DNA of 64,000 bases from a bacterium. GTDB lineage: Archaea; Thermoplasmatota; E2; JACPAO01; JAHFTW01. This document shows positions 1-64,000 of this stretch, piece after piece (the stretch's first letter is position 1; every line of letters starts with the position of its first letter). The translations under genes and the position numbers were made by a program. The notes beneath the pieces were generated by a model. That model did not search any database and was not told the origin of the DNA. It was given only the letters and a program-made list of their open reading frames with translations. The stretch is from the NCBI GenBank assembly GCA_040390065.1, contig JAZJZE010000006.1, positions 45,344 to 109,343 of the forward strand. Direction: 5' to 3'.

Positions 1-3000
1 GGGATCGACCCTGCTTGACTCGACGGGCGGCGTGATTGGTGTCTTCAACAACCAGGCGACGGTCGACGGCGCGCAGCCAGTCCTGGTCTCCGCCTTCGTC
101 GGCACGGTTGCCACCGGCGCGTTGCCGATCCTCGGCGCGCAGCCCAAGACGATCACGGCCACGTTCAGCGAGCCGGTCACCGAGACGGGTGGCAACGCTC
201 TCTTGGTCTCCGACTTCGCTTACACGAACGGCAACGCAGGTGCGGCCAACACGAACTGCCCCAGCGGCGCCGCGAGCCTTGCATCGCTCGTCTCCGGCGG
301 CACGGCGCCCACGGGAACGCTCAGCCAGACGCACACGGTCGTGCTCACGACGGACGGGCCCATCACGACCTTCGACGTGGGGCCGAACCCCGTCACGGGC
401 GTCTTCCTCGCCGGCGGCGGCACATGCCTGACAGTGTTCGACAGCGTCCGCGCCATCTCTGGCCAAGTGGTCGAGAAGGCGGCTCCGCACGCGACCGTCT
501 ACACGCCGGCCTCGGCCCTGCGCCTCACGGACGCGGAAGCTCCGAGCATCGCGAGCGCTGGTTTCATCGACGCCAACGGCGACGGCATCATCGACGCGGT
601 CCAGGTCAAGTTCAACGAAATGGTCAACGACGCTCCGCTGACGGCCGCCGACTGGTCGGTCAAGATCGGAACGCAAGCGCTGACCATCAAGGCCGTGACG
701 ACGGGCCAAGACGGCACCGAAACCGTCGACGGGCCGGGCGTCTGCCAGAACACGTATTCGCTCGCGACGGGCACGGGCGCCGTGAAGACGGTCTTCGCGC
801 TGTACCCGGACGAGGTCACGCCCGCAACCGGATTCGGCAAGGGCCTCTTCGACGACACCATCTTCCTCTGCCTCAACCCCGACGCGGCGACCGCCAACGG
901 CGGCACCAAGACGCTGGGCACGGGAGCCACGGGCTCGCTGCTGTACTCCGCCGCTGCCCCCGCAAGCCGCATCACGGACGTCCAGATGGCGACGAACAAG
1001 TTGCAGGACCTCGCCGCGGCGGTCACCATCGCAGACCTGGCTCGCCCCGTCATCCTGAACAACTGCCGCGTCGGCTCGGTCCAAGCCGGGGCCACCTGCC
1101 CCGCAGATGTGTCCGACGTCAGCGTCGAGACGGTTGACCTCAACAGCAACGGCAAGATTGACGCGCTGAAGGTCACGTTCTCGGAGAAGGTCAAGGACAG
1201 CACGTTCACGGTCGGCCAATGGAACCTCGCCGCACGCGCGCTCACGGGCATGCAGAGCGGCTCCATCGTCCCGACGCCGGCCGGCGAAGTCGACGACGCA
1301 ACCATCTACCTCACCTTCGCCGAGGCCTCGTCGCTCGACAGCGGCACGGGCCGCTACGGCTCGGCCACCATCCCCGACGTCGCGTACTTCGGTTCCGGCT
1401 CGATGAAGGACCTCAACAACAACCTGCTTCGCGGGGTGAGTCCCGGCGCGTGCAACGCACCGACCGTCGGCTGCTCCGACGAACGCGACGGCGCTGCCCC
1501 GACCATCGTATCCATCACGGCTGCGCCCGGCACGAACCTGGTCACCATCCAGTTCAGCGAGAACGTCGGCACGGGTGCGACGGGCACGGGCGCCATCGGC
1601 ACGGCCGACCTGGCGTACGTCAACACTGCCTCGGGCGGTGCCTCCAGCATCAACAGCATCAGCCACGCCGTCGGCAGCTCGACCCTGACGCTCACGCTGA
1701 ATGCCAACCTGAACTCGGCCGATGTGGCAAGCGGCGGAGACAAGATCGTCTTCACACCGGGCAACATCAAGGAGTTCAACTGCGGCGCCCACACGCCCCC
1801 GTACGCTTACCCCATCGTCGGCCCTGCGGCGCCCAACTCGTGCTACCGCGAAATCGCGATCACGCAGTCCAGCGTCGAACTCGCAGGTGTCAAGAGCCAC
1901 GCGCCGCCGACCGCCCCGGTCCTCACGAAGGACCCAACCGGTGACACGGCAACGGGCGCCAAGTTCACCTGGACGGTCCCGACGACATCCGGTGGCGCGA
2001 CCCTGGCATCCTACGAGTTCTTCGTGTGCCAGGCCCCGACGCTCCCCGCGTCGCACGCGGGCTGTGTTGCTCCGACCGGCGGCCAACCCGCCGCCTCGGC
2101 CACGTCGCTCACGGTGACCGGCCTTACGACGGGCAGCACGTACAGCTTCGGCATCCGTGCCATCGACTCGGACGGCCTGGCTGGCGCCGACTCCAACGGC
2201 ATCAACGGTTATGTCCCGGCCGCGCCGGACACCGATCCGCCCTGCGCCATCACCGACCTCTCGGTCGGCACGACGACCAGCAACTCGGTCACCCTGACAT
2301 TCCAGTCGCCGTTCGAGGACTGCGCCGCCCACGCGGGCAAGGTCAAGAGCTACAAGGTTGCCGTCTCGACGGGCACCGCGATCGGTTCGCAGGCGCAGTT
2401 CGATGCAGCCGTCGCGACGACGGGCCTGTCGTTCAGCCCCGCCACGCCGCAAGCGAACCCGACGCTTCAGGGGCTGACGGTCAGCAACCTCCAGCCCGGC
2501 CAGCAGTACCTCATCAGCGTCGAGGCCGTCGACGACGCCACCCCGACGGCCAACGTCGGTCCCCTCGGCGCCGCCGTCCCCGCAACGCCGTCGGCTCCTG
2601 GTGGGACGCCCGCCAAGATCGTCGACCTCGCCGTCACGGCCGGGTCGGCCTTCGGCAGCGTCGACCTTTCATGGTCAGCGCCGCCCAAGGACAGCCTCCT
2701 CGGAACGGGCACCGTGACGGGCTACGATGTCCGCATCACGACCTCGCCCGGTGGCCTCGGTGTCCCGGTGAGCAGCAGCGACCTGAGCTTCGGCTTCGGA
2801 ACGCCGGGAGCACCGGGCCAACCGCAGAGCGCCACCATCTCGGGTCTGTCCGCCGACACGACGTACTACATCACCGTCGCCGGCAAGAACCTCGGCACGA
2901 CCGGAACGCCGTCGACCCCCGCGTCGATCACGATCGGTTCCGACCCCAACGCGCTCACCGTCGCGGCACTGACCGCGTTCGAGACCAGCTTCGCGAACAC

Positions 3001-3718
3001 CCTCAAGGTCACGAACTCGGGCGGCACGAACACGCTGACCTGGGACACGCCGCCGGGCGACGCGACGCACGCGGCCGAGGGCATCCAGATCTGGAAGTCC
3101 ACGAACGGCGGCCCGTACACGCTGGTCAAGACCATCTCGTCGCTCAGCCCCGAGTACGGCCTGAAGTCGATGACGGACCCCGGCTCGTCCTCGGACAAGT
3201 ACCGCGGGACGGTCTACTACGGCAACACGGCGGCCAGCGGGTTTGCCGCCAACGGCGACCCCAACAGCATCCCGGGTTTCTCGAGCCTCCACGAGGCCAG
3301 CGCATCGTCCAACTTCCTGGGTCTCGACCCCATGATCTGGTGGATCATCATCGCGGCCGTCGGCCTGCTGTTGCTGCTGCTCATCATCCTCCTCATCGTC
3401 CGCAGCCGCCGCAACAAGGGCGGCGACTTCGCCGAGGAAGACGACGACGGAGGCTTTGCCGCGGTCGACGAGGGTGCCGAGGCGGCGCCTGCCATGGAAG
3501 CGCCCGATGCCCCGCCGGCGGATGCAGCCGCGGATGCGGCCGCAGCTTCGGCCGCCGTAGCCGCCGCCGCAGAGACGCCGCCGCCCGCGCAACCACAGGC
3601 CTCGGCCGAAAAGCACTACCTCACGTGCCCCAAGTGCACGACCGAGTTCACGGCCATGGGTGTCAAGCCGCTTGCCATCCAATGCCCGAACTGCGGTGTC
3701 CGCGGCACGCTCCGTTAG
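1..3718 (+). CDS. Giant Cys-rich surface protein (Ig-like/FnIII repeats, C-terminal TM helix, cytoplasmic Zn ribbon); 5'-truncated by the window
   Basis: Frame is open from base 2. Repeats IDANGDGIIDAVQVKFNE, VDLNSNGKIDALKVTFSE and TFSEPV; FnIII-like W...Y...GL...Y motifs; TM WWIIIAAVGLLLLLLIILLIV followed by RSRR; tail CPKC-x15-CPNCG. Confidence 0.85.
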   Translation, partial: GSTLLDSTGGVIGVFNNQATVDGAQPVLVSAFVGTVATGALPILGAQPKTITATFSEPVTETGGNALLVSDFAYTNGNAGAANTNCPSGAASLASLVSGGTAPTGTLSQTHTVVLTTDGPITTFDVGPNPVTGVFLAGGGTCLTVFDSVRAISGQVVEKAAPHATVYTPASALRLTDAEAPSIASAGFIDANGDGIIDAVQVKFNEMVNDAPLTAADWSVKIGTQALTIKAVTTGQDGTETVDGPGVCQNTYSLATGTGAVKTVFALYPDEVTPATGFGKGLFDDTIFLCLNPDAATANGGTKTLGTGATGSLLYSAAAPASRITDVQMATNKLQDLAAAVTIADLARPVILNNCRVGSVQAGATCPADVSDVSVETVDLNSNGKIDALKVTFSEKVKDSTFTVGQWNLAARALTGMQSGSIVPTPAGEVDDATIYLTFAEASSLDSGTGRYGSATIPDVAYFGSGSMKDLNNNLLRGVSPGACNAPTVGCSDERDGAAPTIVSITAAPGTNLVTIQFSENVGTGATGTGAIGTADLAYVNTASGGASSINSISHAVGSSTLTLTLNANLNSADVASGGDKIVFTPGNIKEFNCGAHTPPYAYPIVGPAAPNSCYREIAITQSSVELAGVKSHAPPTAPVLTKDPTGDTATGAKFTWTVPTTSGGATLASYEFFVCQAPTLPASHAGCVAPTGGQPAASATSLTVTGLTTGSTYSFGIRAIDSDGLAGADSNGINGYVPAAPDTDPPCAITDLSVGTTTSNSVTLTFQSPFEDCAAHAGKVKSYKVAVSTGTAIGSQAQFDAAVATTGLSFSPATPQANPTLQGLTVSNLQPGQQYLISVEAVDDATPTANVGPLGAAVPATPSAPGGTPAKIVDLAVTAGSAFGSVDLSWSAPPKDSLLGTGTVTGYDVRITTSPGGLGVPVSSSDLSFGFGTPGAPGQPQSATISGLSADTTYYITVAGKNLGTTGTPSTPASITIGSDPNALTVAALTAFETSFANTLKVTNSGGTNTLTWDTPPGDATHAAEGIQIWKSTNGGPYTLVKTISSLSPEYGLKSMTDPGSSSDKYRGTVYYGNTAASGFAANGDPNSIPGFSSLHEASASSNFLGLDPMIWWIIIAAVGLLLLLLIILLIVRSRRNKGGDFAEEDDDGGFAAVDEGAEAAPAMEAPDAPPADAAADAAAASAAVAAAAETPPPAQPQASAEKHYLTCPKCTTEFTAMGVKPLAIQCPNCGVRGTLR

Positions 3719-3730
3719 GCCGGTCCAGCC

Positions 3731-3750
3731 TTTTCTCCCCTTTTCCCCCC
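3731..3750 (+). terminator. Pyrimidine/oligo-T tract, probable archaeal terminator
   Basis: ttttctccccttttcccccc just after the stop codon; a similar tract follows the next gene at 9261-9295. Confidence 0.5.
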
Positions 3751-3775
3751 GTGCCGTCACCGCCAACCTACGGCG

Positions 3776-3933
3776 TCCGCGGATTTGCCTGAAATACCGT
3801 GCAGGACCGGTTTGGCCCACGCGCATCTTGCGAGGCCGCGGACTGGGAGCACATTTTGCCGATTTTGGCGTACCGTTTTGGTCAATCGGCGCACTCCAGA
3901 TGGATGACGAACTGGAAGGCATCTGCGCAATGG
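3776..3933 (+). repeat. Dispersed non-coding repeat, copy A
   Basis: 3895-3927 is identical over 33 nt to 17706-17738; 3837-3864 matches the reverse complement of 44751-44778 at 25/28. Confidence 0.8.
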
Positions 3934-3941
3934 AGCCCGCG

Positions 3942-3982
3942 GTTCGGTCGGGTCCGAATCTGTTGCTTGTTGTTTTAAATAC
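3942..3982 (+). promoter_or_regulatory. Archaeal promoter (TATA box TTTTAAATA) of giant surface gene 2
   Basis: gttcgg..ccgaatctgtt..ttttaaatac, homologous to 9469-9509 upstream of gene 3. Confidence 0.65.
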
Positions 3983-4057
3983 GTCCAGGGATGGGACGGA
4001 CCAGCAACGCTGATTGCGTGCCGCGAGGGCCGCGTCGGTGTGCCTTGAGGCAACAAC

Positions 4058-7000
4058 ATGGTGGCTGGTTCCCCGAAGCCAAAGTACCGCGCCCCGGCGC
4101 GCATCCTGATGGTCGCCGCCGTGCTGCTCCTTGGCAGCCTGATGCCCGCCATCGGCCCCGCCGCAGCGCAGTCCGGCAGCACGACGCTCATGACCGGCCC
4201 GTTCTTCGACGACGCCGGATCGCAGACGTTCCCGCACTGTCCGACGACGCCGACGAACCCCGCCCTCAAGGCGCAGAACGACGACGGCATCTGGCAGGTC
4301 CGCCAAGTCACTGTCATCTCCTCCACGGACGTCAACCAAGTCACCTTCGATTACGTCGTCGGCACCGGCACGGGTGTGGGCGCCAACCAGCGCATCGAAT
4401 GGGGCACGTCCACCGCAGGCAGCAAGGCCGCCGGCTGGCCGAGCATCTCCGTCTCCAACGGCGCAGCGTCCGGCAACCTGAACCGCCTCACGTTTTCGGG
4501 CGGCACACTGTCGCACCTCAGCCTCGCCGGCCAAGTCTTCACGATCGCGTTCCGCGTCATCGGAAGCCCCGCGGCCGACGTCTACACGCAGCTGGGCGCC
4601 GGCAAGGTCAGCGTCACCGCAGGCAGCAAGGACGTCGTCGGCACCGGCACGGCCTTCACGCAGTTCTTCGCCGTCGGCAACACCTTCAAGGTGAGCGGCG
4701 ACGCGCACCAGTACAAGGTCGCAAGCATCCAGGACGCGACCCACCTCAAGCTCACGGACAAGCTGGTCGGCTCCTCCATCACGCCGACGACGGCGCTCAA
4801 CTACACCAAGATTGACCCGGCCACGACGACCACGCCCGCGACGTTCCCCGTCAAGGTGGACAACGACGCCAGCATCTGCATCGTCATCGACATGACGCCG
4901 CCGCACGTCATCTCGGCCTACACGCGCGACACGAACTTCAACGGTCTCTTGGACGAGATGGTCCTCACCTTCGACGAGGAGATGGACCCGACGACGCTGA
5001 ACCCCGCCTCGTTCGCCGTCAACGCGAGCTCCAGCGGCGAACCCATCCCCTACTCCGTGCTCCCGTCCAACGGCAAGAGCCTGGTCAAAGGACTGGGCAG
5101 CGACGACGGCCATTTCTCCGACCCGGCATGCACCACGGCCTCACCGCCCGCCAATGCCTGCGTCAACCTCGAGAAGACCCTGAAGTTGTCGCTCGCGGAG
5201 GGTTACAAGTACGACACGGGCGTCTTGCCTGAGGTCACGTACCCGAAGGCCGGCGAGTCGGCGACGTTCTCGGACCTTGCGCACAACCCTCTCGCCAACA
5301 TCACGAACTCCGACCTCACCGAAGTCGACGGCGCCAAGCCCGTCCTGGTGAGCGTCTTCGACTTCGAGGGCGCCACCTCGATGATCGCCACGTTCAGCGA
5401 ACCCGTCACGGGCTCGGGCCCCAAGTCGGGCGCCCAGGCCGGCGACGTCGACAACTGCATCGGTGGTCTCGGCTGCGTCCGGACGACCGACTTCTTCTAC
5501 TACGATCGCTGCGCCGGAAAACTCAGCAGCGACAGCCAGTGCAACCCGGCCACGGGCCTCAGCCACATGTCGGGCACGAATTGCATCACCGCGCAATCCG
5601 GTCTTTCCCCTGAGATCGGCGTCTCCATGCACACGCCTGGCCCAACGAACGGCAACACGGTGACGCTGCCCGTCATCGCTGTCGCCTCGGACCCTGGCTG
5701 CGATGTGGCCGGCAAGGGGCAAGGCGTCAAGGGCTACGTCGGCAAGGGCGACGCTCAGCAGGCGCTCGGTGATGTCATCGCGCTCAACACAATGGCCTCC
5801 GAACCCGTGAGTTCCATCACTTGCCCCGGCATCGACTTCCTGCCCTGCGGCGCCCTCGTACGCGACGCCACCGGCCTGCGCGGCGTCCCCACGGCTCCGT
5901 GCAGCATCGCCAACGTGTGCAACGCCGGCGCCGGCCCCGGCGGCGGCGCCAACGGCATCAAGGGCGCAACCTCGTCGCTGCCCCTCGTTGTCGACGCGGT
6001 CGTCAACATCGACACCTTCCAAGTCACGCTCAACTTCAACGGTCCCGTGAGCGACGCCTCCGGCGACGACAAGCCCCTTACGCTGCAGGACCTCACCGTC
6101 ATCTCGGCCGACGGTCCCAGCAACTCGCAGGGGCCGGGCGGCATCACGCAGATCCTGCACCGGGCCGGCGCCTCGCGCGCCATCCTGACGCTGGACAAGA
6201 AGGTCCGGCCGACGGACGTCGACGACACGCCGACCAAGATCGGCATCAAGTGCAATGCCATCAAGGGCACGCGGCAGGCGGCGTTCGTGCCGTGCGGCGA
6301 TCCTGACGGCACGGGCGGATCGGGAGTGGCCCTCATCGACAACGTTCTGCCCGCCATCCTCAAGGCCGAGACGGTCGACATGGACCGCGACGGCCAGGTG
6401 GACGGTTTGTTCCTGGAGTTCAACGAGCCGGTCGACGACACGACGTTCTGTCAGCTTGGCAACGCGCCGCCCCCGGCCGAATGCTACCCCGGTTCCGGCG
6501 GCGTCGGCCTGCAGGTGGGCAAGTACCACCACCCCGCGGACGCGACGGGTCCGGAGACGAAGTACGTCTTCGACACGGACGCCAGCCCCGGAGGCGTTGG
6601 CGCGCCCATCAGCGTCGACCAAGGCAACGGCCAGCCCAACGACCGCTTTGGCATCATCAAGTTCGTGAACCCGTTCAAGCAGCCCATCGGCCTCGGCACT
6701 GCCGACCCGGCCGACACGGCCATCACGACGACCGCCGCAGGCCTGTTCTCCGACCTGTCCCATCCGGGGCCGCCGACGCAGCCGCCGTACGCCCAGGCCA
6801 AGCAGATGGCACAGATCTGCCCCACCGGATGCCTCGGCTCGGTCAAGCTCCTGGACGGCGCGCCGCCGGTGCTGCTCTCGGCCTTGACGGTCGACACGCG
6901 GCTCACGGTTCCTGGAGCCCCCACGGTCAACGACCTGGAAGGGGACGGCTACCTCGACGGATACCGCATGACGTTCAGCGAACCCGTGCTCGACAAGTCG

Positions 7001-9253
7001 TTCTGCCACAACAACCTGCAGACCGGCCCCGTCTACCTGTGCAACTCGGTGGAGTGGGCTGTCGAGGGCCACAAGGTCATCGGCATGCGCACCCGCGACC
7101 CGAACGTCGTCGACCTCACCGGCCTCACGAACGTCGACAACGAGGTCACGCTGCTCTTTGCCCCGGGCGACCACCCGGATACCGGCGAGCGGCCCAAGCT
7201 CACGTACTTCGGCCCGTCGCAGCCCACGTACGGCTTCAAGGATCTGCAAGGCGTCCAGATGCTGCCCCTGCAGCCGATCGACGGCTTCGAGGAGGACGAT
7301 GCAGCACCGGTCATCACGTTGGTCGAGGGCTTCCTCGGCCGCAACAACGTGACCATCCGCTTCAGCGAGCCCGTCGACAACGGCCAGAAAGGCGCCCTCG
7401 GGCGCTCCAGCCTGCTGTACTTCAACATCGACCACTTGCCCGACGGCGTCTCCGGATTGTCCTCGCAGGACGCAGTCGTGCACTTCGCCGCCACGGACAA
7501 CCTGATTGCGCACCTGAACTGCCCCGTCAACGCGCCCAAGACGGTGCCGGACTGCGGCAACATCGGCTTGCAGGTGCACGACATCCAGAACGACACCATC
7601 TCGGCCGAGCTGAACTCCATCTGGGAAACGTCCCCCAGCGTCCCGTCGCCGCATGTCGTTTCCAAGAAGTCCGTGTCGGTGAAGAACCACCACCTCGGCA
7701 ACGCCATCGACATCTTCCGCCCCGCCAACGTCACGCAGTTCCAGGTCGTGAAGCAGCTGACGTCCGCCAACTCGGTGACCCTGAGCTGGAAGGCGCCCGG
7801 CAACGACGGCAACGGCTTCGGCTCGGTGCGCGGCTACCGCATCAAGGTGTCGACGCAGAAGATCGCCCCCGGCGACTTCAACGTCTCGTCGGCGCCGGGC
7901 AGCTACGGCCTTGGCGACTCGAACCCGAACGCCACCCTCAACGCCGACGGCAGCGCCAATATCGTGCGGCTGCGCGGCGACCAGGTCTACGCCATCCTCA
8001 GCCCCGACGCGGGCGGACTGGCCGGTCCTGGCGAGTACCAGCAGGCGACCATCATCGGCCTGCAGGCCCAGACCACGTACCACTTCGCCGTCGAGGCGTT
8101 CGATGCCGCGACGCTGCCGCCGTGCTACACGACGGATGCAGGTCACACGACGTTTGCCGCCCCAGTGGCCGCTTGCCCCTCGACCAACACGAAGCGCGTC
8201 GACTTCCGCCACTTCTCCGGCATGCGACCGGATGACGTCTCGATTGCCGCGACGCAGTACGACGTCTCCACGGCGACCGGCATCGACCTGACGCCGCCGG
8301 TCCCGACACCGGTCATCGCAAGCACGACGCACCCGGCGAACCGCCCCGACCCGAAGATGACCGCCATCTTCAGCTGGACGAACGCGACGGACGGCGAGTC
8401 GACGGTGAACTACCACTACGCGCTCAACACGGACCCGCAGTACAAGGTCCTCGTCACGGACTTGGTCTACACGGGCGCTGCCAACCTGCCGAGCGTCTCG
8501 ATCCCCATCCCGAGCCGCGGCACGTGGTACTTCCACGTCGCGGCCTTCAGCGGCGGCGGCTCGACGGCGACGGCGCACTACACCATCATCGTGGACCGCC
8601 CGACCATCGACCCCGCGGACATCCGCGAACGCAACGACCTCGTGCTCACGAACGCGACGCGCGACGGCGCGACCAACTCGGTGACGTGGCACCTGCCGGA
8701 CCAGGCGCTCCTGCCCCCCGGCGGCCAACTCGAGGGCGTCGACATCTACGCCATCGAAGGATGCGGCTCCTCGACGGGCTGCACGGTCGTCAACGCCCAC
8801 TCGATCACCGGCACGTACGACCAACTGCAGTCGGGCACGTGGACGGACGACCGCGCGACGGCCGGAAGCGTCACGGGCTACCGCGTCGAGATGGTCTTCG
8901 CCAACGCGCAGACGCAGACGCCGACCGGCGGGAGCCACAGCGTCCAGGGTTTCGCCGCCATCCAGGAACAACCCGGCCACGACAACTCCGCGCTCTGGTG
9001 GCTCCTGGCCGCTGTCCTACTGGTTCTCGTGGCGGCCGGCATCGCCTTCCTGGTGATCCGCAGCAAGCGCGCCAACGCTGCAGCCTTCGAGGAGATCCCC
9101 TCGGAATCGACCGCGGCGGGCATGGACCCCGTGACCGGCCTGCCGGCACATGACGTGCGCTGCCCCTCGTGCCAGACGGCGTTCCAGGCGGTCGGCAACC
9201 TGCCGCTGCAGATCACCTGCCCCAACTGCGGTGTTTCGGGCCTGCTGCAGTAG
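4058..9253 (+). CDS. Giant Cys-rich surface protein (signal peptide, Ig-like/FnIII repeats, TM helix, cytoplasmic Zn ribbon)
   Basis: 1731-aa ORF; signal peptide ending PAAA-Q; DxDxDG..TFxE repeats; TM LWWLLAAVLLVLVAAGIAFLVI followed by RSKR; tail CPSC-x15-CPNCG. Confidence 0.88.
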   Translation: MVAGSPKPKYRAPARILMVAAVLLLGSLMPAIGPAAAQSGSTTLMTGPFFDDAGSQTFPHCPTTPTNPALKAQNDDGIWQVRQVTVISSTDVNQVTFDYVVGTGTGVGANQRIEWGTSTAGSKAAGWPSISVSNGAASGNLNRLTFSGGTLSHLSLAGQVFTIAFRVIGSPAADVYTQLGAGKVSVTAGSKDVVGTGTAFTQFFAVGNTFKVSGDAHQYKVASIQDATHLKLTDKLVGSSITPTTALNYTKIDPATTTTPATFPVKVDNDASICIVIDMTPPHVISAYTRDTNFNGLLDEMVLTFDEEMDPTTLNPASFAVNASSSGEPIPYSVLPSNGKSLVKGLGSDDGHFSDPACTTASPPANACVNLEKTLKLSLAEGYKYDTGVLPEVTYPKAGESATFSDLAHNPLANITNSDLTEVDGAKPVLVSVFDFEGATSMIATFSEPVTGSGPKSGAQAGDVDNCIGGLGCVRTTDFFYYDRCAGKLSSDSQCNPATGLSHMSGTNCITAQSGLSPEIGVSMHTPGPTNGNTVTLPVIAVASDPGCDVAGKGQGVKGYVGKGDAQQALGDVIALNTMASEPVSSITCPGIDFLPCGALVRDATGLRGVPTAPCSIANVCNAGAGPGGGANGIKGATSSLPLVVDAVVNIDTFQVTLNFNGPVSDASGDDKPLTLQDLTVISADGPSNSQGPGGITQILHRAGASRAILTLDKKVRPTDVDDTPTKIGIKCNAIKGTRQAAFVPCGDPDGTGGSGVALIDNVLPAILKAETVDMDRDGQVDGLFLEFNEPVDDTTFCQLGNAPPPAECYPGSGGVGLQVGKYHHPADATGPETKYVFDTDASPGGVGAPISVDQGNGQPNDRFGIIKFVNPFKQPIGLGTADPADTAITTTAAGLFSDLSHPGPPTQPPYAQAKQMAQICPTGCLGSVKLLDGAPPVLLSALTVDTRLTVPGAPTVNDLEGDGYLDGYRMTFSEPVLDKSFCHNNLQTGPVYLCNSVEWAVEGHKVIGMRTRDPNVVDLTGLTNVDNEVTLLFAPGDHPDTGERPKLTYFGPSQPTYGFKDLQGVQMLPLQPIDGFEEDDAAPVITLVEGFLGRNNVTIRFSEPVDNGQKGALGRSSLLYFNIDHLPDGVSGLSSQDAVVHFAATDNLIAHLNCPVNAPKTVPDCGNIGLQVHDIQNDTISAELNSIWETSPSVPSPHVVSKKSVSVKNHHLGNAIDIFRPANVTQFQVVKQLTSANSVTLSWKAPGNDGNGFGSVRGYRIKVSTQKIAPGDFNVSSAPGSYGLGDSNPNATLNADGSANIVRLRGDQVYAILSPDAGGLAGPGEYQQATIIGLQAQTTYHFAVEAFDAATLPPCYTTDAGHTTFAAPVAACPSTNTKRVDFRHFSGMRPDDVSIAATQYDVSTATGIDLTPPVPTPVIASTTHPANRPDPKMTAIFSWTNATDGESTVNYHYALNTDPQYKVLVTDLVYTGAANLPSVSIPIPSRGTWYFHVAAFSGGGSTATAHYTIIVDRPTIDPADIRERNDLVLTNATRDGATNSVTWHLPDQALLPPGGQLEGVDIYAIEGCGSSTGCTVVNAHSITGTYDQLQSGTWTDDRATAGSVTGYRVEMVFANAQTQTPTGGSHSVQGFAAIQEQPGHDNSALWWLLAAVLLVLVAAGIAFLVIRSKRANAAAFEEIPSESTAAGMDPVTGLPAHDVRCPSCQTAFQAVGNLPLQITCPNCGVSGLLQ

Positions 9254-9410
9254 GCCACAACCCCCATTTTCCCTCCTTTTCCCTCGTCCTTTCCTGTCCG
9301 TCCGGGCGCCGACGCCTTGCCCGCCATCCCTGGGAGAGTGGGTCAGCTCCGGGGGGCTATGGCGGCCGGGCCGGCGCCAGACCGGGGCCAACCAGGGGGT
9401 CGCCCAGGAG

Positions 9411-9465
9411 GGGCAATCTGCGGGGAATCCAGCTGGATTGCGAACGGGAAGGCATCTGCGAAATG
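9411..9465 (+). repeat. Dispersed non-coding repeat, copy B (partial)
   Basis: 9428-9460 matches the 33-nt core at 29/33. Confidence 0.75.
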
Positions 9466-9468
9466 CCC

Positions 9469-9509
9469 GTTCGGTTGACTCCGAATCTGTTCCTTGGCGT
9501 TTTTAATAC
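9469..9509 (+). promoter_or_regulatory. Archaeal promoter (TATA box TTTTAATA) of giant surface gene 3
   Basis: Homologous to 3942-3982; lies about 70 nt before ATG 9579. Confidence 0.65.
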
Positions 9510-9578
9510 CCCCCAGATTGGAGAACCATGGGACCGGTGCGCCTTTTGGTGACGCCGGCCTCAAGACGAGGTCAAATC

Positions 9579-12500
9579 ATGGCATCGAAGTCGAGCCGAA
9601 TGGGTCAGCTGCTGGGTCCCCTGGTGCTGGCGTTCCTGATGGTCTTCACGGTCCTTGCGACGGTGACACCGCAAGCACAGGCTGCCGTGACGAGCCGACC
9701 GGAAGGCAAGGTCCTGATCACCACGGAGCCCGACTTCAACCTCCCCAACTACGACCAGATGGGGCCCACCGGGTCGATCTTCTACCCGTGGCAGGCGCAG
9801 CCGCCCGGACCGACGACGCAGCCGCCGCAGGTCGTCAACAACCCCTTGGCGACGTATCCGAAGAACCCGGCGACCGTGTACGTCAACACGAAGCACCAGG
9901 ACCCGGACGGCAAGTGTCCGGGCTGCTTCCAGCGCACGGTGCGCGTCGCCTTCAACGACATGGCCGTGACCCGCATCGACTTCGTCGCCCCGACCCGCGA
10001 CGCCTTCTCGACGCCGGTCTGCAGCAACACCCCGGTGGATGCCTGGGCCGCCGCGATGGACCCGTGCAAGGACCACGGCATGCTGCGCTGGCGCCCCGAG
10101 TATTCCTACGCCACCCGGCCTGGCTGGGCCGTGAGCGTCAACGCGGAGAACGCGAAGAAGAGCCAATGCGACGACCCGATCAAGTGCGCCATGGGCGACG
10201 ACACGCCGCCGGCGCGCATCATGAGCTTCACGTCCGACGTGCCGAACCCGGTGCCCAGCCTGCTCTTGGGAACGACGCCGGGCGACGCTCGCCTCGCCAA
10301 CGCCCTCGATATCGTGCTTGCCTTCTCCATCGATGGCACGCCTTCTGGCGACGACGGCATGCAGACGTTCCCGCAGACGCCCGCCGACGAATTCCACGTC
10401 CAGATCAACGTGACACCGTCGGGAAACCCCAACATCCCGTTCGAGACGACCTGCCCTGCATGGAACTCGGCCACCGGCGTCAACGGCAACCCGCAAAGCC
10501 CCTTCACCTGCGTCTACACCAACCCGCCGTTCAAGGGACCTGCGCCCGTCAACTTCCCGGCTGAGTTCATCGCCGACCCGCGCTTCTCGTCCGTCGACTG
10601 CGGTGTCCCGGGCGGCTTGTGCACCGGCACTCCTGGCCTCGTGATCCGCGTCGACAACACGCCGCCGGAAGTCCACGAGACGTCCAACGGCGACGCCCGC
10701 GTGGCTGCCGGAAACGGCGGTCCCATCCCGTGTGTCTGCAGTTTCTTCTCGCAGGACGTCGACCACAACGGCCACATCGACCGCTTCATCGTCTCGTTCA
10801 CCGAGCCGCTGAACCCGAACACCTTCGACTTCCGCCAGTTCAGCATCCAGACGAAGGGCCGCGACCGCCCCTACACGATCACGAACGCCTTCTTCGAGCA
10901 GCAGAGGGCCGGCCCCGGCCCCGAGGAAGGCCTGTGCTTGCAAGGGCTCACGACCCCGCCCGCGCAGACGCCGCCTCTCACGCCGATTCGCATCACGTAC
11001 CCTGGCTCGACGTGCCGCGTCGACTTCCTCGTGGCGGAGATGCCCTTCATGGACTCCGGCGACACGCCGAACCTGAAGTATCCCTGTGACCTCTGCCCCG
11101 CGACGGCCACGGACCGCGCCGGCAACCCGCTCAAGAAGATGACTGGCACGACCATCCTCGCCGTCGACCGCGCCCCACCGATCCTCTACTCGACGTACGC
11201 ACTCGACGCCGCCCACAACGGTGGCGTCCCCTACGCGCAGACGGAACTGCAGGTCTTCTTCTCCGAGAACGTCATGGGCTCTGGCTGCAACGACCCGCAG
11301 GCCGGCCCGCCCGCAACCTGCGGCACGCGCCCCGTCCAGTTCAACGACTTGTGCTACATGGACAATGTCTCGCCCGGCGGTGCCGGCGACGTGATCGGCA
11401 AGCCGACGCCAGACCTGCCCTCGGGTGGCCGCGTCATCACGAGCATCACGACGACCATCAATCCGTCCGACACGCTGAACTTCGCGACGGGCCCCGTCAT
11501 CACGGCCGGCCAGATCTACTACATCGGCACCGTAACATCGGGAACGACGACCGGCGGCGGCGCCACCAGGCTCATCGACACGAGCAAGAACTTCGCAGCC
11601 ATCGGCGTCACGGTCGGCATGATCATCGACTTCAGCGGCGGATGCTCGGCGCCCATCGGCGCATGCACCGGCTGCTTCTCCCTCGATACGCCGTATGACA
11701 CGACATCGGCCGTCTGCCAGCCCGCACCCAAGTGCCGCTACTTCGACCTCGTCGACCACACGCCGGCACCGGGTGCCAGCTCCGTCGGCACGGCTGGCGA
11801 CGGCTGGAAGATGCGCGTGCTGACGATGCTCAACCCGACGGACACCAACAACCGACTCATGTACGGTTCGGCCGACGTGCATCCGTTCAACGGCGACATG
11901 ATCACGGTCAACGTCGCGCCGCACGGACTGACGCGCGGCTGCTTCGCCGTCATGCTGGAGCAAGGCATCCTCGGCACCGACCCGTGCAACGCCGACGTCC
12001 GCGACCTGCACGACAACGGCGCCTGGTACCCGACCGGCCTGCCGCGCGTGGCCTACCCGCGCCCGCCCGCCTTGGCGCATGTGACGTTCCCGATGGTCAA
12101 GTCGGCGACCGTCGATTCAAGCAACCCCAGTTGCCCGCAGTCCACGCCCGGCAAGGGCGTCGGTCCCGGTGACCTCACGGACACGGTTGCCTGCCACTAC
12201 TGGCTGAAGCTGCAGTTCAATGGCCCGGTGCGCGGCCCCAACGGCCCCGCCTCGTGCGACACGACGACCGGCAGCGGCAAGACGGCGAAGCCGTTCTTCG
12301 CCTGCAACCTCGACATCAAGGCCGCCACCGGCAAGGAGCTCGGCCAAGGCCCGCAGGGCTTCTTCGGCCCGGCGCCGCCGTCCACGACCGGCTCAAGCAG
12401 CACGGCCACGCAGGCGCCCTACTACCTGATGGGCGACAACGACCAGGCAGTCCTGCAGATGGACTACGCCGCCCGACCCATCGACGTCTCCCTGAGCGGA

Positions 12501-15500
12501 GCGCGCGTCAAGCTCGTCTGCAACACCATCTTCGCAACCCCGGGCTGGGTCAGCAAGTACAGCCTCGACCCGAGCACGACCGGCGTCAACCCGCTGGTCG
12601 GCGCCATCCCCTGCGACGACCCCGACCAGTACTACGGTCCGCAGGAAGACTTTGGCGGCGTCGTGCAGCGCCCCGACATCGACATCGTCGACCTGACGCC
12701 GCCTCGCATCCTCGAGGCCCGCACCGTCGATGCCGACCACAACGGCTACCTCGACGGCGTGCAGCTGACCTTCAGCGAGCCCATCGACGACGGCAGCTAC
12801 TGCGGCAACGACCCGTCCGCGCAGGCCGCGCCCAACTTCTGCCCTGACACCGAATCCGGCGCCGGCACGGGCTACATCACGTTCTCGCGTTGGACTTCGC
12901 AGGAGATGATCCGCGCCATGACGGACGTGCACGAGGAAGAGTGCTTCGCCTCGTCCGGTACACTGGACGGCACCGACACGGGCACGCCCTACACGGACGG
13001 CTTCAAGTGGGACACGGGCACGCTGTCCAACGACAACGTCGGCACCATCCTGCACGTGCGCACACTGACGCAGCAGGACGGCTCTTACATCACGCGTCCG
13101 CAGGACTGCAACGAATACTTCCGTGGCGTCCGCATGGATGGCCTGCCAAACCCGCCTGCCCCCAACGGCGACGGCGCGACGCGGCCCCTGCAGCGCTGGC
13201 CGACGGATTCGCTCCTGCACATCACTTCCCCGGTGCCCGGCCTCTTCTCGGATCTGGCGACCCATCCGTTCCACGACAACTCGGACATCTTCAGCCCGCC
13301 CAACTCGCCGCCGGTTGCCAACCCCAACCAGTTGCCGCGCATCTGCCAGTTCGAGTCGCGCGCCATGACGGGCCAGGCGGGCACCTACAACCAGGTGCAG
13401 AGCCACCCGAGTGCGGCGTGCGACACGACGCAGATCACGGTGGATTCCGTGCGTGTGACGGACGGCGCGCCGCCCGTGCTCTGGAAGGCGCAGACGTACG
13501 ACACGCCTGTCCTCGATGTCAACGGCATCCCCGACACCAAGAACTTCTGGAACAACCTGTTCGGCGACGGCACCATCGACGGCTACCGCCTGACCTTCAG
13601 CGAACGGGTCAACGACGGAAGCTTTGTCGCCGCCGACTGGCACGTGGCGGGCCACGACACGCTGGAGTTCACCAACCCGACGGGCTGCAGCAAGCCGGGC
13701 AAGACGACGTATGTCAACCACGAGGTCACGATCGACACCGTCATCCCGGGCAAGGCCCTCATGCGGACGCGGGACACGACGCTGAACCCGTTCGACCCGC
13801 TGCAGAACGACCAGATCTCGCAGGGCCAGAGCGACGACCAGTTCATCCTGCTGTTCACGCCGGCGAAGACCATCTTCACCAAGCCGGACGGCTGCAAGGA
13901 GTTGCACGCCGCGTACGACACGGAGACGAAGCCTGAACTGACGGCGTCCGGCCCCAACGGCCACTTGCACATGGCGGACCGCGCCGGCCTCCTGAAGCCG
14001 AACCCGATCTGCCCCAGCAACACCGCCAACTGCTGCCCAGGCGGGCCGTCCATCAACAACTGCATGGTCGACTTCGACACCTTCGCCGTGCAGGAAGAGG
14101 ACCGCGCCGGTCCACAGATCGTGCGCATCGAGGGCTTCGCCGGAACGAACCACATCGACGTGCGCTTCAGCGAACCCGTCGACGACGGCAGCCACAGTGG
14201 CCTGGTGCGCGACGACTTCCAGTACTTCGACAAGAACGCCAAGGACGTGGCGGGCTTCTCCAGCACGGAGCCCGTGGAGTCCACGGCCGGTGGCCGCAAC
14301 TCCACCATCCACCTCGGCCAGCTTCTGACGGTCTCCGACCAGACGTCGGACAAGATCGCCGCCAGGACCTGTCGCATCTACGAGGTCGCTCCGTCGGTCA
14401 GCCCGTCGCAGCGCCAATGCGTGCCGAGTTACCCGCGCTCGCTCGTGCCCGAGAACGACACCGCCGCGCCCGGCGCCCTGTCCGACTTCCGCATCGTGGC
14501 CGAGCTCACGAACGCCAACAGCCTGACAGCGAGCTGGACCGCGCCTGCCGACGACGGCACGGCCGGCAAGCCAGTGTCGGGCTACACGTGCCTCGTCGGT
14601 ACGCGCACGATCCTCGGCAACGAGACGAACGACAACCGCATCAGCTTCTCGTACGACCCGCCGGTGTCGTCGCTTGCCGGACCGGGCCTCACGCAGACCG
14701 TCCGCATCGCAGGCCTCGACTCGGAAGCCAAGTACTACATCGCCTGCTACGCCAAGGACGATCTCGGCAACCTGTCGCCGCTGTCCGAGGTGGCGTCCGG
14801 GACGACGACGCGCGATGTCACGCCGCCGACCGGCACCATCACCATCAAGTCGCCGTCGCACCCCGCCGGCGTCCCGACGGCTGGCAACACCATCTCGTTC
14901 ACCTGGAACGCCATCACGAAGGCGCAGGAGCCCGAGTCGACCGTGGTGTACCACTACGCGCTCAACACGAACCCGAACTACGTGGTTCTCGCCACCGACG
15001 GTGCAACCCAGGACACGAAGGTGACGCAACTCGCTCCGGGCGACGGCACGTACTACTTCCACGTCGCGGCCATGAGTGGCGGCGGCTCGACGCTCACGGC
15101 CCACTACCAGGTCGTGGTCGGCTTGCCCCCGCTGACGGTCGCCTCGATCGAGTCGGCCAACGACCTCGTCAAGACCGAGCCGTTCCGCCAGGAGCAGGAG
15201 TTGAACGGCCAGACGGTCGTCCTCAACAACGTCACCTGGACGCTGCCGCCGGACACGACCCCTCCCGGCTTGGACATCAGCGGCGTCGAGATCTGGCGCG
15301 AGGACCACGGCATCTTCACGAAACTGAACCTCGCCGACACGGACCCGAAGATCTGCTCGCACCCGCTGTCGGGCTCGTACGACGACCTGAAGAGCGGTCA
15401 CTGCTGGGACACGAGCCTAGGCGCCACCGCCGACTCGAAGTACAAGGTCACGATGGTCTTCGCGACCCCCCCGCACACGCAGGGCGAACCCGTGAAGGGC

Positions 15501-15818
15501 TACGCCGGCCTCGTGGACCAGACACCGGGAGTCGTCCCGCCGTGGATCTGGATTCTGGCCGGCATCGCGCTGGCGCTCATCCTGTCGGGTCTCGTGATCT
15601 TCGTGATCCTGAAGCGCCGCTCCAAGCTCGAAGCCACCGGCGGCACCGCCTACAGCTGGGAGTCGGCCAACCCCGAACTCCTCGGCATCGACGAGGCCAC
15701 CGGCCTGCCCGTGCACGAAGTGCGCTGCCCGTCCTGCAACAACCCGTTCCAGGCCGTCGGCGCTCTCCCCTTGCCGGTCACGTGCCCGACTTGCGGCACG
15801 ACCGGGGAACTCGAATAG
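9579..15818 (+). CDS. Giant Cys-rich surface protein, colinear paralog of 4058-9253
   Basis: ATG 9579 follows gagg; signal peptide ending AQA-A; same module order as gene 2 and shared YHYALNT and YFHVAA.SGGGST.TAHY motifs; TM helix; tail CPSC-x15-CPTCG. Confidence 0.88.
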   Translation: MASKSSRMGQLLGPLVLAFLMVFTVLATVTPQAQAAVTSRPEGKVLITTEPDFNLPNYDQMGPTGSIFYPWQAQPPGPTTQPPQVVNNPLATYPKNPATVYVNTKHQDPDGKCPGCFQRTVRVAFNDMAVTRIDFVAPTRDAFSTPVCSNTPVDAWAAAMDPCKDHGMLRWRPEYSYATRPGWAVSVNAENAKKSQCDDPIKCAMGDDTPPARIMSFTSDVPNPVPSLLLGTTPGDARLANALDIVLAFSIDGTPSGDDGMQTFPQTPADEFHVQINVTPSGNPNIPFETTCPAWNSATGVNGNPQSPFTCVYTNPPFKGPAPVNFPAEFIADPRFSSVDCGVPGGLCTGTPGLVIRVDNTPPEVHETSNGDARVAAGNGGPIPCVCSFFSQDVDHNGHIDRFIVSFTEPLNPNTFDFRQFSIQTKGRDRPYTITNAFFEQQRAGPGPEEGLCLQGLTTPPAQTPPLTPIRITYPGSTCRVDFLVAEMPFMDSGDTPNLKYPCDLCPATATDRAGNPLKKMTGTTILAVDRAPPILYSTYALDAAHNGGVPYAQTELQVFFSENVMGSGCNDPQAGPPATCGTRPVQFNDLCYMDNVSPGGAGDVIGKPTPDLPSGGRVITSITTTINPSDTLNFATGPVITAGQIYYIGTVTSGTTTGGGATRLIDTSKNFAAIGVTVGMIIDFSGGCSAPIGACTGCFSLDTPYDTTSAVCQPAPKCRYFDLVDHTPAPGASSVGTAGDGWKMRVLTMLNPTDTNNRLMYGSADVHPFNGDMITVNVAPHGLTRGCFAVMLEQGILGTDPCNADVRDLHDNGAWYPTGLPRVAYPRPPALAHVTFPMVKSATVDSSNPSCPQSTPGKGVGPGDLTDTVACHYWLKLQFNGPVRGPNGPASCDTTTGSGKTAKPFFACNLDIKAATGKELGQGPQGFFGPAPPSTTGSSSTATQAPYYLMGDNDQAVLQMDYAARPIDVSLSGARVKLVCNTIFATPGWVSKYSLDPSTTGVNPLVGAIPCDDPDQYYGPQEDFGGVVQRPDIDIVDLTPPRILEARTVDADHNGYLDGVQLTFSEPIDDGSYCGNDPSAQAAPNFCPDTESGAGTGYITFSRWTSQEMIRAMTDVHEEECFASSGTLDGTDTGTPYTDGFKWDTGTLSNDNVGTILHVRTLTQQDGSYITRPQDCNEYFRGVRMDGLPNPPAPNGDGATRPLQRWPTDSLLHITSPVPGLFSDLATHPFHDNSDIFSPPNSPPVANPNQLPRICQFESRAMTGQAGTYNQVQSHPSAACDTTQITVDSVRVTDGAPPVLWKAQTYDTPVLDVNGIPDTKNFWNNLFGDGTIDGYRLTFSERVNDGSFVAADWHVAGHDTLEFTNPTGCSKPGKTTYVNHEVTIDTVIPGKALMRTRDTTLNPFDPLQNDQISQGQSDDQFILLFTPAKTIFTKPDGCKELHAAYDTETKPELTASGPNGHLHMADRAGLLKPNPICPSNTANCCPGGPSINNCMVDFDTFAVQEEDRAGPQIVRIEGFAGTNHIDVRFSEPVDDGSHSGLVRDDFQYFDKNAKDVAGFSSTEPVESTAGGRNSTIHLGQLLTVSDQTSDKIAARTCRIYEVAPSVSPSQRQCVPSYPRSLVPENDTAAPGALSDFRIVAELTNANSLTASWTAPADDGTAGKPVSGYTCLVGTRTILGNETNDNRISFSYDPPVSSLAGPGLTQTVRIAGLDSEAKYYIACYAKDDLGNLSPLSEVASGTTTRDVTPPTGTITIKSPSHPAGVPTAGNTISFTWNAITKAQEPESTVVYHYALNTNPNYVVLATDGATQDTKVTQLAPGDGTYYFHVAAMSGGGSTLTAHYQVVVGLPPLTVASIESANDLVKTEPFRQEQELNGQTVVLNNVTWTLPPDTTPPGLDISGVEIWREDHGIFTKLNLADTDPKICSHPLSGSYDDLKSGHCWDTSLGATADSKYKVTMVFATPPHTQGEPVKGYAGLVDQTPGVVPPWIWILAGIALALILSGLVIFVILKRRSKLEATGGTAYSWESANPELLGIDEATGLPVHEVRCPSCNNPFQAVGALPLPVTCPTCGTTGELE

Positions 15819-15883
15819 CCCAGAACGGGTTCGTGCGGCGGTCGCGCTCGGCCGCGCGCCCGCCGACGGAACCCATTCTGGGC
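15818..15883 (+). terminator. Long imperfect hairpin after gene 3
   Basis: gcccagaacgggttc...gaacccattctgggc inverted repeat starting at the stop codon. Confidence 0.5.
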
Positions 15884-16179
15884 GATGCCAAGCCAGGGCA
15901 CTAGGGGGCGCCGTTCGTGTCATGCTCCACTTGGGCCATAGGGTGGTGTCAGCCCCTAAGACCCCCCAGCGGACGGCGCAGCGTCGCCCGGCGCCGCTGC
16001 GCCGGCCATCGCACCGGGCCCTCCCGGGCCACCTCCCCCACCATTCGGTAGGCACGCCAGCGCGTCGCAGCGCCTCGCGGGCCGCGATGCCCCCGTCGCA
16101 CGAAGCGGTCCTTTCCACCTAAATAGCGAAAAACCCCTGTGCCGACCATGGGGCCGCCATGCGTTGGGGAGGATTCCGC

Positions 16180-17556
16180 ATGAGGCACGGCCGCGGCGCG
16201 GCATCGACCCTGGCCCGTGGCTGGCTGCGCGACGGTCGCCGCTGGTCCCTCGGCTCCTCCCTCGTCCTGGCTGGCACTCTCATCGCCATGGTCGGGACGG
16301 CCGGCATCCTGGATGGAACGCGCGACGTCACCCTGGACCGAGTGTCCGATTTCTACACGGGCGACCTTCGCATCACACCCGTCAGCCAAGGTGCCATGCC
16401 GGCTGGGTGGTTCGCCCTCAATGCATCGGCTGCCGGCCCCGGCGCGGCCAAGGAATTGCAGGCGAGCGGTCTCACCGTCTCGACGCGCGTCGAAGCGCAG
16501 TTCGTCATGAGTCGGCAAGGCCTCATCGCGAGCGCCATCGACCAGTTCCTGCAAAATGGCCAGATTCCCGTGGAAACCCCCGGCAGCGGGGGCACGGATG
16601 CAAACAAGGCGCTGGTCGTGGGAGGTCTCGTCGGCATCGAGGCCGGCGACCACGCCTCGACCCGCATCGCGGAGCACCTCATCGACGGGCGCCTGCCGCG
16701 GCCGACGACGGACGGCACCGTCGAGGTCGCCATGTCGGTGCGCCGCCTCGAGGGCCTCCTGACGCCCGACGAACGCGCCCGCCTGCCCAGCCCACCGCCT
16801 CTGTCGGCCCTGTGCCACCGGGACGCCGTGACCAAGTCCACGCCATGCGACATCACGGCCGGCAAGACGCGCACGGGATCCTACTACGAGCCCTTCGTCG
16901 ACCGGCCCGTCGACATCGTCGGCCTCTTCGAAACGGGCATCGACGTCCTCGACATGACGACGCTCGTCGCGGCCGCGCCGCAAGTGCGCGAGCTTCTGGG
17001 ACGGGGTGCTGATGAACCGATCGCCAACGCCTTGCTGGTCCAATCTGGCAGCCCAGCGGCGGCGCAAGCCATCGCCGACAAGCACCACTGGGCCACCGAG
17101 GGCACCGAGCACTTTGCCGGCAGTTACGTGGGCCAGCTGCTTGCCGTCCTCTCCGCCGTCGTCTTCCTCGTCGGCGCGCTCCTGTTCTTCCTGCCGACCT
17201 TCCTCGTCAGCCACGGCATCTCGCGGCAGTTGGCCATGCAGCAACGTGAACTTGCCGTGTGCACGGCCATCGGCGTGCCGACGTCCACGCTGCGCAAGGC
17301 GCTCGCCTTCCAGGTCCTGCTGATTGCCGCCGTGGGCGCCGGCGTGGCGCTTGTCGTCTCCCTTGCGGCCGCGGCCATCCTCCCTGGCGTCCTCGCCCAA
17401 GTCAAGGGGACGCCGTTGCCAGCAGGCTTCACCATCACGTGGACGACTGCAGTGCTGGCCGTCCTTGTCACGGTCGTCGCGATGGCCGTCGGTTGGGGAC
17501 TTGGACTGCGGGCGCGCAGCCGCCTCCCGCTCACGGCGCAGTTGCGCTCCGCGTAG
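16180..17556 (+). CDS. FtsX/LolE/MacB-like ABC transporter permease
   Basis: One N-terminal TM, large extracellular domain and three C-terminal TMs; QRELAVCTAIG matches the RxREiGxxxAiG motif; ggagga before the ATG. Confidence 0.8.
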   Translation: MRHGRGAASTLARGWLRDGRRWSLGSSLVLAGTLIAMVGTAGILDGTRDVTLDRVSDFYTGDLRITPVSQGAMPAGWFALNASAAGPGAAKELQASGLTVSTRVEAQFVMSRQGLIASAIDQFLQNGQIPVETPGSGGTDANKALVVGGLVGIEAGDHASTRIAEHLIDGRLPRPTTDGTVEVAMSVRRLEGLLTPDERARLPSPPPLSALCHRDAVTKSTPCDITAGKTRTGSYYEPFVDRPVDIVGLFETGIDVLDMTTLVAAAPQVRELLGRGADEPIANALLVQSGSPAAAQAIADKHHWATEGTEHFAGSYVGQLLAVLSAVVFLVGALLFFLPTFLVSHGISRQLAMQQRELAVCTAIGVPTSTLRKALAFQVLLIAAVGAGVALVVSLAAAAILPGVLAQVKGTPLPAGFTITWTTAVLAVLVTVVAMAVGWGLGLRARSRLPLTAQLRSA

Positions 17557-17582
17557 TGTTGCTGCGTCGGAAAGGCCCCGCT

Positions 17583-17745
17583 CATCCACAGATTCCGCTG
17601 AGACATCTGGCATGGTGCTGGTGAGCTCTTGCACGTCTTGCACGCACTCCGACGAGGGGCAGAACACGCAGATTGTGTCAAACCGGCATGGTCAATCTGC
17701 GGGTATCCAGATGGATGACGAACTGGAAGGCATCTGCGAAATGCC
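17583..17745 (+). repeat. Dispersed non-coding repeat, copy C
   Basis: Contains the 33-nt core and a 23-nt exact match (17625-17647) to the reverse complement of 44778-44800. Confidence 0.8.
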
Positions 17746-17789
17746 GGGGCAAAGCCCTGAAAACCCCCCGCCTCGTCGCTACGGCGTCC

Positions 17790-18932
17790 ATGGAGTTCAA
17801 GCCGACCTCGGAGCAGGAGCTCATCCGGCAGACCGTGCGGGATTTCGCCGAGAACGAGGTCAAGCCCATCGCGGCGAAGATGGACGAGGACGACTGGTGG
17901 CCGGCCGAGCTTGTCCCGCGCATGGCCGAGCTTGGGCTGATGGGCATGACGGTCGCCGAGAAGGACGGCGGGTCCGGTCTCGACACGGTCTCCTACAACA
18001 TCGCCATCGAGGAGGTCGCGCGCGTCTCCGGTTCGCTGGCCTTGTCGCTTGCAGCCCACAACGGCCTCGGCATCAGCCAACTGTACAGGTTCGGCGGAGC
18101 GGAGCTCGTGTCAAAGTACATCCCGGACCTTGCCGCCGGCCGCAAGATCGGCGCCTGGGCCTTGACGGAACCGGGCTCCGGCTCCGACGCCGCCGGCCTC
18201 GCCACGACCGCCGTGCGCGAGGGCGACGGCTGGACCCTGTCGGGGCAGAAGCAGTTCATCACCAACGGGCACGTCGCCTCCGTCTTCACGCTCATGGCCC
18301 GCAACGACCCGGCCAAAGGGTCGCAAGGCATCTCGGCCTTCGTCGCGCCCGCAGGCGCAAAGGGCCTGCGACTCGGCAAGAAGGAGGACAAGCTCGGCAT
18401 GCGGGGCAGCATCACGAGCCAGATCTATCTCGAGGACCTGTGGATCCCCGACGACCACGTCGTCGGCGAGGTCGGCCAAGGCTTCGTCGGCGCCATGCAG
18501 ACGCTCGATGCCGGCCGCATCGCAATCGGCAGCCTCGCCCTCGGCCTCGCCCAGGGCGCCTTCGACGCGAGCCTCGCGTACAGCCAGGAGCGCAAGCAAT
18601 TCGGCAAGCCCATCTCGGCGAACCAGGCCATCCAATGGAAGTTGGCCGACATGGCCACACAGATCGACGCCGCCCGCCTCTTGCTGCAACGCGCCGCCAC
18701 CCGCAAGGACCAGGGACTCCCGTACACGCGCGAAGCCTCGATGGGCAAACTCTACGCCAGCGAGGTCGCCATGTGGGTCACGACCCAGGCCATCCAAGTG
18801 CACGGCGGCAATGGCTACACACGGGACTATCCGGTCGAGCGCATGTTCCGCGACGCGAAACTGTGTGAGATCGGCGAAGGTTCGTCCGAAGTGCAGCGCA
18901 TGATCATCGCCAAATCCATCGGGCTGCGGTAG
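17790..18932 (+). CDS. Acyl-CoA dehydrogenase
   Basis: [37 protein letters not shown] and [10 protein letters not shown] motifs. Confidence 0.95.
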
Positions 18933-19032
18933 CAAACCCGGATTCGACCGCGCCGAGCGCAGCGCGGGAACGCGCCGGCTGAACCTGCTCGGCCGGGGCG
19001 CCATCGCGATACAGATCGGCTTGACGGGCTAG

Positions 19033-20691
19033 CTAGCGCCGCCGGGCCGCGAACGCGACGGCGATGGCTGCCAGAGCGAAGACCGTCGCGGGCGCAGGTG
19101 AGCCGTGGGCCTGGCCGTCTTCGGTTGCAGGAGGCGTCGGCGCCGCCGCCATCGGGTATCCCGGTCCCCCGCCGACGTCGAAGATGACGAGCTGCAGCGG
19201 GCACATCTCGCCTGGCCCGCCGCTGTTGCACTGGTTGCCGTAGAACGTCATCGTCGGCCGCGGCTCGAGCGCAAAGGGCGACAGCAGGAGTTGGTACAGT
19301 CCAGACGGCAGGCTGACGTTGACGTCGAAGGTGCCGGTCTCGTGCGTGTGCAGTTTGCCGGCAGCCACCGTGATGAAGCGGTTGTCCCCGGACAGGAGGT
19401 TACGGATCGCATAGTCGACCTCCGAGTGCTGCAGCGGGTTTCCGGCGGCGTCATGGATGAACAGGTGCAGCTTGAACGGGATGCCGTTTGCGTGGCCGTT
19501 CAGGCCGGAGATGTCGACGTACTCGATGGGTGAGGCAAGCGACAGCGGGACCGTCCCTTGTCCAGGCAAGGCCGCATCGATTGGTGGGACGACGGCGTAC
19601 GGCAGGTCGATGTGGGCCGACCAGTTGCCGCGGGTGGCGTCGACGGACAGGACGTACTCGCCGACCGGCTCGACGGCCGTGAACTCGTAGATGCCGTCGT
19701 ACTCATGCAGCGTCTTCGAAGTGAAGATCGTGTACCCGGTGCCGCGTTGCGTCAGGGTCGCGACGACGTTGACGTGCGGCACGGGGTGATGGGTGATCGG
19801 GTCCATGGCCAGTGCCGTGAGGCGCATCTGCGTCTGCGGGCCGACCGTGGTCCACGGGTCGTACGTGCCGACGAGGGAGTACAGCCCGCCGGCCGGGGAT
19901 TGCACGACGGCATTGCTTTGCGGCTCGTCGGGCTGAACGATTGGCCCCGGCATGAACGCGGTCCCGACGACGCCCGGGGCAATCGTGACCAGCTTCGACG
20001 AGGTCACGGGTTCGAACAGGGTCGTGCCGGGCCCGGGGAACGCGATGAAGCCCGTCACCGTGACGGTAAACGACGGCTCGTTGCCGGTGTACAGGTAGGA
20101 GACCTCCATGGCCTCCGTGTGTGTGTGCGTCTTGGTGCGGAACTGCAAGCCGGAGGCGTCGCGCACCTCGAACCACGCGTCCGTGTGGTTGAGCGTTCGG
20201 CCGTGGTCGAGGAGTTGGAAGGTGAAGGTCGAGGGGACGCCGGGCGTGAAGGTTTCCGGCCCGGTCAGGGGCAACGTTGGGTAGCGCAAGACGGGGTCCT
20301 CCGGCGCGTCCATGACCGTGCCATTGAACATGGCCAGCATCGTGCCCGCCTCGTCGTAGTCCGCGACCGTGTACGTCCCGGCGGCCGGGAAGGTGACGTC
20401 GAACATGTTGACGCCGTCGTAGTCGTGGCCCGAGTCCGGCGTCGTCTCGAGGATCGGCACGCCGTTCAAGGTGACCTTGATGTGGTTCTGCTGGTGGTAG
20501 TCCGGGACGACGTCGTCGCCCAGGTCCAGCACGCCGAAATGGGCGAGGTTGCCGACGAACTCGACGCCGTCCGCATTGGCGTCATGCGCAATGACCACCG
20601 CGGTCGCGGCGCCGTGCTCGTGCTGGGCGGATACGCTTGGCATCGCGAGGGCGAGAAGGACGACGGCGGCAAGGCCGGCGCGGCGCAACAT
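19033..20691 (-). CDS. His-rich secreted/anchored putative metal-binding protein with archaeosortase-like C-terminal tail
   Basis: Signal peptide ending VSA-QHEH; four repeated His-pair modules; C-terminus SPAPATVFALAAIAVAFAARRR. Confidence 0.75.
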   Translation of the reverse strand: MLRRAGLAAVVLLALAMPSVSAQHEHGAATAVVIAHDANADGVEFVGNLAHFGVLDLGDDVVPDYHQQNHIKVTLNGVPILETTPDSGHDYDGVNMFDVTFPAAGTYTVADYDEAGTMLAMFNGTVMDAPEDPVLRYPTLPLTGPETFTPGVPSTFTFQLLDHGRTLNHTDAWFEVRDASGLQFRTKTHTHTEAMEVSYLYTGNEPSFTVTVTGFIAFPGPGTTLFEPVTSSKLVTIAPGVVGTAFMPGPIVQPDEPQSNAVVQSPAGGLYSLVGTYDPWTTVGPQTQMRLTALAMDPITHHPVPHVNVVATLTQRGTGYTIFTSKTLHEYDGIYEFTAVEPVGEYVLSVDATRGNWSAHIDLPYAVVPPIDAALPGQGTVPLSLASPIEYVDISGLNGHANGIPFKLHLFIHDAAGNPLQHSEVDYAIRNLLSGDNRFITVAAGKLHTHETGTFDVNVSLPSGLYQLLLSPFALEPRPTMTFYGNQCNSGGPGEMCPLQLVIFDVGGGPGYPMAAAPTPPATEDGQAHGSPAPATVFALAAIAVAFAARRR

Positions 20692-20788
20692 GCCACGGCA
20701 CCTTGGGGATGGCCTCTTAAGCGCTGTCGTGCCGCCCGTGCGACCTCGGTCAACCGTCTTTATAGGGCATGCGGGACGTTTGCCCGCA

Positions 20789-22240
20789 ATGGCGGACGTC
20801 GCCGCGGTCTTCCTCGCCGTTGCGGGCATCACTCTCATCGGCTTCATCGCGGGCCGCATCTTCGAACGCACGGGATTCCCAGACATCCCGCTGCTGTTGG
20901 GCATCGGCCTGTTGGCTGGGCCCGTCAACCGCCTTGCCGTGGCAAACGGCGGCGGACTGCCCTGGCTCGACCACGCCATCGGCCAAGACACACTCCGCGC
21001 CGTCGGCCCCTACATGTCGGGTCTTGGCCTGGTCGTCATCCTCTTCGAGTCCGGACTGAAACTGGAGTTCCGCGGCTTCCGTTCGTCGATCGGCCCCGCG
21101 CTGCTGCACACGCTGCCGATCTTCCTCGTGACCGTCGCGGGCATCGCCGCCATCGGCCACTGGGTGCTGGGGATGCCGAGCCTCGTTGCCGTCGTCCTCG
21201 GCGTCACGCTCTCCAACGTCGGCCAGACGGTCTCGGCGGCGCTCATGCGCAGCATGTCGCTCTCGGCCGAGACGAAGGCCATCGGCTTCCTCGAGATGGC
21301 CCTCTACGACCTCATCAGCATCCCCATCCTGGTGTCGCTCTTCTCCTTCTCCGGTGGCGTGGGCGGCGAGGCCGTCGGCGCGTCCGTTCGCAGCTTCTTC
21401 CAACTCGCGTCCATCTCGCTCGTGATCGGCGCCGCCTGCGGCATGGCGTGGATCCTTGCCTTGCGCCGCCTTGGCAACCACCCGCAAGCCTACATGCTCA
21501 CGTTGGCGGTCCTTCTCGGGTTGTACGGGGTCACGCAGTTCCTCGGCGGTTCGGGCGCAATCGCAGTGCTGCTGTTCGGTCTCATGGTCGGCAACCGGTC
21601 GGCCCTTGCCAAGGTCTTCGGCACGGAGCCCGGCTCTGCGGCGGGGTCGCAACGCGTCGAGGCGTTCCACGACGAGATCAGCTTCTTCGTGCGCACGGTC
21701 TTCTTCCTGTACCTGGGCGCCAGTTTCTCCCTGGCGGTCACGGGTACGTGGCCGGTCACGACCGCTCTGCCCATCCTGTCCGCATTCAACAACCAAGGCG
21801 CCCTGTTTGCCATCGGTGCGATCCTGGTCGTGGCCTGGTTCGTCGCCGCCCGGTGGATCTGCATCAGCCTCATCTCGGTGCGCATCCGGCCGGCCACGCG
21901 CGGCCTCATCCCGGTCTTCGGGCACGGCTTGGGCACGGCCGTGCTGGCGACGCTCCCGTTCGTCGCCGTGCAGTACCAGCCGGGGACGCACTTCTACGAG
22001 CAGTTCAACCCGTGGGAACAGATGTTCCTGAACCTGGCCCTTCTCATCATCCTCGCGACCGTGCTTCTCTCTAGCATCCTGGTGTGGATGCAGGAAAGGC
22101 CCGTGCGACAACGCAGGGCGGCCCGTGCCGAGCTCGCGTCGCGCGAGGACAAGCCGGCCGCGGCCGCGACGCCTTCGGCTCGACCGGCACCCGCCGCCAG
22201 CAAGCCGTCGGCGCCCGCGCCGCCACGGCGCAAGGCCTGA
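20789..22240 (+). CDS. Cation:proton antiporter (NhaP/CPA1-like)
   Basis: Multi-TM protein; PDIPLLLGIGLLAGP, ILFESGL and FFVRTVFFLYLG motifs; tttata about 30 nt upstream. Confidence 0.85.
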   Translation: MADVAAVFLAVAGITLIGFIAGRIFERTGFPDIPLLLGIGLLAGPVNRLAVANGGGLPWLDHAIGQDTLRAVGPYMSGLGLVVILFESGLKLEFRGFRSSIGPALLHTLPIFLVTVAGIAAIGHWVLGMPSLVAVVLGVTLSNVGQTVSAALMRSMSLSAETKAIGFLEMALYDLISIPILVSLFSFSGGVGGEAVGASVRSFFQLASISLVIGAACGMAWILALRRLGNHPQAYMLTLAVLLGLYGVTQFLGGSGAIAVLLFGLMVGNRSALAKVFGTEPGSAAGSQRVEAFHDEISFFVRTVFFLYLGASFSLAVTGTWPVTTALPILSAFNNQGALFAIGAILVVAWFVAARWICISLISVRIRPATRGLIPVFGHGLGTAVLATLPFVAVQYQPGTHFYEQFNPWEQMFLNLALLIILATVLLSSILVWMQERPVRQRRAARAELASREDKPAAAATPSARPAPAASKPSAPAPPRRKA

Positions 22241-22242
22241 CC

Positions 22243-22593
22243 TCAGGACTTGCCGTCCGCCCGGTCCGCCAGGACGCCGGCCCGTCGTGTCAGCGCGGCA
22301 AGGGTTCCGCTCGTCGACAAGGTCACCACGGTCAGGGCATGCCGCGCTCCGCCTTCCCTGACTGCCGCGATGCGCGGCAGCAAGCGGCGCGCGGCGGCGA
22401 GGCGCTCGTGCGGCACGCGGACGGCGGCGTGCGGCCAGGCAAAGCGCGTGAGTTGCGGGACGTCCGCCTCCAGCCAACCGTCGGCGAGCGCCTGCTCGCG
22501 TAGGGCGGCGGCAAACGCGCGGCGCCCGACGGGCGTCTGCGCGGCCAACTGCACGAGGACATGCCGCGGCCGGTCCATCGCGACTTTGCTCAT
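22243..22593 (-). CDS. Rpp14/Pop5-family protein (RNase P component-like)
   Basis: 116 aa; N-terminal RHVLV, central VRVPH and C-terminal TLSTSGTL, as in the Pop5 SGT motif. Confidence 0.6.
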   Translation of the reverse strand: MSKVAMDRPRHVLVQLAAQTPVGRRAFAAALREQALADGWLEADVPQLTRFAWPHAAVRVPHERLAAARRLLPRIAAVREGGARHALTVVTLSTSGTLAALTRRAGVLADRADGKS

Positions 22594-23450
22594 GCGGCGC
22601 CCCCTTGGCGTTCGTGCTCGGCCACCTTGGCGAGGCGGTTGAGGATGGCGTTGCGGCGCCGCGACCGCAGCCAACTCTGCAGGCTCGTCAGCAGCGGAAG
22701 GACGAGGGCGAGGGGCAGGGCGGTCGCAAGGGGCATGTGGGCGGCGCCAGCCAGCAGCCAGAGCACCGGGGCGGCGCAGGCGAAGAGGAAGACGATGGCG
22801 AAGAACGGCAGGAACGGGCGGCGGGCCTCGGCGAGCAGACGGTCCCGGCTTGCCGCGTCGAGGTGCTCGGCGGTGGCGACGAGAGGACGCCCTTGCTGGG
22901 CAAAGATGGCCCGCACCACATCCATGCCCTCGCGGTAGCCGCGGCTGCGGCGCGTGTTCTCGGCAAAACGCGTCGGGGTGAAGCGGACGGTCTCGAACGA
23001 TCCATCGCGCAGTTCCAGGCCGAGGCCCGTCTGGGTTACCTTCCCGTCGGACGAGGCAAACGGCGAGACGAAGGCGCCGGTCACGTCGTAGCTGGCGGGG
23101 AAGGCAGCGGCAACCTCTTCCCAGCGCACGAACGGGCGGTGCCACCGCGCGGCCAGGAAGCGGCTGGGGGCGAGGCCCTGCTCATGGATGCGGATCGGGC
23201 TACGCCAGAGGGCGATCATGAAGAGCAGGACGGCCGCGACGGGGGCAGCGTACACGGCATACAGAAGCGGACGGTTGTCCCGGAGGGCGTTCTCCAGCGA
23301 CCCCATGGCGCAGACGGCAAGCGTCACGATGAGGCCGGCGTACAGGATGGGATGGGCCCGAGGCGGCCGGTATTCCCAGAGGATGGCCCCACGTTCCTGC
23401 ACGAGCGGCCGAGGCTCCGTGGCCACAAGGGTTTGCCGGCCAGACGGCAT
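22590..23450 (-). CDS. Hypothetical membrane protein (start uncertain)
   Basis: Two TM pairs flanking a soluble domain; stop codon overlaps the next ATG (ATGA). Confidence 0.65.
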   Translation of the reverse strand: MPSGRQTLVATEPRPLVQERGAILWEYRPPRAHPILYAGLIVTLAVCAMGSLENALRDNRPLLYAVYAAPVAAVLLFMIALWRSPIRIHEQGLAPSRFLAARWHRPFVRWEEVAAAFPASYDVTGAFVSPFASSDGKVTQTGLGLELRDGSFETVRFTPTRFAENTRRSRGYREGMDVVRAIFAQQGRPLVATAEHLDAASRDRLLAEARRPFLPFFAIVFLFACAAPVLWLLAGAAHMPLATALPLALVLPLLTSLQSWLRSRRRNAILNRLAKVAEHERQGGAA

Positions 23451-23500
23451 GCAGGGGCCAGCCTCTACGCTCATCAACCGGCCCGTTTGTCGCCAACCCC

Positions 23501-25930
23501 GTGCCCCCGCCGCCTGAGGGCCCCATCCGCCGCGTCGTTGCCGACCCCAAGGCGGAGGCGCGTTGGCAAAAGGCGATGGAGCGCTCCCGCGAGATTCAGG
23601 CCAAGCGTGAGGCCAAGGGGAAGGCCAAGCAGGAGAAGGCGGCGGCGCGCCAGGCTCGCGGCGGACTCTTCGGCAAGATGATGGGGCGAAAGGTCCGCGA
23701 GGCCGCCCCCGACCTATCCCCTTCAGCCACGAGGCCGCCCCCGCCGCCGCCAGACGCGCCATCCGACTGGGGCGAGTCGGTTGCCGTTGCGCTCCCGCCG
23801 CCGCAGCCCGCCCGACCCAGGGTGACCGCGGCCCCCCGGGTCCCGCAGTGGCACGCATCGCCGGAGCCCGAGCCCCTCGTGACGGCGCCCAAGAAGGCCC
23901 GGCCAGCCAAGCCTGGCAAACCTACCGCGCGCAAGTCCAAGCCCGCCCTCCAACTTCCCCCGCCGGACGCGCGCGACGACGAGAGGCGGCAACTCGAACG
24001 CGAGAAGGCGGCCCTCGAGCAGGAGCGCGCCCGTCTCGCCGGGGAGTTGGAGCAGGCGCAGCGCCGCGCCGCGGAAGCCGAGCGCCACCGCAGCGAGGAA
24101 GAGCGCCGGCGCCACCGCGAGGAGCAGCGGCGAGCCGACGAGGAGCAGCGCCGCAAGGAGGCCGAGCGGCAGCGCAAGGAGGCCGACGCCTCGCGCGGCG
24201 AGGCGGAGAAGGAAGCGCGGCGCCTGCAGGCCCTTGCGGATGAGCACCGCTTGCGCGAGAAGGAAAGCCGGAAGGCCGTCTTGGAGGGCGAACGCGAGCG
24301 CAAGCGCCTCGAGGGGGAGAGCGGGCGCGCCATGCGTGAGGCCCGAACGGCCCACGATGAGGCGGCCAAGGCCCGCGTTGCCTTGGATGCCGTGGAGGCG
24401 CAGCGCAAGGAACTGGAGGGGGAGAGGCAAGCGCTGACGGTCCGCATGGCCGCCGCCCAACGACGCGAGGTGACCGCGGAAGCCCAGCGTATCCGCGACC
24501 GCGAAGCGATCCTGCAGCAATCGGCCGAGGCGCTGCGCCGCGAGCACGACCGCTTGGCGCAGGAGGCTCGCTTGCGCGAGGAAGCGCAGCGGCGTTCCCA
24601 GGAGGCCGTTGCCGAGGCCGGCGCGCGTGCCGAGGCTGCAGCCGCCGCCGAAGGCGCCCTTGCTGCAGAACGCGCCCGCGTGCAGGAGCTTTCGCAGGCC
24701 CGCGAGCGCGACCGCCAGGACGCCGAGCGGCGCTTGCGGGAGCAGGAGCTGGCCGTGAAGGGCGCCCGCGCCGAGCTCGAACGCGCCCAGGCCCTCCGGA
24801 AGGCGCGCGAAGGAGAAATGGAGGAGCTGCGCTCAACTGCGGCCCGCCTGCGCGACGAGGCCGCAGCGAGCCGCGTCGTCGTCGATCGCATGCAAGGCGA
24901 ACAGGCCGCGGCTCGCAGGGAGGCGGCGGAGCACCAGAAGCGGGTGGCCGACCTGCAGGCGCAGGCCCGGCAAGCCGCCGCCGACGCCGAGCGGCTCGCT
25001 GCGACGGCCGCGGAGGCGGCAAAGCGCCAGGCCGCGCTCGAGGCGCGCGCCGCGCAGCAGGCGACGGCAATCTCCAAGCTCGAGCGCGAGCGCCGCGAGG
25101 CCGTCGAAGGCCGGCGCGAGACGGCGCAGGAGGTCGAGCGGCGCATCGCCGAGGCCCAACGCCTGCAGCTGGACAGCGAGGCGACGCGGCGCGAACTGGC
25201 CGCCCAGCGCGAGGCAGCTGTTGCCATCCGGGAAGAGCAGGAGGCCTCACGTGCCGAGGTGGAGGCGTTGCGCCGCCAGGAGGCGATCGCGGCGGAGCGG
25301 GGTCGGGCGTTGGCTCAGGTCGAGCGGGAGCGCGCCGATGCCGAGGCCCGACTGCGGCGCTCGCAGGAAGAGCGGGCCAAGGCGGAGGCCGCGCTTGCCG
25401 CCGAGGTCGAGGCCGTGCGCCGCGAGGCCGCGCGGTCCCGTCTCGCCCTCGAGCAACGTTTGGCGGAGGCCGAAGCCGCTGCCGCCGGTGCGGCCGTGCC
25501 CGCCGCCGTTCCTCTCCTGCCGACGCCGGCCGAACCGCCCGCACCCGCAGCCGACGCCGGGGTCCGGGGTCGGCTGGGCCATCTCGTCAAGGAGGCGCGC
25601 TCCATGCCGGCGCACGAAGTGGTGCAGCCCCGTGGCAAGGCTCCTGCGCCCGGCGGTCGGGCCATCGAGCCCTGGGAGGATGCAGCGGCGTGGGAGCAGG
25701 ACAAGGAGCGGGCCGTGCAAGAGGCCGAGGAGCGACTGCGCAAGCAGCGCGAGGAGTCGAAGTGGCGGGCGCGCAACTTGGCGGTGAGCGGCATGGAACT
25801 GGATGCGGCCGCTGGCGTCATGCCGACAGAGGCGCCCGACGATCCCACCCTCCCGCCGCATGGCAAAGGAGCCGCGGGGCATGCGCCCAAGAAGAAGGGG
25901 CGGCGCGCCGACGACCGGCGCTGGGGTTGA
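23501..25930 (+). CDS. Long coiled-coil protein with Pro-rich ends
   Basis: About 500 aa of Pro-free E/R/A-rich sequence; no Walker motif seen. Confidence 0.7.
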   Translation: MPPPPEGPIRRVVADPKAEARWQKAMERSREIQAKREAKGKAKQEKAAARQARGGLFGKMMGRKVREAAPDLSPSATRPPPPPPDAPSDWGESVAVALPPPQPARPRVTAAPRVPQWHASPEPEPLVTAPKKARPAKPGKPTARKSKPALQLPPPDARDDERRQLEREKAALEQERARLAGELEQAQRRAAEAERHRSEEERRRHREEQRRADEEQRRKEAERQRKEADASRGEAEKEARRLQALADEHRLREKESRKAVLEGERERKRLEGESGRAMREARTAHDEAAKARVALDAVEAQRKELEGERQALTVRMAAAQRREVTAEAQRIRDREAILQQSAEALRREHDRLAQEARLREEAQRRSQEAVAEAGARAEAAAAAEGALAAERARVQELSQARERDRQDAERRLREQELAVKGARAELERAQALRKAREGEMEELRSTAARLRDEAAASRVVVDRMQGEQAAARREAAEHQKRVADLQAQARQAAADAERLAATAAEAAKRQAALEARAAQQATAISKLERERREAVEGRRETAQEVERRIAEAQRLQLDSEATRRELAAQREAAVAIREEQEASRAEVEALRRQEAIAAERGRALAQVERERADAEARLRRSQEERAKAEAALAAEVEAVRREAARSRLALEQRLAEAEAAAAGAAVPAAVPLLPTPAEPPAPAADAGVRGRLGHLVKEARSMPAHEVVQPRGKAPAPGGRAIEPWEDAAAWEQDKERAVQEAEERLRKQREESKWRARNLAVSGMELDAAAGVMPTEAPDDPTLPPHGKGAAGHAPKKKGRRADDRRWG

Positions 25931-25936
25931 CGGGCG

Positions 25937-26320
25937 CTACGACAAGTTCAGGATGGCCTGCGCCAGGTCGCCGTCGGTCTCCAGCAAGGCCTTGCGGGCT
26001 GCCGCCTCGGATGCGCTTGCCGCCTGCATGACGGTCTGGATGTCCTCCGGCGTGGGGGCGTATGCCGGGCTTGGCGCCTCCGCCGGTTGGGGCTTCGCTG
26101 CGGGCGCCGACCCTGCACGCTCGGAGACGTCCGGCTTGCCGACGACGGTCCAAGTCTCCTGGCCCTGCGCCTTCATCACCGAGACCTGGGCCTTGCGGAA
26201 GCGGTACTCCCTGTCGAGCGTGCGGATGGTGACCTCCTCGACGCCTTCGATGTCGCGCACGTCGATGCCCATGCGCTTCATCGCAGCCGCCATCGCCCGG
26301 GGGTCCATTCCCATCGCCAT
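25937..26320 (-). CDS. nac: Nascent polypeptide-associated complex protein
   Basis: MKRMGID..EEVTIR N-terminus and C-terminal UBA-like EDIQTVMQAA..ARKAL..TDGDLAQAIL. Confidence 0.92.
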   Translation of the reverse strand: MAMGMDPRAMAAAMKRMGIDVRDIEGVEEVTIRTLDREYRFRKAQVSVMKAQGQETWTVVGKPDVSERAGSAPAAKPQPAEAPSPAYAPTPEDIQTVMQAASASEAAARKALLETDGDLAQAILNLS

Positions 26321-26364
26321 TGCAAAGGCCAAGCCTCAAGCCTCCTTGACGTTTTTGACGCCCC

Positions 26365-27834
26365 GTGACAGGCGCCCCACCGGCGGCCATCCCATTGAGC
26401 GCCCGCGACGTGCGCCGCCTCGACGGCAACGCGGAGGAACTCGGCGTCCCCGTCGCAACCCTGATGGCCAACGCGGGCCAGGCCGTCGCAGAAGCCGTCA
26501 TGGATCATGTGCGCAAGGGCGGCGAGGCCCTCGTCATGGTGGGCAAGGGCAACAACGGCGGCGACGGGCTGGCCGCCGCGGTCGAGCTGCAGAGCCTCGG
26601 CCGCAAGGCGTGGGTCGTGCTTGCGGAGCCCCCCGAGCGGCTGTCGCGGCCGGCCGCCTCCTTCTTCAAGCGCCTCAAGCCCGGCTCCTGGATGGTGTGG
26701 ACCGGTCGCCCCGCGCCCGGCTGGGCCAAGGTGCCGGTCGTCGTCGACGCCCTGCTGGGCATCGGCCTGTCGGGCCCGCCCCGGCCGCCCTACGCGCAGA
26801 TGATCGAGTGGATGAACGCCCGCCGCCAGGCCGGCACGGAGGTCATCTCCTGCGACGTGCCAAGCGGCCTCGGTCACAAGCCCGCGGTACGCCCAACGCG
26901 CACCATCACCTTCCATGGCATCAAGGAAGGCATGCATGACCGCAACTGCGGCGCAATCGAAGTCGCGGAGATCGGCATCCCGCCCGCCGCCGAGACGGAC
27001 GTCGGCTTCGGCGACCTCGTCGTCGGCTATCCGGTCCCGGCCGCCGACTCGCACAAGGGCCAAAACGGCGTGCTCCTCATGATTGCCGGCTCGATCCCGT
27101 ACTCGGGCGCGCCGTTCTATTCGGGGACCGCCGCCTACCGGACCGGCTGCGACCTGGTGCACGTCGCGACGGCTCTCGACGCCGCCCAAGCCATCCGTGG
27201 CTATGGGCCGCACATCATCGTGCACGACGTCTGCAAGGGCCCGCGGCTGCAGGTCGAGGCCATCCCGAACATCCGCCGGCTCTTGCCCCGCGCCTCGGCC
27301 GTCCTCGTGGGTCCGGGACTCGGCGACGACGCCCGGACACGGCGCGCCGTGGCCCAAGTCCTCAAGGATGCGGCCCGCCGCGACCTGCCCATCGTGGTCG
27401 ACGCCGACGGACTCGACGCCATCACCCCTGCGCTTCTTGCCCGGCATGGACACAAGATGGTCCTCACGCCGCATACCCGCGAGTTCGAGGACCTGACGGG
27501 CAAACCGGCGACGGACGGCAACGTGCAGGCTTACGCCGCCCAGTCGGGCGTCACCGTCTTGTGCAAGGGTGCCGTGCGCATCATCTCCGATGGCACTCGC
27601 ATGCGATGGTGCCGCCGCGGCCATCCGACCCTGACAGTCGGCGGCATCGGCGACGTCATCGCGGGCACGACGGCGGCTCTCATGGCCAAAGGTGCAGCGC
27701 CGTTCGATGCGGCCTGCGCGGCATCGTATCTCGTGGGCTGCGCTGGCGAGCAGGCCGCGGAGATGTGGAGCTACGGCGCGACCGCGACCGACGTGGCCAA
27801 CGCGATTCCCGCCGTCCTGCGACGCCTACCGTGA
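26365..27834 (+). CDS. nnr: Bifunctional NAD(P)H-hydrate epimerase/dehydratase (YjeF)
   Basis: GKGNNGGDG, DALLGIG, DVPSG, SHKGQNG, GPGLG, VDADGL, LTPHTREF and GGIGDV motifs. Confidence 0.95.
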   Translation: MTGAPPAAIPLSARDVRRLDGNAEELGVPVATLMANAGQAVAEAVMDHVRKGGEALVMVGKGNNGGDGLAAAVELQSLGRKAWVVLAEPPERLSRPAASFFKRLKPGSWMVWTGRPAPGWAKVPVVVDALLGIGLSGPPRPPYAQMIEWMNARRQAGTEVISCDVPSGLGHKPAVRPTRTITFHGIKEGMHDRNCGAIEVAEIGIPPAAETDVGFGDLVVGYPVPAADSHKGQNGVLLMIAGSIPYSGAPFYSGTAAYRTGCDLVHVATALDAAQAIRGYGPHIIVHDVCKGPRLQVEAIPNIRRLLPRASAVLVGPGLGDDARTRRAVAQVLKDAARRDLPIVVDADGLDAITPALLARHGHKMVLTPHTREFEDLTGKPATDGNVQAYAAQSGVTVLCKGAVRIISDGTRMRWCRRGHPTLTVGGIGDVIAGTTAALMAKGAAPFDAACAASYLVGCAGEQAAEMWSYGATATDVANAIPAVLRRLP

Positions 27835-27884
27835 CGCACAGGCCGAGGCCTGACCGAATCAGGCCATGAGACGACGCGCGTTCC

Positions 27885-28484
27885 TTGCATGTGCGCTGGC
27901 GCCTACGTCCCCTCCTCATCGCGGCAATCCTGGAACTAGCGGGCCTCGCATGGCTGGCCCACGGCAGCCCCATCCTCGACATCGCGCCAGCCGATGCCGC
28001 GGGCTTCGAAGGCCAAGGCCCCGTGCGCATCGCGGGCATGGCCTCCGATGTTGCGCCGGCCCCTTCGGGCTCGACCAGATTCCTGCTTCGCGCGGACGGT
28101 GCTGCCATCGCCGTGCAAGTCGATGGACCTGTGGCGCTGGGCGACGGTGTCTGGGTCGCCGCGCAGGGCCGCGTCATGCGTCAAGGCGGACGGCTCACGC
28201 TCGCCGTCGGGTCCGCCGACGACGTGCATGCCGAAGCCGGGCCAGATCCGCAGACGCCGTCATGGGCCCAACTGGCGGCATCACCGTCAGCCTGGCATGA
28301 CCGACGCATCCGCCTGGCGGGAGACATCGACCGGGGCAGCCTCGCGGACAAAGACGGCCACCGCATCCAACTCGGCGCCGGGGACTGGCCCAAGGTCGGC
28401 GCCGTCGAAGCCACCGGCTTCATCGAGTACGCGGCCGGCTGCCTGTGCGAACGCATGGTCGCCTCTCTGGTGCGCCTGACCTGA
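27885..28484 (+). CDS. Membrane-anchored protein with putative OB-fold domains
   Basis: N-terminal TM followed by a VRIAG..V..GDGVWVAAQGRV OB-like pattern; coupled to the next gene (TGATG). Confidence 0.55.
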   Translation: MHVRWRLRPLLIAAILELAGLAWLAHGSPILDIAPADAAGFEGQGPVRIAGMASDVAPAPSGSTRFLLRADGAAIAVQVDGPVALGDGVWVAAQGRVMRQGGRLTLAVGSADDVHAEAGPDPQTPSWAQLAASPSAWHDRRIRLAGDIDRGSLADKDGHRIQLGAGDWPKVGAVEATGFIEYAAGCLCERMVASLVRLT

Positions 28485-29731
28485 TGGACGTCTGGGCCGT
28501 GTCCGGTTGGACCGCGTTGGGCGCGCTTGCTGGAGCGACGGGCTTGCTCCCGGGCTTCCACGTCAACACCTTGGTCGCGCTCGCTTTGGCGGCCGCTTGG
28601 ACCGGGACCGGCCCCGCCCTCGCCTTCGTGGCGGCAGCCGCGTCCCATGCCGTCTTTGCGGTCCTGCCCGCGACGTACGTCGGCGTCCCGGGCGATGACA
28701 CGGCCATCGCCGTCCTTCCCGCCCAGCGCCTGGCACGCGACGGCCGCGGCCGCGAAGCGGTCCGCATCGGTACGGACGCCGTGTTGTTGGCGACGGTATT
28801 GGCCATCGTCGTGCTCCTGCCGGCCAAGTGGCTGCTTGCCGAGCCCGTGGGTTTAGCAGGCCGCATCGCAGGTGCCCTTCCCTGGATCTTGGCCGCCAGT
28901 CTGCTCGTGCTGCTATTGGGCGAACGCCGCAAGGGCTGGCCCCGCGTCGCCTGGGCTGCCGGCGTGCAACTCGCCGCGGGCTGCGTTGGACTTCTCGCAA
29001 GCGGCATGCACATGGGTGGACTCATTGCCATGCCGTCGCCACAACTTCTGCCTCTCTTTGCCGGCCTCTTCGGCGCAGCGGGCCTCGCAGCCAGTCTCGC
29101 GTCCGCGCGCCCCATCCCGACGGCGGTCGTCGAGACCAACCCGACGGTGAGCCGTCGCCTCACGGCGGCCGGAGTGCGCGGCGTCGCAGCCGGTCTGTGC
29201 ACGGTCGCCGTCCCCGGCCTGACCCCGGCCGTCGCAGCCAGCATTGCCTACGGACGGCAACGCGACGACCCGAGGCCGGCGCTCGCAGCCCTCACGGCGA
29301 CGGCCACGGCGCATCAGACCCTCGCCGTCGGCCTCTTGTTCGTCACCCTCCATGCACGCACGGGACTGGCGGCCGGCGTCGCCGGGCCCAGCGGCGTCGA
29401 CCCATGGACGGTCGGTCGACCACCGCCGCAGCTGCTCGACCTCCTCGTGGCCGCATTGCTGGCCACCCTCCTCGCATGGTGGGTCGTGCGGCGCATCGAA
29501 CGAGCCGTCCGCCGCGGTCTGGCATGGTTGCCCCATCGCCTGCCGGAATGGCTGGCGCTTGCGTTCCTCGTCGCGCTCGTCATCACGCTGAGCGGCGCAT
29601 CGGGCCTCGCGCTCTTCGCCACCTCGGCAACCATCGGCCTTCTGCCAATCGTCCTCGGGACACGCCGCGTGCACCTCGTGGCGTGCGTCGCGCTGCCCCT
29701 TCTGGCATCGCAACTCGGGCTTACGCCTTGA
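28484..29731 (+). CDS. Archaeal TctA/DUF112-family membrane protein
   Basis: GLLPGFHVNT, PATYVGVP and VLPAQRLARDGRG motifs. Confidence 0.85.
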   Translation: MDVWAVSGWTALGALAGATGLLPGFHVNTLVALALAAAWTGTGPALAFVAAAASHAVFAVLPATYVGVPGDDTAIAVLPAQRLARDGRGREAVRIGTDAVLLATVLAIVVLLPAKWLLAEPVGLAGRIAGALPWILAASLLVLLLGERRKGWPRVAWAAGVQLAAGCVGLLASGMHMGGLIAMPSPQLLPLFAGLFGAAGLAASLASARPIPTAVVETNPTVSRRLTAAGVRGVAAGLCTVAVPGLTPAVAASIAYGRQRDDPRPALAALTATATAHQTLAVGLLFVTLHARTGLAAGVAGPSGVDPWTVGRPPPQLLDLLVAALLATLLAWWVVRRIERAVRRGLAWLPHRLPEWLALAFLVALVITLSGASGLALFATSATIGLLPIVLGTRRVHLVACVALPLLASQLGLTP

Positions 29732-30179
29732 TGCCCGCCGCCTCGCCCACGTCAAGGCCAGCCTCGGCGGCAAGCCACAGAAGCGCCGCCCAAGCCGTGA
29801 GCAAGCCGCCCATGCGCGCCTGGCGTTCGGCGACGGCCGCAAGAACCGCGGGTCGTCCCGCGTTGGTCCGTTGCGCGACTTTGTCAAGCCACGTCGCAAA
29901 GGGGTCCGCTGCGGCGGTCGGCGCCTCGGCGGGGGCGGCTGCTGCCGGGCGAAAACCCCGCGGCGCGTCGACGGAATCCGCAGGGAATGCCAAACGCAAG
30001 GCCTCGCCGTCAACGCGAAGCACGCCAGCCGCGGTGGCTCGCGTGACGAAGGTGCGCGCCTCCCCCGGCGCCATCCAGCCCAGGCCGAGGGACAGGTGGT
30101 GAGCCCAATCCGCCGCCGGCATCGCGGCGCGGCCGCTGCGCCGCGCCACGAAGGCCAAGGCGGTCTCGACGTCTCCCAC
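29721..30179 (-). CDS. DUF2240-family archaeal protein
   Basis: LSLGLGWMAPGEARTFV..A..AGVL and PRGFRP motifs. Confidence 0.75.
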   Translation of the reverse strand: MGDVETALAFVARRSGRAAMPAADWAHHLSLGLGWMAPGEARTFVTRATAAGVLRVDGEALRLAFPADSVDAPRGFRPAAAAPAEAPTAAADPFATWLDKVAQRTNAGRPAVLAAVAERQARMGGLLTAWAALLWLAAEAGLDVGEAAGIKA

Positions 30180-30230
30180 AACCAGTTCGACCAGGCGCGC
30201 CTATGTAAGCGCCGTGGGCATCGAAGGGGC

Positions 30231-30291
30231 GCCGCGATGATGATGACTCCCGCGACTGAACCGTGACGAGAAGACGGGCGGGCTGAGCGGC
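30231..30291 (+). ncRNA. Box C/D guide sRNA, predicted to direct 2'-O-methylation of 16S rRNA C1402 (E. coli numbering)
   Basis: GCCGC/GCGGC terminal stem; box C ATGATGA 30237-43, D' CTGA 30256-59, C' GTGACGA 30263-69, D CTGA 30283-86; D-guide GACGGGCGG is complementary to the universal CCGCCCGUC. Confidence 0.85.
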
Positions 30292-30321
30292 ACGACCTGC
30301 AAACAGGTCGATCATTTGTGC

Positions 30322-30412
30322 GTGGGGCCTCGCCGTGCTCGGCCCCACAGAACCGCGGGGGGCGCTGCCCCCCGCCCCTAGCCCCCCGCGCGGGGGCGCT
30401 CCCGCCCCCGCG
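30322..30412. repeat. Cluster of three GC-rich hairpins (REP-like)
   Basis: gtggggcc/ggccccac; gcggggggc-gct-gccccccgc; cgcgggggcg-ctcc-cgcccccgcg. Confidence 0.55.
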
Positions 30413-30549
30413 ACCCCCTGAGAGCTCGCGCCCCCCGGGCGCTCGCGCGGACGCACGCATCGCCAGGCATGTCCCCGAGGAGGGCAACCGCTTCTGCCTT
30501 CACGGAACCGACAACAACCCTTATCGCCGCGGCTGGCCGACGCGGAGGC

Positions 30550-31089
30550 ATGCGCATGATCATGGCCATGGGGGCGGCGTTTGCAATGATGCTTGCCGGA
30601 TGCAGCGGCGGCAACAACGACACCGGCACCTCCGGAGGCGACGGCTCGGGCTGCGCCGGCACCGAGTGCACGAGCGGCGGCCCGACCGACCCGGGACCGG
30701 GCGGCGGGTCGGCAGCATCTGCGGGCCCGCATTGGAGCCAGCAGAACGTCACGCACCAATTCACTGCGACGGCGGCCGGGTCGTCGGGCGCCCTCGGCTC
30801 CCTCGTCACCTTCACGCTTCCTGAGAACACGACGGCGGTCTGGTTCAATGTCACCATCACCGCTAGCGTGCCGGGCGGCACCCCAGCCACGGAGTTCGTG
30901 TGCGACTTCCAGGACTCGGACCACTTCACGCCCACCGCCGAAACCCAAGCCACGTTCACGACGTCCAACGACGCGGGCCAAGTCAAGGTGTCCAAGCCGA
31001 TGCAGGGGGACTGGCGCATCGCGATTACCTCCACCGGCGCGCCGAATCAGGGAACCTTCGTCCTCAACGTCAACAGCCTGGTGCCGTAG
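30550..31089 (+). CDS. Putative lipoprotein
   Basis: LAGC lipobox, Gly/Ser/Thr linker and beta-rich domain; ggagg before the ATG. Confidence 0.75.
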   Translation: MRMIMAMGAAFAMMLAGCSGGNNDTGTSGGDGSGCAGTECTSGGPTDPGPGGGSAASAGPHWSQQNVTHQFTATAAGSSGALGSLVTFTLPENTTAVWFNVTITASVPGGTPATEFVCDFQDSDHFTPTAETQATFTTSNDAGQVKVSKPMQGDWRIAITSTGAPNQGTFVLNVNSLVP

Positions 31090-31150
31090 AGAAACGACGC
31101 AACCTGCCACCGGCGTCCTCTTATATCGCGGGTTTTTGGGCCGACCCAAC

Positions 31151-31221
31151 GCGCCCGTAGTCTAGTGGTAGGACTTTACCTTGCCAAGGTAAAAGCGTGG
31201 GTTCAAATCCCGCCGGGCGCA
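31151..31221 (+). tRNA. tRNA-Gly(GCC)
   Basis: Acceptor stem GCGCCCG/CGGGCGC; anticodon arm TTACC-TTGCCAA-GGTAA; T-loop TTCAAAT; CCA not encoded; ttatat at 31121. Confidence 0.96.
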
Positions 31222-31509
31222 CTGAAGCGAGCCGAGGCGGGCCCGCGGCCGTGCCCATGGCTGCTGAGGTTGCGGACGGCGGGATTTGCCGAGCGCCCCG
31301 CCGAAGCGGCGCGATGGGAACGGCCCGGCCGAACTCGTTCGGCCGGGCCGCCAAATCCCGCCGGGCGCACTGGACAAGGCGGCCGTGGCGCCGCTGCGCA
31401 CGGCCCGCCGTTGCGACTGGCGGGTTTGCCAAGCGCCATGCAAAGCGGCGCGATGGGAACGGGCCGGCCGAACTCGTTCGGCCGGGCCGCCAAATCCCGC
31501 CGGGCGCAC
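31204..31509 (+). repeat. Tandem tRNA-linked repeats (two extra copies of the tRNA 3' end)
   Basis: caaatcccgccgggcgcac at 31204, 31352 and 31491; each unit carries a ggccgaac-tc-gttcggcc palindrome. Confidence 0.85.
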
Positions 31510-31522
31510 CGAATCCACCCCG

Positions 31523-31912
31523 TCAGTGGAACGTCTTGGTCCGCTTGAGTTGGCCGTCCTTCCCATAGAACTTCCACAGGCCGATGCGCTTGCCGTGGTT
31601 CCAGAGGCCCTTGTCGCAAACGACGCCCGTGCCGCCGAAGCAGCGCGTCCAGATGCCATGCTGCTGGCCGTCCTTGAACGGACCCCACTGCCGCAGCGTG
31701 CCGTTCTCGGCGTTCCATTTCCACATTCCCTCGTATTGGCCTGCAACAAGCCGGCCCCACGCCTTCAAGTTCCCGTTGCGCAAATAGAATTTCCACGGGC
31801 CGTGGCGCTTGCCCGCGACGTAGCGGCCGACAGATTCGAGCTGGCCGTTTGCGAAGTAGGCCTTGACGAGGCCGGGGGGCTTGGCGCGTTCCCCTTTCGG
31901 TTTGCCCTGCAT
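31523..31912 (-). CDS. MORN-variant repeat protein (YwqK-like)
   Basis: Repeated GxxxGxWKFYxxNGxL units. Confidence 0.8.
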   Translation of the reverse strand: MQGKPKGERAKPPGLVKAYFANGQLESVGRYVAGKRHGPWKFYLRNGNLKAWGRLVAGQYEGMWKWNAENGTLRQWGPFKDGQQHGIWTRCFGGTGVVCDKGLWNHGKRIGLWKFYGKDGQLKRTKTFH

Positions 31913-31916
31913 GGCA

Positions 31917-33473
31917 TCACAGCGGGATGTTGCCGTGCTTGCGCTTCGGCCCGTCGCTTCTCTTGTTGACCAGCGTCTCGAGGGCGCGGATGAGCGCCGG
32001 CCGCGTCTCCTGCGGTTCGATGACGTCGTCGATGTAGCCCTTGCGCGCGGCGACGTAGGGGCTTGCGAACTTGGCGCGGTAGTCGGCGACGAGTTGGTCG
32101 CGTTTGCGCTTCAAGTCGGCGCCGTGCAGGCCCTTGAGTTCGTTGCGGAAGACGATGTTGACGGCGCCTTCGGGCCCCATCACGGCGATTTCTGCCGTCG
32201 GCCAGGCGACGTTGTAGTCTGCGCGGACGTGTTTGCTGCACATGACATCGTAGGCGCCGCCGTACGCCTTGCGCGTGATGACCGTGAGTTTCGGCACCGT
32301 CGCCTCCGCGTACGCGTACAGGAGTTTGGCGCCGTGGCGGATGATGCCGCCGAGTTCCTGCTGCACGCCGGGGAGGAAGCCGGGGACGTCGACGAAGGTG
32401 ACGAGCGGGATGTTGAAGGCGTCGCAGAAGCGGACGAAGCGCGCGGCCTTGACGGAGGCGTTGATGTCCAGGACGCCGGCGAGGTGGTTGGGCTGGTTTG
32501 CCACGATGCCGACGCTGTGGCCGTTGAGGCGCGCGAATCCGACCACGATGTTCTTGGCGAAGTCGGGTTGGATCTCGAGGAACTTGGCGTTGTCGACGAC
32601 GGCGCGCACGACGGCGGTGATGTCGTACGGTTTGTCGGGGGAATCAGGGACGAGTCGGGGCAGGTTCTCGTCCATGCGGTTGGGCGAGTCGTTGGCCTCG
32701 ACGAGTGGCGGTTCGGCGAGGTTGTTCGATGGCATGAACGACAAGAGTTCGCGAACACCGCGCAGGCATGCCTCTTCGTCCTCGAAGGAAAGGTGGGCGA
32801 CGCCGGACGTCGCCGCGTGGGTGTGCGCTCCGCCGAGTTCGTCGAAGGTGACCTCCTCGCCGGTCACGGTCTTGATGACTTCCGGGCCGGTGATGAACAT
32901 ATGGCTCGTGCCCTCGACCATGCAGACAAAATCCGTGATGGCCGGCGAGTAGACTGCGCCGCCGGCGCAAGGGCCGAGGATGGCGCTGATCTGCGGCACG
33001 ACGCCCGAGGCTCGCGTATTGCGCCAGAAGATCTCCGCGTAGCCTCCGAGGGCCACGACGCCTTCCTGGATGCGGGCGCCGCCGGAATCGTTCAGGCCGA
33101 CGACGGGTGCGCCGTTCTGCACGGCGAGGTCCATGACCTTGCAGATCTTCTCGGCGTACACGCCGCCGAGGCTGCCGCCAAGGACCGTGAAGTCCTGCGA
33201 GAAGACGTAGACGACGCGGCCCTCGACCGTTCCCCAGCCAGTCACGACGCCGTCGCCGAGGAAGAGCTTCTTGTCCATGCCGAAGTCGTGGCTGTCGTGC
33301 TCGCGCAAGGCGTCGAGTTCGACGAAGGAGCCTGGGTCGAGGAGGATCTCGAGCCTTTCGCGGGCCGTGTACTTGCCCGCTTGGTGCTGCTTCTCGACGC
33401 GCTCGGCGCCGCCGCCGGCCAGGGACTCCGCCTTGCGGGTGCGAAGCTGGGCGACCTTCTCTTCGACGCTCAA
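31917..33473 (-). CDS. pccB: Acyl-CoA (propionyl/methylmalonyl-CoA) carboxyltransferase beta subunit
   Basis: [41 protein letters not shown] and KHGNIPL motifs. Confidence 0.95.
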
Positions 33474-33506
33474 GGCGAAGTGCCCAGTGGTGGGGACTAG
33501 GAGTAG

Positions 33507-34421
33507 TTAACGGCCGCCGCCCCGTTGCACGAGGTGGAGGAGAACCAGACCGCATGCCGTTGCGTATAGGCCGAGACTTGCCGCCCGAGCCATGCGTCGG
33601 CCCGTGGAGACTTGCACGTGTGCAACGACTGCCAGCAGCCCCACGACGATGGCGACGCCGACGGCCGCGATCGTGCCCGACCACAGGCTCGCGACCCCGA
33701 GGCACAGGGCGGCCTCCAGGCCCCACGCGTACAACTCGGCGCCGGACGTTCCGAAGCGCACGGCCAAGGTGCGTTTTCCCGCGGCCCCATCGGACTCCCG
33801 GGACGCAAGGTTATGGTGTACGAGCACGACCACGGCGGCCAGGCCCACCAGAATTCCTGGGAGCACCGCGGAGCCAGGAATCCATCCATCGCCCAGAGCG
33901 GCCGTTGCCCAGAGGGGGATCGGTCCGAACCCGAAGAACGTCACGAGCTCGCCCCATCCACGATGGCTGAGCCGCAGCGGCGGGCCATGGTAGACGTAGA
34001 GCAGAACGACGCCGACGGTCGACAGCAGAGGCACGGTCCACGACGGGTGCCGCAGCCAGGGGAAGAGTCCGCAGGCGGCGGCGAGTGCCACGAGGATGGC
34101 CGCGGCGGCGAGGAGGGAGTTCGGAGCCGCAAGCCGTGCCATGCTGTGGCGCTTCACGCGGTCCGCGCGCGTGGCCGCGTCGAAGGCGTCGTTGGCGACG
34201 TTCGTGGCCCCATGCAGAAGGAGGAAGCCCAAGATGGGGAAAAACCAAAGCGAAAGGGGAAAGGGGGAAGCGGTGGAGAGAGTCGACGCCGCGCCAACCA
34301 GGGGCGGCAACAGGCCAACGACGTAGATGGGCGGGTCGATGGCGCGCAGCCAGCGGCGCCACGACGGCGTTTCAACGGATGAAACCGATATTCGCGTTGA
34401 CATCGGTGGCATCGGTTCCAT
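33507..34421 (-). CDS. menA: UbiA-family prenyltransferase, MenA-like (start uncertain)
   Basis: NVANDAFD..AD, YHGPPLRLSHRGWGE and SDGAAGKRTLAVRFG motifs. Confidence 0.8.
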   Translation of the reverse strand: MEPMPPMSTRISVSSVETPSWRRWLRAIDPPIYVVGLLPPLVGAASTLSTASPFPLSLWFFPILGFLLLHGATNVANDAFDAATRADRVKRHSMARLAAPNSLLAAAAILVALAAACGLFPWLRHPSWTVPLLSTVGVVLLYVYHGPPLRLSHRGWGELVTFFGFGPIPLWATAALGDGWIPGSAVLPGILVGLAAVVVLVHHNLASRESDGAAGKRTLAVRFGTSGAELYAWGLEAALCLGVASLWSGTIAAVGVAIVVGLLAVVAHVQVSTGRRMARAASLGLYATACGLVLLHLVQRGGGR

Positions 34422-34444
34422 CTGTTGACCCGCGGGCGGGGGCC

Positions 34445-35056
34445 CTAAGCCACCATCGGGTCTTCGAGCTTCAGCTTCGCCAAGGCCTCGGAGTACCACT
34501 TGGCGTGCTGGGCCTCACTGGCCTGGACGCACTCGTACATGGCGGCCAAGCGGACCTGGCCGGCGGCGTGGGCCGCGCGCGCGAACTCGGGGTACGTCTT
34601 GGTCGACTCGATGTTCTCGACCGAGATGGCCACATGCAGCATGCGCTCGGCGACCTGGCGGCGCAGCGCGGGCTCGTTGTGTACGCGGCGCGACACGGCG
34701 GCGACGAGTTCTTCCTGCTCGGCAATCTGGGCGCGGATCTGCTTCGCGGCCTCGGACGGCGGCGCGTCGGCGGCGAAGGCCTTCGCCGTCAGTTCGGGGT
34801 CGGCTTCGCGCATCCAGATGGCGTGCAGTTTCTCCTCGCCGGCGACCTTCGCAAACAGGTTCGCAAGGTCTTCGTAGCCCGCGGCGCGCGCGACCTTCGA
34901 GAATCCGGTGTAGAGCGAGTCGTTCTCGTACTCCTCGACCTCGACGCCGGCGCGGAAGTTGTCGGCGATGGTGATGCCGACCTCGGCCTCGCGGAAGAAG
35001 CGTTCAATGGCATCCAGTTGTGCGTCCCCGGTGGGGACAAAGTCATCGTTGCTCAT
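34445..35056 (-). CDS. Rubrerythrin/ferritin-like diiron protein without a rubredoxin domain
   Basis: Two E..E...Y..F...ExxH halves (EKLH, EAQH). Confidence 0.85.
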   Translation of the reverse strand: MSNDDFVPTGDAQLDAIERFFREAEVGITIADNFRAGVEVEEYENDSLYTGFSKVARAAGYEDLANLFAKVAGEEKLHAIWMREADPELTAKAFAADAPPSEAAKQIRAQIAEQEELVAAVSRRVHNEPALRRQVAERMLHVAISVENIESTKTYPEFARAAHAAGQVRLAAMYECVQASEAQHAKWYSEALAKLKLEDPMVA

Positions 35057-35134
35057 GGAGGGTGGCTCCATCCTCCTCTCATCGCCCCCCGAGTATAAGG
35101 AAGGCCGAAGGAAACAACTTGCGCGAAGTTGCAA

Positions 35135-35806
35135 TCACGCCTTCCGCATGGTCAGGAGGAACATGCCGGTCCAGGCGCCGTGGCGCAGCTCGACCGGCTC
35201 GAACCCGGCGCCGGCCGCGATTGCGGCGAGGCTGGTGGGCGTCGGGAACGTCTTGAGGCTGCGGCTGAGGTACGCGTACGCCTTTCTCCGGCCCGTGGCA
35301 AGGCCGCCAAGAATCGGCACGACGCCGTGGAAGTAGGCCTTGAAAAAACCGCGGCGCAGGCGGCCGGACGGATACGCGATCTCCAGGATGACGAGGCGCC
35401 CCCCAGGTTTCAGCACGCGGGCCGCGCAGGCGAAGAAGGCCGGCAGGTCGGCCAGGTTGCGCAGCAGGAATCCCGTCACGACGCCATCGGCGCACGCGGC
35501 AACGAGCGGAAGGTCTTCGGCGTCGCCGGCCGCGGCGTCGATCCCCGCGGGCATGTGGCCGGCGCGCAGCATGGGCAGACTCGCGTCGATGGCAATGGCC
35601 AGCGCTCCCGGTTCCGCGGCGACGATGCGTTTGGCCAAATCCCCGGTCCCGGCGCCCACGTCGACGTAGACGCCGCCCGCGTGCACGGACAGCATGCCCA
35701 CGGCCCGGCGTTTCCAACGCAAGTCCTGGCCAAGGCTTACGACGCGATTGCCGCGGTCGTACGTGAGGGCGAGCTGGTCGAAGATGTCTCCGGCCGGCCC
35801 ATGCAT
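35135..35806 (-). CDS. menG: Demethylmenaquinone methyltransferase (UbiE/MenG)
   Basis: YDRGNRVVSLGQDLRWK, DVGAGTGD, GDAEDLP, LRN, RVLKPGG and AYAYL motifs. Confidence 0.9.
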   Translation of the reverse strand: MHGPAGDIFDQLALTYDRGNRVVSLGQDLRWKRRAVGMLSVHAGGVYVDVGAGTGDLAKRIVAAEPGALAIAIDASLPMLRAGHMPAGIDAAAGDAEDLPLVAACADGVVTGFLLRNLADLPAFFACAARVLKPGGRLVILEIAYPSGRLRRGFFKAYFHGVVPILGGLATGRRKAYAYLSRSLKTFPTPTSLAAIAAGAGFEPVELRHGAWTGMFLLTMRKA

Positions 35807-35964
35807 GCGGCGCCGCAGCCGCGCCGCCCTGAAAGAGCCGCGCCCCCCAGGACGGCCCGCCGCGACCGCCTTTTCCGGTCGGGCCCAATCTATCCAACGC
35901 GAGATTCAAAACGGAGGGGCCCATGCGACGCGGTCCATCCTCGATGGATGGGCAGTTGAGAACC

Positions 35965-36540
35965 ATGCGCATGAAACCCCTGATTGCAACGTCGCTTCTG
36001 GCCCTCGCGGCCATGTCCATTGCACCCGCCCCGGCGGCGGCGGACGGCCCCCTAGCCTGTGCCCCACCCTTGACCTCTGCCTGCAATTTCATCAACACGT
36101 GCACACCGCCGCCGTCCGGCGTCGGCGGCGTGGTCGGCGAGACCATCACCTATGCGGGCGATGTCGCCTCCATCGTGTGCAACGGTGCCAAGCAGGAAGT
36201 CGCCCTCGGTGGCGGGGCCGTCCAGGCGGCCTGCGGTGCCACGACCCAGTACCTGACCGGCGGCGCCTGCACCATCCTCATCTGCAACGGCTGCACCCCC
36301 CCGTCCGAGGGCGGCGCCTCAGTCGGGAACTTCATCATCCTCAGCTGCGCCCCCGTGATCGGCGGCGGCCCCGGCATCGTCGGCATGACGGAGACCTACG
36401 TCGGCAACATGTACTCCATCGCCTGCTCCACGGGCGTCGGCACCGCCTTTGTCGCCCTGGACATGACGATTGCCATCTGCAACGCAACGGGCGACTACCT
36501 CATCGGCGACAACTGGAGTTGCACCATCAGCACGACGTAA
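35965..36540 (+). CDS. Secreted 12-Cys protein with an internal duplication
   Basis: Signal peptide ending AAA-D; two aligned repeats; pyrimidine tract after the stop. Confidence 0.75.
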   Translation: MRMKPLIATSLLALAAMSIAPAPAAADGPLACAPPLTSACNFINTCTPPPSGVGGVVGETITYAGDVASIVCNGAKQEVALGGGAVQAACGATTQYLTGGACTILICNGCTPPSEGGASVGNFIILSCAPVIGGGPGIVGMTETYVGNMYSIACSTGVGTAFVALDMTIAICNATGDYLIGDNWSCTISTT

Positions 36541-36673
36541 CCGTTCGAAACGCCCTTTCCCCCCTTCTTCCCGCGCCTGCACGCGCCGGCGCGCGCTCTT
36601 CCGGAGGCAGCCCGCGGCGCAGGATTCTCTTTATACCCCCTCCCTGTCGGCCGCATCAATCAGGTGAACGTCC

Positions 36674-36820
36674 ATGGCCTTCGCTGAAGCCGTCTCCCGC
36701 CGCCTCAAGAAGAAGATCTGCATGCACTGCAACGTCACCAACGCCAACACGGCGATCCGGTGCCGCAAGTGCCACCGCACCGACCTGCGCGTGAAGGCAT
36801 TGGAACCCCGCGGCGCATAG
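36674..36820 (+). CDS. rpl40e: 50S ribosomal protein L40e (absent from the ORF track)
   Basis: MAFAEAVSRRLKKKICMHCNVTNANTAIRCRKCHRTDLRVK; aggtga SD; tttata at 36630. Confidence 0.93.
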   Translation: MAFAEAVSRRLKKKICMHCNVTNANTAIRCRKCHRTDLRVKALEPRGA

Positions 36821-36927
36821 TCCACTTTCCGGACGAAGGCCGCGGTTCGCGAATTCCTGCTTGTCGAAGACCTCCGACGGATTCGTCATACCTCCGACGG
36901 CGCGACGGCCACGACGGAATCCTGTTT

Positions 36928-37309
36928 GGCCAAGTGTGGGCGGCCTGGGATTTCGGGGAACCTGAGCGGCGATTGTTGGGATTGCAGCCCAGTCCCGAGA
37001 ATCGCCGTTGCATCCTCGCAACCCCAGGCCGCCGGGCCTCAATCACAAGCCCTTCGTGCCGCCGGCGGCCCTCGCACGCCGCCATCGCTGCGCTTGGCGG
37101 CTGCTTGCCAAGCCCTCGCTCGGCGGCGCCTTGCGCGCCTCGCTCGCCCCGGCCGGCGGCATCCATTCCCAAATCCACCTTGAGGTCTTGGTGGTGGCGG
37201 TCGACGTCGGCGCAGTGGAAGACCTGCCGTCGGACGTTGAGAAGCAGGTGGATGCCATTCCCCGAAATCCCAAGAATCCCTGGAATTCCAAGGCCTCCCA
37301 CACTTGGCC
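36928..37309. repeat. Imperfect inverted repeats bounding about 380 bp (MITE-like)
   Basis: ggccaagtgtgggcggcctgggattt.. versus the reverse complement ggccaagtgtgggaggccttggaatt.. Confidence 0.6.
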
Positions 37310-37317
37310 GCTCACGC

Positions 37318-40300
37318 CTACTTGAAATCGAAAAGTTTCGGCTTCTTCACTTTGTCATTCGTGAACAGCGACTCGACGGCCTGCTCCAACAAAAGAATGC
37401 GTTGATGCGTGTACGGGTCGATCTTGTACCGCAATGAGATGGTCTTCGAGATCTCCAGGTATTTTCGCACCGACCCTTCGTGGACGGTGAGCGTCAGGTT
37501 CGGGTTGCCGCATGCGAGGCAGACGCCTTTGAGGGGCATGCGCCGGAACTTGGTGTTGCACTTCGGGCATCGCACACTCTGTTTGCTGAATTTCTTGAGG
37601 TTGCCCATGAGGTCGGGCAGGAAGTGCGTGCCGATGACGGCGGCCCCCACGGCGGCTTCGTCGACGGCGCGGATCTTGCGCGCGAGTTCCATCTGCGCCG
37701 TCATCTTGTCCATCATGGAGCCCAACGTCTTGTACGCGGAGGCGACCGGGCCGGCGGAGATGTCCGTCGTGTCGTGCGTGAAGCCCCAACCCTCGTATTG
37801 GGCCGGTTTGCCGATGCGGTCACCGACGAGGCCCATCTTCTTTGAAACGTCCTTGGCGGAGGCGTGGCGGCGCGTCGCGGCGTAGAATTCCAGAGGGTAG
37901 CGGGTCAGCGTGTCGACGTTGTGCGCTTCCTTGTCGACCTCGTTGGGGTCGAGGCGCGTCGACAGGACCAGCGGGAGATCCATGAGGCCGCCGCGCTTGT
38001 CGGGAACGTAGGCGCGACTGAAGTTGACGAGGCCATCCATGAGGAGCATGACGCCGTCCTCGTCGCCGTCGCAGTTGCGCCGCTTGGCTGCGTGGAAGAC
38101 GGGGTGGCCGAAGTGGCACTGCGCCGACGTGTAGCCGATGATGCGTGACAGTACGCCGCCCGAGGTGTGCGGTGCCAGTGCGATGGTGAGGTGCCCGACC
38201 AGTGCCTGGCGCCGCGCGGCGAGGTCGCCGCCTTGCTGGCCGAAGCCCTCCACGCGCGTCGACGGCAGGTTGTAGAAGCGCTGCAGGCCGTAGAAGCGCT
38301 GCAGCAGGTCGTCCATGTAGTCGGCGGCGCGCGCCAGGTAATCGCCACAGGACTCCGCCACAATGATGTCCTGGACCCGGAGTTCCAGAAGTTGTTCCGG
38401 CGAGACAAGTGGTGCGCCTGCGGCGTCATGCGTGTAGCCCATCTCGACGAGGCGCGCGACGGGGGTGCCGACTTCGCGCGGCCGGAAGTGCGTGACCGGG
38501 ACATCCGTCATGTCGAAGCGCACCGTGCCATCCTTGAAGGTGTAGACGCGGTGGCGCGCCCGCAGGATGCCCTTCTCGATGGGCTCGGGGACCTTCGTCA
38601 CGCTCATCAGCCCCTTCACGAGCTTGACCTGCTCGGGGATGCCGAGCCCGAGGGCGGTGCGGGCGCGCTCGACTTCGGCGACGAGGGCAAGCGGTGTCAG
38701 CGTTTCTTCCTGGAACGCGCCTTCGCGACGTGGCGCCGGTTTCGCATCGGTGTGGCCGCCGCAGTCGCAGAACGTCCGCCACGCTGGCTTGCCGCAGCGC
38801 GTGCAGGTGCGCTCTCCGACACCAATCTGCACCGTGCCGACGGCGATGGCGTCGGAAAGCAGCCGCTGCAGACCACCCGCCTCGCCGAGGGGGAACAGTC
38901 CGTGGACGGGCACCTTCATCAGGCGGACGTCGGCCTTCTCGGGGCGGCCCATGCGGGCGCCGATGCGGCAAGGGGCCCGTGGCATGACCTTGAATCCCGA
39001 CAGTCGCGACACGAGTTCGACCGTCGGGTGACGGCCCGGCAGGTCCGGCTGGCACGGGTCGTAGAGGATGGCGCGACGTGCCGTGTCCACGACGGGCCGG
39101 CCGCCTTCGGGGTCGTCGTCGCCGACGCCGAGGCCGAGGCCGCGCAGGAGCGGAATGGCGAGGCGCTCGTCGATGCGCAGCCGACCGTCCACGACGGTGT
39201 GCAGGCACAGGAGCTTGACCAAGGTCTCCTTGGGCTCCGCCTCGTTCGGCAGCCACAGCGCGCCGTCCTCGAACCAGCCGTTGCGCAGCGCGGCCTCGCC
39301 GAGCGACCGCACCTCCACCGCAGTGACGTCATGCCAAAGCAAGGTCCCGTCGGGGTGGAGCGCCACGCCCGTCGTCTCGGCAAGCCGCACCATGTCCGAG
39401 CCAGAGAGCGTGCCGGACTGGCCGACATCGGTGTTCGACTGTGTCGCGGCTTGGTGCTCCTGCACCCACCACTCCCAGGTCCACGACGCTTCGGGCAGGA
39501 TGGCATTGTTCTCGGCGAACTCACCGTACGGGACCAGCATCTCGCCCACGTCGACAATCTCGGCGATGGCGGTCCGGCGCTCGATGGCCTCGGCTGCCGA
39601 TGCGATGCGTACCAGGTTGCCGTTGCGCAGCAACACGGTCGGCCCTTCGATGGTGTCGCACGGGGTTGCCACGGTCCCCTTCCCGGGACGCTCGACTTTG
39701 AGCTGCGTGCCCACGGCGAGGAAATCGTCCAGGACCGTCATGGTCGCTGGATGCAACGCCGTCGAGGCGAGACCGCCGGTGCGGGCGCGGCCGTAGCGCA
39801 GACGGAACCCGCCGGGGCGCATGGGTTGGGCGAAGACTGGCCGGCCGGCAAGGATCTCCGCCATGAACTTGTGGTTGGCTGGGATCTCTGGGATGCCGTC
39901 GGCGCCAAGTTCGGCGGCCTTCTCCTTCTTGATGAGGCCCGTGAGGAAGTCCCAGCCTTCGACCTTGAGCGCCTCGACGTGCTTCAGGATCTTGGGCGCC
40001 TTGAGGATCATCCCCTCGGCCATGACGAGGCAGGCGCCGCCGCGCAGTTGGTTCGTTTCGACTCGCGCGAGGTCGCGGTTGCCCGACACTTCGATGCGCT
40101 CCGTGCCCTCGCCATTGATGCACACTGGGCAGCGACGCGCGATGAGTTCGATCTCCGCGGGCGTCGGGTTGTACTGCAGGTGCGCCTCCACCTTGTACGC
40201 CGCGATCTCTTCCTTGTAGCGCTCCACTTCCTCTTCCGTGACCTTGAACGTCCCGATGCCAAGCGGCCGCCGCACCAGGTCCGCGATGAGGACGGACATG

Positions 40301-40869
40301 GCCTGGGCCGTGCCACCGGCCGCGCGGATGGGGCCGGCAAAGTACAGGTCCACGTACTCGGTCCCGTCGGCGTTGGCGCCAATCTTGACGGCGGCGATGC
40401 CCTCGAGTGGAGCTACCAGCACGCCTTCGGTGAGGATGGAGAGTCCCGTGCGGACGGCCTGGTCCAGCGTCTTCTCGCGCGCCTCGCCCCGCTCGGTCAT
40501 CTCCTTCGCGATGTCCTGCGCGACCAGCAACGAGACGACTTCGCGGTTGCCCAGGCGGGCGGTCGCGTCACGGACGCGCTGAGCGACGCCGGGCGGTCCG
40601 ACTTGGGCCTCGACGCGGGCGGCAAGGTCTTCGGCCGGCGGAATCTCGACCTCGAGTGTCGGATCCTTGCCTTTGCGCCGTGCTTGCTTGGCGATGGCGT
40701 AGCAGCGCATGGCATCGGCGTGAAGGGATTCGAAATAGGCGCGGTAAGCAGGGCTTGCAGCCGGTCCTGTAGCCGGGGCGACACGTGAGCTTGAAGCCAA
40801 CGTTTGCGGAGCGGCAGGCGCAGCCGGCACGGTGCTGACCTCGATGGCGTTCGCCGCGTCGCCTCCCAT
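37318..40869 (-). CDS. polC: DNA polymerase II (PolD) large subunit DP2, no intein
   Basis: AVRTGLSILTEGVLVAPLEGI, YFAGPIRAAGGTAQA, GGFRLRYGR, HAAKRRNCDGDED and C-terminal Zn finger. Confidence 0.97.
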   Translation of the reverse strand: MGGDAANAIEVSTVPAAPAAPQTLASSSRVAPATGPAASPAYRAYFESLHADAMRCYAIAKQARRKGKDPTLEVEIPPAEDLAARVEAQVGPPGVAQRVRDATARLGNREVVSLLVAQDIAKEMTERGEAREKTLDQAVRTGLSILTEGVLVAPLEGIAAVKIGANADGTEYVDLYFAGPIRAAGGTAQAMSVLIADLVRRPLGIGTFKVTEEEVERYKEEIAAYKVEAHLQYNPTPAEIELIARRCPVCINGEGTERIEVSGNRDLARVETNQLRGGACLVMAEGMILKAPKILKHVEALKVEGWDFLTGLIKKEKAAELGADGIPEIPANHKFMAEILAGRPVFAQPMRPGGFRLRYGRARTGGLASTALHPATMTVLDDFLAVGTQLKVERPGKGTVATPCDTIEGPTVLLRNGNLVRIASAAEAIERRTAIAEIVDVGEMLVPYGEFAENNAILPEASWTWEWWVQEHQAATQSNTDVGQSGTLSGSDMVRLAETTGVALHPDGTLLWHDVTAVEVRSLGEAALRNGWFEDGALWLPNEAEPKETLVKLLCLHTVVDGRLRIDERLAIPLLRGLGLGVGDDDPEGGRPVVDTARRAILYDPCQPDLPGRHPTVELVSRLSGFKVMPRAPCRIGARMGRPEKADVRLMKVPVHGLFPLGEAGGLQRLLSDAIAVGTVQIGVGERTCTRCGKPAWRTFCDCGGHTDAKPAPRREGAFQEETLTPLALVAEVERARTALGLGIPEQVKLVKGLMSVTKVPEPIEKGILRARHRVYTFKDGTVRFDMTDVPVTHFRPREVGTPVARLVEMGYTHDAAGAPLVSPEQLLELRVQDIIVAESCGDYLARAADYMDDLLQRFYGLQRFYNLPSTRVEGFGQQGGDLAARRQALVGHLTIALAPHTSGGVLSRIIGYTSAQCHFGHPVFHAAKRRNCDGDEDGVMLLMDGLVNFSRAYVPDKRGGLMDLPLVLSTRLDPNEVDKEAHNVDTLTRYPLEFYAATRRHASAKDVSKKMGLVGDRIGKPAQYEGWGFTHDTTDISAGPVASAYKTLGSMMDKMTAQMELARKIRAVDEAAVGAAVIGTHFLPDLMGNLKKFSKQSVRCPKCNTKFRRMPLKGVCLACGNPNLTLTVHEGSVRKYLEISKTISLRYKIDPYTHQRILLLEQAVESLFTNDKVKKPKLFDFK

Positions 40870-40945
40870 CCGAATCACCCAGCAGAAGGCGGCCGTTAAG
40901 GCTTGGGGGCGGTGGGTCGATAAGCAGCGCTTCGATGCCCTTGTC

Positions 40946-41821
40946 ATGGTCGCCCCAGTCGTCCTCACGGGAGCCCGCTGGCTGCTCGGTCCCGACGGCA
41001 TCAAGCTGGGCAGCGGGTTGTGGAGCCATCGCCAGGACATCGCCGCCGCGGTGGCGCAAGCGCGCGACCAGTGGGATGTTGCGACTTCCGAGCAGAAGCG
41101 CCCGGTCGCCAGATTCCTACAGGATACCTTTCCGCGCGGTGCCGTCCTCGAAGGCCGCACCGGCGATTTTGGCACCAGTCGACAGGGCAACGTCGACCGG
41201 TTCAAGGCCATCGACGGCCGCGAACCCGACGGCGCCCGCATCGTTGTTGGCGTACAAAACGATCGCATGGTCAGCATCGGCCTTTTGGCCGCCGTGGCCC
41301 GCCACCGAAGGAAGGAGGCCCTGGTGCCCGAGGAAGCCGAGGCCGTGGACCACGACCACTGGGGCGGGTCCGGTTTCGTCGTCGGCGGGCCGATCCCCAA
41401 TCCGCTGGCCGCGAGCTACCTCGATTGGTTGGCGGCGCAAGGCGATCGCTTCGGCTTTGCAACCGGCATCGAGTTCCCCGTTCTGCAGACCCCGATCGGC
41501 CACTTCGAACCGACCATGGATAAGGATCTGACCGACGGCCTGGACTACGGCCTGCTTGTCCGGTTGCCAAACTACTGGCGGCCGCAGAACCAGGTCGTCC
41601 TGGCCATGGGCTGCCTCCGTCATGGGACGGAGGCGGCGGCCGCGCTTGTGACGCGGCCCGACCTGACCGTCGGCCCGTCCTTGCGGGAAATCCGTAAGCG
41701 ATACCGCCGCCGAAGCTTCTGGGCCGTCGTGTGTGGGCGGGTCGAGGGCGGCACGCTGCGGCGCATCGAGTGCGTGACGAGCGGTGGGTTGCCGAAGGCC
41801 GATGCCTGGCGGTCGCGTTAG
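40946..41821 (+). CDS. Hypothetical protein with VGGPxxN / DYGLLV / GTEAA motifs
   Basis: Globular ORF divergent from DP2; ttaag upstream. Confidence 0.65.
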   Translation: MVAPVVLTGARWLLGPDGIKLGSGLWSHRQDIAAAVAQARDQWDVATSEQKRPVARFLQDTFPRGAVLEGRTGDFGTSRQGNVDRFKAIDGREPDGARIVVGVQNDRMVSIGLLAAVARHRRKEALVPEEAEAVDHDHWGGSGFVVGGPIPNPLAASYLDWLAAQGDRFGFATGIEFPVLQTPIGHFEPTMDKDLTDGLDYGLLVRLPNYWRPQNQVVLAMGCLRHGTEAAAALVTRPDLTVGPSLREIRKRYRRRSFWAVVCGRVEGGTLRRIECVTSGGLPKADAWRSR

Positions 41822-42051
41822 CTCCAATCCATCTGCGCCTTGCACGTCGGGCACTGCGTGTTGCCCGGGTTCACCATCATGCCGCAGCTCTTGCAGGTGC
41901 GACCGCCGGGCACGGTCTTGTTGCGGCCGGCCACGGCGCGCACGATGGCGACGATGCCCCAGACCAGGAGGCCGACGATGATGGCCCCCATGATTGTTCC
42001 CATGATGGCGACGTTCTGCCATCCGCCCATCCAGTCCCCGGGGTCTGCCAT
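41818..42051 (-). CDS. Small membrane protein with C-terminal Zn ribbon
   Basis: 77 aa: one TM followed by CKSC..CPTC. Confidence 0.75.
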   Translation of the reverse strand: MADPGDWMGGWQNVAIMGTIMGAIIVGLLVWGIVAIVRAVAGRNKTVPGGRTCKSCGMMVNPGNTQCPTCKAQMDWS

Positions 42052-42129
42052 GCGCGTCCATTCTGGGCCTGCACCAAATGACCTGCGGTGCAAATCTCTT
42101 TTCGGCGCAGCGTCGTCGCCACGCCACCC

Positions 42130-42942
42130 GTGCCGGAGCTTCCCGAGGTCGAGACCATCCGTCGCGGGCTGGAGCGCCTGCTTGCCGGCCATCGCATCGA
42201 CGGCGTCGACTTCCGCCCCGAGAAGCGGCTGCGGTCCGTCGGCAAGCGGCCCCTCGAGGAGTTGGAAGGCCAGACGGTCCTGCGCATCGACCGCCACGGC
42301 AAGTTCCTCCTTTCGCGTCTGTCTGGCGGCGGCACGCTTCTCGTGCACCTCGGGATGACGGGCAAGATCCTGTTTGCGGAGGCTGGCGAGGTCGAACGGC
42401 CGCACACCCACCTCGTGCTCGACCTCGACGACGGCCGGCAGCTGCGCTTCAGTGACCCGCGCCGCTTTGGCGCCCTCAAGGTCTACGCAAAGGGGCCGGT
42501 CCCAGACCTGCGAGGCTATGGACTCGACGCGCTCGACGCGGCGTTCACGGACGAGCACCTTGCCTCCCTTCTCGCGGCGTCGTCGGCGCCACTGAAGGCC
42601 TTCCTCCTGGACCAGCGCAAGGTGGCGGGGTTGGGAAACATCTACGCGGTCGAAGCCCTGTGGCGCGCCGGGCTTAGTCCGCGACGCAAGGCGAGGACCA
42701 CGCCCAAGGCCAAGGTCCCGACACTGCACGCCGCCATCGTCGCGGTGCTGCAGGATTCGCTGGCTGCCGGCGGCACGTCCTTCAACGACTACGTGGACCA
42801 CATCGGCCAGCCAGGCAAGTTCGTCGCCGACCTCGCCGTCTTCCAGCGCGAGGGCGAGCCGTGTCCGCGCTGCGGCGAGTCGGTGCGGCGAATCGTCCAG
42901 AGCGGGCGCAGTACCTTCTATTGCGGGCGATGCCAACGATGA
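42130..42942 (+). CDS. mutM: Formamidopyrimidine-DNA glycosylase
   Basis: PELPEVET, HLGMTG, DPRRFG, GLGNIY and C-terminal CPRC..CGRCQ. Confidence 0.96.
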   Translation: MPELPEVETIRRGLERLLAGHRIDGVDFRPEKRLRSVGKRPLEELEGQTVLRIDRHGKFLLSRLSGGGTLLVHLGMTGKILFAEAGEVERPHTHLVLDLDDGRQLRFSDPRRFGALKVYAKGPVPDLRGYGLDALDAAFTDEHLASLLAASSAPLKAFLLDQRKVAGLGNIYAVEALWRAGLSPRRKARTTPKAKVPTLHAAIVAVLQDSLAAGGTSFNDYVDHIGQPGKFVADLAVFQREGEPCPRCGESVRRIVQSGRSTFYCGRCQR

Positions 42943-42968
42943 AATCCGGGGCCGGCGGTCGTGCTGCG

Positions 42969-43295
42969 ATGACCGAGTACCGCACGATGGCGGAGTTCTG
43001 GCCGTTCTACTTGAGGGAACACGACCATCCGGCAACGAAGGCACTGCACGTCGCCGGCTCCATCCTGTCGTTCCTCCTGGTCATGCTGGCCATCGGCTGG
43101 CGCAATCCATGGCTCCTGCTGGCCGCCGTCGTCGTCGGGTACGGCTTCGCCTGGACTGCCCATCTTGCCATCGAGCACAACCGTCCAGCAACGTTCCGCT
43201 ATCCCGTGAAGTCGTTCTTGGCCGACTGGCGCCTCGTCTGGGTCACCCTCACCGGCCAACTGGACCGCGAACTGGAGAGGCACGGCCTGCGCTAG
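42969..43295 (+). CDS. DUF962 (Mpo1-like) membrane protein
   Basis: FWPFYLREH, GYGFAW..H..EHNRPATF.YP motifs. Confidence 0.88.
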   Translation: MTEYRTMAEFWPFYLREHDHPATKALHVAGSILSFLLVMLAIGWRNPWLLLAAVVVGYGFAWTAHLAIEHNRPATFRYPVKSFLADWRLVWVTLTGQLDRELERHGLR

Positions 43296-43393
43296 CCGCC
43301 CCGCGAATCCCCATCGCGCGCCCCGGGATGCCCCGCCTTGCGACCCGTTCCGTTTTTCCACGCGCGGTGCCCTCCCGGCGCATCCACGGGACC

Positions 43394-44572
43394 ATGGCAC
43401 TGAGTTTCACCAACACCGAGATCGCCTTCCAGTCGAAGACCGATGCCGCCCTGCGCCGCTCGTCCTGGATCTTCCGCGCGTTCGGCCATCCCTGGCTCGT
43501 GCGCACGGGCACGGCGCTCCTACGCGGCTCCCTCGCCCTCCACCTGCCCGTCCGCGGGCTCATCAAGCGCACGATGTTCCGCCAGTTCTGCGGCGGTGAG
43601 AGCATCGCAGAATGCGGCCCCACGATTGAGGCGCTCGCGCGTTACCGCATCGGCACAATCCTCGACGTTGCTGTGGAAGGCCGCGAGGAGGAGGCGGAGT
43701 TCGATGGCACGGCGGACGAGGTCGAACGCACGATTGACCTTGCCGCCGGAAATCCATCCATCCCGTTCTGCGTGTTCAAGCTCACGGGCGTGGCGCGCTT
43801 TGGGCTGCTCGAGCAAGTCAGTGGTGGAAGCCCGCTTGCCCCGCGCGAGCGCGCGGAATGGGAGCGCGTCACCGCCCGCGTTCGGCGTCTGTGCGCCCGC
43901 GCCCACGAAAAGCACGTGCGCATCTTCGTCGACGCCGAGGAGTCGTGGATCCAGGACGCAGTCGACGCCGTCGCGACGGAGATGATGGCCACGTTCAACA
44001 CGCAGACGGCCATCGTCTTCAACACCATCCAGCTCTACCGGCGGGGACGGCTGGAGTTTCTCCGCGAGAGTCTGCGGCACGCCACCGAGGGCCGCTACCG
44101 GCTCGGCCTCAAGCTCGTACGCGGCGCGTACATGGAGAAGGAGCGTGCCCGGTCTGCCCGGCTTGGGGTCGAGCCCAGCATCCTTCCCGACAAGACGGCG
44201 ACGGATGCGGCCTACGACGAGGCTCTGGCGTTCTCGGTCGAGCACCTCGACCTCATCGACCTTGTCGCCGGCACGCACAACGAGGCCTCGACGCTCCTGC
44301 TCACCCGCCTCATGGAGAGCCGCGGACTGAAGCGTGACGACCCACGGGTCTTCTTCTCCCAGCTGCTTGGGATGAGCGACCACCTGTCCTACAACCTTGC
44401 GCATGACGGCTACAACGTCTGCAAGTACGTCCCGTACGGTCCGGTGCGAGCCGTCGTCCCGTACCTCACGCGGCGCGCCGCGGAGAACACGTCGATCCGA
44501 GGCCAGACCGGCCGCGAACTCGCGCTCATCCTGCAGGAGCGGCGCAGACGCCGGGCCCGCACGGCGAGCTAG
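43394..44572 (+). CDS. Monofunctional proline dehydrogenase
   Basis: FCGGE, DAEESW, KLVRGAYME, GTHN, QLLGM and KYVPYGP..YL.RR motifs. Confidence 0.93.
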   Translation: MALSFTNTEIAFQSKTDAALRRSSWIFRAFGHPWLVRTGTALLRGSLALHLPVRGLIKRTMFRQFCGGESIAECGPTIEALARYRIGTILDVAVEGREEEAEFDGTADEVERTIDLAAGNPSIPFCVFKLTGVARFGLLEQVSGGSPLAPRERAEWERVTARVRRLCARAHEKHVRIFVDAEESWIQDAVDAVATEMMATFNTQTAIVFNTIQLYRRGRLEFLRESLRHATEGRYRLGLKLVRGAYMEKERARSARLGVEPSILPDKTATDAAYDEALAFSVEHLDLIDLVAGTHNEASTLLLTRLMESRGLKRDDPRVFFSQLLGMSDHLSYNLAHDGYNVCKYVPYGPVRAVVPYLTRRAAENTSIRGQTGRELALILQERRRRRARTAS

Positions 44573-44747
44573 GCAGACGATCCGGCTGCGGATCCCAGCG
44601 GGCCGCCGCAAGCGGCCTGTGCGACGCCTGGCGCGCTAGGCCCGGTCCGTCTCCTGCGTCAGTGGGCAGGTTCCTACGACAAGCAGGCTCTGGGGCGTTT
44701 CAATGGGCTCGGTGAGTCCAGTGCTTGGTCAGCAGTCAGCCCTGAAA

Positions 44748-44860
44748 GTCAATCGGCGGAATCTGCTCCCAGTCCGCGTGCGTGCAAGACGTGCAAGAGC
44801 GAACCCGGGTGGATGCCTCGGCATCAGCGTCATCTGCGGATACATGGGCCGCCTCGCTCC
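44748..44860 (-). repeat. Dispersed non-coding repeat, copy D (inverted)
   Basis: Matches parts of both copy A (3837-3864) and copy C (17625-17647). Confidence 0.75.
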
Positions 44861-45272
44861 GCCCAAGGCGGCCGCGCCTTGCCGGCGTCCTACATGTCGA
44901 GGCAGACGATGTCTTCTTCGGGCCGGTGCATGTCGCGCAGGCTCCGTAGCCACAGACGCAAGGCGCGGCCGTCGGCATCGTCGGGAATTGCAGCCTCTTG
45001 CTTCGTGGAATCGTTCATGGCTTTCCTTCGTCACTCCTCGTTGATGCCCGTAGCGTCGACCAGACAGGAACGGCCGGCTAGGGTGCAGTCCAACTGATGG
45101 GGATGGCATGGGCCAGGCCAGCCAGGTCGGAGCGGCCAAGGCGGCGCACCGCGACCAAGCGTCCGTCGGTCATCGCAATGTCGCCCAAGAAATCGGCCAC
45201 GAGGTCGCATCTGCTTGCGTGCGACATACCCGTTCAGGGGCAAGACCTGGGGGACACGGACACGGCGTCGGC

Positions 45273-45818
45273 TCAGCCGTACATGTCGCCGTCTTGCTCG
45301 GCCTCGTCGAGGGCTTCCTGCTCGTCCTGCTGGATGCCTTCTCCCTCGCGCTGCTCCTCTTGGCGCTGCTCCGCCTCGGCCTCGGCCAGGGCCTGCGCCT
45401 CCGCGGCGCGTTCGCCCCGGAACAGGCGAACCGTGATGGGGTCGTCGGCGATGGGGTCCGGCGTCTGGAGGGCGGGTGGCACGAGGCCCAGCTGTTCGAT
45501 GGCAGGATCAGGTTGGGACGTCGTGGCCTCTTGCTGCCTGGTGCCGGGGGTGGCGGCGGTCTCGGCGTCGTGGAGTGCGCGGCGGGCGACCGACCAGAGA
45601 TAGATAGGCTGCGTCGGATTGGCCGTGCGGTCGATGACGGCTTCGGGATGCAGGAGCGGCCCCGTCGGATCGGAGGCCTTTGTCAGCCAGCGCACCTCGA
45701 CGTCGTCGGGTTGTCCGCCGCCGTCGCGAACGACGCGGGACAGCCGTGGGCGCGCTTGGTCGCCCGTCAGCGTGACGGGGACGTCATTCAGGTATACGAC
45801 CGAAAATTCTGTTTTCAT
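45273..45818 (-). CDS. Hypothetical protein, putative ubiquitin-like domain plus acidic tail (paralog 1)
   Basis: Aligns with the proteins at 46557-46943 and 58118-58513. Confidence 0.75.
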   Translation of the reverse strand: MKTEFSVVYLNDVPVTLTGDQARPRLSRVVRDGGGQPDDVEVRWLTKASDPTGPLLHPEAVIDRTANPTQPIYLWSVARRALHDAETAATPGTRQQEATTSQPDPAIEQLGLVPPALQTPDPIADDPITVRLFRGERAAEAQALAEAEAEQRQEEQREGEGIQQDEQEALDEAEQDGDMYG

Positions 45819-45940
45819 GGCAAGCATCCAACGCGCAGCGGACCGGGCCTTCCGAGGAAGGCATGGGGTCCACGCGCACATTGGCTCCTGCCCTCGAACG
45901 ACACAAGGTTTCTGGGACGACTCCGGGGGGCGCGGCCCCG

Positions 45941-46477
45941 TCAGAAGCCCAGGCTGACGACGGCCACGATGGACGGCGGCGTCATGCTCTGAACGAGCGT
46001 GCCTTCCCAGTGCACCTTGGCACTGCGGCCAAGGCGGGCGAACGTGGTCCGGTTCAGGCTCTCGTTGACGAGCTGGATGAGGTCCTTGCCGTAGACTTCG
46101 CACTGGGCGTCGGTCAAGGCCAGGACGACGTGCACGTCGTGGTCGGACAGGTCTTGCAGGACGAGGCCGAGTTGCTCGATGACGTGAGCCCGGCGTGCTG
46201 CAGGCAACCCCGTGGCCGTGGCGGCCCACTCCTTGAAGAGCGGATGGCTGACGTGCACGACAATCGAGCCAGTCGAGGCCTCGGCGCCGGCGCGCCCCGG
46301 GACGTCGCATCGGGCCGTGAAACACGTTGCAAAGAGGGTTCTCGGGTGGTCGAAGTGGCCCAGCGCGGAGTGCCGCGCCTGGTTCAGGAAGTGCAGGGTG
46401 GTCGCCTCGGGGCCGACGTCCTCGCGCTTGTTTGCGACGAGGAGTTCGGTCTGCCGGGGCTTGATGATTCCGTGCAT
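45941..46477 (-). CDS. Hypothetical protein
   Basis: Globular-looking 178-aa ORF between the two paralogs, same strand. Confidence 0.6.
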   Translation of the reverse strand: MHGIIKPRQTELLVANKREDVGPEATTLHFLNQARHSALGHFDHPRTLFATCFTARCDVPGRAGAEASTGSIVVHVSHPLFKEWAATATGLPAARRAHVIEQLGLVLQDLSDHDVHVVLALTDAQCEVYGKDLIQLVNESLNRTTFARLGRSAKVHWEGTLVQSMTPPSIVAVVSLGF

Positions 46478-46556
46478 GGTGGTACACCCTCTATGCATGC
46501 AGAAGGCCAAGTATGTCTGGACGCCCAAACCTGTCGGGTCCCGTCAAGCGCCGGGG

Positions 46557-46943
46557 TTACGGCTTCAGTGGCGCAATGGGTGACGGCAGGCGCGGTTCGT
46601 TGCCATCCATTGGGACGGGAACCTCTGGCGCAGAACCGACGGTGGAAGGGGCGCGCGGCGGGGCCGGCAGGTTCGTGGGGGTCGGACGGGCTGGCGCCCG
46701 GCTGACGCAAGTGAGATACACCGCAACCGTCGGTTCGGCAGTGCGATCGATGACCTCCTCCAATCCCACGGGCTGGCCGCCGGGGTCGTTGGCGGACCGT
46801 GCACGAAGCACTTGGACCAACTCTGGCCGTTTTCCTCCGGCCACGACAATCTTCGAGACGCGCGGCCGCGGGTCGCCCATCAGTCCGACGGGTTCATTGT
46901 CGAGGTACACGGTCGCAAGCGTTGGGAGTTTCACGGGAGTCAC
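46557..46943 (-). CDS. Hypothetical protein, putative ubiquitin-like domain plus Pro-rich tail (paralog 2)
   Basis: VYLDNEPV..RPRVSKIV..GG..P..VIDRTAEP..VYL. Confidence 0.75.
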   Translation of the reverse strand: MTPVKLPTLATVYLDNEPVGLMGDPRPRVSKIVVAGGKRPELVQVLRARSANDPGGQPVGLEEVIDRTAEPTVAVYLTCVSRAPARPTPTNLPAPPRAPSTVGSAPEVPVPMDGNEPRLPSPIAPLKP

Positions 46944-47069
46944 GGGCAGCCTTGGCGATCGTGCGATGTCAGGCCCAACGGTGGGGCGGTAATAACCCGG
47001 GAAGATGGGCGAACATGTCGGGCCGCGGCGGCGTGCACCGCTGATTGGGGGCCCATCACGCGGGCCAAC

Positions 47070-47234
47070 TCACCACGCCGGCGGCCGGCCGCAGTACGTT
47101 TCGCCGTGGTCGCTGGACACGTCGTGCAGGCGCACGCCGGGGGGCAACTGGTCTTGGCGCATCGTCCAGCCGCAATCGCCGCATTCCCAGGCCGCGGGCA
47201 TACCCGAGGGAGGCGCTGCGATGCCGGTGGACAT
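47070..47234 (-). CDS. Small putative Zn-finger protein
   Basis: 54 aa; WECGDCG..H....C; directly downstream of the wHTH gene. Confidence 0.45.
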   Translation of the reverse strand: MSTGIAAPPSGMPAAWECGDCGWTMRQDQLPPGVRLHDVSSDHGETYCGRPPAW

Positions 47235-47272
47235 GCGCGTCGTCCGTGCGGGCCTGGAGGTTGGCGCCACGT

Positions 47273-48289
47273 CTACCACGCTCCCGGCACGGGCGTGGCG
47301 GCCAAGGCGGTGGGTCGGATGGTCACGACGGCGGCCACTGGGTCGAGCAAGGACAGGGCGGAATGCATGGCGATGGTGGGGCGGTAGATCCGGCTGCGGC
47401 CGTCGCGCTCTACGAGGACGAGTCCCTGTCCAGCGAATTGGCGAAGGTGCTTGGAGGCCGACGGATTGTTGAGGCCGAGGGTTTGGCAAATGGCGGTCTG
47501 GTCGAGGCCAGGCTGCTGGCTCACCAGGTTGGCGATGCGCCGCGCCGTGGGATGCATGACGACGGCCATTGCCGTGCGTTGCGACGCGGCTGGCGTGTCG
47601 GCGGCGAAGTAGCGGCGGCGCGACAGTTGGCTGACCGACACGACCATGCCATTGTCCTCGAGGCGGCGCAGGTGATGCACGGCCGTTCCCCACGCGATTC
47701 CCGTGCGTGTACGCACGTCGCTGAGGGACAGGCCGGGGTCCTGTGTGATGACTTCGTGGACGCGGGCCCGCACGGGGTTGTCCAGCAGCTTGCCGCGTGC
47801 AATGCGGGAGAAGAGCGGCAGCCCGACGACGAGACCCGCGGCGGCGCGACCCAAGCGGCCGAAGAGCCCGGAGAGGCGAGCCTGGCCGGCCCGGACGCCG
47901 TCGATGCCATACGCCAAGGCCGCGAGGAGGAAGGCAGCAATGGCGCCGCCGGCCACCGGGACGGCGACTGCGCTCACTTGGTCTCCAAGTGACGGGCGGC
48001 TGGCCGCCGACGGGGAGGGCGAGTCTCCAGTGGTGACGTCGATGGGGGCTGCCAAGACGGTCACCCGCCCCGTCGCACGCACTTGGACGTCCGCGACGCC
48101 AAGGTCCGCGACGGCGGCGGGAAGGGAAGTGTTCAGATGTGTGCCGTCGGCAAGCACGGGCACGGCCGCGACGGCAGGGTCGACGGCCTGCAACGGTTGG
48201 TCCTGACCCACGGAGAGGGCCGCGACGACGGGGCAGCAGACAAGGGCAGCAAGGCCCAGCAGCCAGCGACACGTTCGGTTCGGCATCAC
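47273..48289 (-). CDS. Membrane-anchored tandem winged-HTH transcription regulator
   Basis: Signal-like N-terminus, TM, then LLDNPVRARV..PG..WGTAVHHLRRLE and a second wHTH ..QPG..SKHL..GLV. Confidence 0.85.
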   Translation of the reverse strand: MMPNRTCRWLLGLAALVCCPVVAALSVGQDQPLQAVDPAVAAVPVLADGTHLNTSLPAAVADLGVADVQVRATGRVTVLAAPIDVTTGDSPSPSAASRPSLGDQVSAVAVPVAGGAIAAFLLAALAYGIDGVRAGQARLSGLFGRLGRAAAGLVVGLPLFSRIARGKLLDNPVRARVHEVITQDPGLSLSDVRTRTGIAWGTAVHHLRRLEDNGMVVSVSQLSRRRYFAADTPAASQRTAMAVVMHPTARRIANLVSQQPGLDQTAICQTLGLNNPSASKHLRQFAGQGLVLVERDGRSRIYRPTIAMHSALSLLDPVAAVVTIRPTALAATPVPGAW

Positions 48290-48516
48290 CCTTGGTTCCG
48301 AGACCGGTGGTTATAGCCCGAAAGGGGCAAAGCCGAGCGGGCCTCCGTCACGCACGACGCGTGTCCGGTGGACGGTGCGGACCGATCGCCCCCGCGCACG
48401 CACAGGTCGCGCGCGACGTAGACGCCATCGCCGCAAGCGAACAGCACTGCGTCATATTCCCGTGGTATCGCGTTGGCTTATGGTCGTGGGCGTGGAGTGA
48501 GTGTTAGGTGTCTCAC

Positions 48517-49272
48517 ATGACCCGCAACACAACCCCTGACAACAAACCCGGCCGCAGCATCCGTATGCTGGCGCCGCTCCTGACCGGCTGCCTCCTGCTC
48601 TTGGTGGCAGGCTCAGTCAATGCCCTGCCCGGCCTCGGCGCCGACGCGGGTGCCGCGGCGAGTGCGACCGCGGATCTGGCTGGCATGGCCAACGTGGCTG
48701 GCTCCGCGCAAGCGGACGCCCAGCTCGACGCCTCCGCCGACGCCGGCGCTGAGCTGTCCGCCGATGTTTCGGCGCAGGCCGCCGTCGACGCCGCAATGGC
48801 GCAGGCCGACCTGGCCGCTGACGCGACGCTGACGGCCGACGCGAACGCCGATGTCTCCGCTGACGCGAAGGCCGACGCCAATGTCGCCGCCGATGCGAAG
48901 GCCGACGTCAAGGCCGACGCGAGCATCATGGGCAACGTCTTGGGCTTCTTCGGTGCAATCGGCGCCGGCATCGCCGCGGGCGCCTCGGCAGCCGCGCAGG
49001 CGACTGCCTCGGTCACCGCTGGCGCCGTCGCGGCCATCACTGGCCACGCGGACGCCCAGGTTGACGCCTCGACGGACGTCGCAGTCGGCGCCCACGCGGA
49101 CGCCGCGACGCACGTCGCCGCGGACTTGGCGGCCAACGCGGGCCTCACCGGCAACGTCGCCGGCACGGTCTCCGCCGCAACGCAGGTCGCCGGCTCGGCA
49201 ACCGCCATGGTCGGCCCCCTCTCGGCCGCCGCCCAGGGCAGCGCCGCAGGCAGCCTCACCGCCGGCCTGTAA
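48517..49272 (+). CDS. Secreted Ala/Asp-rich low-complexity protein
   Basis: Signal peptide; ADAKADANV-type repeats; aggtg SD; pyrimidine tract after the stop. Confidence 0.75.
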   Translation: MTRNTTPDNKPGRSIRMLAPLLTGCLLLLVAGSVNALPGLGADAGAAASATADLAGMANVAGSAQADAQLDASADAGAELSADVSAQAAVDAAMAQADLAADATLTADANADVSADAKADANVAADAKADVKADASIMGNVLGFFGAIGAGIAAGASAAAQATASVTAGAVAAITGHADAQVDASTDVAVGAHADAATHVAADLAANAGLTGNVAGTVSAATQVAGSATAMVGPLSAAAQGSAAGSLTAGL

Positions 49273-49437
49273 ACACAACCCAACAAACCCTTCCCCCCTC
49301 CTCCCATTTGTTCGCCCCTTTTCTTCGCCGCCATGTCCTCCTCCTTGGGAGGCGGCGCCATCGCCCGCGTCGGCGTGCCGACGGGCTGCGGGTCTTGTCC
49401 CCAAACGGATAACGTTGCGCGGGGTCGACCGTTTCCT

Positions 49438-49515
49438 ATGAGCACCATCGGTCTTGTCGTCGTCATCGTCCTCGTCCTCCTGTTCTTCGGCTTCATCACC
49501 GTCGGCCTCCGCTGA
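49438..49515 (+). CDS. 25-aa hydrophobic microprotein
   Basis: MSTIGLVVVIVLVLLFFGFITVGLR with strong GC3 codon bias. Confidence 0.55.
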   Translation: MSTIGLVVVIVLVLLFFGFITVGLR

Positions 49516-49633
49516 ATGGCGGCGCTTGCCAAGGGTGCAACCGACGCACGCTGCCCTGCGCCTTCTGGCGGCCGGCTGCGAGGCCGCCACGCCACGGCGA
49601 CGGTGCCGGCGCCCTGGCCGTGCGCAGGCTAGC

Positions 49634-50266
49634 ATGCAGCGAGAGTTCTTCCACGCCGCGTATCAGGGCCGTCGCGCCGCGTGGGACGTGCCGTTCCCGC
49701 AACCAGCCATCGTTGCCGCTGCAGCACACCGTGGTTTTGCGGGCCCTGTGCTCGACCTTGGCTGCGGAACGGGCGAGAACGCGTTGTTCCTGGCTGGCTT
49801 GGGTCTGCAGGTCACTGGCATCGACCTTGCGCCGCGAGCGATCCAAGAAGCCCGCCGCAAGGCCGAGGCGCGCGGCTCGTCCGCTGCATTCCGCGTCGGC
49901 GATGCGCTGCAGGCCAGTCTGCCTGCCCATGCGTTTGGCGCCATCATCGACAGCGGCTTCTTCCACGGGCTTTCTGCAGCGGAACGACGCGCATACTGGC
50001 GCTGCGCCGTGCGGGTCCTAGCGCCAGGCGGGCGGCTGCACATCCTGGGATTCAGCGACCCCGTCACGAGAAGGATTGCCATGCAGTTCGCCGATGCGCC
50101 GGCGTCGCTTCGCCCCGCCGCGGCGACACCATCGTACTTCCTGCTGTCCGGCCAAGCTGGCATCGCGGGCATCCCCGCCACGCTCGCAACGTTCACTGCC
50201 ACGCAGCATGGCACCCATCGGCGCGTCCGCCCCGACCGGGCACCGCGCAGTCGGCCTGCGACCTGA
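49634..50266 (+). CDS. Class I SAM-dependent methyltransferase
   Basis: VLDLGCGTGENA, GIDLA, DSGFFH and LAPGG motifs. Confidence 0.88.
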   Translation: MQREFFHAAYQGRRAAWDVPFPQPAIVAAAAHRGFAGPVLDLGCGTGENALFLAGLGLQVTGIDLAPRAIQEARRKAEARGSSAAFRVGDALQASLPAHAFGAIIDSGFFHGLSAAERRAYWRCAVRVLAPGGRLHILGFSDPVTRRIAMQFADAPASLRPAAATPSYFLLSGQAGIAGIPATLATFTATQHGTHRRVRPDRAPRSRPAT

Positions 50267-50364
50267 GTCCGCGCCGCCCATCGTCCAGATCCGACGTCCG
50301 TTTGCGACCCAGCGCCGAGGCATGTCCTCGAACGGTTAAGTGGGCCGCGGCCAGACACCTGCCC

Positions 50365-50532
50365 ATGGACGTCGACAACGAGGAATGCATGTTCTGCCAC
50401 GAAGAGATCGCCGAGACGGCCGATGAGCCCGTCCACCTCGCTTTCATGGCCCACCTGCAGGCCCGCGAGCCGTGCCAGGACGCCTTCGACAACTGGAGCG
50501 AGAACATGGAATCCGATTTCCTGGGCGACTAA
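50365..50532 (+). CDS. Small CxxC-H-C Zn-finger protein (haloarchaeal-type)
   Basis: CMFC..FMAHL..C..F..W; acidic, 55 aa; ttaag about 25 nt upstream. Confidence 0.7.
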   Translation: MDVDNEECMFCHEEIAETADEPVHLAFMAHLQAREPCQDAFDNWSENMESDFLGD

Positions 50533-50691
50533 CCGCGTCGCCGCGGACCCCAGAGCCGGCTCGCTTGCCCGGCACCTCTTGCACGCACCCTCTCCGGACA
50601 TGTTCGCCGCAGCAGGCGGGTCAAATCCTGACCACGCTCTCCTTCATTCAGCCGCATGCGACGCCATCGGTGTGGCCTCGAGTTGATTCCC

Positions 50692-50961
50692 ATGACCCGC
50701 AACAGCCAACCCAGCAACCCTGAGACGCCGCCGACGCCGCGGTCAGGCCGCCTCCTGCGCGCGGTTCGCGTGCCCCGCTCCCCCGAGGCCGACGCCATCG
50801 CCTTGCGCCAGACGCATATCGGCCTCGTCACGGCGGAGCAACACATGCAGGACCTCCTGTACGGCATCTCGGCCCACGGCGTTCGGGGATGTCACGGCAG
50901 CCACGTCGCACGCATCCAAGCAACGGGTCCGGACGCCGGCCACCCCGGCTGCACCGTCTGA
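50692..50961 (+). CDS. Hypothetical protein
   Basis: 89-aa ORF filling an intergenic gap on the same strand. Confidence 0.4.
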   Translation: MTRNSQPSNPETPPTPRSGRLLRAVRVPRSPEADAIALRQTHIGLVTAEQHMQDLLYGISAHGVRGCHGSHVARIQATGPDAGHPGCTV

Positions 50962-51076
50962 TTCCCCGCCTGCCGCGTCGTCGCCCCGCCGGTCGCCACG
51001 ACATGTCTTGCCCTTGCGCTAGGCCAACGGACCTTGTCCCAATAGCCCGATACTTCGCCCTGGCAAAGGCCGACTT

Positions 51077-51340
51077 ATGCAAGTCGTCCGCGTCTGGCTC
51101 GTCGTCGTTGGCATCTCGTTCATGGTGGCTGGCGCCATCCTCATGTCTTTCTCCGCCGGCGTCGGCCGCTCCTTTGCCCTGGGCGTCCTGTCCGCCGGGA
51201 TCCTCGTCCTGGCTGGATCTGCCATCGTGCGCGTCGCCGCCAACGCCCTCGGTGCCCGCCCCGACTCAGGGCCGGGAAACGATGACCTCCACGATTTCCT
51301 CATCGCTCCCCGCGATGTATCCCAGACGCGGGGGCGCTAG
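51077..51340 (+). CDS. Small two-TM membrane protein
   Basis: Two hydrophobic helices; adjacent to the next gene. Confidence 0.65.
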   Translation: MQVVRVWLVVVGISFMVAGAILMSFSAGVGRSFALGVLSAGILVLAGSAIVRVAANALGARPDSGPGNDDLHDFLIAPRDVSQTRGR

Positions 51341-51342
51341 GC

Positions 51343-52065
51343 ATGGCCGCGTTCCCTGTTGCGGACCCGGCCGATGGGCAAACGAACACGCGCCCATCCT
51401 TGTCCGCGCGGTTCCGCTTGCGCCCTCGTGTCCTTGCCTGGCTTGGGCTGGTCGGCATCGCAGAGTTCACGGCCGCCATCCTGGTCCTTCACTTGACCGC
51501 CCTTCGCAAGGAACCGGAACACATGAGCCAGTTCGCCAACACACGCTACGCGCTCCTCTGGAACCTGGCCATCTTCAGCTTCACGATCGGCGGCGCCGCC
51601 CTCAGCCTCGCCATCCGGCCGCACCTCGAGCACGGACTGTTCCGCCGCGCCGGGCTTTGGATGATCTGGCTCTCCGTCGTCGGCGCCATCCTTCTCACCA
51701 CCTTCCCGATGGACGGCGGCTACCAAGCCCCGACGATGGCGGGCGCCATCCATGGCGGCGCAGCCTTCTCCATGTTCATGCTCCTCGGCATCGCCATGAT
51801 CGTCCTTGCCCCGGCGTTCCGCAAGAGCCCGGTCTGGCGTTCGTTCGCTTACCCGTCCCTGGTCATCGGCATGTTGGTGAGCGCCTGCGGCATCACGTAC
51901 CTCGTCGCGACGCTCAACAGCATGGAGCTGGCCGCCTTCGCGCAGCGCATCATGGTGGGCTTCATCGCAACCTGGTTCATCCTGCTTGGCGTCCGGCTCC
52001 TGAAGGTGCCTGGCAGCGTCCAGGCCCCGCCGGCGCCAGTCGGCGCTCTTGCCGTCGCGACCTGA
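51343..52065 (+). CDS. DUF998-like membrane protein
   Basis: Multi-TM; HMSQ, FPMD, IH and AQR motifs. Confidence 0.75.
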   Translation: MAAFPVADPADGQTNTRPSLSARFRLRPRVLAWLGLVGIAEFTAAILVLHLTALRKEPEHMSQFANTRYALLWNLAIFSFTIGGAALSLAIRPHLEHGLFRRAGLWMIWLSVVGAILLTTFPMDGGYQAPTMAGAIHGGAAFSMFMLLGIAMIVLAPAFRKSPVWRSFAYPSLVIGMLVSACGITYLVATLNSMELAAFAQRIMVGFIATWFILLGVRLLKVPGSVQAPPAPVGALAVAT

Positions 52066-52173
52066 ACACGCCTCGTGCCAAATGCATGGGATGGACGGGT
52101 CGCTCCGCGGGCGCTGGCGCACATGTGCGGCCTGCCAAACAGGAATAGCCCGTGGGCGCCCTCATAGGATTGC

Positions 52174-52335
52174 ATGTCCCTGCTCGGCATCGTCCTGCTC
52201 GTCGTGATCGTCGTCCTCTTGCTTGGCGCAGCGCCCTCCTGGCCTCACAGCCGGCAATGGGGTTACCGGCCCATGGGTGGGCTCGGCGTCCTCCTCGTCA
52301 TCCTGCTCGTCCTGCTGCTCTTGAGAGTCATCTGA
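52174..52335 (+). CDS. DUF3309-family small membrane protein (absent from the ORF track)
   Basis: LLGAAPSWPHSRQWGYRPMGGLG signature. Confidence 0.88.
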   Translation: MSLLGIVLLVVIVVLLLGAAPSWPHSRQWGYRPMGGLGVLLVILLVLLLLRVI

Positions 52336-52618
52336 GACCCCGGGCCGCGCCATCTGTCCAAACGCCGGGCCATGCCGGCCCCTCGCCCGCGCCCCGTGCG
52401 GTGCCCGGCACCGCGCCCCTGACCACGCCTCGCGACGGCCGTGCCATGACCCGGGCCACCCGATGGGGGCTCGACGTCGTCAATCGTCCTGCTTCCTTGT
52501 CGTCGCGGCCGCAGGTCCATGCCGGCTCCTTGCCCGCGTCAATCCACGCAGTGGCTGGGCCAGGCGCCCCCCAGGACGCGACCCGCGAGCCGGGGAGCGA
52601 TGGCCGCGGAGGTCTGGC

Positions 52619-53206
52619 CTAGAAGTATCCAAGGCGGCGAATCTCGAAGGAGCACGCGCCCGCACCGGAGGCGTTGCAGGATGCCTCGGACACGTGCACG
52701 CGTGGAGCCTGGGACCGAAGCGCTCGCCCAATCGCCTTGCGTTCGCGGTCACAGCCGTGGCCACCCTTGCGGCCCATCCGGCACGAGCCGCATCCACTGA
52801 GGAGAAACAGGCAGCGGTCGTCATCCGCGCTGACAATCCGGCCGGCGCCAAGGTGCATGACGGCGGCGGCGCGTTCCAATCCGGCGACCCAGCGGGGCAC
52901 CACGCCGGGGGTGGCGGGTGATGGCGGCAGCGGCGCGGTTGGCGCGACCCTGCGCACGGTGGCGCCTTGCGGCCGGGCGTTGCGGCGCGGAGGGGGGCTG
53001 GCCATGCGAGCCTGGCCAGACTGGTCGTGCGCCGCCTGTGGGCCGGCGTGGAAGCGAGCGAACAGGACGCACACGGTGAGCATCGCCAAGCCGCCGAGAA
53101 TGAGGATGAGGGCGCCCTTGCCCGCGGGAAGGAAGGGGATGGCCGCGATGACGCCGCCGCGGCCTGCAATCGCCTCCCACGTCAAACCTACAGAACCCGG
53201 GTTCAC
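52619..53206 (-). CDS. Membrane protein with C-terminal V4R-like domain (start uncertain)
   Basis: TM followed by CGSC..C.RE..I..VSEASC..G...CSFEI. Confidence 0.6.
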   Translation of the reverse strand: MNPGSVGLTWEAIAGRGGVIAAIPFLPAGKGALILILGGLAMLTVCVLFARFHAGPQAAHDQSGQARMASPPPRRNARPQGATVRRVAPTAPLPPSPATPGVVPRWVAGLERAAAVMHLGAGRIVSADDDRCLFLLSGCGSCRMGRKGGHGCDRERKAIGRALRSQAPRVHVSEASCNASGAGACSFEIRRLGYF

Positions 53207-53343
53207 GGCATGGGTTCCTCGCTGCAGGCCTAGGGCTTGCGGGGACGCGGGTGCGGGCCACAATGTTGCATTCGGGCAGGCCTGCTGCGGGGCCCCGTCT
53301 TCGTCCCACAACTGCCTTGCCTGCCGCCGGGCAACCGCCAGTC

Positions 53344-54687
53344 GTGAAGCTGTCCACACGCATCTCTTCCAGCCCTTCCATCGAGCCCGCCCAAGTCGCA
53401 ACCGGGGCCACCAAGCCGGCTGCGGCCCCAGGCAAGCGGCACGCCACCGTCTTCATCATCATGGACGCCGGCCGCGCCGACTACGTCCGAGCCGACACGA
53501 TGCCGTTCTCGCACGGCCTCATGCAGCAGAGCATCCAAGGGTCCTTCGAGAGCCCGCCGGGCTTTGCGCAGCGCACGGTGCTGTTCTCCGGCCGCTACCC
53601 GGACACGTCTGGCAACTTCAGCCAATTCGTCTTCGACCCGGTGGCCTCGCCGTTCAAGTGGGTCAAGTCGCTCGGCCCGCTTCGCAACTTGGTGAAGCCT
53701 CGCAAGATCCTCTACCCGACCCGCATGGCGATCCAGAAGATCACCAAGTGGAAGACCGGCGCGTTCCACACGGATCCTGCCTGGATCCCGCCCAAGTTCA
53801 TGCCGTTCTTCGCCATGTGCGAGGACATGAAGCCAATGTACGACCCCGGCGCCCTCGGCGCCCCGAGCATCTTCGACCTGTGCCGCGAGCACGGACTCAA
53901 GTTCCGGTACCTGGCCCACCCCGTCAGCGGTGACGACGAGGAGATCCACAAGATCCTGGTGCGCGAGTTGCGCTCCGGCGCCGACTACGACCTGTACGTC
54001 GCCCAGTTCAGCGTCACGGACCAGAAAGGCCACACCGACGGCCCCTTCAGTGACCGCATGCAGAAGGGCCACTTGCGCGACCTCGACGGCAAGTTCGCAG
54101 GCGTCCATGCCGCCCTTGCCGCGGGCTACGATTCATGGGACCTCTTCATCTGCGGCGACCACGGCATGGCACCGGTCGAGCAGCACATCAACATCCTCTC
54201 GACGCTCAAGGCCCTGGACGTCAAGCCGGCGGTCGACTACGTGGTCTTCGTCAACAGCACCCTTGCCGTCCTATGGTATCTCACGGAGAAGGGCCGCACG
54301 ACCATCGAGGCAGCGCTTCCCGGGATTCCGGGAACCCACGTCGTGGACGAGGCCGAGCGCCGCACCCGGCGCATCCCGCTCGACCGCCGCTGGGGCGACC
54401 GCATGCTTGCTGCGGAATCCGGCGTCCTGTTCTGGCCGGACTACTTCCACGTCACGGATTCGACGATTGTCGGGATGCACGGATACCTCGACAAGAGCTC
54501 GGAAACGCACGGTGTTGCCATCCTCGCGTCGAGCAACGGGCACACGGCGCCACGCAAGCTCGGACTGCGGCCGCTGGTCGACGTCTTCCCCACGTTGTGC
54601 GAGCTGCTGGGAGTTCCGACGCCGGCCGGACAAGAAGGGACGAGCATGCTTGCGACAGCCGAGGAAACGGTCACGACCAAAGCGTGA
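53344..54687 (+). CDS. Alkaline-phosphatase-superfamily (NPP-like) enzyme
   Basis: IIMDAGRADY, SGRYP, DQKGH..GP, GDHGM and GMHGY motifs. Confidence 0.85.
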   Translation: MKLSTRISSSPSIEPAQVATGATKPAAAPGKRHATVFIIMDAGRADYVRADTMPFSHGLMQQSIQGSFESPPGFAQRTVLFSGRYPDTSGNFSQFVFDPVASPFKWVKSLGPLRNLVKPRKILYPTRMAIQKITKWKTGAFHTDPAWIPPKFMPFFAMCEDMKPMYDPGALGAPSIFDLCREHGLKFRYLAHPVSGDDEEIHKILVRELRSGADYDLYVAQFSVTDQKGHTDGPFSDRMQKGHLRDLDGKFAGVHAALAAGYDSWDLFICGDHGMAPVEQHINILSTLKALDVKPAVDYVVFVNSTLAVLWYLTEKGRTTIEAALPGIPGTHVVDEAERRTRRIPLDRRWGDRMLAAESGVLFWPDYFHVTDSTIVGMHGYLDKSSETHGVAILASSNGHTAPRKLGLRPLVDVFPTLCELLGVPTPAGQEGTSMLATAEETVTTKA

Positions 54688-54752
54688 ACTGCTCAAGGGC
54701 GCGGCCCCCGAAGCCGGCGAGCCACGGCATGGCGACCCCCATCCGCCCCGAT

Positions 54753-55571
54753 TCAGGGGTTTTCGAACGCCGCCGGCGCGCCATCGCCTTCCAGCGAGCA
54801 CGACATTTGCCGCAATTCGTAGGCCCCTTCCCCTTTCTCCAGGCGCGGCGTCCCGTATTGGATGTCGAAGGACGTCCACGGGCCGGATGGGATACTGGTT
54901 CCGAGAGCGAAATTGACCGTGATGGATGCACCAGGGCCAACTTTCCACTCCTTGCTGGGAGCGTGCACATCGCCGCCGCCAGCACGAATCGTAACCGAAC
55001 CACCGCCCAGATACGAAGTCAAATTGCCTTTTGCCAGTAGGTTTCTCAACGTGAATTGGGCCGTCGCGTCGCCGCTGTTCGTCGTGACGTTGTGAACGAC
55101 GCGGATTGAGGACAGCGTCGCCACCAATGCGTCGCTCTCGCAGGAACCGGGGCCGACGTGCGTACCCGGCTCGGGAATGATGCTGTTGAATCCGATCCCA
55201 AACGCAACCAGCCACGACACCATGCCGATGACGCCAAACGTTTGGCCAAGACGCGGCAACAGGGGCTTCCGGGCGCCACGTAGCGCAAGCCTGGAAAGAA
55301 TGATGGCGGGCAGCCCAAACAAGAACCCGACGACATTTGCCCAGCCCAGCAGATTCGGGGTTATCCCATGATTCCAGACGAGGAGACCTACGGCGATCGC
55401 CAGCGGCGCCGTCAAGGCAAACACGCCGACCCCAAACCCCACCATCCCAAGTCGCGCACGTGACGGCTGGACGGCTTCTTGCAACGCTGCGTCCGCCACG
55501 CCTGGGCCATTGTACCCCCGTTTCTTGGCCTTGCCTATGGTGCTGAACGGGAAGGCGGAGGGCCGGGGCAC
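54753..55571 (-). CDS. Hypothetical membrane protein
   Basis: Three hydrophobic segments followed by a beta-rich domain. Confidence 0.55.
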   Translation of the reverse strand: MPRPSAFPFSTIGKAKKRGYNGPGVADAALQEAVQPSRARLGMVGFGVGVFALTAPLAIAVGLLVWNHGITPNLLGWANVVGFLFGLPAIILSRLALRGARKPLLPRLGQTFGVIGMVSWLVAFGIGFNSIIPEPGTHVGPGSCESDALVATLSSIRVVHNVTTNSGDATAQFTLRNLLAKGNLTSYLGGGSVTIRAGGGDVHAPSKEWKVGPGASITVNFALGTSIPSGPWTSFDIQYGTPRLEKGEGAYELRQMSCSLEGDGAPAAFENP

Positions 55572-55579
55572 CGGGGCCC

Positions 55580-56719
55580 CTACGGCCCGTGGAAGCGCAC
55601 GGCATCCTCGAGGATGGCATGCGTCTGGATGGCAAGCGAGCGCCAGTCGTGGTCCCGTGCGACGCGGGTCCGGCCGGTCTCGCCGAGACGGCGCGCTAGG
55701 TCTTCGTCCTCGAGGAGCCAGCCGATCTTCGAGGCGAGGTCCGCGGCATCACCGGGTTTGGCAAGCAGGCCGTTCTCGCCGTCACGCACGAAGTCCGGGA
55801 TGCCACCGATGCGCGACGCCACGACCGGGCGCCGGCAAGCGTTTGCCTCCGCAAGCACCATGCCGAAGGATTCGGCCTCGCTCGTGCTGGGAAGGACGAC
55901 GACGGCCGCCCGGCGGTATTGCTCGATGAGTTGGGCTTCGGGCAAGCGGCCAACGACACGCAGGGCACCGTGGAATTCGCGGGACAAGGCCTCGAACTCG
56001 GCGCGGCGGTCGCCGTCGCCGACCAAGGTCAACGTCACGGCGGGGACCTGCCGCAACAGGATACGAAACGCCCGCACGAGGACGTCCACGCCCTTCCATG
56101 CATAGGACTTGGCAAGCGGCGCGACGAACAGGATGCCCTTGCCCGATGCCGGGCTGTCGCTGTCGAAACGCTGCACGTCGACGCCGGGGGGGACCACGCG
56201 CACCCGGTCGCGGTGCCGGTGCAACGCATGATCACGCACGTAGGGCGACACGGCGATGAGGCCAGCTGAACGCGCAATCATCCAGCGTTCCATGGTGGAG
56301 CGGTGTAACGCGGCCATGGCGGCCAACGGTGGGGAGGAGCCAGAAAGCCGGCCGGCGTGGTAGGTCAGCACGAACGGCGTCTCGGCCTTGCGGGCGGCAA
56401 GGAACGCCATCTCGGCGGCAAACGGGACCGGTGTGTGGGCGACGACGACGTCTGGGGAGAAGCGGCGGATGGCGGCTGCCACGGCGCTCTTGAAGGCGGG
56501 TTCGACTGGCGAGTTCCCGAGGGCCCACCGCGACGGGATGCGCTCCACGCCGACGCCGCGGCGTGGGCCGCTTGCGGCGCCGGTCCGCGTGAGCGTGAGC
56601 ACTTCGACTTCGTGCAGGCGGTCAGCCAGGCTGCCGAGGATGGAATTGGCATAGCGCTCCAATCCGCCTCCTTCTGGATCGTAGTACGGTGTGACGGCCA
56701 GGATGTGCAAGCCCGTCAC
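55580..56719 (-). CDS. Glycosyltransferase family 4
   Basis: GGLERY, KGVD and ESFGMVLAEANAC..PVV motifs; GTGA overlap with the upstream gene. Confidence 0.92.
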   Translation of the reverse strand: MTGLHILAVTPYYDPEGGGLERYANSILGSLADRLHEVEVLTLTRTGAASGPRRGVGVERIPSRWALGNSPVEPAFKSAVAAAIRRFSPDVVVAHTPVPFAAEMAFLAARKAETPFVLTYHAGRLSGSSPPLAAMAALHRSTMERWMIARSAGLIAVSPYVRDHALHRHRDRVRVVPPGVDVQRFDSDSPASGKGILFVAPLAKSYAWKGVDVLVRAFRILLRQVPAVTLTLVGDGDRRAEFEALSREFHGALRVVGRLPEAQLIEQYRRAAVVVLPSTSEAESFGMVLAEANACRRPVVASRIGGIPDFVRDGENGLLAKPGDAADLASKIGWLLEDEDLARRLGETGRTRVARDHDWRSLAIQTHAILEDAVRFHGP

Positions 56720-57858
56720 CGCGTCTGGGGCATCGGGGCAGTGCGGCCCTGGTCGACCACTTCGCCGTACACGGCCTCGAGGCGATCCGTGACGGCATCC
56801 CAGGAGAATTCCTTGTGGATCCGTGACGAGAGGGCGGGGCCACGGGCAAAGCGTTCCGGCTCGAGGGCGCGTCGGATCTGCGCCGAGAGGTCCTGAACGT
56901 TGCCGGGCTTGGCGACGAGGCCGCCGAGGCGGGCCAGGTCGGCCACACCGGGAAGGTCGGAGGCCACGACGGGTGTGCCGCAGGCCATGCTCTCGAGGAT
57001 GGAGATGCCGAAGCATTCTTGGCGCGTGACGCTGGGAAGAAGGGTCAGGCTCGCCCCCGAATACAGGGCTGGCAGGTCTGCGTCGGCCACGCATCCGAGG
57101 AAGCGGGCATCGACGCCAAGGCGGCGGGCCAACGCGTCGAGTTGGCCGCGCAGCGGTCCGTCGCCAACGATGAGGAGCGGGATGCCGGGTGGCGAGGCCG
57201 CCAAGGCGCGCAGGAGCACGTCCAGGCCCTTGTATGGGACGAGGCGCCCGACGAACAGGAGGTAGTTGCTAGGGCCATCGCTTGGCCTCGGGCGGAACTT
57301 GGCCGGGTCGACGCCGTTTGGCACGACGCGCCAGCGTTGTTCGGGGATGTGGTCCAGGCTTGCGGCGCTGCGGCCGTACGCCACGGAGCGCACGAGCACC
57401 GAACTGGCAAGATCGTAGACTGGCGGCGCGATGGCTTGGTAGACTCCAGCTGCGAGTCGGCCGACCGGGGTTCCGGGGTCAGGCTCGAAATGGAAGTCCA
57501 GGACGGAAGGGATGCCAAGTTCGTGGGCGCGGCGCAGGACCTTCGACGTCGTGAAGGGATAGGTCGCCGCGACGTGGACGACGTCGGAGTCGTGCGGGAT
57601 GTGTCGCGACAGCGGCGCAAGGGGCGCCCGCAGGAAGGTCGTGATGCGTGGTTCGCGCACGATGTGGACGCCATGCTCCGTCGTCGTCTCGCGGCCGCCC
57701 TGGGTGGAGCAGATGAGCGTCACGTCGTGGCCGCGGTGGGCCAGTTTCCGTGAGATTTCGCAAAAGACGCGCTCCACGCCGCCGACGTGGCCGCTGGCCG
57801 CGTCATCGCTCGCGGGGGGCGGGCTGGGGTCGAAAGCAGACACGAACGTGATGCGCAT
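56716..57858 (-). CDS. Glycosyltransferase family 4
   Basis: GGVER, VGRLVPYKG and ECFGISILESMACGTPVV motifs. Confidence 0.92.
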   Translation of the reverse strand: MRITFVSAFDPSPPPASDDAASGHVGGVERVFCEISRKLAHRGHDVTLICSTQGGRETTTEHGVHIVREPRITTFLRAPLAPLSRHIPHDSDVVHVAATYPFTTSKVLRRAHELGIPSVLDFHFEPDPGTPVGRLAAGVYQAIAPPVYDLASSVLVRSVAYGRSAASLDHIPEQRWRVVPNGVDPAKFRPRPSDGPSNYLLFVGRLVPYKGLDVLLRALAASPPGIPLLIVGDGPLRGQLDALARRLGVDARFLGCVADADLPALYSGASLTLLPSVTRQECFGISILESMACGTPVVASDLPGVADLARLGGLVAKPGNVQDLSAQIRRALEPERFARGPALSSRIHKEFSWDAVTDRLEAVYGEVVDQGRTAPMPQTR

Positions 57859-58117
57859 GCCCCGTATGCGGTCGGTGCCCGGTTGAATGGGTTGAGGGAC
57901 GACACCGGGGGGGTTTCCGGCTGCCGCCGCGGGCAGCGATGGCGATGCATGCGAGGGCCGCGCGTTGCGGTTTTGCCGGGAGGAAAAGCGACGCGCGCCG
58001 GTGCGCCCTCCGAACCAGTGCCGGAGGTAGGCGTCGCTCAGCAGAGAACTTGAGGCAAGACGCCGCGGCAGATCGAAGGCCGACGCGGCCGGATGACGCG
58101 GGCCGAGGAGCATGGGC

Positions 58118-58513
58118 CTAGAACTTCCACTCCGGGTCGGTCGGCGCCCACGAGCGGGTGAGCGCGTCCCCGGGGGCGGGATCCGGGCTCTGCGGTGGGA
58201 TACGGCCCATCGGCTGTGCGCGGCGCACGCGGCCCTCGCTGCGAAGCACGGAGCGGCGCTCGCGGGAGATCAGGTAGATCGGATTGACGGGATCCGCCTT
58301 GCGGTCGAGGATGTCTTCGAGGTGCAGGTGGGTGCCGCTCGTGGAGGCTGCCGACGGGACGCGGATGATCTCGAGTTCACTGGGGCGGGCCCCGACGGCG
58401 CGCACCACTTCCAGGACCTGCGGCGCCGCCTCTCCGGCCAGGGCGACGGGTTGGTTGTCGAAGAAAACCTCCGACAAGGCAGAGGCGGGGGCGGGGTCAG
58501 GGATGTCGAGCAT
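58118..58513 (-). CDS. Hypothetical protein, putative ubiquitin-like domain (paralog 3)
   Basis: VFFDNQPV..P.V..VV..G..P..ILDR.ADP..PIYL. Confidence 0.72.
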   Translation of the reverse strand: MLDIPDPAPASALSEVFFDNQPVALAGEAAPQVLEVVRAVGARPSELEIIRVPSAASTSGTHLHLEDILDRKADPVNPIYLISRERRSVLRSEGRVRRAQPMGRIPPQSPDPAPGDALTRSWAPTDPEWKF

Positions 58514-58687
58514 GGCCACTCTCCATGGATGGCCCGCGAATGATAGCCCAGTCGGCAGGCAGACCTGTTCGTCGCGACCCACCCGCCGCATGGGGCCCGT
58601 CAGTGCGCGGGGACCGCATTCGGCCGGCTCGCCCACATGCCACCATATACAGCAAGCCCCTTCCGATGCCGTCCCGAGAGGGAGCGG

Positions 58688-61000
58688 ATGTCGCGCGCCG
58701 AACCCAGTCACCCAAGCGGCACAGTGGTCGCCGTCGGAGCGTCGGCGGGCGGGTTGGAGTCGCTGGGCATCCTGCTCGCCGGGTTGCCGGAGCGCTTCCC
58801 CGCGTCCATCCTGGTGGTCCTGCACTTGGATCCCCACCATGAGAGCCAAGCCGTCCCCATCCTGCAGCATCGGACGCGGCTGCGCGTGCGTACGGCGCTT
58901 GCCGGAAAGCGCCCGCAGCCCGGGACGGTCTACCTCGCGCCGCCGGACCACCACCTGCAACTGCGCGCCGGCAAGATGCGGCTGACCCAGGCGGCTCGTG
59001 TCAACTATTCGCGGCCCAGTATCGATGTCCTGTTTGCGTCCGTCGCCGAGGATCGCGGCCCGGCGGCCGTCGGCGTGGTGCTCAGCGGCACGGGCAGTGA
59101 CGGCGCGGCGGGCGTCGCGCTCATCAAGGCGCGAGGTGGAACGGCTGTCGCCGAGCACGCGTCGACGGCGGCCTTCCCATTCATGCCGGCGGCGGCCGGG
59201 CGCGCGGGCCTGCTCGATGCGACCCTCCCCGTCACGCAGATTCCCGCCTTCCTCTTGCATGGCTTGACGCGGCGTGTCCCCGTGAGCGACCTGGAGTGGC
59301 AACGCATGCTGGCGTTCTTGCAGTCTCGCACGGGCGCCCGCTTCTCGAGCTACCGCTCCACGACTCTGCACCGCCGGCTGCAGCAGCGCTTGGCCGCCAC
59401 GGGGTGCCGAAGCATGGCCGAGTACCTGCGGATCCTGAACGAGAACGAGGCGGAGGTGGACCGGTTGCAGACGGCGTTCCTCATCAAAGTGAGTTCCTTC
59501 TTTCGCGACCAGGCCACTTGGGCCGTCCTGGCCCGCCGGGTGGATGCCTGGGCCACTACCCCGGGGCGGCCGCGACGCGCCTGGAGCGCGGGATGCGCCA
59601 CCGGCGAGGAGGCTTACACGCTGGCGGTCCTGCTTGCCCGGCGCCTGGGGACGGGGCCAGGCGCCAGCTGGACCGTCTTCGGCACCGACCTTGACGCCGG
59701 CGCGCTCAAGGTCGCCCGCGCCGCGCGGTATTCCCGTGACCAGGTGCGCGCAATCCCGCCGTCCGACCTTGTACGGTACTTCGTGCGCGAGGGCGCCGCG
59801 TGGCGGGTCCGCAAGGCCCTGCGGGCCCACGTCGTGTTCGGGCGCCATGACCTCTTGCATGATGTACCGTTGTCCGCCATGGACGTGGTCGCCTGCCGGA
59901 ACGTCCTCATCTACTTCAAGGCGGATGGAAAATCACGGACCTTGGCGCGGCTGGCGTCGGCCGTCCTTCCCGGAGGTTTCCTCTTCCTCGGGCGAAGCGA
60001 GGCGCCGGGACCGCTTGCCAGCCACGACCGCGTGGGCCGCACCAGCCTTTTCATGCGAAAGGGCCTGCCGTCTGCCATGCCCGCTCGTGCTGCTCGTTCC
60101 AAGAAGGCCGCCCCGCGGCGCCGTCGCGCGCCGGACGTGAGCGGGCCGCTTGCCGGGTCGTCGCTGATCGTGGCCGTGGCCATCGACCGCAAGGGGAATG
60201 TCGAGCTGTGGAACCCGGCCGCCCAGGCGTTGTTCGGCAAACGCCAGGCCCAGGTCATGGGCAAGCCCCTTGTGGGGGCCGTGGGGGATGAGACCGCTCG
60301 CCAGTTGCGCGCCACGATGCGCAACCCGGTGCCGCAGCAGGCGGTCCCCGTGGAGTGCACGGGCGTCGGCGGCCGCCGCATCCTCGAGGTCGAATGCCTC
60401 CCCGGCGCCGCTGCGGGCTCGACGGTCTTTCTCGGCTCGGAGGTGCGGCCGGAGGTGTCCATGCCCGTGGCCCAAACCTATGAGGGCCTTGTCCGCGCGG
60501 GGCGCCGGCCCCCGCCTACTGCGGCGGCCAAACTGCTTGCACAACAGGACCTCAACGACGAATTGCAGAGCCGGAACGAAGAACTTGAGACCGTCAACGA
60601 GGAACTGCAGAGCCTCAACGACGCGATGTCGTCCATGGAGGACGAGATGCGTGGCCTCGGCGAGGAGGCACGGCGTGCCAATGACTTCCTGCGGCTGCTG
60701 CTCGACACGTCCTCCGACGTGCTCATCGCCTGCAACGCCGACAACCGGGTGGCGTTCTGGAACGACGCCGCCATCAAGGCGTACCACTTGTCATCGGTGC
60801 AGGCTGTAGGTAAGGAACTCTTCGGCCTCCTGCCGAGCCTTGCCCATGCGCCGCTCAAGGTTGCGTCGCGCAAGGCCCGGGCGAGTGGACGAACGGGTCG
60901 TGTCAAGGTCCTGCACGGTGGCTTGGAGTACTCTTTCGACCCGTTGTCGTCGAGGTCAGGGTCGCGCCGAGGTTACCTGCTTCGCGTCCATCAGCCCTAG
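58688..61000 (+). CDS. CheB methylesterase-CheR methyltransferase fusion with PAS domains and coiled coil
   Basis: GASAGG, VLHL and LSGTGSDG (CheB triad); WSAGCATGEEAY and CRNVLIYF (CheR); NEELETVNEELQS. Confidence 0.92.
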   Translation: MSRAEPSHPSGTVVAVGASAGGLESLGILLAGLPERFPASILVVLHLDPHHESQAVPILQHRTRLRVRTALAGKRPQPGTVYLAPPDHHLQLRAGKMRLTQAARVNYSRPSIDVLFASVAEDRGPAAVGVVLSGTGSDGAAGVALIKARGGTAVAEHASTAAFPFMPAAAGRAGLLDATLPVTQIPAFLLHGLTRRVPVSDLEWQRMLAFLQSRTGARFSSYRSTTLHRRLQQRLAATGCRSMAEYLRILNENEAEVDRLQTAFLIKVSSFFRDQATWAVLARRVDAWATTPGRPRRAWSAGCATGEEAYTLAVLLARRLGTGPGASWTVFGTDLDAGALKVARAARYSRDQVRAIPPSDLVRYFVREGAAWRVRKALRAHVVFGRHDLLHDVPLSAMDVVACRNVLIYFKADGKSRTLARLASAVLPGGFLFLGRSEAPGPLASHDRVGRTSLFMRKGLPSAMPARAARSKKAAPRRRRAPDVSGPLAGSSLIVAVAIDRKGNVELWNPAAQALFGKRQAQVMGKPLVGAVGDETARQLRATMRNPVPQQAVPVECTGVGGRRILEVECLPGAAAGSTVFLGSEVRPEVSMPVAQTYEGLVRAGRRPPPTAAAKLLAQQDLNDELQSRNEELETVNEELQSLNDAMSSMEDEMRGLGEEARRANDFLRLLLDTSSDVLIACNADNRVAFWNDAAIKAYHLSSVQAVGKELFGLLPSLAHAPLKVASRKARASGRTGRVKVLHGGLEYSFDPLSSRSGSRRGYLLRVHQP

Positions 61001-63229
61001 AGGCTTTGCTTCGGCGCGGGCGTCGGCCGCTAGGATTGAGGTCGCGGGCTCGCCAAGGGCATCGCTCGGCGCGGACTCGGGGGGCGCATCGAAGCCCCGG
61101 GCGCTCAGGATGCCTTTGCCCGCCCGAACGGGGGGCCGGGCAGGCAGCGTGAAGCCAATCTTGCAACCCAGGCCGCGGCCCGGGCTTTCCGCCGTCATGG
61201 TGCCGCCCGAACCTTCGATGATCCCCTTGGAGATGAAGAGACCCAAGCCCGTGCCGCCCGGCGCCCCGGCCACGTCCTCGTGCAAGCGGCCGAACGGCCT
61301 GAACAGGTTGGGCCGGTCCGCGTCGGCAAAGCCCAGTCCCGTGTCCGAGACCTCGACGAAGGCCTCGCCGCGGCGCATGGTGGCACGGACGGTGATGCTG
61401 CCGCCCCGCGGCGTGAACTTCAGGGAATTGCCGATGAGGTTGAACAGCACCTGCATGATGCGCTCGCCGTCCGCGAAGGCCGCGACGGATCCGGTGGTCT
61501 TCGACGTGATGCTCACCCCAGCGCGGCCCGCTTCCGCTGCAAACGATTCGACGGCCTGGGCGACGACCCCTTCCAGGTCGAGCTGGGTGGGTTTGAGGTG
61601 CACCTGGCTGTGCGTCAGCGTCGACGCCGTGAGGAGGTCCTTGACGAGCGCCGCCAACCGGATGACGTTGCGCTCGACGATGGCGAGGCTGCGCTCTTGG
61701 GTGACGTCCAGTCCCCCGCCTGCCATCAGGGATTGCACCTGAGACAGCATCGGCGTGAGCGGCGTGTTGAGCTCATGTGACGCCCGACTCATGAATTCGG
61801 CGCGCATGCGGTTGAGGTCCTGCAGTTGCAGCACCTCGCGCTGTTGCTGTTCGTTGGCGTCGCGCACAAGTTGGGCCCGGTTCCGTTCGCCGACATCATG
61901 CGAGACGGTCGATGCGCCCACCAGTTGGCCATCCGCGTCGAGGATGGGCTGCACCGTGACCGAGACCTCCCTGATTTCGCCGGTCTTGGTCACGCGCTGC
62001 GTCTCGAACCGCTCGACGGCACGTCCGGCCAGGAGGGCGGCGAGCACGGCACTCCACTCCTCGCGGCCATCCTCTGTCATGCAGATCTCGGACAGGGCGC
62101 GTCCAACCACCTCGTCTTCGGTGAAGCCGTAAAGGCTCGCGGCACCGGAACTCCACGTCTGGACCACGCCGTGCATGTCGATGCCGATGATGGATTCGTC
62201 CGAGGCGTTGACCACCGCGGCGAGCCTTGCCGCCGCCAACTTGGCCGCGCGCTCGTTCGTCCGGTCGCGCGCGAAGAGCTCGATGGTCCTCTGGGCGTTG
62301 CCGTTCCCGGCTTGCGCCTGGACCTGCACGTAGACTTGTGTGCCGTCGCCGCGCCGGACGACGAGGTCCATCTGGGGATAGGGGGGGCCGGCCGCCAGCG
62401 CTTGCGCGACGCGTTCATGGGTGGCAGCGTCCAAGTGGCGCGACAGGTCGGTCACGGTCCGGCCGGTCAGCTCGGAGGCGGCGGCGTACCCCAGGAGGTC
62501 CGCGCAGGCCTGGTTCGCGATGTACACCTTGCCGTCGAGGCCGAGTTGCAAGATCCCAACGGGAGCGCCGTCCACGAGGCCACGGAAGCGCCTCTCGGCC
62601 TCCTCCAACCTCTCCTCGAGGGCGAGGCTGGCTTGCTTTGCGCGCAACCCGGCAACACCCACGGCAAGGTCTCCCGCGAGTTCACGCAGCAGCGCTACCT
62701 CTTCCGGAGCGAAGGCGTCCGGCTCGCGCGCGTAGATCGTGAGGACGCCAGCGCCGTGCGGCCCGAATTGGATGGGGCAGGCGCAGATGCTGGCAAAGCC
62801 CAGCGGGCCTGCTTCGGGGATGCGCTGCTGCAGGGCAGGGTCGGCCGAGATGCTCCGCACCACCTGGGGGCACTGCTCCTGGATGGCGCGCATGGTCGGG
62901 CTGCGTCGCCCAGGGGTGGTCGTCCAGGGGACCTCGATGCCGCGGACCCCGGATGGCGCGGTCCCCGCGTAGCCCATGGGGACGATGCCTTCCGTGTTCG
63001 GTTTGACTTCACCAAACCAGGCAAAGCAGTAGCCGCCGAGGTCGATCAGTGCTCGACACACCTCGAACAGGAGCGCTTCCTCGTCGTAGGCGCGGATCGC
63101 AGCCTGGCTGCAGTGGCTCACAATCCGTCGTGCCCGCTCGACGCGCTGCAACAGCGAGGGCGGCAGGGGCTCCGTGGCCACGACAAAACCTTGCTCTGCA
63201 GACGCTAGTCCATTTCCCTCGCTAGACAT
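60956..63229 (-). CDS. GAF-PAS-PAS sensor histidine kinase
   Basis: ASHELNTPL, NLIGNSLKF, DTGLG, GTGLGL; GAF pattern YARE..AF..EE..LL. Confidence 0.92.
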   Translation of the reverse strand: MSSEGNGLASAEQGFVVATEPLPPSLLQRVERARRIVSHCSQAAIRAYDEEALLFEVCRALIDLGGYCFAWFGEVKPNTEGIVPMGYAGTAPSGVRGIEVPWTTTPGRRSPTMRAIQEQCPQVVRSISADPALQQRIPEAGPLGFASICACPIQFGPHGAGVLTIYAREPDAFAPEEVALLRELAGDLAVGVAGLRAKQASLALEERLEEAERRFRGLVDGAPVGILQLGLDGKVYIANQACADLLGYAAASELTGRTVTDLSRHLDAATHERVAQALAAGPPYPQMDLVVRRGDGTQVYVQVQAQAGNGNAQRTIELFARDRTNERAAKLAAARLAAVVNASDESIIGIDMHGVVQTWSSGAASLYGFTEDEVVGRALSEICMTEDGREEWSAVLAALLAGRAVERFETQRVTKTGEIREVSVTVQPILDADGQLVGASTVSHDVGERNRAQLVRDANEQQQREVLQLQDLNRMRAEFMSRASHELNTPLTPMLSQVQSLMAGGGLDVTQERSLAIVERNVIRLAALVKDLLTASTLTHSQVHLKPTQLDLEGVVAQAVESFAAEAGRAGVSITSKTTGSVAAFADGERIMQVLFNLIGNSLKFTPRGGSITVRATMRRGEAFVEVSDTGLGFADADRPNLFRPFGRLHEDVAGAPGGTGLGLFISKGIIEGSGGTMTAESPGRGLGCKIGFTLPARPPVRAGKGILSARGFDAPPESAPSDALGEPATSILAADARAEAKPLGLMDAKQVTSARP

Positions 63230-63289
63230 GTCAGGGTCGGCGAATCTTGCCCCACCATTCCCATATAGGCCGGCCGGTGAGCATGAGGC

Positions 63290-63379
63290 ATGCGCGATTC
63301 CATCGTGGTGGCCGGCGCCCTGTCGCTTCTCGCCCTTCTTGCGCTGTACGACATCCTCTTCGTCGGCTTCGGGGCCTGA
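63290..63379 (+). CDS. 29-aa hydrophobic microprotein
   Basis: MRDSIVVAGALSLLALLALYDILFVGFGA; catata about 25 nt upstream. Confidence 0.45.
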   Translation: MRDSIVVAGALSLLALLALYDILFVGFGA

Positions 63380-63503
63380 TTCAGCAAGAGCCAGCACGAT
63401 GCCGGCTGACGCGCCGACGGGCACATGTTCGGGTGCCGACGGTTGGATGACCCCGGACGCCGTACGTCGACGTGCTGGCTTGAATCGCCAGGCGAGACCC
63501 GCC

Positions 63504-63932
63504 ATGGAACCCATGTTTGAGATTCTGCTTGTGGACGACAACCCCACGGAGGTTGCCCTCATGGAGGAGGCCCTGACGAGCAGTCGCCTCACGAACCGCC
63601 TGCACGCCGTCCAGGATGGCGTCGAAGCCATGGCGTTCCTGCGCCACGAAGGCCCCTACAAGGGCTCGCCTCGCCCCGGCCTCATCCTGCTCGACCTGAA
63701 CATGCCACGCAAGGGCGGGCTGCAGACGCTCTCCGAGATCAAGGCCGACCCCGACCTGCGCGGCATCCCGACCGTGATGCTCACGTCGTCCAACCAGCAA
63801 TCCGAGATCGACCGCGCCTACGGCCTGCAGGCCAACGGCTTCGTGCAGAAGCCCATCGACCTCGACGACTACGTCGCCATCATGGGCGGCATCGAGCAGT
63901 ACTGGACGGGCGTCGTACGACTTCCAGCCTAG
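63504..63932 (+). CDS. Single-domain response regulator (Rcp1-like)
   Basis: ILLVDDN, ILLDLNMP, LTSS and KP motifs. Confidence 0.93.
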   Translation: MEPMFEILLVDDNPTEVALMEEALTSSRLTNRLHAVQDGVEAMAFLRHEGPYKGSPRPGLILLDLNMPRKGGLQTLSEIKADPDLRGIPTVMLTSSNQQSEIDRAYGLQANGFVQKPIDLDDYVAIMGGIEQYWTGVVRLPA

Positions 63933-64000
63933 AGGTCATTGCATCACTTCCAGGGTGCCTGCGTCGTTTTCCGGCCTTCGCGATCCTGGCGGGGGCGGTC

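Follow-up and report, generated by a model that had tools for sequence, protein, structure and literature searches.

The closest described counterparts of the protein tails analysed here are zinc ribbons at the cytoplasmic end of membrane proteins. In Caulobacter crescentus the ribbon of ZitP binds on its own to the cytoplasmic organiser PopZ, according to the accessible part of the report (PMC5182065). ZitP (PDB entry 2NB9, zinc_ribbon_5) is a bitopic protein with a membrane-tethered C4 ribbon in the cytoplasm and another domain outside the membrane. In the gliding focal adhesion of Myxococcus xanthus, the ribbon (ZnR) of GltJ (AgmX) takes part in a cytosolic switch; it is attached to a long flexible linker, belongs to a machine that couples the surface to cytoplasmic partners and is reported to resemble the ZitP ribbon in structure, as far as the available portion of that paper goes (PMC11135422). 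A third case comes from the archaea. The available text on the heliorhodopsins of Thermoplasmatales (Znf-HeR) places an N-terminal zinc_ribbon_4 with a CxxC-x17-CxxC layout at the intracellular end of the protein, and its authors propose that the ribbon recruits unknown partners (10.1101/2021.02.01.429150).

The ribbon described here lies at the opposite end of the polypeptide, in three giant surface proteins of an archaeon. It shares with ZitP the membrane-tethered C4 ribbon of a bitopic protein, with GltJ the long linker and with Znf-HeR the archaeal class and a predicted intracellular location. The ribbons of ZitP and GltJ are, however, N-terminal and bacterial; ZitP is a small protein, and the GltJ ribbon functions in concert with MglA/MglB and a neighbouring GYF domain. 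The ribbon of Znf-HeR is likewise N-terminal, has a 17-residue spacer and is carried by a seven-helix photoreceptor rather than a surface protein.

The window, a stretch of 64,000 nucleotides from an uncultured Thermoplasmata archaeon, begins with three tandem open reading frames on the plus strand (A, B and C) that fill positions 2-15818. Gene A (2-3718) is open at its 5′ side and starts upstream of the window, which holds only its 3′ part. The whole frame in the contig (G000:C6:41622-49061) spans 2479 codons from stop to stop, and the encoded giant surface protein, about 2,450 residues long when counted from the first Met, matches Pfam fn3 with 82.5 bits. Giant surface protein B (4058-9253, 1731 residues) contains Big_5 and fn3 domains, and giant surface protein C (9528-15818, 2096 residues) contains fn3 domains. 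An N-terminus resembling a signal peptide was recognized by eye in all three. The named homologues of protein B are all annotated as 'hypothetical protein' and come from Thermoplasmata MAGs.

The translations of A, B and C share one C-terminal layout, in agreement with the preliminary description: a single transmembrane helix leads through a basic patch and an acidic linker to a C4 zinc ribbon of 34 residues. In protein A the helix (3332-3400), assigned like the others by hydropathy and a positive-inside count, leads into the patch RSRRNK (3401-3418), a 65-residue acidic linker rich in Ala and Pro (3419-3613) and the ribbon (3614-3715), which ends at the stop codon (3716-3718). The corresponding elements of protein B are the helix (8990-9058), the patch RSKR (9059-9070), a linker of 26 residues (9071-9148), the ribbon (9149-9250) and the stop codon (9251-9253). 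In protein C they are the helix (15540-15611), the patch KRRSK (15612-15626), a linker of 29 residues (15627-15713), the ribbon (15714-15815) and the stop codon (15816-15818).

All three tails match the pattern H-x-[LV]-x-CPxC-x3-F-x-A-x-G-x2-PL-x-[IV]-x-CPxCG-x2-G-x-L-x-stop exactly. The gap of 15 residues between the CxxC knuckles is identical, as originally noticed, and the stop comes seven residues past the last Cys in each protein. Their alignment is free of gaps and has 15 invariant columns out of 38. When it is extended to 38 tails from 30 genomes, there is still no gap between the knuckles, and the residues C, P, C, F, G, P, C, C and G are invariant.

Conservation is far higher in the tail than in the ectodomain, as had been claimed; pairwise identities are, for example, 94% against 38%. 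Proteins B and C are identical at 22 of the 34 tail positions, while their ectodomains share about 31-33% (33% over the C-terminal 967 alignment columns). Protein B and its orthologue P0006 agree at 32 of 34 tail positions and in 38% of the ectodomain; for P0011 the values are 29 of 34 and 32%, and for P0013 19 of 34 and 26%. Housekeeping enzymes provide a scale. Between this genome (G000) and G007, where tail B is identical at 32 of 34 positions and the ectodomain at 38%, acyl-CoA dehydrogenase is 79% and TrpRS 62% identical. Judged from these alignments, purifying selection is acting on nearly every position of the tail. Fast evolution of the ectodomains under diversifying pressure is a separate matter that may exaggerate the contrast between the two parts.

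Within the 2.68-Mb genome the tail is confined to these proteins. The motif CPxC-x15-CPxCG occurs in three of the 32,919 six-frame ORFs of at least 40 residues, and these three are tails A, B and C. A hidden Markov model (HMM) built from the three tails finds them with E values of 1e-21 to 1e-23 and the next ORF with 8.7e-7. With a model of the 38 tails they score 56.7-68.6 bits; five other ORFs have E <= 0.01 and reach at most 25.7 bits. The strong matches are not generic ribbons devoid of positional or topological bias; the weaker ones are generic MJ0042-like ribbons and occur N- or C-terminally in membrane proteins. Rather than being some random zinc ribbon, the tail is a specific module bound to its position.

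The nearest family is the MJ0042-type ribbon (Zn_ribbon_4, TIGR02098), which is the top family in both libraries for all 38 tails, with borderline scores. Zn_ribbon_4 (PF13717) recognizes all 38 tails (best E 1.3e-7), although single tails do not reach the Pfam threshold (tail B, 23.5 bits against 30.3); among the relatives with tandem ribbons, 21 of the 31 scanned exceed it. TIGR02098 also matches 38 of 38 and gives 25.1 bits for tail B alone against a cut-off of 20.9, below which the full-length protein falls with 13.5 bits. The tails have in common with MJ0042, Zn_ribbon_4 and Zn_ribbon_5 (PF13717, PF13719) the CPxC...CPxC arrangement, which takes the form CPxC-x15-CPxC in the three tails of the window and in all 38 aligned tails, a length of about 35 residues and, past the first knuckle, an aromatic residue. 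The two CxxC knuckles of that family are spaced by about 15-19 residues; the tails differ from it in their fixed 15-residue spacer, conserved G-x2-P-[LIV] loop and G-x-L-x end. MJ0042 ribbons are usually described at the N-terminus, whereas here the ribbon forms the last 34 residues in the three proteins of the window and in 35 of 38 relative regions.

An AlphaFold2 model of tail B (mean pLDDT 80.4) contains four strands (E8-12, E19-23, E28-31 and E38-41) and has the predicted fold of a zinc ribbon (zinc β-ribbon), in which the four ligands are presented by two β-hairpin knuckles. From the four invariant Cys residues we infer that the tail binds zinc. Foldseek gave no match in the PDB at E <= 0.001 (best E 0.23). 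The best hit of the VIA wide fold search was the cytosolic domain of TMEM55B (Z 4.1), with all rows tied among generic ribbons; every fold match is a zinc ribbon and every one is weak. The ZitP ribbon (2nb9) superimposes on the tail with a Z score of 3.2 and an r.m.s.d. of 1.8 Å over 34 residues, and its sequence likeness has an E value of 0.55 over query positions 11-38. This likeness is no stronger than that to other generic ribbons, so a claim of homology is not supported, and we know of no PopZ outside bacteria. The ESM Atlas returned an archaeal Zn_ribbon_4/DUF7560 cluster (0.81), which serves as a lead only. The top rows of a PDB sequence search were partial matches to C2H2 finger arrays and were set aside as not meaningful.

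The tail is predicted to lie on the cytoplasmic side of the membrane, as first proposed. Among the 38 tails, the 15 residues flanking the helix hold 120 Lys and Arg residues on the C-terminal side and 29 on the N-terminal side, and the C-terminal side is the richer one in 34 tails; the assignment combines hydropathy with the positive-inside rule. The linker is acidic throughout the family, with 22.5% Asp and Glu against 2.3% Lys and Arg over the 38 tails.

The same architecture extends beyond this genome. Tail matches occur in all three families of the order (30 of 31, three of four and two of two genomes), with tail A being of the type seen across the order. The succession of helix, basic patch, linker and ribbon is present in 35 of the 38 relative regions fetched; in these 35 the linker measures 34-159 residues and the stop lies seven (33 regions) or eight residues (two regions) past the last Cys. 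Of 301 genomes sampled from the phylum Thermoplasmatota, 82 have related ribbon forms, whereas families f12 (36 genomes), f15 (21) and f33 (42) gave no match. The library yielded 742 matches; of the best 150, 81 proteins have a single ribbon and 68 have two to eight tandem ribbons. In the single-ribbon set 78 end exactly seven residues past the last Cys and 76 have a helix 29-125 residues upstream, as do all 54 proteins of at least 1000 residues. In the tandem set the last ribbon is at most nine residues from the end in 63 and an upstream helix is found in 58.

The ectodomains of the ribbon-tailed relatives are varied (PKD, Big_7, Big_5, β-helix/NosD and BNR). The same ribbon is also found on small multi-pass membrane proteins, and one soluble Hsp70 among the relatives bears three of them; the DnaK of the present genome was searched for a ribbon and has none. 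Small proteins of the class with two helices and two ribbons (157-185 residues) were considered as a functional hint and discarded, their neighbours being housekeeping genes, PPDK/SIS or PurS/PurL. A portable intracellular module attached to varied ectodomains is in keeping with targeting to one shared site. None of the papers found in our literature searches describes archaeal surface proteins that end in this way; the accessible part of an ESCRT survey mentions other ribbons only (PMC11188069).

The gene neighbourhoods of the tailed genes were searched for a candidate partner, and none emerged. An FtsX-like permease encoded at 16159-17556 was considered and rejected: a homologue lies downstream of the tailed genes in six of six loci of a first set and in two of ten of a second, which amounts to eight of 16 loci, none of them from the two other families of the order. 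We take this association as plain synteny because acyl-CoA dehydrogenase is syntenic as well. In the 16 loci compared, none of the neighbours is kept order-wide.

In the model that we favour, A, B and C would be type-I surface proteins, with a signal peptide, an Ig-like/FN3 ectodomain outside the cell and one membrane helix. Inside the cell, the basic patch and a floppy acidic linker would be followed by the 34-residue ribbon of the MJ0042/Zn_ribbon_4 kind as the extreme C-terminus. The ribbon would be a small, leashed knob that binds protein and thereby fixes or places the membrane anchor at a conserved partner in the cytoplasm or on the inner leaflet. The idea of docking derives from the analogy with the ribbons of ZitP and GltJ, and we give the tail about an even chance of being a cytoplasmic docking module for such a putative partner. 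The preliminary description had read the tail as a docking, sorting or signalling module. The proposed location inside the cell is supported, as is the specific and position-bound character of the tail; for docking, sorting or signalling, the searches produced neither a partner nor a neighbour conserved order-wide. The weak and generic fold matches and the housekeeping neighbours of the small two-ribbon proteins also count against docking, and the net charges of the three ribbons (about +4, 0 and -2 by eye) differ, which suggests no simple electrostatic target.

Alternatively, the ribbon might be a passive rivet or stop-transfer plug, a folded, metal-bound knob that holds the C-terminus inside and resists pull on the long ectodomain with no specific partner. 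Its constant position at the extreme C-terminus after the helix suits a plug, two to eight tandem copies in relatives would enlarge one, and no conserved partner gene is found nearby. Four Cys residues with a small core would suffice for a plug, but orthologues keep 32 of 34 tail residues, compared with 62-79% in the housekeeping enzymes, and the non-ligand Phe, the G-x2-P loop and the terminal G-x-L are invariant over the 38 tails. The linker of 34-159 residues moreover places the knob far from the membrane, and the soluble Hsp70 that carries the ribbon requires no plug. We consider this function unlikely.

The ribbons of neighbouring proteins or of the paralogues A, B and C may instead associate with one another and gather the surface proteins from inside into a patch or lattice. 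Several relatives indeed have giant genes in tandem (three in G004 and G007, two in G017, G019, G016 and G160), tails B and C are paralogue-specific and conserved as such, and the tandem arrays in relatives suggest multivalency. Many genomes of the family, however, show a single tailed gene at E <= 1e-9, with the reservation that the assemblies are fragmented. The small multi-pass membrane proteins and the Hsp70 that share the ribbon form no lattices, and the sequence has neither a coiled coil nor an odd Cys that would point to oligomerization. A complex prediction for two copies of the tail with two Zn ions scored 0.01 against a mark of 0.42 and speaks neither for nor against the association. 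On balance, self-association appears improbable.

Sorting signals of the PGF-CTERM, PEP-CTERM and LPXTG types carry their recognition motif ahead of the helix and extend no further than the basic patch. The present proteins resemble PGF-CTERM proteins in being archaeal surface proteins with a C-terminal helix and basic patch, but they add a cytoplasmic extension of 60-105 residues with a folded ribbon. They have no PGF-type motif before the helix and their ribbon lies 26-65 residues past the helix and patch, which upholds the distinction from PGF-CTERM anchoring that had been drawn. The tail may still be a signal for sorting, processing or turnover, its knob being recognized by a membrane protease, a sortase-like enzyme or quality control and the protein then cleaved, released or degraded. 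An exosortase/archaeosortase-family protein is encoded in the genome (41.5 bits) and the exact end, G-x-L-x-COOH at seven residues past the last Cys, is conserved. We nevertheless regard such a signal as quite improbable: the folded domain follows the helix where known signals precede it, the single match at E <= 0.01 in a whole-genome scan with TIGR04126 (PGF_CTERM) is below cut-off (22.4 bits) and lies on contig C2, not in these genes, and NF041738 (GG_III-CTERM, GlyGly-CTERM-type) gives 19.1 bits on protein A, under its cut-off of 22, and does not match B or C.

That the ribbon binds DNA, RNA or the lipid headgroups of an anionic inner leaflet is highly improbable. Zinc ribbons often bind nucleic acids and some tandem-ribbon relatives are very Lys-rich (P0014), but the ribbons of A, B and C are not uniformly basic, as their net charges show, their linker is strongly acidic (22.5% D+E), and no known nucleic-acid-binding ribbon was prominent in the fold or sequence searches.

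A broader form of the docking model is that single and tandem ribbons on their acidic linkers constitute a phylum-wide, multivalent 'inside handle' that couples surface adhesins, enzymes and even a DnaK chaperone to one polymeric scaffold in the cytoplasm or to one membrane domain. This extension is unlikely; if true, the handle would be an archaeal counterpart of the integrin/focal-adhesion link, acting via a putative hub protein. Many Thermoplasmatota have no rigid wall, and how very large surface proteins are anchored and positioned in wall-less archaea is poorly understood. A tail that is more conserved than nearby housekeeping enzymes and is present order-wide on surface proteins would mark a missing cytoplasmic partner or site. 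Being short, soluble and easily made, the module could serve directly as bait for that partner. It may also provide a simple sequence signature with which to catalogue type-I surface proteins in metagenomes of Thermoplasmatota, in which the named relatives are all annotated as 'hypothetical protein'.

Window positions 2–15818 are occupied by three plus-strand open reading frames encoding tandem giant surface proteins, here called A, B and C. A (window 2–3718) is open at its 5' end in the window and its whole frame covers 2479 codons (contig C6, 41622–49061), while B (4058–9253) contains 1731 residues and C (9528–15818) contains 2096 residues. Each begins with a stretch that by eye resembles a signal peptide, and matches to fn3 and Big_5 are found among them together with repeated Asp/Asn-rich Ig-like modules. 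The repeats (for example B, 278–341 aa) have the loop D-x-[DN]-x-[DN]-G-x-[IL]-D, after which comes [VL]-x-F-[SN]-E-x-[VLM]; they resemble Big_5-like Ig domains that bear a loop for binding calcium. The single named homologue of B is a 'hypothetical protein' from a Thermoplasmata MAG. The stretch upstream of A (C6:21622–41621) encodes a run of secreted-type proteins, among them one with Kelch and TSP_3, one with RCC1 and 13 repeats of TSP_3, others with a transglutaminase core or a lamin-tail domain, and a TSP_3 protein of 839 residues; the locus is therefore a surface-protein island. The window (C6:45344–109343) belongs to an assembly of 2.68 Mb in 50 contigs with ∼67% G+C, and the organism is archaeal as judged from the typical L40e, S27ae and RpoM-type ribbons present in its ORF scan.

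The C-termini of A, B and C share the order hydrophobic helix, basic patch (RSRRNK, RSKR and KRRSK, respectively), linker (65, 26 and 29 residues) and 34-residue zinc ribbon, with 15 residues from knuckle to knuckle and seven after the last cysteine. The common pattern proposed in the preliminary description, H-x-[LV]-x-CPxC-x3-F-x-A-x-G-x2-PL-x-[IV]-x-CPxCG-x2-G-x-L-x-stop, is matched letter for letter in the three translations and their alignment, and the higher conservation claimed for the tail relative to the ectodomains is also found (56–94% versus 26–57% identity, about twofold in every comparison). When the genome is read in six frames, three of its 32,919 ORFs contain the strict motif CPxC-x15-CPxCG, and these are the tails of A, B and C. 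An HMM of the three tails returns them with E values of 1e-21 to 1e-23, the next ORF following at 8.7e-7, and a 38-tail HMM (these three and 35 from relatives) scores them at 56.7–68.6 bits, with five other ORFs at E ≤ 0.01 and a maximum of 25.7 bits. The tail is thus not a chance resemblance, and the suggested genome-wide count sets the three well apart from all other ORFs.

Using the three-tail profile, a match is obtained in 39 of 41 related genomes (E ≤ 0.01), the strong ones being the ends of frames of 1,200–3,000 codons. Among the 38 best non-self places, which were fetched, 35 have the helix, basic patch, a linker of 34–159 residues, ribbon and stop, with exactly seven residues after the last cysteine in 33 and eight in two. 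Of the remaining three, L030 is truncated where its contig ends, L047 is a fragment of 49 codons and L050 is a small protein with two ribbons. The tail is not restricted to giants, as the 35 include two multi-pass membrane proteins of about 300 residues (L046 and L049) and a frame of 229 codons (L043). The 38-tail alignment has no gap within the ribbon; Cys13, Pro14, Cys16, Phe20, Gly24, Pro27, Cys32, Cys35 and Gly39 are invariant and Pro33 and Leu41 are at least 90% conserved. Most relatives have an A-like tail, and the B- and C-type tails are paralogue-specific and kept in genomes G004, G007, G010 and G019.

Across 197 genomes of the class (E ≤ 1e-9), matches are seen in 30/31, 3/4 and 2/2 genomes of the three families of the host's order (f1, f2 and f3), mostly on giant frames. 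The other families give only ∼40-bit matches, mostly to proteins of 156–195 residues with two helices and two tandem ribbons. A small protein of 157–185 residues, kept in several families of the class (loci L072–L076 in G008, G012, G016, G038 and G040), combines a two-helix hairpin with a tandem pair of such ribbons; its end lies seven residues after the last cysteine in the three own-order copies and five and six in the other two; its closest equivalent in the genome under study is C1:308026–308943. Sampling of the phylum gives matches in 82 of 301 genomes on proteins of varied size, with none found in families f12 (0/36), f15 (0/21) and f33 (0/42).

Searching 1.84 billion library proteins with the 38-tail profile yields 742 representatives at E ≤ 0.001 (210 at E ≤ 1e-10). 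The best 150 of these 742 comprise 81 proteins with a single ribbon, 68 with two to eight tandem ribbons and one without a ribbon by the pattern used for this tally. The C-terminal, post-transmembrane position that the preliminary description wished to see checked is recovered in this set: 78 of the 81 single-ribbon proteins end exactly seven residues past the last cysteine and 76 have a helix 29–125 residues upstream. The five without a helix are 42–157 residues long and may be fragments, and all 54 single-ribbon proteins of at least 1000 residues have one. In the tandem set, the last ribbon lies within nine residues of the end in 63/68 and a helix is found upstream in 58/68. Pfam assigns PKD, Big_7, Big_5, beta-helix/NosD and BNR ectodomains among 31 multi-ribbon proteins. 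One of these 31, library protein P0034, is an Hsp70/DnaK that lacks a membrane helix and ends in three such ribbons; the DnaK of the genome under study (C1:63688–65667) has a Lys-rich tail and no ribbon. Named cluster members are 'hypothetical proteins' of Thermoplasmata or Euryarchaeota MAGs.

In the 15 residues flanking the helix, the 38 tails together contain 120 Lys and Arg on the C-terminal side versus 29 on the N-terminal side, with the former richer in 34 of 38, and past its first eight residues the linker contains 22.5% Asp and Glu versus 2.3% Lys and Arg. Together with the signal-peptide-like N-termini, this bias predicts a type-I topology that places the ribbon in the cytoplasm, in line with the intracellular location proposed earlier. 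A Cys4 zinc site would also be expected to be stable in that compartment. The proposed distinction from PGF-CTERM anchoring holds as well: in contrast to such signals, A, B and C run on for 60–105 residues past their helix and basic patch, and the sole PGF_CTERM match in the genome at E ≤ 0.01 (22.4 bits, below cut-off) is at C2:47500–47580 on another frame, of 1848 codons. With this sub-threshold end and an exosortase/archaeosortase-family gene (41.5 bits, C9:466922–467275), the genome may also have another anchoring system, distinct from the ribbon tails.

Pfam/NCBIfam-type scans of the full-length proteins give only weak matches. With isolated tails, Zn_ribbon_4 (PF13717; best E 1.3e-7) and TIGR02098 (MJ0042-type) match 38/38; tail B, for example, scores 23.5 bits with the former (cut-off 30.3) and, via partial stretches, 25.1 bits with the latter (cut-off 20.9). 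The PF13717 cut-off is passed by 21/31 tandem-ribbon relatives. The AlphaFold2 model of tail B (mean pLDDT 80.4) is zinc-ribbon-like with four strands, and fold searches with it return generic ribbons only, all weakly: the best Foldseek E value is 0.23, and the VIA wide search places the TMEM55B cytosolic domain first (Z 4.1), with LysW at Z 3.3 and the ZitP ribbon (PDB entry 2nb9) at Z 3.2 (r.m.s.d. 1.8 Å over 34 residues; E 0.55 in a PDB sequence search). Given these scores, the tail forms a separate sub-type of fixed length within the MJ0042/Zn_ribbon_4 class, with borderline membership by curated thresholds. A shorter C-terminal ribbon (CPxC-x13-CxxCG, stop 2 to 13 residues later) is found in this genome on each of four paralogous multi-pass membrane proteins, three of which are encoded side by side (C13:27606–30097 and C9:499511–500872). 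Two further proteins, at C1:250468–252060 and C17:9079–10386, have a ribbon of this general kind at the N-terminus; by eye, one resembles a type-II membrane protein whose ectodomain is cyclophilin-like and the other an ABC ATPase.

The neighbourhoods of the tailed genes (16 loci of relatives) and of the small two-ribbon proteins, which lie among housekeeping genes, provide no partner candidate. Directly after gene C is a gene for an FtsX-like permease (window 16159–17556, plus strand, 465 residues, PF02687 at 25.8 bits), which has no gene for an ABC ATPase as a neighbour. Only eight of the 16 loci, all in f1, have a homologue of it in the ∼6 kb downstream of the tailed gene, and the FtsX-like protein was rejected as partner.

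Both the domain class and the role of its members as cytoplasmic knobs tethered to the membrane are already known. The 43-residue ribbon of ZitP is reported to bind PopZ (PMC5182065), that of GltJ, with a 95-residue linker, to be part of a cytosolic switch in the Myxococcus focal-adhesion machine (PMC11135422), and for Thermoplasmatales heliorhodopsins with an N-terminal zinc_ribbon_4 partner recruitment has been proposed (10.1101/2021.02.01.429150). Our literature search found no description of the fixed-length C-terminal form on giant archaeal type-I surface proteins. As far as such searches show, this form in an archaeal order is new in print, as are the related single and tandem ribbons found across Thermoplasmatota.

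In rival, less likely readings the tail would act as a passive plug, bind nucleic acid or lipid, signal processing or turnover, or associate with itself. A specific binding surface is argued for by its near-total conservation, its invariant non-ligand residues, the long leash and its reuse on unrelated membrane proteins and a soluble chaperone. The B tails of the genome under study and G007 are identical at 32 of 34 positions; for the same pair, acyl-CoA dehydrogenase is 79% and TrpRS 62% identical. On these four points, and because the studied ribbons of the class (ZitP and GltJ) behave as cytoplasmic, membrane-tethered, protein-binding knobs, we favour docking to a conserved partner, giving it about an even chance. 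The ribbon would then be a protein-binding knob on a long acidic leash that docks the surface protein to a cytoplasmic or inner-leaflet partner.

Follow-up and report, generated by a model that had tools for sequence, protein, structure and literature searches.

The question raised by this locus is whether a ubiquitin-like domain that stands at the start of a protein, ahead of a variable tail, is a conjugated modifier or is used without conjugation. To our knowledge, current research on prokaryotic ubiquitin-like proteins (Ubls) deals almost entirely with conjugated modifiers (SAMPs, Bil, Bub and CBASS-type). The window, i.e. the whole stretch of 64,000 nucleotides that was analysed, contains three genes for such proteins on the minus strand. 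Paralog 1 (P1; 45273..45827; 184 amino acids) has a beta-grasp head of about 77 amino acids followed by a 107-amino-acid tail ending in DMYG; judging from its orthologues, which begin with MKTEF, its true start is probably the second methionine at position 45818. Paralog 2 (P2; 46557..46943; 128 amino acids) has the beta-grasp at residues ~10-81 and then a 51-amino-acid proline-rich tail, and paralog 3 (P3; 58118..58513; 131 amino acids) has a beta-grasp and an arginine/proline-rich tail ending in DPEWKF. The peptides quoted for all three in the earlier note were found in place on the minus strand, but its count of three falls short of the genome total of four; P4 lies outside the window on another contig of the same genome (G000:C4:58334-58720).

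Comparison of the paralogs revealed an N-terminal head domain of about 75 amino acids common to all four (BLASTP E values 1e-16 to 1e-17). Pairwise BLASTP of the three window paralogs gave E values of 9e-17 (47% identity), 3e-16 (33%) and 3e-17 (38%), a similarity far beyond chance, and at most one gap was present across about 75 aligned residues, in agreement with the near-gapless alignment claimed earlier. The genes are real: other genomes carry relatives, and crude Nei-Gojobori dN/dS values for the head domain are 0.10-0.28, with dS mostly saturated. The P1-type clade is supported at 100/99 in the tree, where P3 occupies a long branch; P3 is fast-evolving.

Pfam and NCBIfam scans of the paralogs gave no match; the family has no name, and the head domain, as supposed before, is not a characterised one. 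None of the three window paralogs matched the Pfam Multi_ubiq model (PF14452) at E<=10, and one of 44 family members did so at E 0.14; the gathering cut-off of this model is 24.5 bits. The whole-genome PF14452 scan at E<=1 found a gene on contig C5 only. Alignment of the family with Multi_ubiq by hhalign gave probabilities of 35% and 13%, at which homology at the sequence level is not established. The family is represented by 177 cluster representatives among 1.84 billion proteins, is confined to one order of Thermoplasmatota in the genomes sampled and is present in 10 of the 13 genomes of the genus. It is best read as a family of lineage-specific, archaeal, cytoplasmic head-tail proteins.

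Structure prediction assigned the head a beta-beta-alpha-beta-beta-beta topology, that of a ubiquitin-like beta-grasp, in a confident model. In the AlphaFold model of P2, strands were assigned by DSSP at residues 12-14, 17-19, 43-48, 57-59 and 75-81 and a helix at 29-35, with a head pLDDT of 92-97. The sole Foldseek match of this model at E<=0.001 was 9d5b_A, a multi-ubiquitin filament protein (5.9e-4, 25% identity). A VIA search of pdb_via (998 chains) placed multi-ubiquitin, BilA or BubA chains in all of its best six positions (Z 8.5-8.9; next 6.9), and an independent VIA search of 48,161 chains found four chains at Z>=8, all multi-ubiquitin or BubA (top Z 8.8); all 50 of the matches listed in the latter search were ubiquitin-fold or other beta-grasp domains. 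Across the structure searches, BilA/BubA-type Ubls scored Z 8.1-8.9 and ubiquitin at most 6.9. The earlier proposal of a beta-grasp resembling multi-ubiquitin domains is therefore upheld by the AlphaFold model, Foldseek and both VIA searches, none of which pointed to a different fold.

Analysis of the tails revealed low-complexity sequences unlike one another, as the earlier note had observed for the paralogs. Among 168 of the 186 members, the head ends at a median residue of 74 and tails are 4-284 amino acids long (median 72). The hydrophobic fraction is 0.17-0.20 in tails versus 0.32-0.34 in the head domain. The P2 tail, 29% proline, has no modelled secondary structure (pLDDT 57-69). The P1 tail carries a D-P-A-I-E-Q-L-G motif and an acidic AEAEQRQEE... 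stretch, both present in all six P1-type orthologues; tail motifs are conserved inside orthologue groups. An (E/D)W motif occurs at the C-terminus of 18 of the 186 members and an acidic C-terminus in 33. Most tails are short and rich in proline, alanine or acidic residues, and in the paralog group L015-L017 they run to roughly 240-290 amino acids, with many Gly, Ser, Asn and Gln residues. A Pfam scan of the tails detected no UBA, BAG or other identifiable domain.

Features of conjugation were looked for at the C-terminus and among the neighbouring genes. None of the 186 members ends in GG and eight end in G; P1 ends in a single G, as the earlier note had pointed out in denying a SAMP-type terminus. 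At positions +1 to +10 past the last strand, glycine was present in at most 38 of 168 members at each, and no conserved glycine or small-residue site was seen. Inspection by eye of the C-terminal 12 residues of the 186 members showed no GG[QE]; this and the folded head led us to reject a Pup-like disordered tag. The claim that no E1, E2 or JAB gene lies nearby was confirmed by Pfam scans of the main ORFs of the window, and a Pfam scan of a few adjacent ORFs from related loci likewise found none. Among the window genes there was thus no Bil/Bub-type operon (E1, E2, JAB or DUF6527 peptidase). In the whole genome, ThiF matches occur only on contigs C17 and C5 and Prok-JAB matches only on C9.

The nearest solved structures are the multi-ubiquitin Ubls of the Bil and Bub systems (BilA/BubA; PF14452; PDB 8u38, 9d5b, 9d59, 9cd2, 9ea8), which have the same fold (Z 8.1-8.9, rmsd 2.2-3.6 A over 68-74 residues) and a faint sequence resemblance over the first strands and the helix (VYLDNEPV...P.V..I...G..P; E about 1 versus PDB sequences). 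According to a preprint, these Ubls have the beta-grasp C-terminal and the variable part N-terminal (Gong et al., bioRxiv 10.1101/2024.11.21.623966). The family differs in that the head is N-terminal and is followed by the tail, and the exposed C-terminal glycine of a conjugated Bil/Bub-type Ubl is absent; it also lacks E1, E2, JAB and DUF6527 neighbours, does not reach the Pfam cut-off, and is limited to one archaeal lineage. It has the same head as conjugated prokaryotic Ubls, with the architecture inverted and no conjugation hardware. SAMPs and the ThiS/MoaD sulfur carriers also have a beta-grasp (ThiS, TtuB, MoaD and Haloferax volcanii SAMP1 at Z about 5.5); in contrast to them, the family has no C-terminal di-glycine, no Pfam ThiS/MoaD match and no adjacent E1, and its tail blocks the C-terminus, and membership of this group was rejected.

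The same genome encodes another Ubl in an operon on C5 (L029; Multi_ubiq-like, Prok-E2_E, ThiF), a single-domain protein of about 90 amino acids with the same start to the fold (TTFYVDNEPI...). Unlike the family, it scores 23.4 bits against PF14452, terminates in ...FTG.TPVS and stands beside E2 and E1. Alignment by hhalign covered 47 columns between it and the family, and a profile search with it found none of the studied paralogs. This Bil-like Ubl is present in two of the 13 genomes of the genus versus 10 of 13 for the family; the family is not coupled to it.

A different likeness is found in eukaryotes, where Rad23, Dsk2 and BAG1 are type 2 UBL adaptors that start with a non-conjugatable UBL and continue in a long extension. 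Their UBL domains were among the structural matches listed (Z 5.6-6.4; VIA, 48,161 chains). The likeness lies in the architecture, and client binding by the family is putative by analogy; family tails differ in having no UBA, BAG or recognisable domain, and there is no sequence relationship.

Comparison of gene order revealed that the arrangement membrane-HTH gene, 54-amino-acid CxxC ORF (not constant), P2, g178, P1 is repeated in five other genomes, in a tblastn comparison run with the window's own genes only. The g178 gene (45941..46477, minus) encodes 178 amino acids of an unnamed family and is always flanked by a P2-type gene on one side and a P1-type gene on the other. Its invariant residues include C52, T54, H75, W84, D109, Q125, E139, R143 and W157-E158-G159. 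No match was found in Pfam, NCBIfam or PADLOC, and the model (pLDDT 74.8, pTM 0.74) had no fold match in Foldseek PDB (best E 1.4), the wide VIA search (best Z 5.0) or BFVD (best E 0.084). In this model C52 and H75 lie on neighbouring strands, and conserved acidic residues are present as well. Of the 38 genomes of the order, nine carry g178 and all nine also carry the head-domain family; in three more loci a g178 paralog and another family member are separated by about 1 kb. The preserved gene order and the joint occurrence speak for a link between g178 and the family, from which a partnership may be supposed. It is not a universal partner, because the family also occurs without it, in G007 and three genomes of the sister family.

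The 54-amino-acid ORF (47070..47234, minus; CxxC...H...C) lies between the HTH gene and P2 and may be a small zinc-binding protein. By tblastn it was found at the corresponding position in L005/L010 (70% identity over 40 amino acids) and L006/L011 (46% over 52) and not in other loci, and it has no Pfam match. The HTH regulator (47273..48289, minus; 338 amino acids) has two winged-helix domains by Pfam (HTH_HVO_0163_N and MarR_2) and a hydrophobic, extracytoplasmic-looking N-terminal part. Its gene also adjoins P2 on the upstream side in the five other genomes, a conserved arrangement. In L015 and L016 a homologue immediately precedes the paralog with the Gly/Ser tail, and in L021 and L027 one lies immediately downstream of other family members. 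Divergent from it is a gene for an Ala/Asp-rich protein (48508..49272, plus; 254 amino acids) with an N-terminal hydrophobic leader, a conserved neighbour with tblastn matches in L005-L009 and no Pfam match. Downstream of P3, on the same strand, are two GT4 glycosyltransferase genes (56716-57858 and 55580-56671, both minus; Pfam), which are given as context only, and a CheB-CheR-PAS gene is oriented divergently from P3; L023 repeats this context, with GT4b then the paralog and CheB-CheR opposite.

The word ACATGTTCG was found at 47010..47018 (minus), 75 nucleotides ahead of the start of P2; an AT-rich TTAT element follows it after about a dozen bases. With at most one mismatch it is present in the 150 nucleotides upstream of 14 of 25 family genes versus 588 of 20000 random windows (2.9%), orthologous promoters among the 14 not being independent observations. 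The word is short, with 27 occurrences genome-wide versus 18 for a reversed control, and is absent upstream of P1, P3 and P4 in the source genome and in all six tested regions upstream of the HTH gene or the divergent Ala-rich gene. It precedes three paralog groups and is a candidate operator; its presence before several groups suggests one regulon, possibly controlled by the membrane-anchored winged-helix regulator.

The earlier note had suggested a non-conjugating adaptor or polymer system with g178 as a candidate partner. From the architecture and gene context we infer, tentatively, that these are non-conjugated Ubl-domain adaptors with a docking head and client-recruiting tails. Each would combine a constant beta-grasp head of multi-ubiquitin type with a variable disordered tail bearing short conserved motifs. 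The head most likely acts non-covalently because the beta-grasp is at the wrong end, a C-terminal glycine is lacking and there is no dedicated E1, E2 or protease. It would be the docking module for a common partner, with g178 as the prime candidate, and the various tails would each recruit or scaffold clients of their own, following the logic of eukaryotic UBL-domain adaptors. If docking is true, ubiquitin-fold recognition without conjugation, as known from Rad23, Dsk2 and BAG-type proteins in eukaryotes, exists in archaea, albeit in a family confined to one order of uncultured Thermoplasmatota. Unlikely as it is in full detail, the system could be an archaeal non-covalent one in which heads dock on the invariant Cys/His cluster protein g178, of unseen fold, and Pro-rich/EPEW, acidic or Gly/Ser/Asn/Gln-rich tails bring clients or form condensates, a prokaryotic counterpart of the eukaryotic UBL shuttle factors that would itself have arisen from the multi-ubiquitin lineage without E1/E2.

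Many eukaryotic Ubls are made as precursors, and the closest solved structures to the head are conjugated Ubls. It is nevertheless highly doubtful that the family proteins are precursor modifiers from which a protease, perhaps g178, cuts the tail after the beta-grasp for conjugation of the head by E1/E2 encoded elsewhere, e.g. in the C5 operon. That operon, with E2_E, ThiF and its own Multi_ubiq-like Ubl, and the placement of C52, H75 and the acidic residues in g178 speak for such a route; the missing cleavage-type site and GG, the patchy occurrence of the Bil-like Ubl, the absence of E1, E2 and JAB from the window and the scanned neighbouring ORFs, and the same gene order in five other genomes (tblastn, window genes only) speak against it. 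Moreover, g178 is unlike any known protease fold, and the tails are not throw-away propeptides because their motifs are conserved within orthologue groups.

A self-assembling scaffold, with heads that polymerise or low-complexity tails that drive condensates into a brush-like or phase-separated body, is quite improbable. Ubl3 proteins that form filaments in a Ca2+-dependent way (Gong et al.) are among the best structural matches, and N/G-rich tails on some bacterial Ubls are put forward in the same preprint (bioRxiv 10.1101/2024.11.21.623966) as possible phase-separation drivers, to which the long Gly/Ser/Asn/Gln-rich tails of L015-L017 may be compared; however, those filament proteins contain three beta-grasp domains as well as defined Ca2+ sites, against a single domain in the family proteins, and most tails are short and of other composition. 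It is also rather unlikely that the heads bind the membrane-anchored HTH regulator or a sensor part and modulate a small envelope-related regulon, the tails being incidental. The HTH gene upstream of P2 in five other genomes, its homologues in L015, L016, L021 and L027, the promoter word common to family genes and the envelope-flavoured neighbours (the leader-bearing Ala/Asp-rich protein, the GT4 genes by P3 and archaeosortase-like genes) fit such a role, but the word is missing before the HTH and Ala-rich genes, P3 and P4 are in unrelated contexts and nothing physically ties the heads to the regulator.

For structural work the locus offers two uncharacterised families, the head-tail family and its candidate partner g178, which has no detectable fold relative, together with a compact candidate regulon marked by the candidate operator word. 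Archaeosortase-like genes adjoin the g178 paralogs in L006 and L007.

Three head-tail genes were found on the minus strand of the window (contig C6, 45344-109343), P1 (45273-45827, 184 aa), P2 (46557-46943, 128 aa) and P3 (58118-58513, 131 aa), and each contained one of the three peptides quoted in an earlier note on this DNA. Pairwise BLASTP comparison of P1, P2 and P3 gave E-values of 9e-17, 3e-16 and 3e-17, with 33-47% identity over ~75 residues and at most one gap. A profile search of the whole assembly (2.68 Mb, 89% complete, G+C ~68%) revealed a fourth copy of the same build, P4 (138 aa), on contig C4; the count of three paralogs in the earlier note is thus correct for the window and one short for the genome. 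The organism is an archaeon; a DNA polymerase D large-subunit gene (37318-41400, minus strand) lies in the window, and public relatives of the studied genes bear titles like Thermoplasmata or Thermoplasmatota archaeon MAG. Against orthologues, crude Nei-Gojobori estimation gave dN/dS values of 0.10-0.28 for the N-terminal domain (head), 0.33-0.66 for most of the remaining regions (tails) and 0.17-0.33 for the gene of g178, a 178-aa protein encoded between P1 and P2 (45941-46477), and since dS was mostly saturated these values indicate purifying selection on the genes and nothing more.

The AlphaFold2 model of P2, built on a 44-row alignment, contained strands at residues 12-14, 17-19, 43-48, 57-59 and 75-81 and a helix at residues 29-35, with pLDDT of 92-97 for residues 10-80. 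Foldseek against the PDB identified a single match at E<=0.001, 9d5b_A, a multi-ubiquitin filament protein from Methylobacterium that is 25% identical over 76 aligned columns; next came 8u38, Raf RBDs, BubA, ThiS, TtuB and ubiquitin. After re-alignment of the 998 Foldseek chains the six best were all multi-ubiquitin, BilA or BubA (Z 8.5-8.9, rmsd 2.2-3.6 A, 68-74 residues aligned), with ubiquitin and others at Z 6.9 or less. An independent all-against-48,161-chain search gave Z>=8 for four chains, all multi-ubiquitin or BubA, with FAT10 next (Z 6.8), and every one of its best 50 rows was a ubiquitin-fold or other beta-grasp domain. The earlier note had predicted this order of strands and helix and a beta-grasp fold for the three paralogs; the model and the best structural match agree with it, and the finding is real. 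At the sequence level the link of the head to multi-ubiquitin is only a hint: the family profile reached 8u38 and 9d5b among PDB sequences at E ~1, hhalign of the family gave 35% probability with the Multi_ubiq-like protein of the same genome and 13% with the alignment of that protein, and PF14452 (Multi_ubiq) was touched by one of 44 aligned family members (E 0.14). Owing to these weak profile values the head, as modelled, is described as multi-ubiquitin-like in structure and is not placed in PF14452. In the ESM Atlas the best feature score for P2 was 0.81 and PEGA-domain clusters scored 0.75-0.78, below the lead level; a PEGA or Ig-like reading of P2 is ruled out by the predicted fold.

Searches of Pfam and NCBIfam gave no match above noise for P1, P2, P3 or g178. 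Matches of P1 to Big_3_3 (E 0.0063) and BcsO (E 0.092) were rejected, being below the Pfam cut-off and absent from the other paralogs. PADLOC gave no match for the paralogs or g178 and generic wHTH matches only for the 338-aa winged-helix protein (regulator) encoded upstream of P2, and full-text literature searches did not find the head-tail family in any paper. A word-indexed search yielded 41 proteins of 96-177 aa from 81 candidates, all unnamed or "hypothetical". When 1.84 billion cluster representatives were searched exhaustively with an HMM, 177 matched at E<=0.001, 156 of them at E<=1e-10. The best row of this search was the public 2358-aa protein P0046, which contains 26 identical copies of a ~77-aa Cys-containing repeat; it was dismissed as spurious and unrelated because its score sums weak matches to 43 profile positions. 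Analysis of 38 genomes of the order revealed the family in 13, including 10 of 13 in the window's genus (nine of 12 plus the genome studied here) and three of four in the sister family, and in none of 19 from other genera of the window's own family. Eight of 401 genomes in a phylum sample carried it, every one within the same order, and a scan of metagenome contigs added one 1.1-kb locus and no more. Genomes with the family hold one to five copies. The head-tail family is lineage-restricted and multi-copy. Of the sequencing runs listed as containing the locus, the sole one is a DNA run, which may be its source sample, and none is an RNA run. Long open frames at some matches, such as one of 783 aa in locus L020, were rejected as fused forms, being antisense artefacts of high-GC DNA; the family gene in L020 encodes a stand-alone protein of ~180 aa.

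The end of the head, located by D-R...Y-L in 168 of 186 family proteins, falls at median residue 74, and the head therefore sits at the extreme N-terminus. Tails range from 4 to 284 aa (median 72) and are rich in Ala, Pro, Gly, Ser and Glu; the tail of P2 (82-128) had pLDDT of 57-69 and no secondary structure in the model. Family members thus combine a multi-ubiquitin-like beta-grasp head at the N-terminus with a disordered, motif-bearing tail. The Bil and Bub Ubls, which come closest in structure, carry their beta-grasp domain at the C-terminus and their variable or disordered parts at the N-terminus (Gong et al., bioRxiv 10.1101/2024.11.21.623966); the head-tail family has the reversed layout, beta-grasp first and tail last. 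The family is a ubiquitin-fold family without a name, with inverted architecture and a narrow range.

The head tree revealed a P1-type clade (support 100/99), a separate P2-type group, a P4-type group that takes in the sister-family genomes, a group with Gly/Ser/Asn/Gln-rich tails (95/88) and a group containing the fast-evolving P3. Tails are non-random, with short motifs kept within groups. All six P1-type proteins carry D-[PR]-[VA]-[IV]-x-Q-L-G plus an acidic AE..(Q/E)RQE(E/D) stretch, and (E/D)PEW followed by one or two residues terminates many P2-type and P3-type tails. Tryptophan of this kind occurs within the last six residues of 18/186 family proteins, and five or more Asp/Glu among the last twelve residues of 33/186. 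In the Gly/Ser-tail group (L015:1504-2454, L016:739-1749 and L017:643-1749) the tails are roughly 240-290 aa long and consist nearly entirely of Gly, Ser, Asn and Gln; they keep a DWPV motif, have an acidic C-terminus and look in composition like prion-like or phase-separating sequences. The MYG terminus of P1 was considered as an HbYX motif, and this reading was dropped as the C-terminal residues vary among the five P1-type orthologues.

Comparison by tblastn of the window's genes with loci fetched from other genomes revealed a recurring order of a divergent Ala/Asp-rich gene, the regulator, P2-type, g178 and P1-type, found in five other genomes: G016 (L005/L010), G013 (L006/L011), G009 (L007/L009), G017 (L008/L012/L026) and G011 (L014). 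Head-tail genes share a conserved three-gene core with the uncharacterised g178. The product of the Ala/Asp-rich gene (48508-49272, plus strand; 254 aa) has a hydrophobic leader, contains long Ala/Asp-rich repeats and gave no Pfam match; in related genomes, too, this gene stands next to the regulator in divergent orientation. An unannotated 54-aa CxxC...H...C ORF (47070-47234, minus strand) between the regulator and P2, also without a Pfam match, occurs at the matching place in two of the five genomes (70% and 46% identity). P3 is followed downstream by two GT4 glycosyltransferase genes and is divergent from a CheB-CheR-PAS gene, a context seen again in G016 (L023), and P4 lies between an iron-permease gene and the gene for an unnamed 337-aa membrane protein.

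Among the 38 genomes of the order g178 was found in nine; these belong without exception to the window's genus, and each of them has the head-tail family as well. Four genomes hold the family without g178. In L024, L025 and L028 a second copy of g178 and another family member lie ~1 kb apart with an oppositely oriented membrane-protein ORF between them, and a second copy also directly follows an archaeosortase-like gene (Exosortase_EpsH, E 1e-10) in L006:1651-3188 and L007:2308-3874 (plus strand), with an HSP20-domain gene next in L006. Residues C52, T54, H75, W84, D109, Q125, E139, R143 and W157-E158-G159 are invariant in a 20-row alignment of g178. In its model (pLDDT 74.8, pTM 0.74) long helices pack against a four-stranded sheet (52-59, 70-77, 154-165, 168-177); C52/T54 and H75 fall on the two strands of one hairpin and, judged from the strand ranges, may therefore be neighbours. 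No credible relative of g178 was found in the PDB by Foldseek (best E 1.4) or in BFVD (best E 0.084); a VIA-wide structure search reached noise level (best Z 5.0, TamA POTRA and SPFH domains), and the best match of its profile to PDB sequences was a nanobody (E 0.2). The ESM Atlas matches were uninformative as to family, and the model given in the Atlas had pLDDT 0.38.

By-eye alignment of the 120 nt upstream of family genes revealed the word ACATGTTCG, placed roughly 12 bases ahead of an AT-rich TTAT-like element. Allowing at most one mismatch on the sense strand within 150 nt upstream, this word precedes 14/25 family genes against 588/20000 random windows from the same loci. Orthologous promoters are not independent in this comparison, and what carries weight is that three paralogous groups at separate loci share the word. 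It was found upstream of 5/6 P2-type genes, 3/3 of the Gly/Ser-tail group (two copies 30 nt apart), 3/3 of the L024/L025/L028 group, 2/6 P1-type, 1/5 P4-type (with L020) and 0/2 P3-type genes, and was absent upstream of the regulator or Ala-rich gene in six cases tested. The window holds four exact copies against 0.39 expected; besides the one upstream of P2, copies lie at 50598-50606 (plus), which is intergenic after a small DUF7501 ORF (50392-50532), and within ORFs at 63423-63431 (plus) and 20400-20408 (minus). Genome-wide there are 27 occurrences against 18 for the reversed control, so the word by itself is neither enriched nor diagnostic. The regulator upstream of P2 is the best candidate for binding this putative shared operator. 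On contig C12 (20389-20400) the full 12-base palindrome CGAACATGTTCG gives overlapping matches on both strands.

A processed and conjugated precursor is an improbable reading of the head-tail proteins. None of the 186 ends in GG and eight end in a single G, and across the ten positions after the last strand Gly never occurs in more than 38/168. No E1, E2 or JAB gene was found in the window. The family is without conjugation features and, in the window, without conjugation genes around it, and the absence of a SAMP-type GG and of such genes nearby, proposed from the window alone, is upheld. Elsewhere the assembly has two ThiF matches (contigs C17 and C5) and one Prok-JAB match (C9). The ThiF match on C5 is a 468-aa E1 encoded in a Bil- or 6E-like operon (L029, G000:C5:221500-230500, at 2563-4985, plus strand). 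This operon also holds a Multi_ubiq-like 97-aa Ubl, whose PF14452 score of 23.4 bits falls just short of the 24.5-bit cut-off and whose relatives have the C-terminus ...FTG.TPVS, together with a Prok-E2_E protein (29 bits) and an unnamed ORF of 123 aa. PF14452 is rare across the phylum sample (2/301 genomes at E<=1e-4). Since the C5 Ubl profile is present in 2/13 genus genomes against 10/13 for the head-tail family and does not pick up P1-P4, conjugation via the C5 system is not the general mode of this family.

The reading we favour, at somewhat below even confidence, is that the head would dock non-covalently onto a partner and the tails would give specificity. Eukaryotic UBL-domain adaptors have the same arrangement. 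The best candidate for the partner is g178, given the shared gene order and joint occurrence; complex prediction of g178 with P2 from an alignment of each scored 0.00 against a mark of 0.32 and is evidence neither way. A self-assembling scaffold could be set beside the Gly/Ser/Asn/Gln-rich tails and the filament protein 9d5b_A; we regard a scaffold as unlikely. An accessory role to the regulator would suit the P2 neighbourhood, P3 and P4 have other neighbours, and we give this role a small chance; it is partly compatible with docking.

A separate observation concerns a window product at 25937-26332 (minus strand), presumably an ordinary archaeal NAC protein, whose C-terminus carries a UBA-like domain (UBA_HYPK, 26 bits, slightly below the cut-off), a ubiquitin-binding-type module in a genome that holds several ubiquitin-fold proteins.
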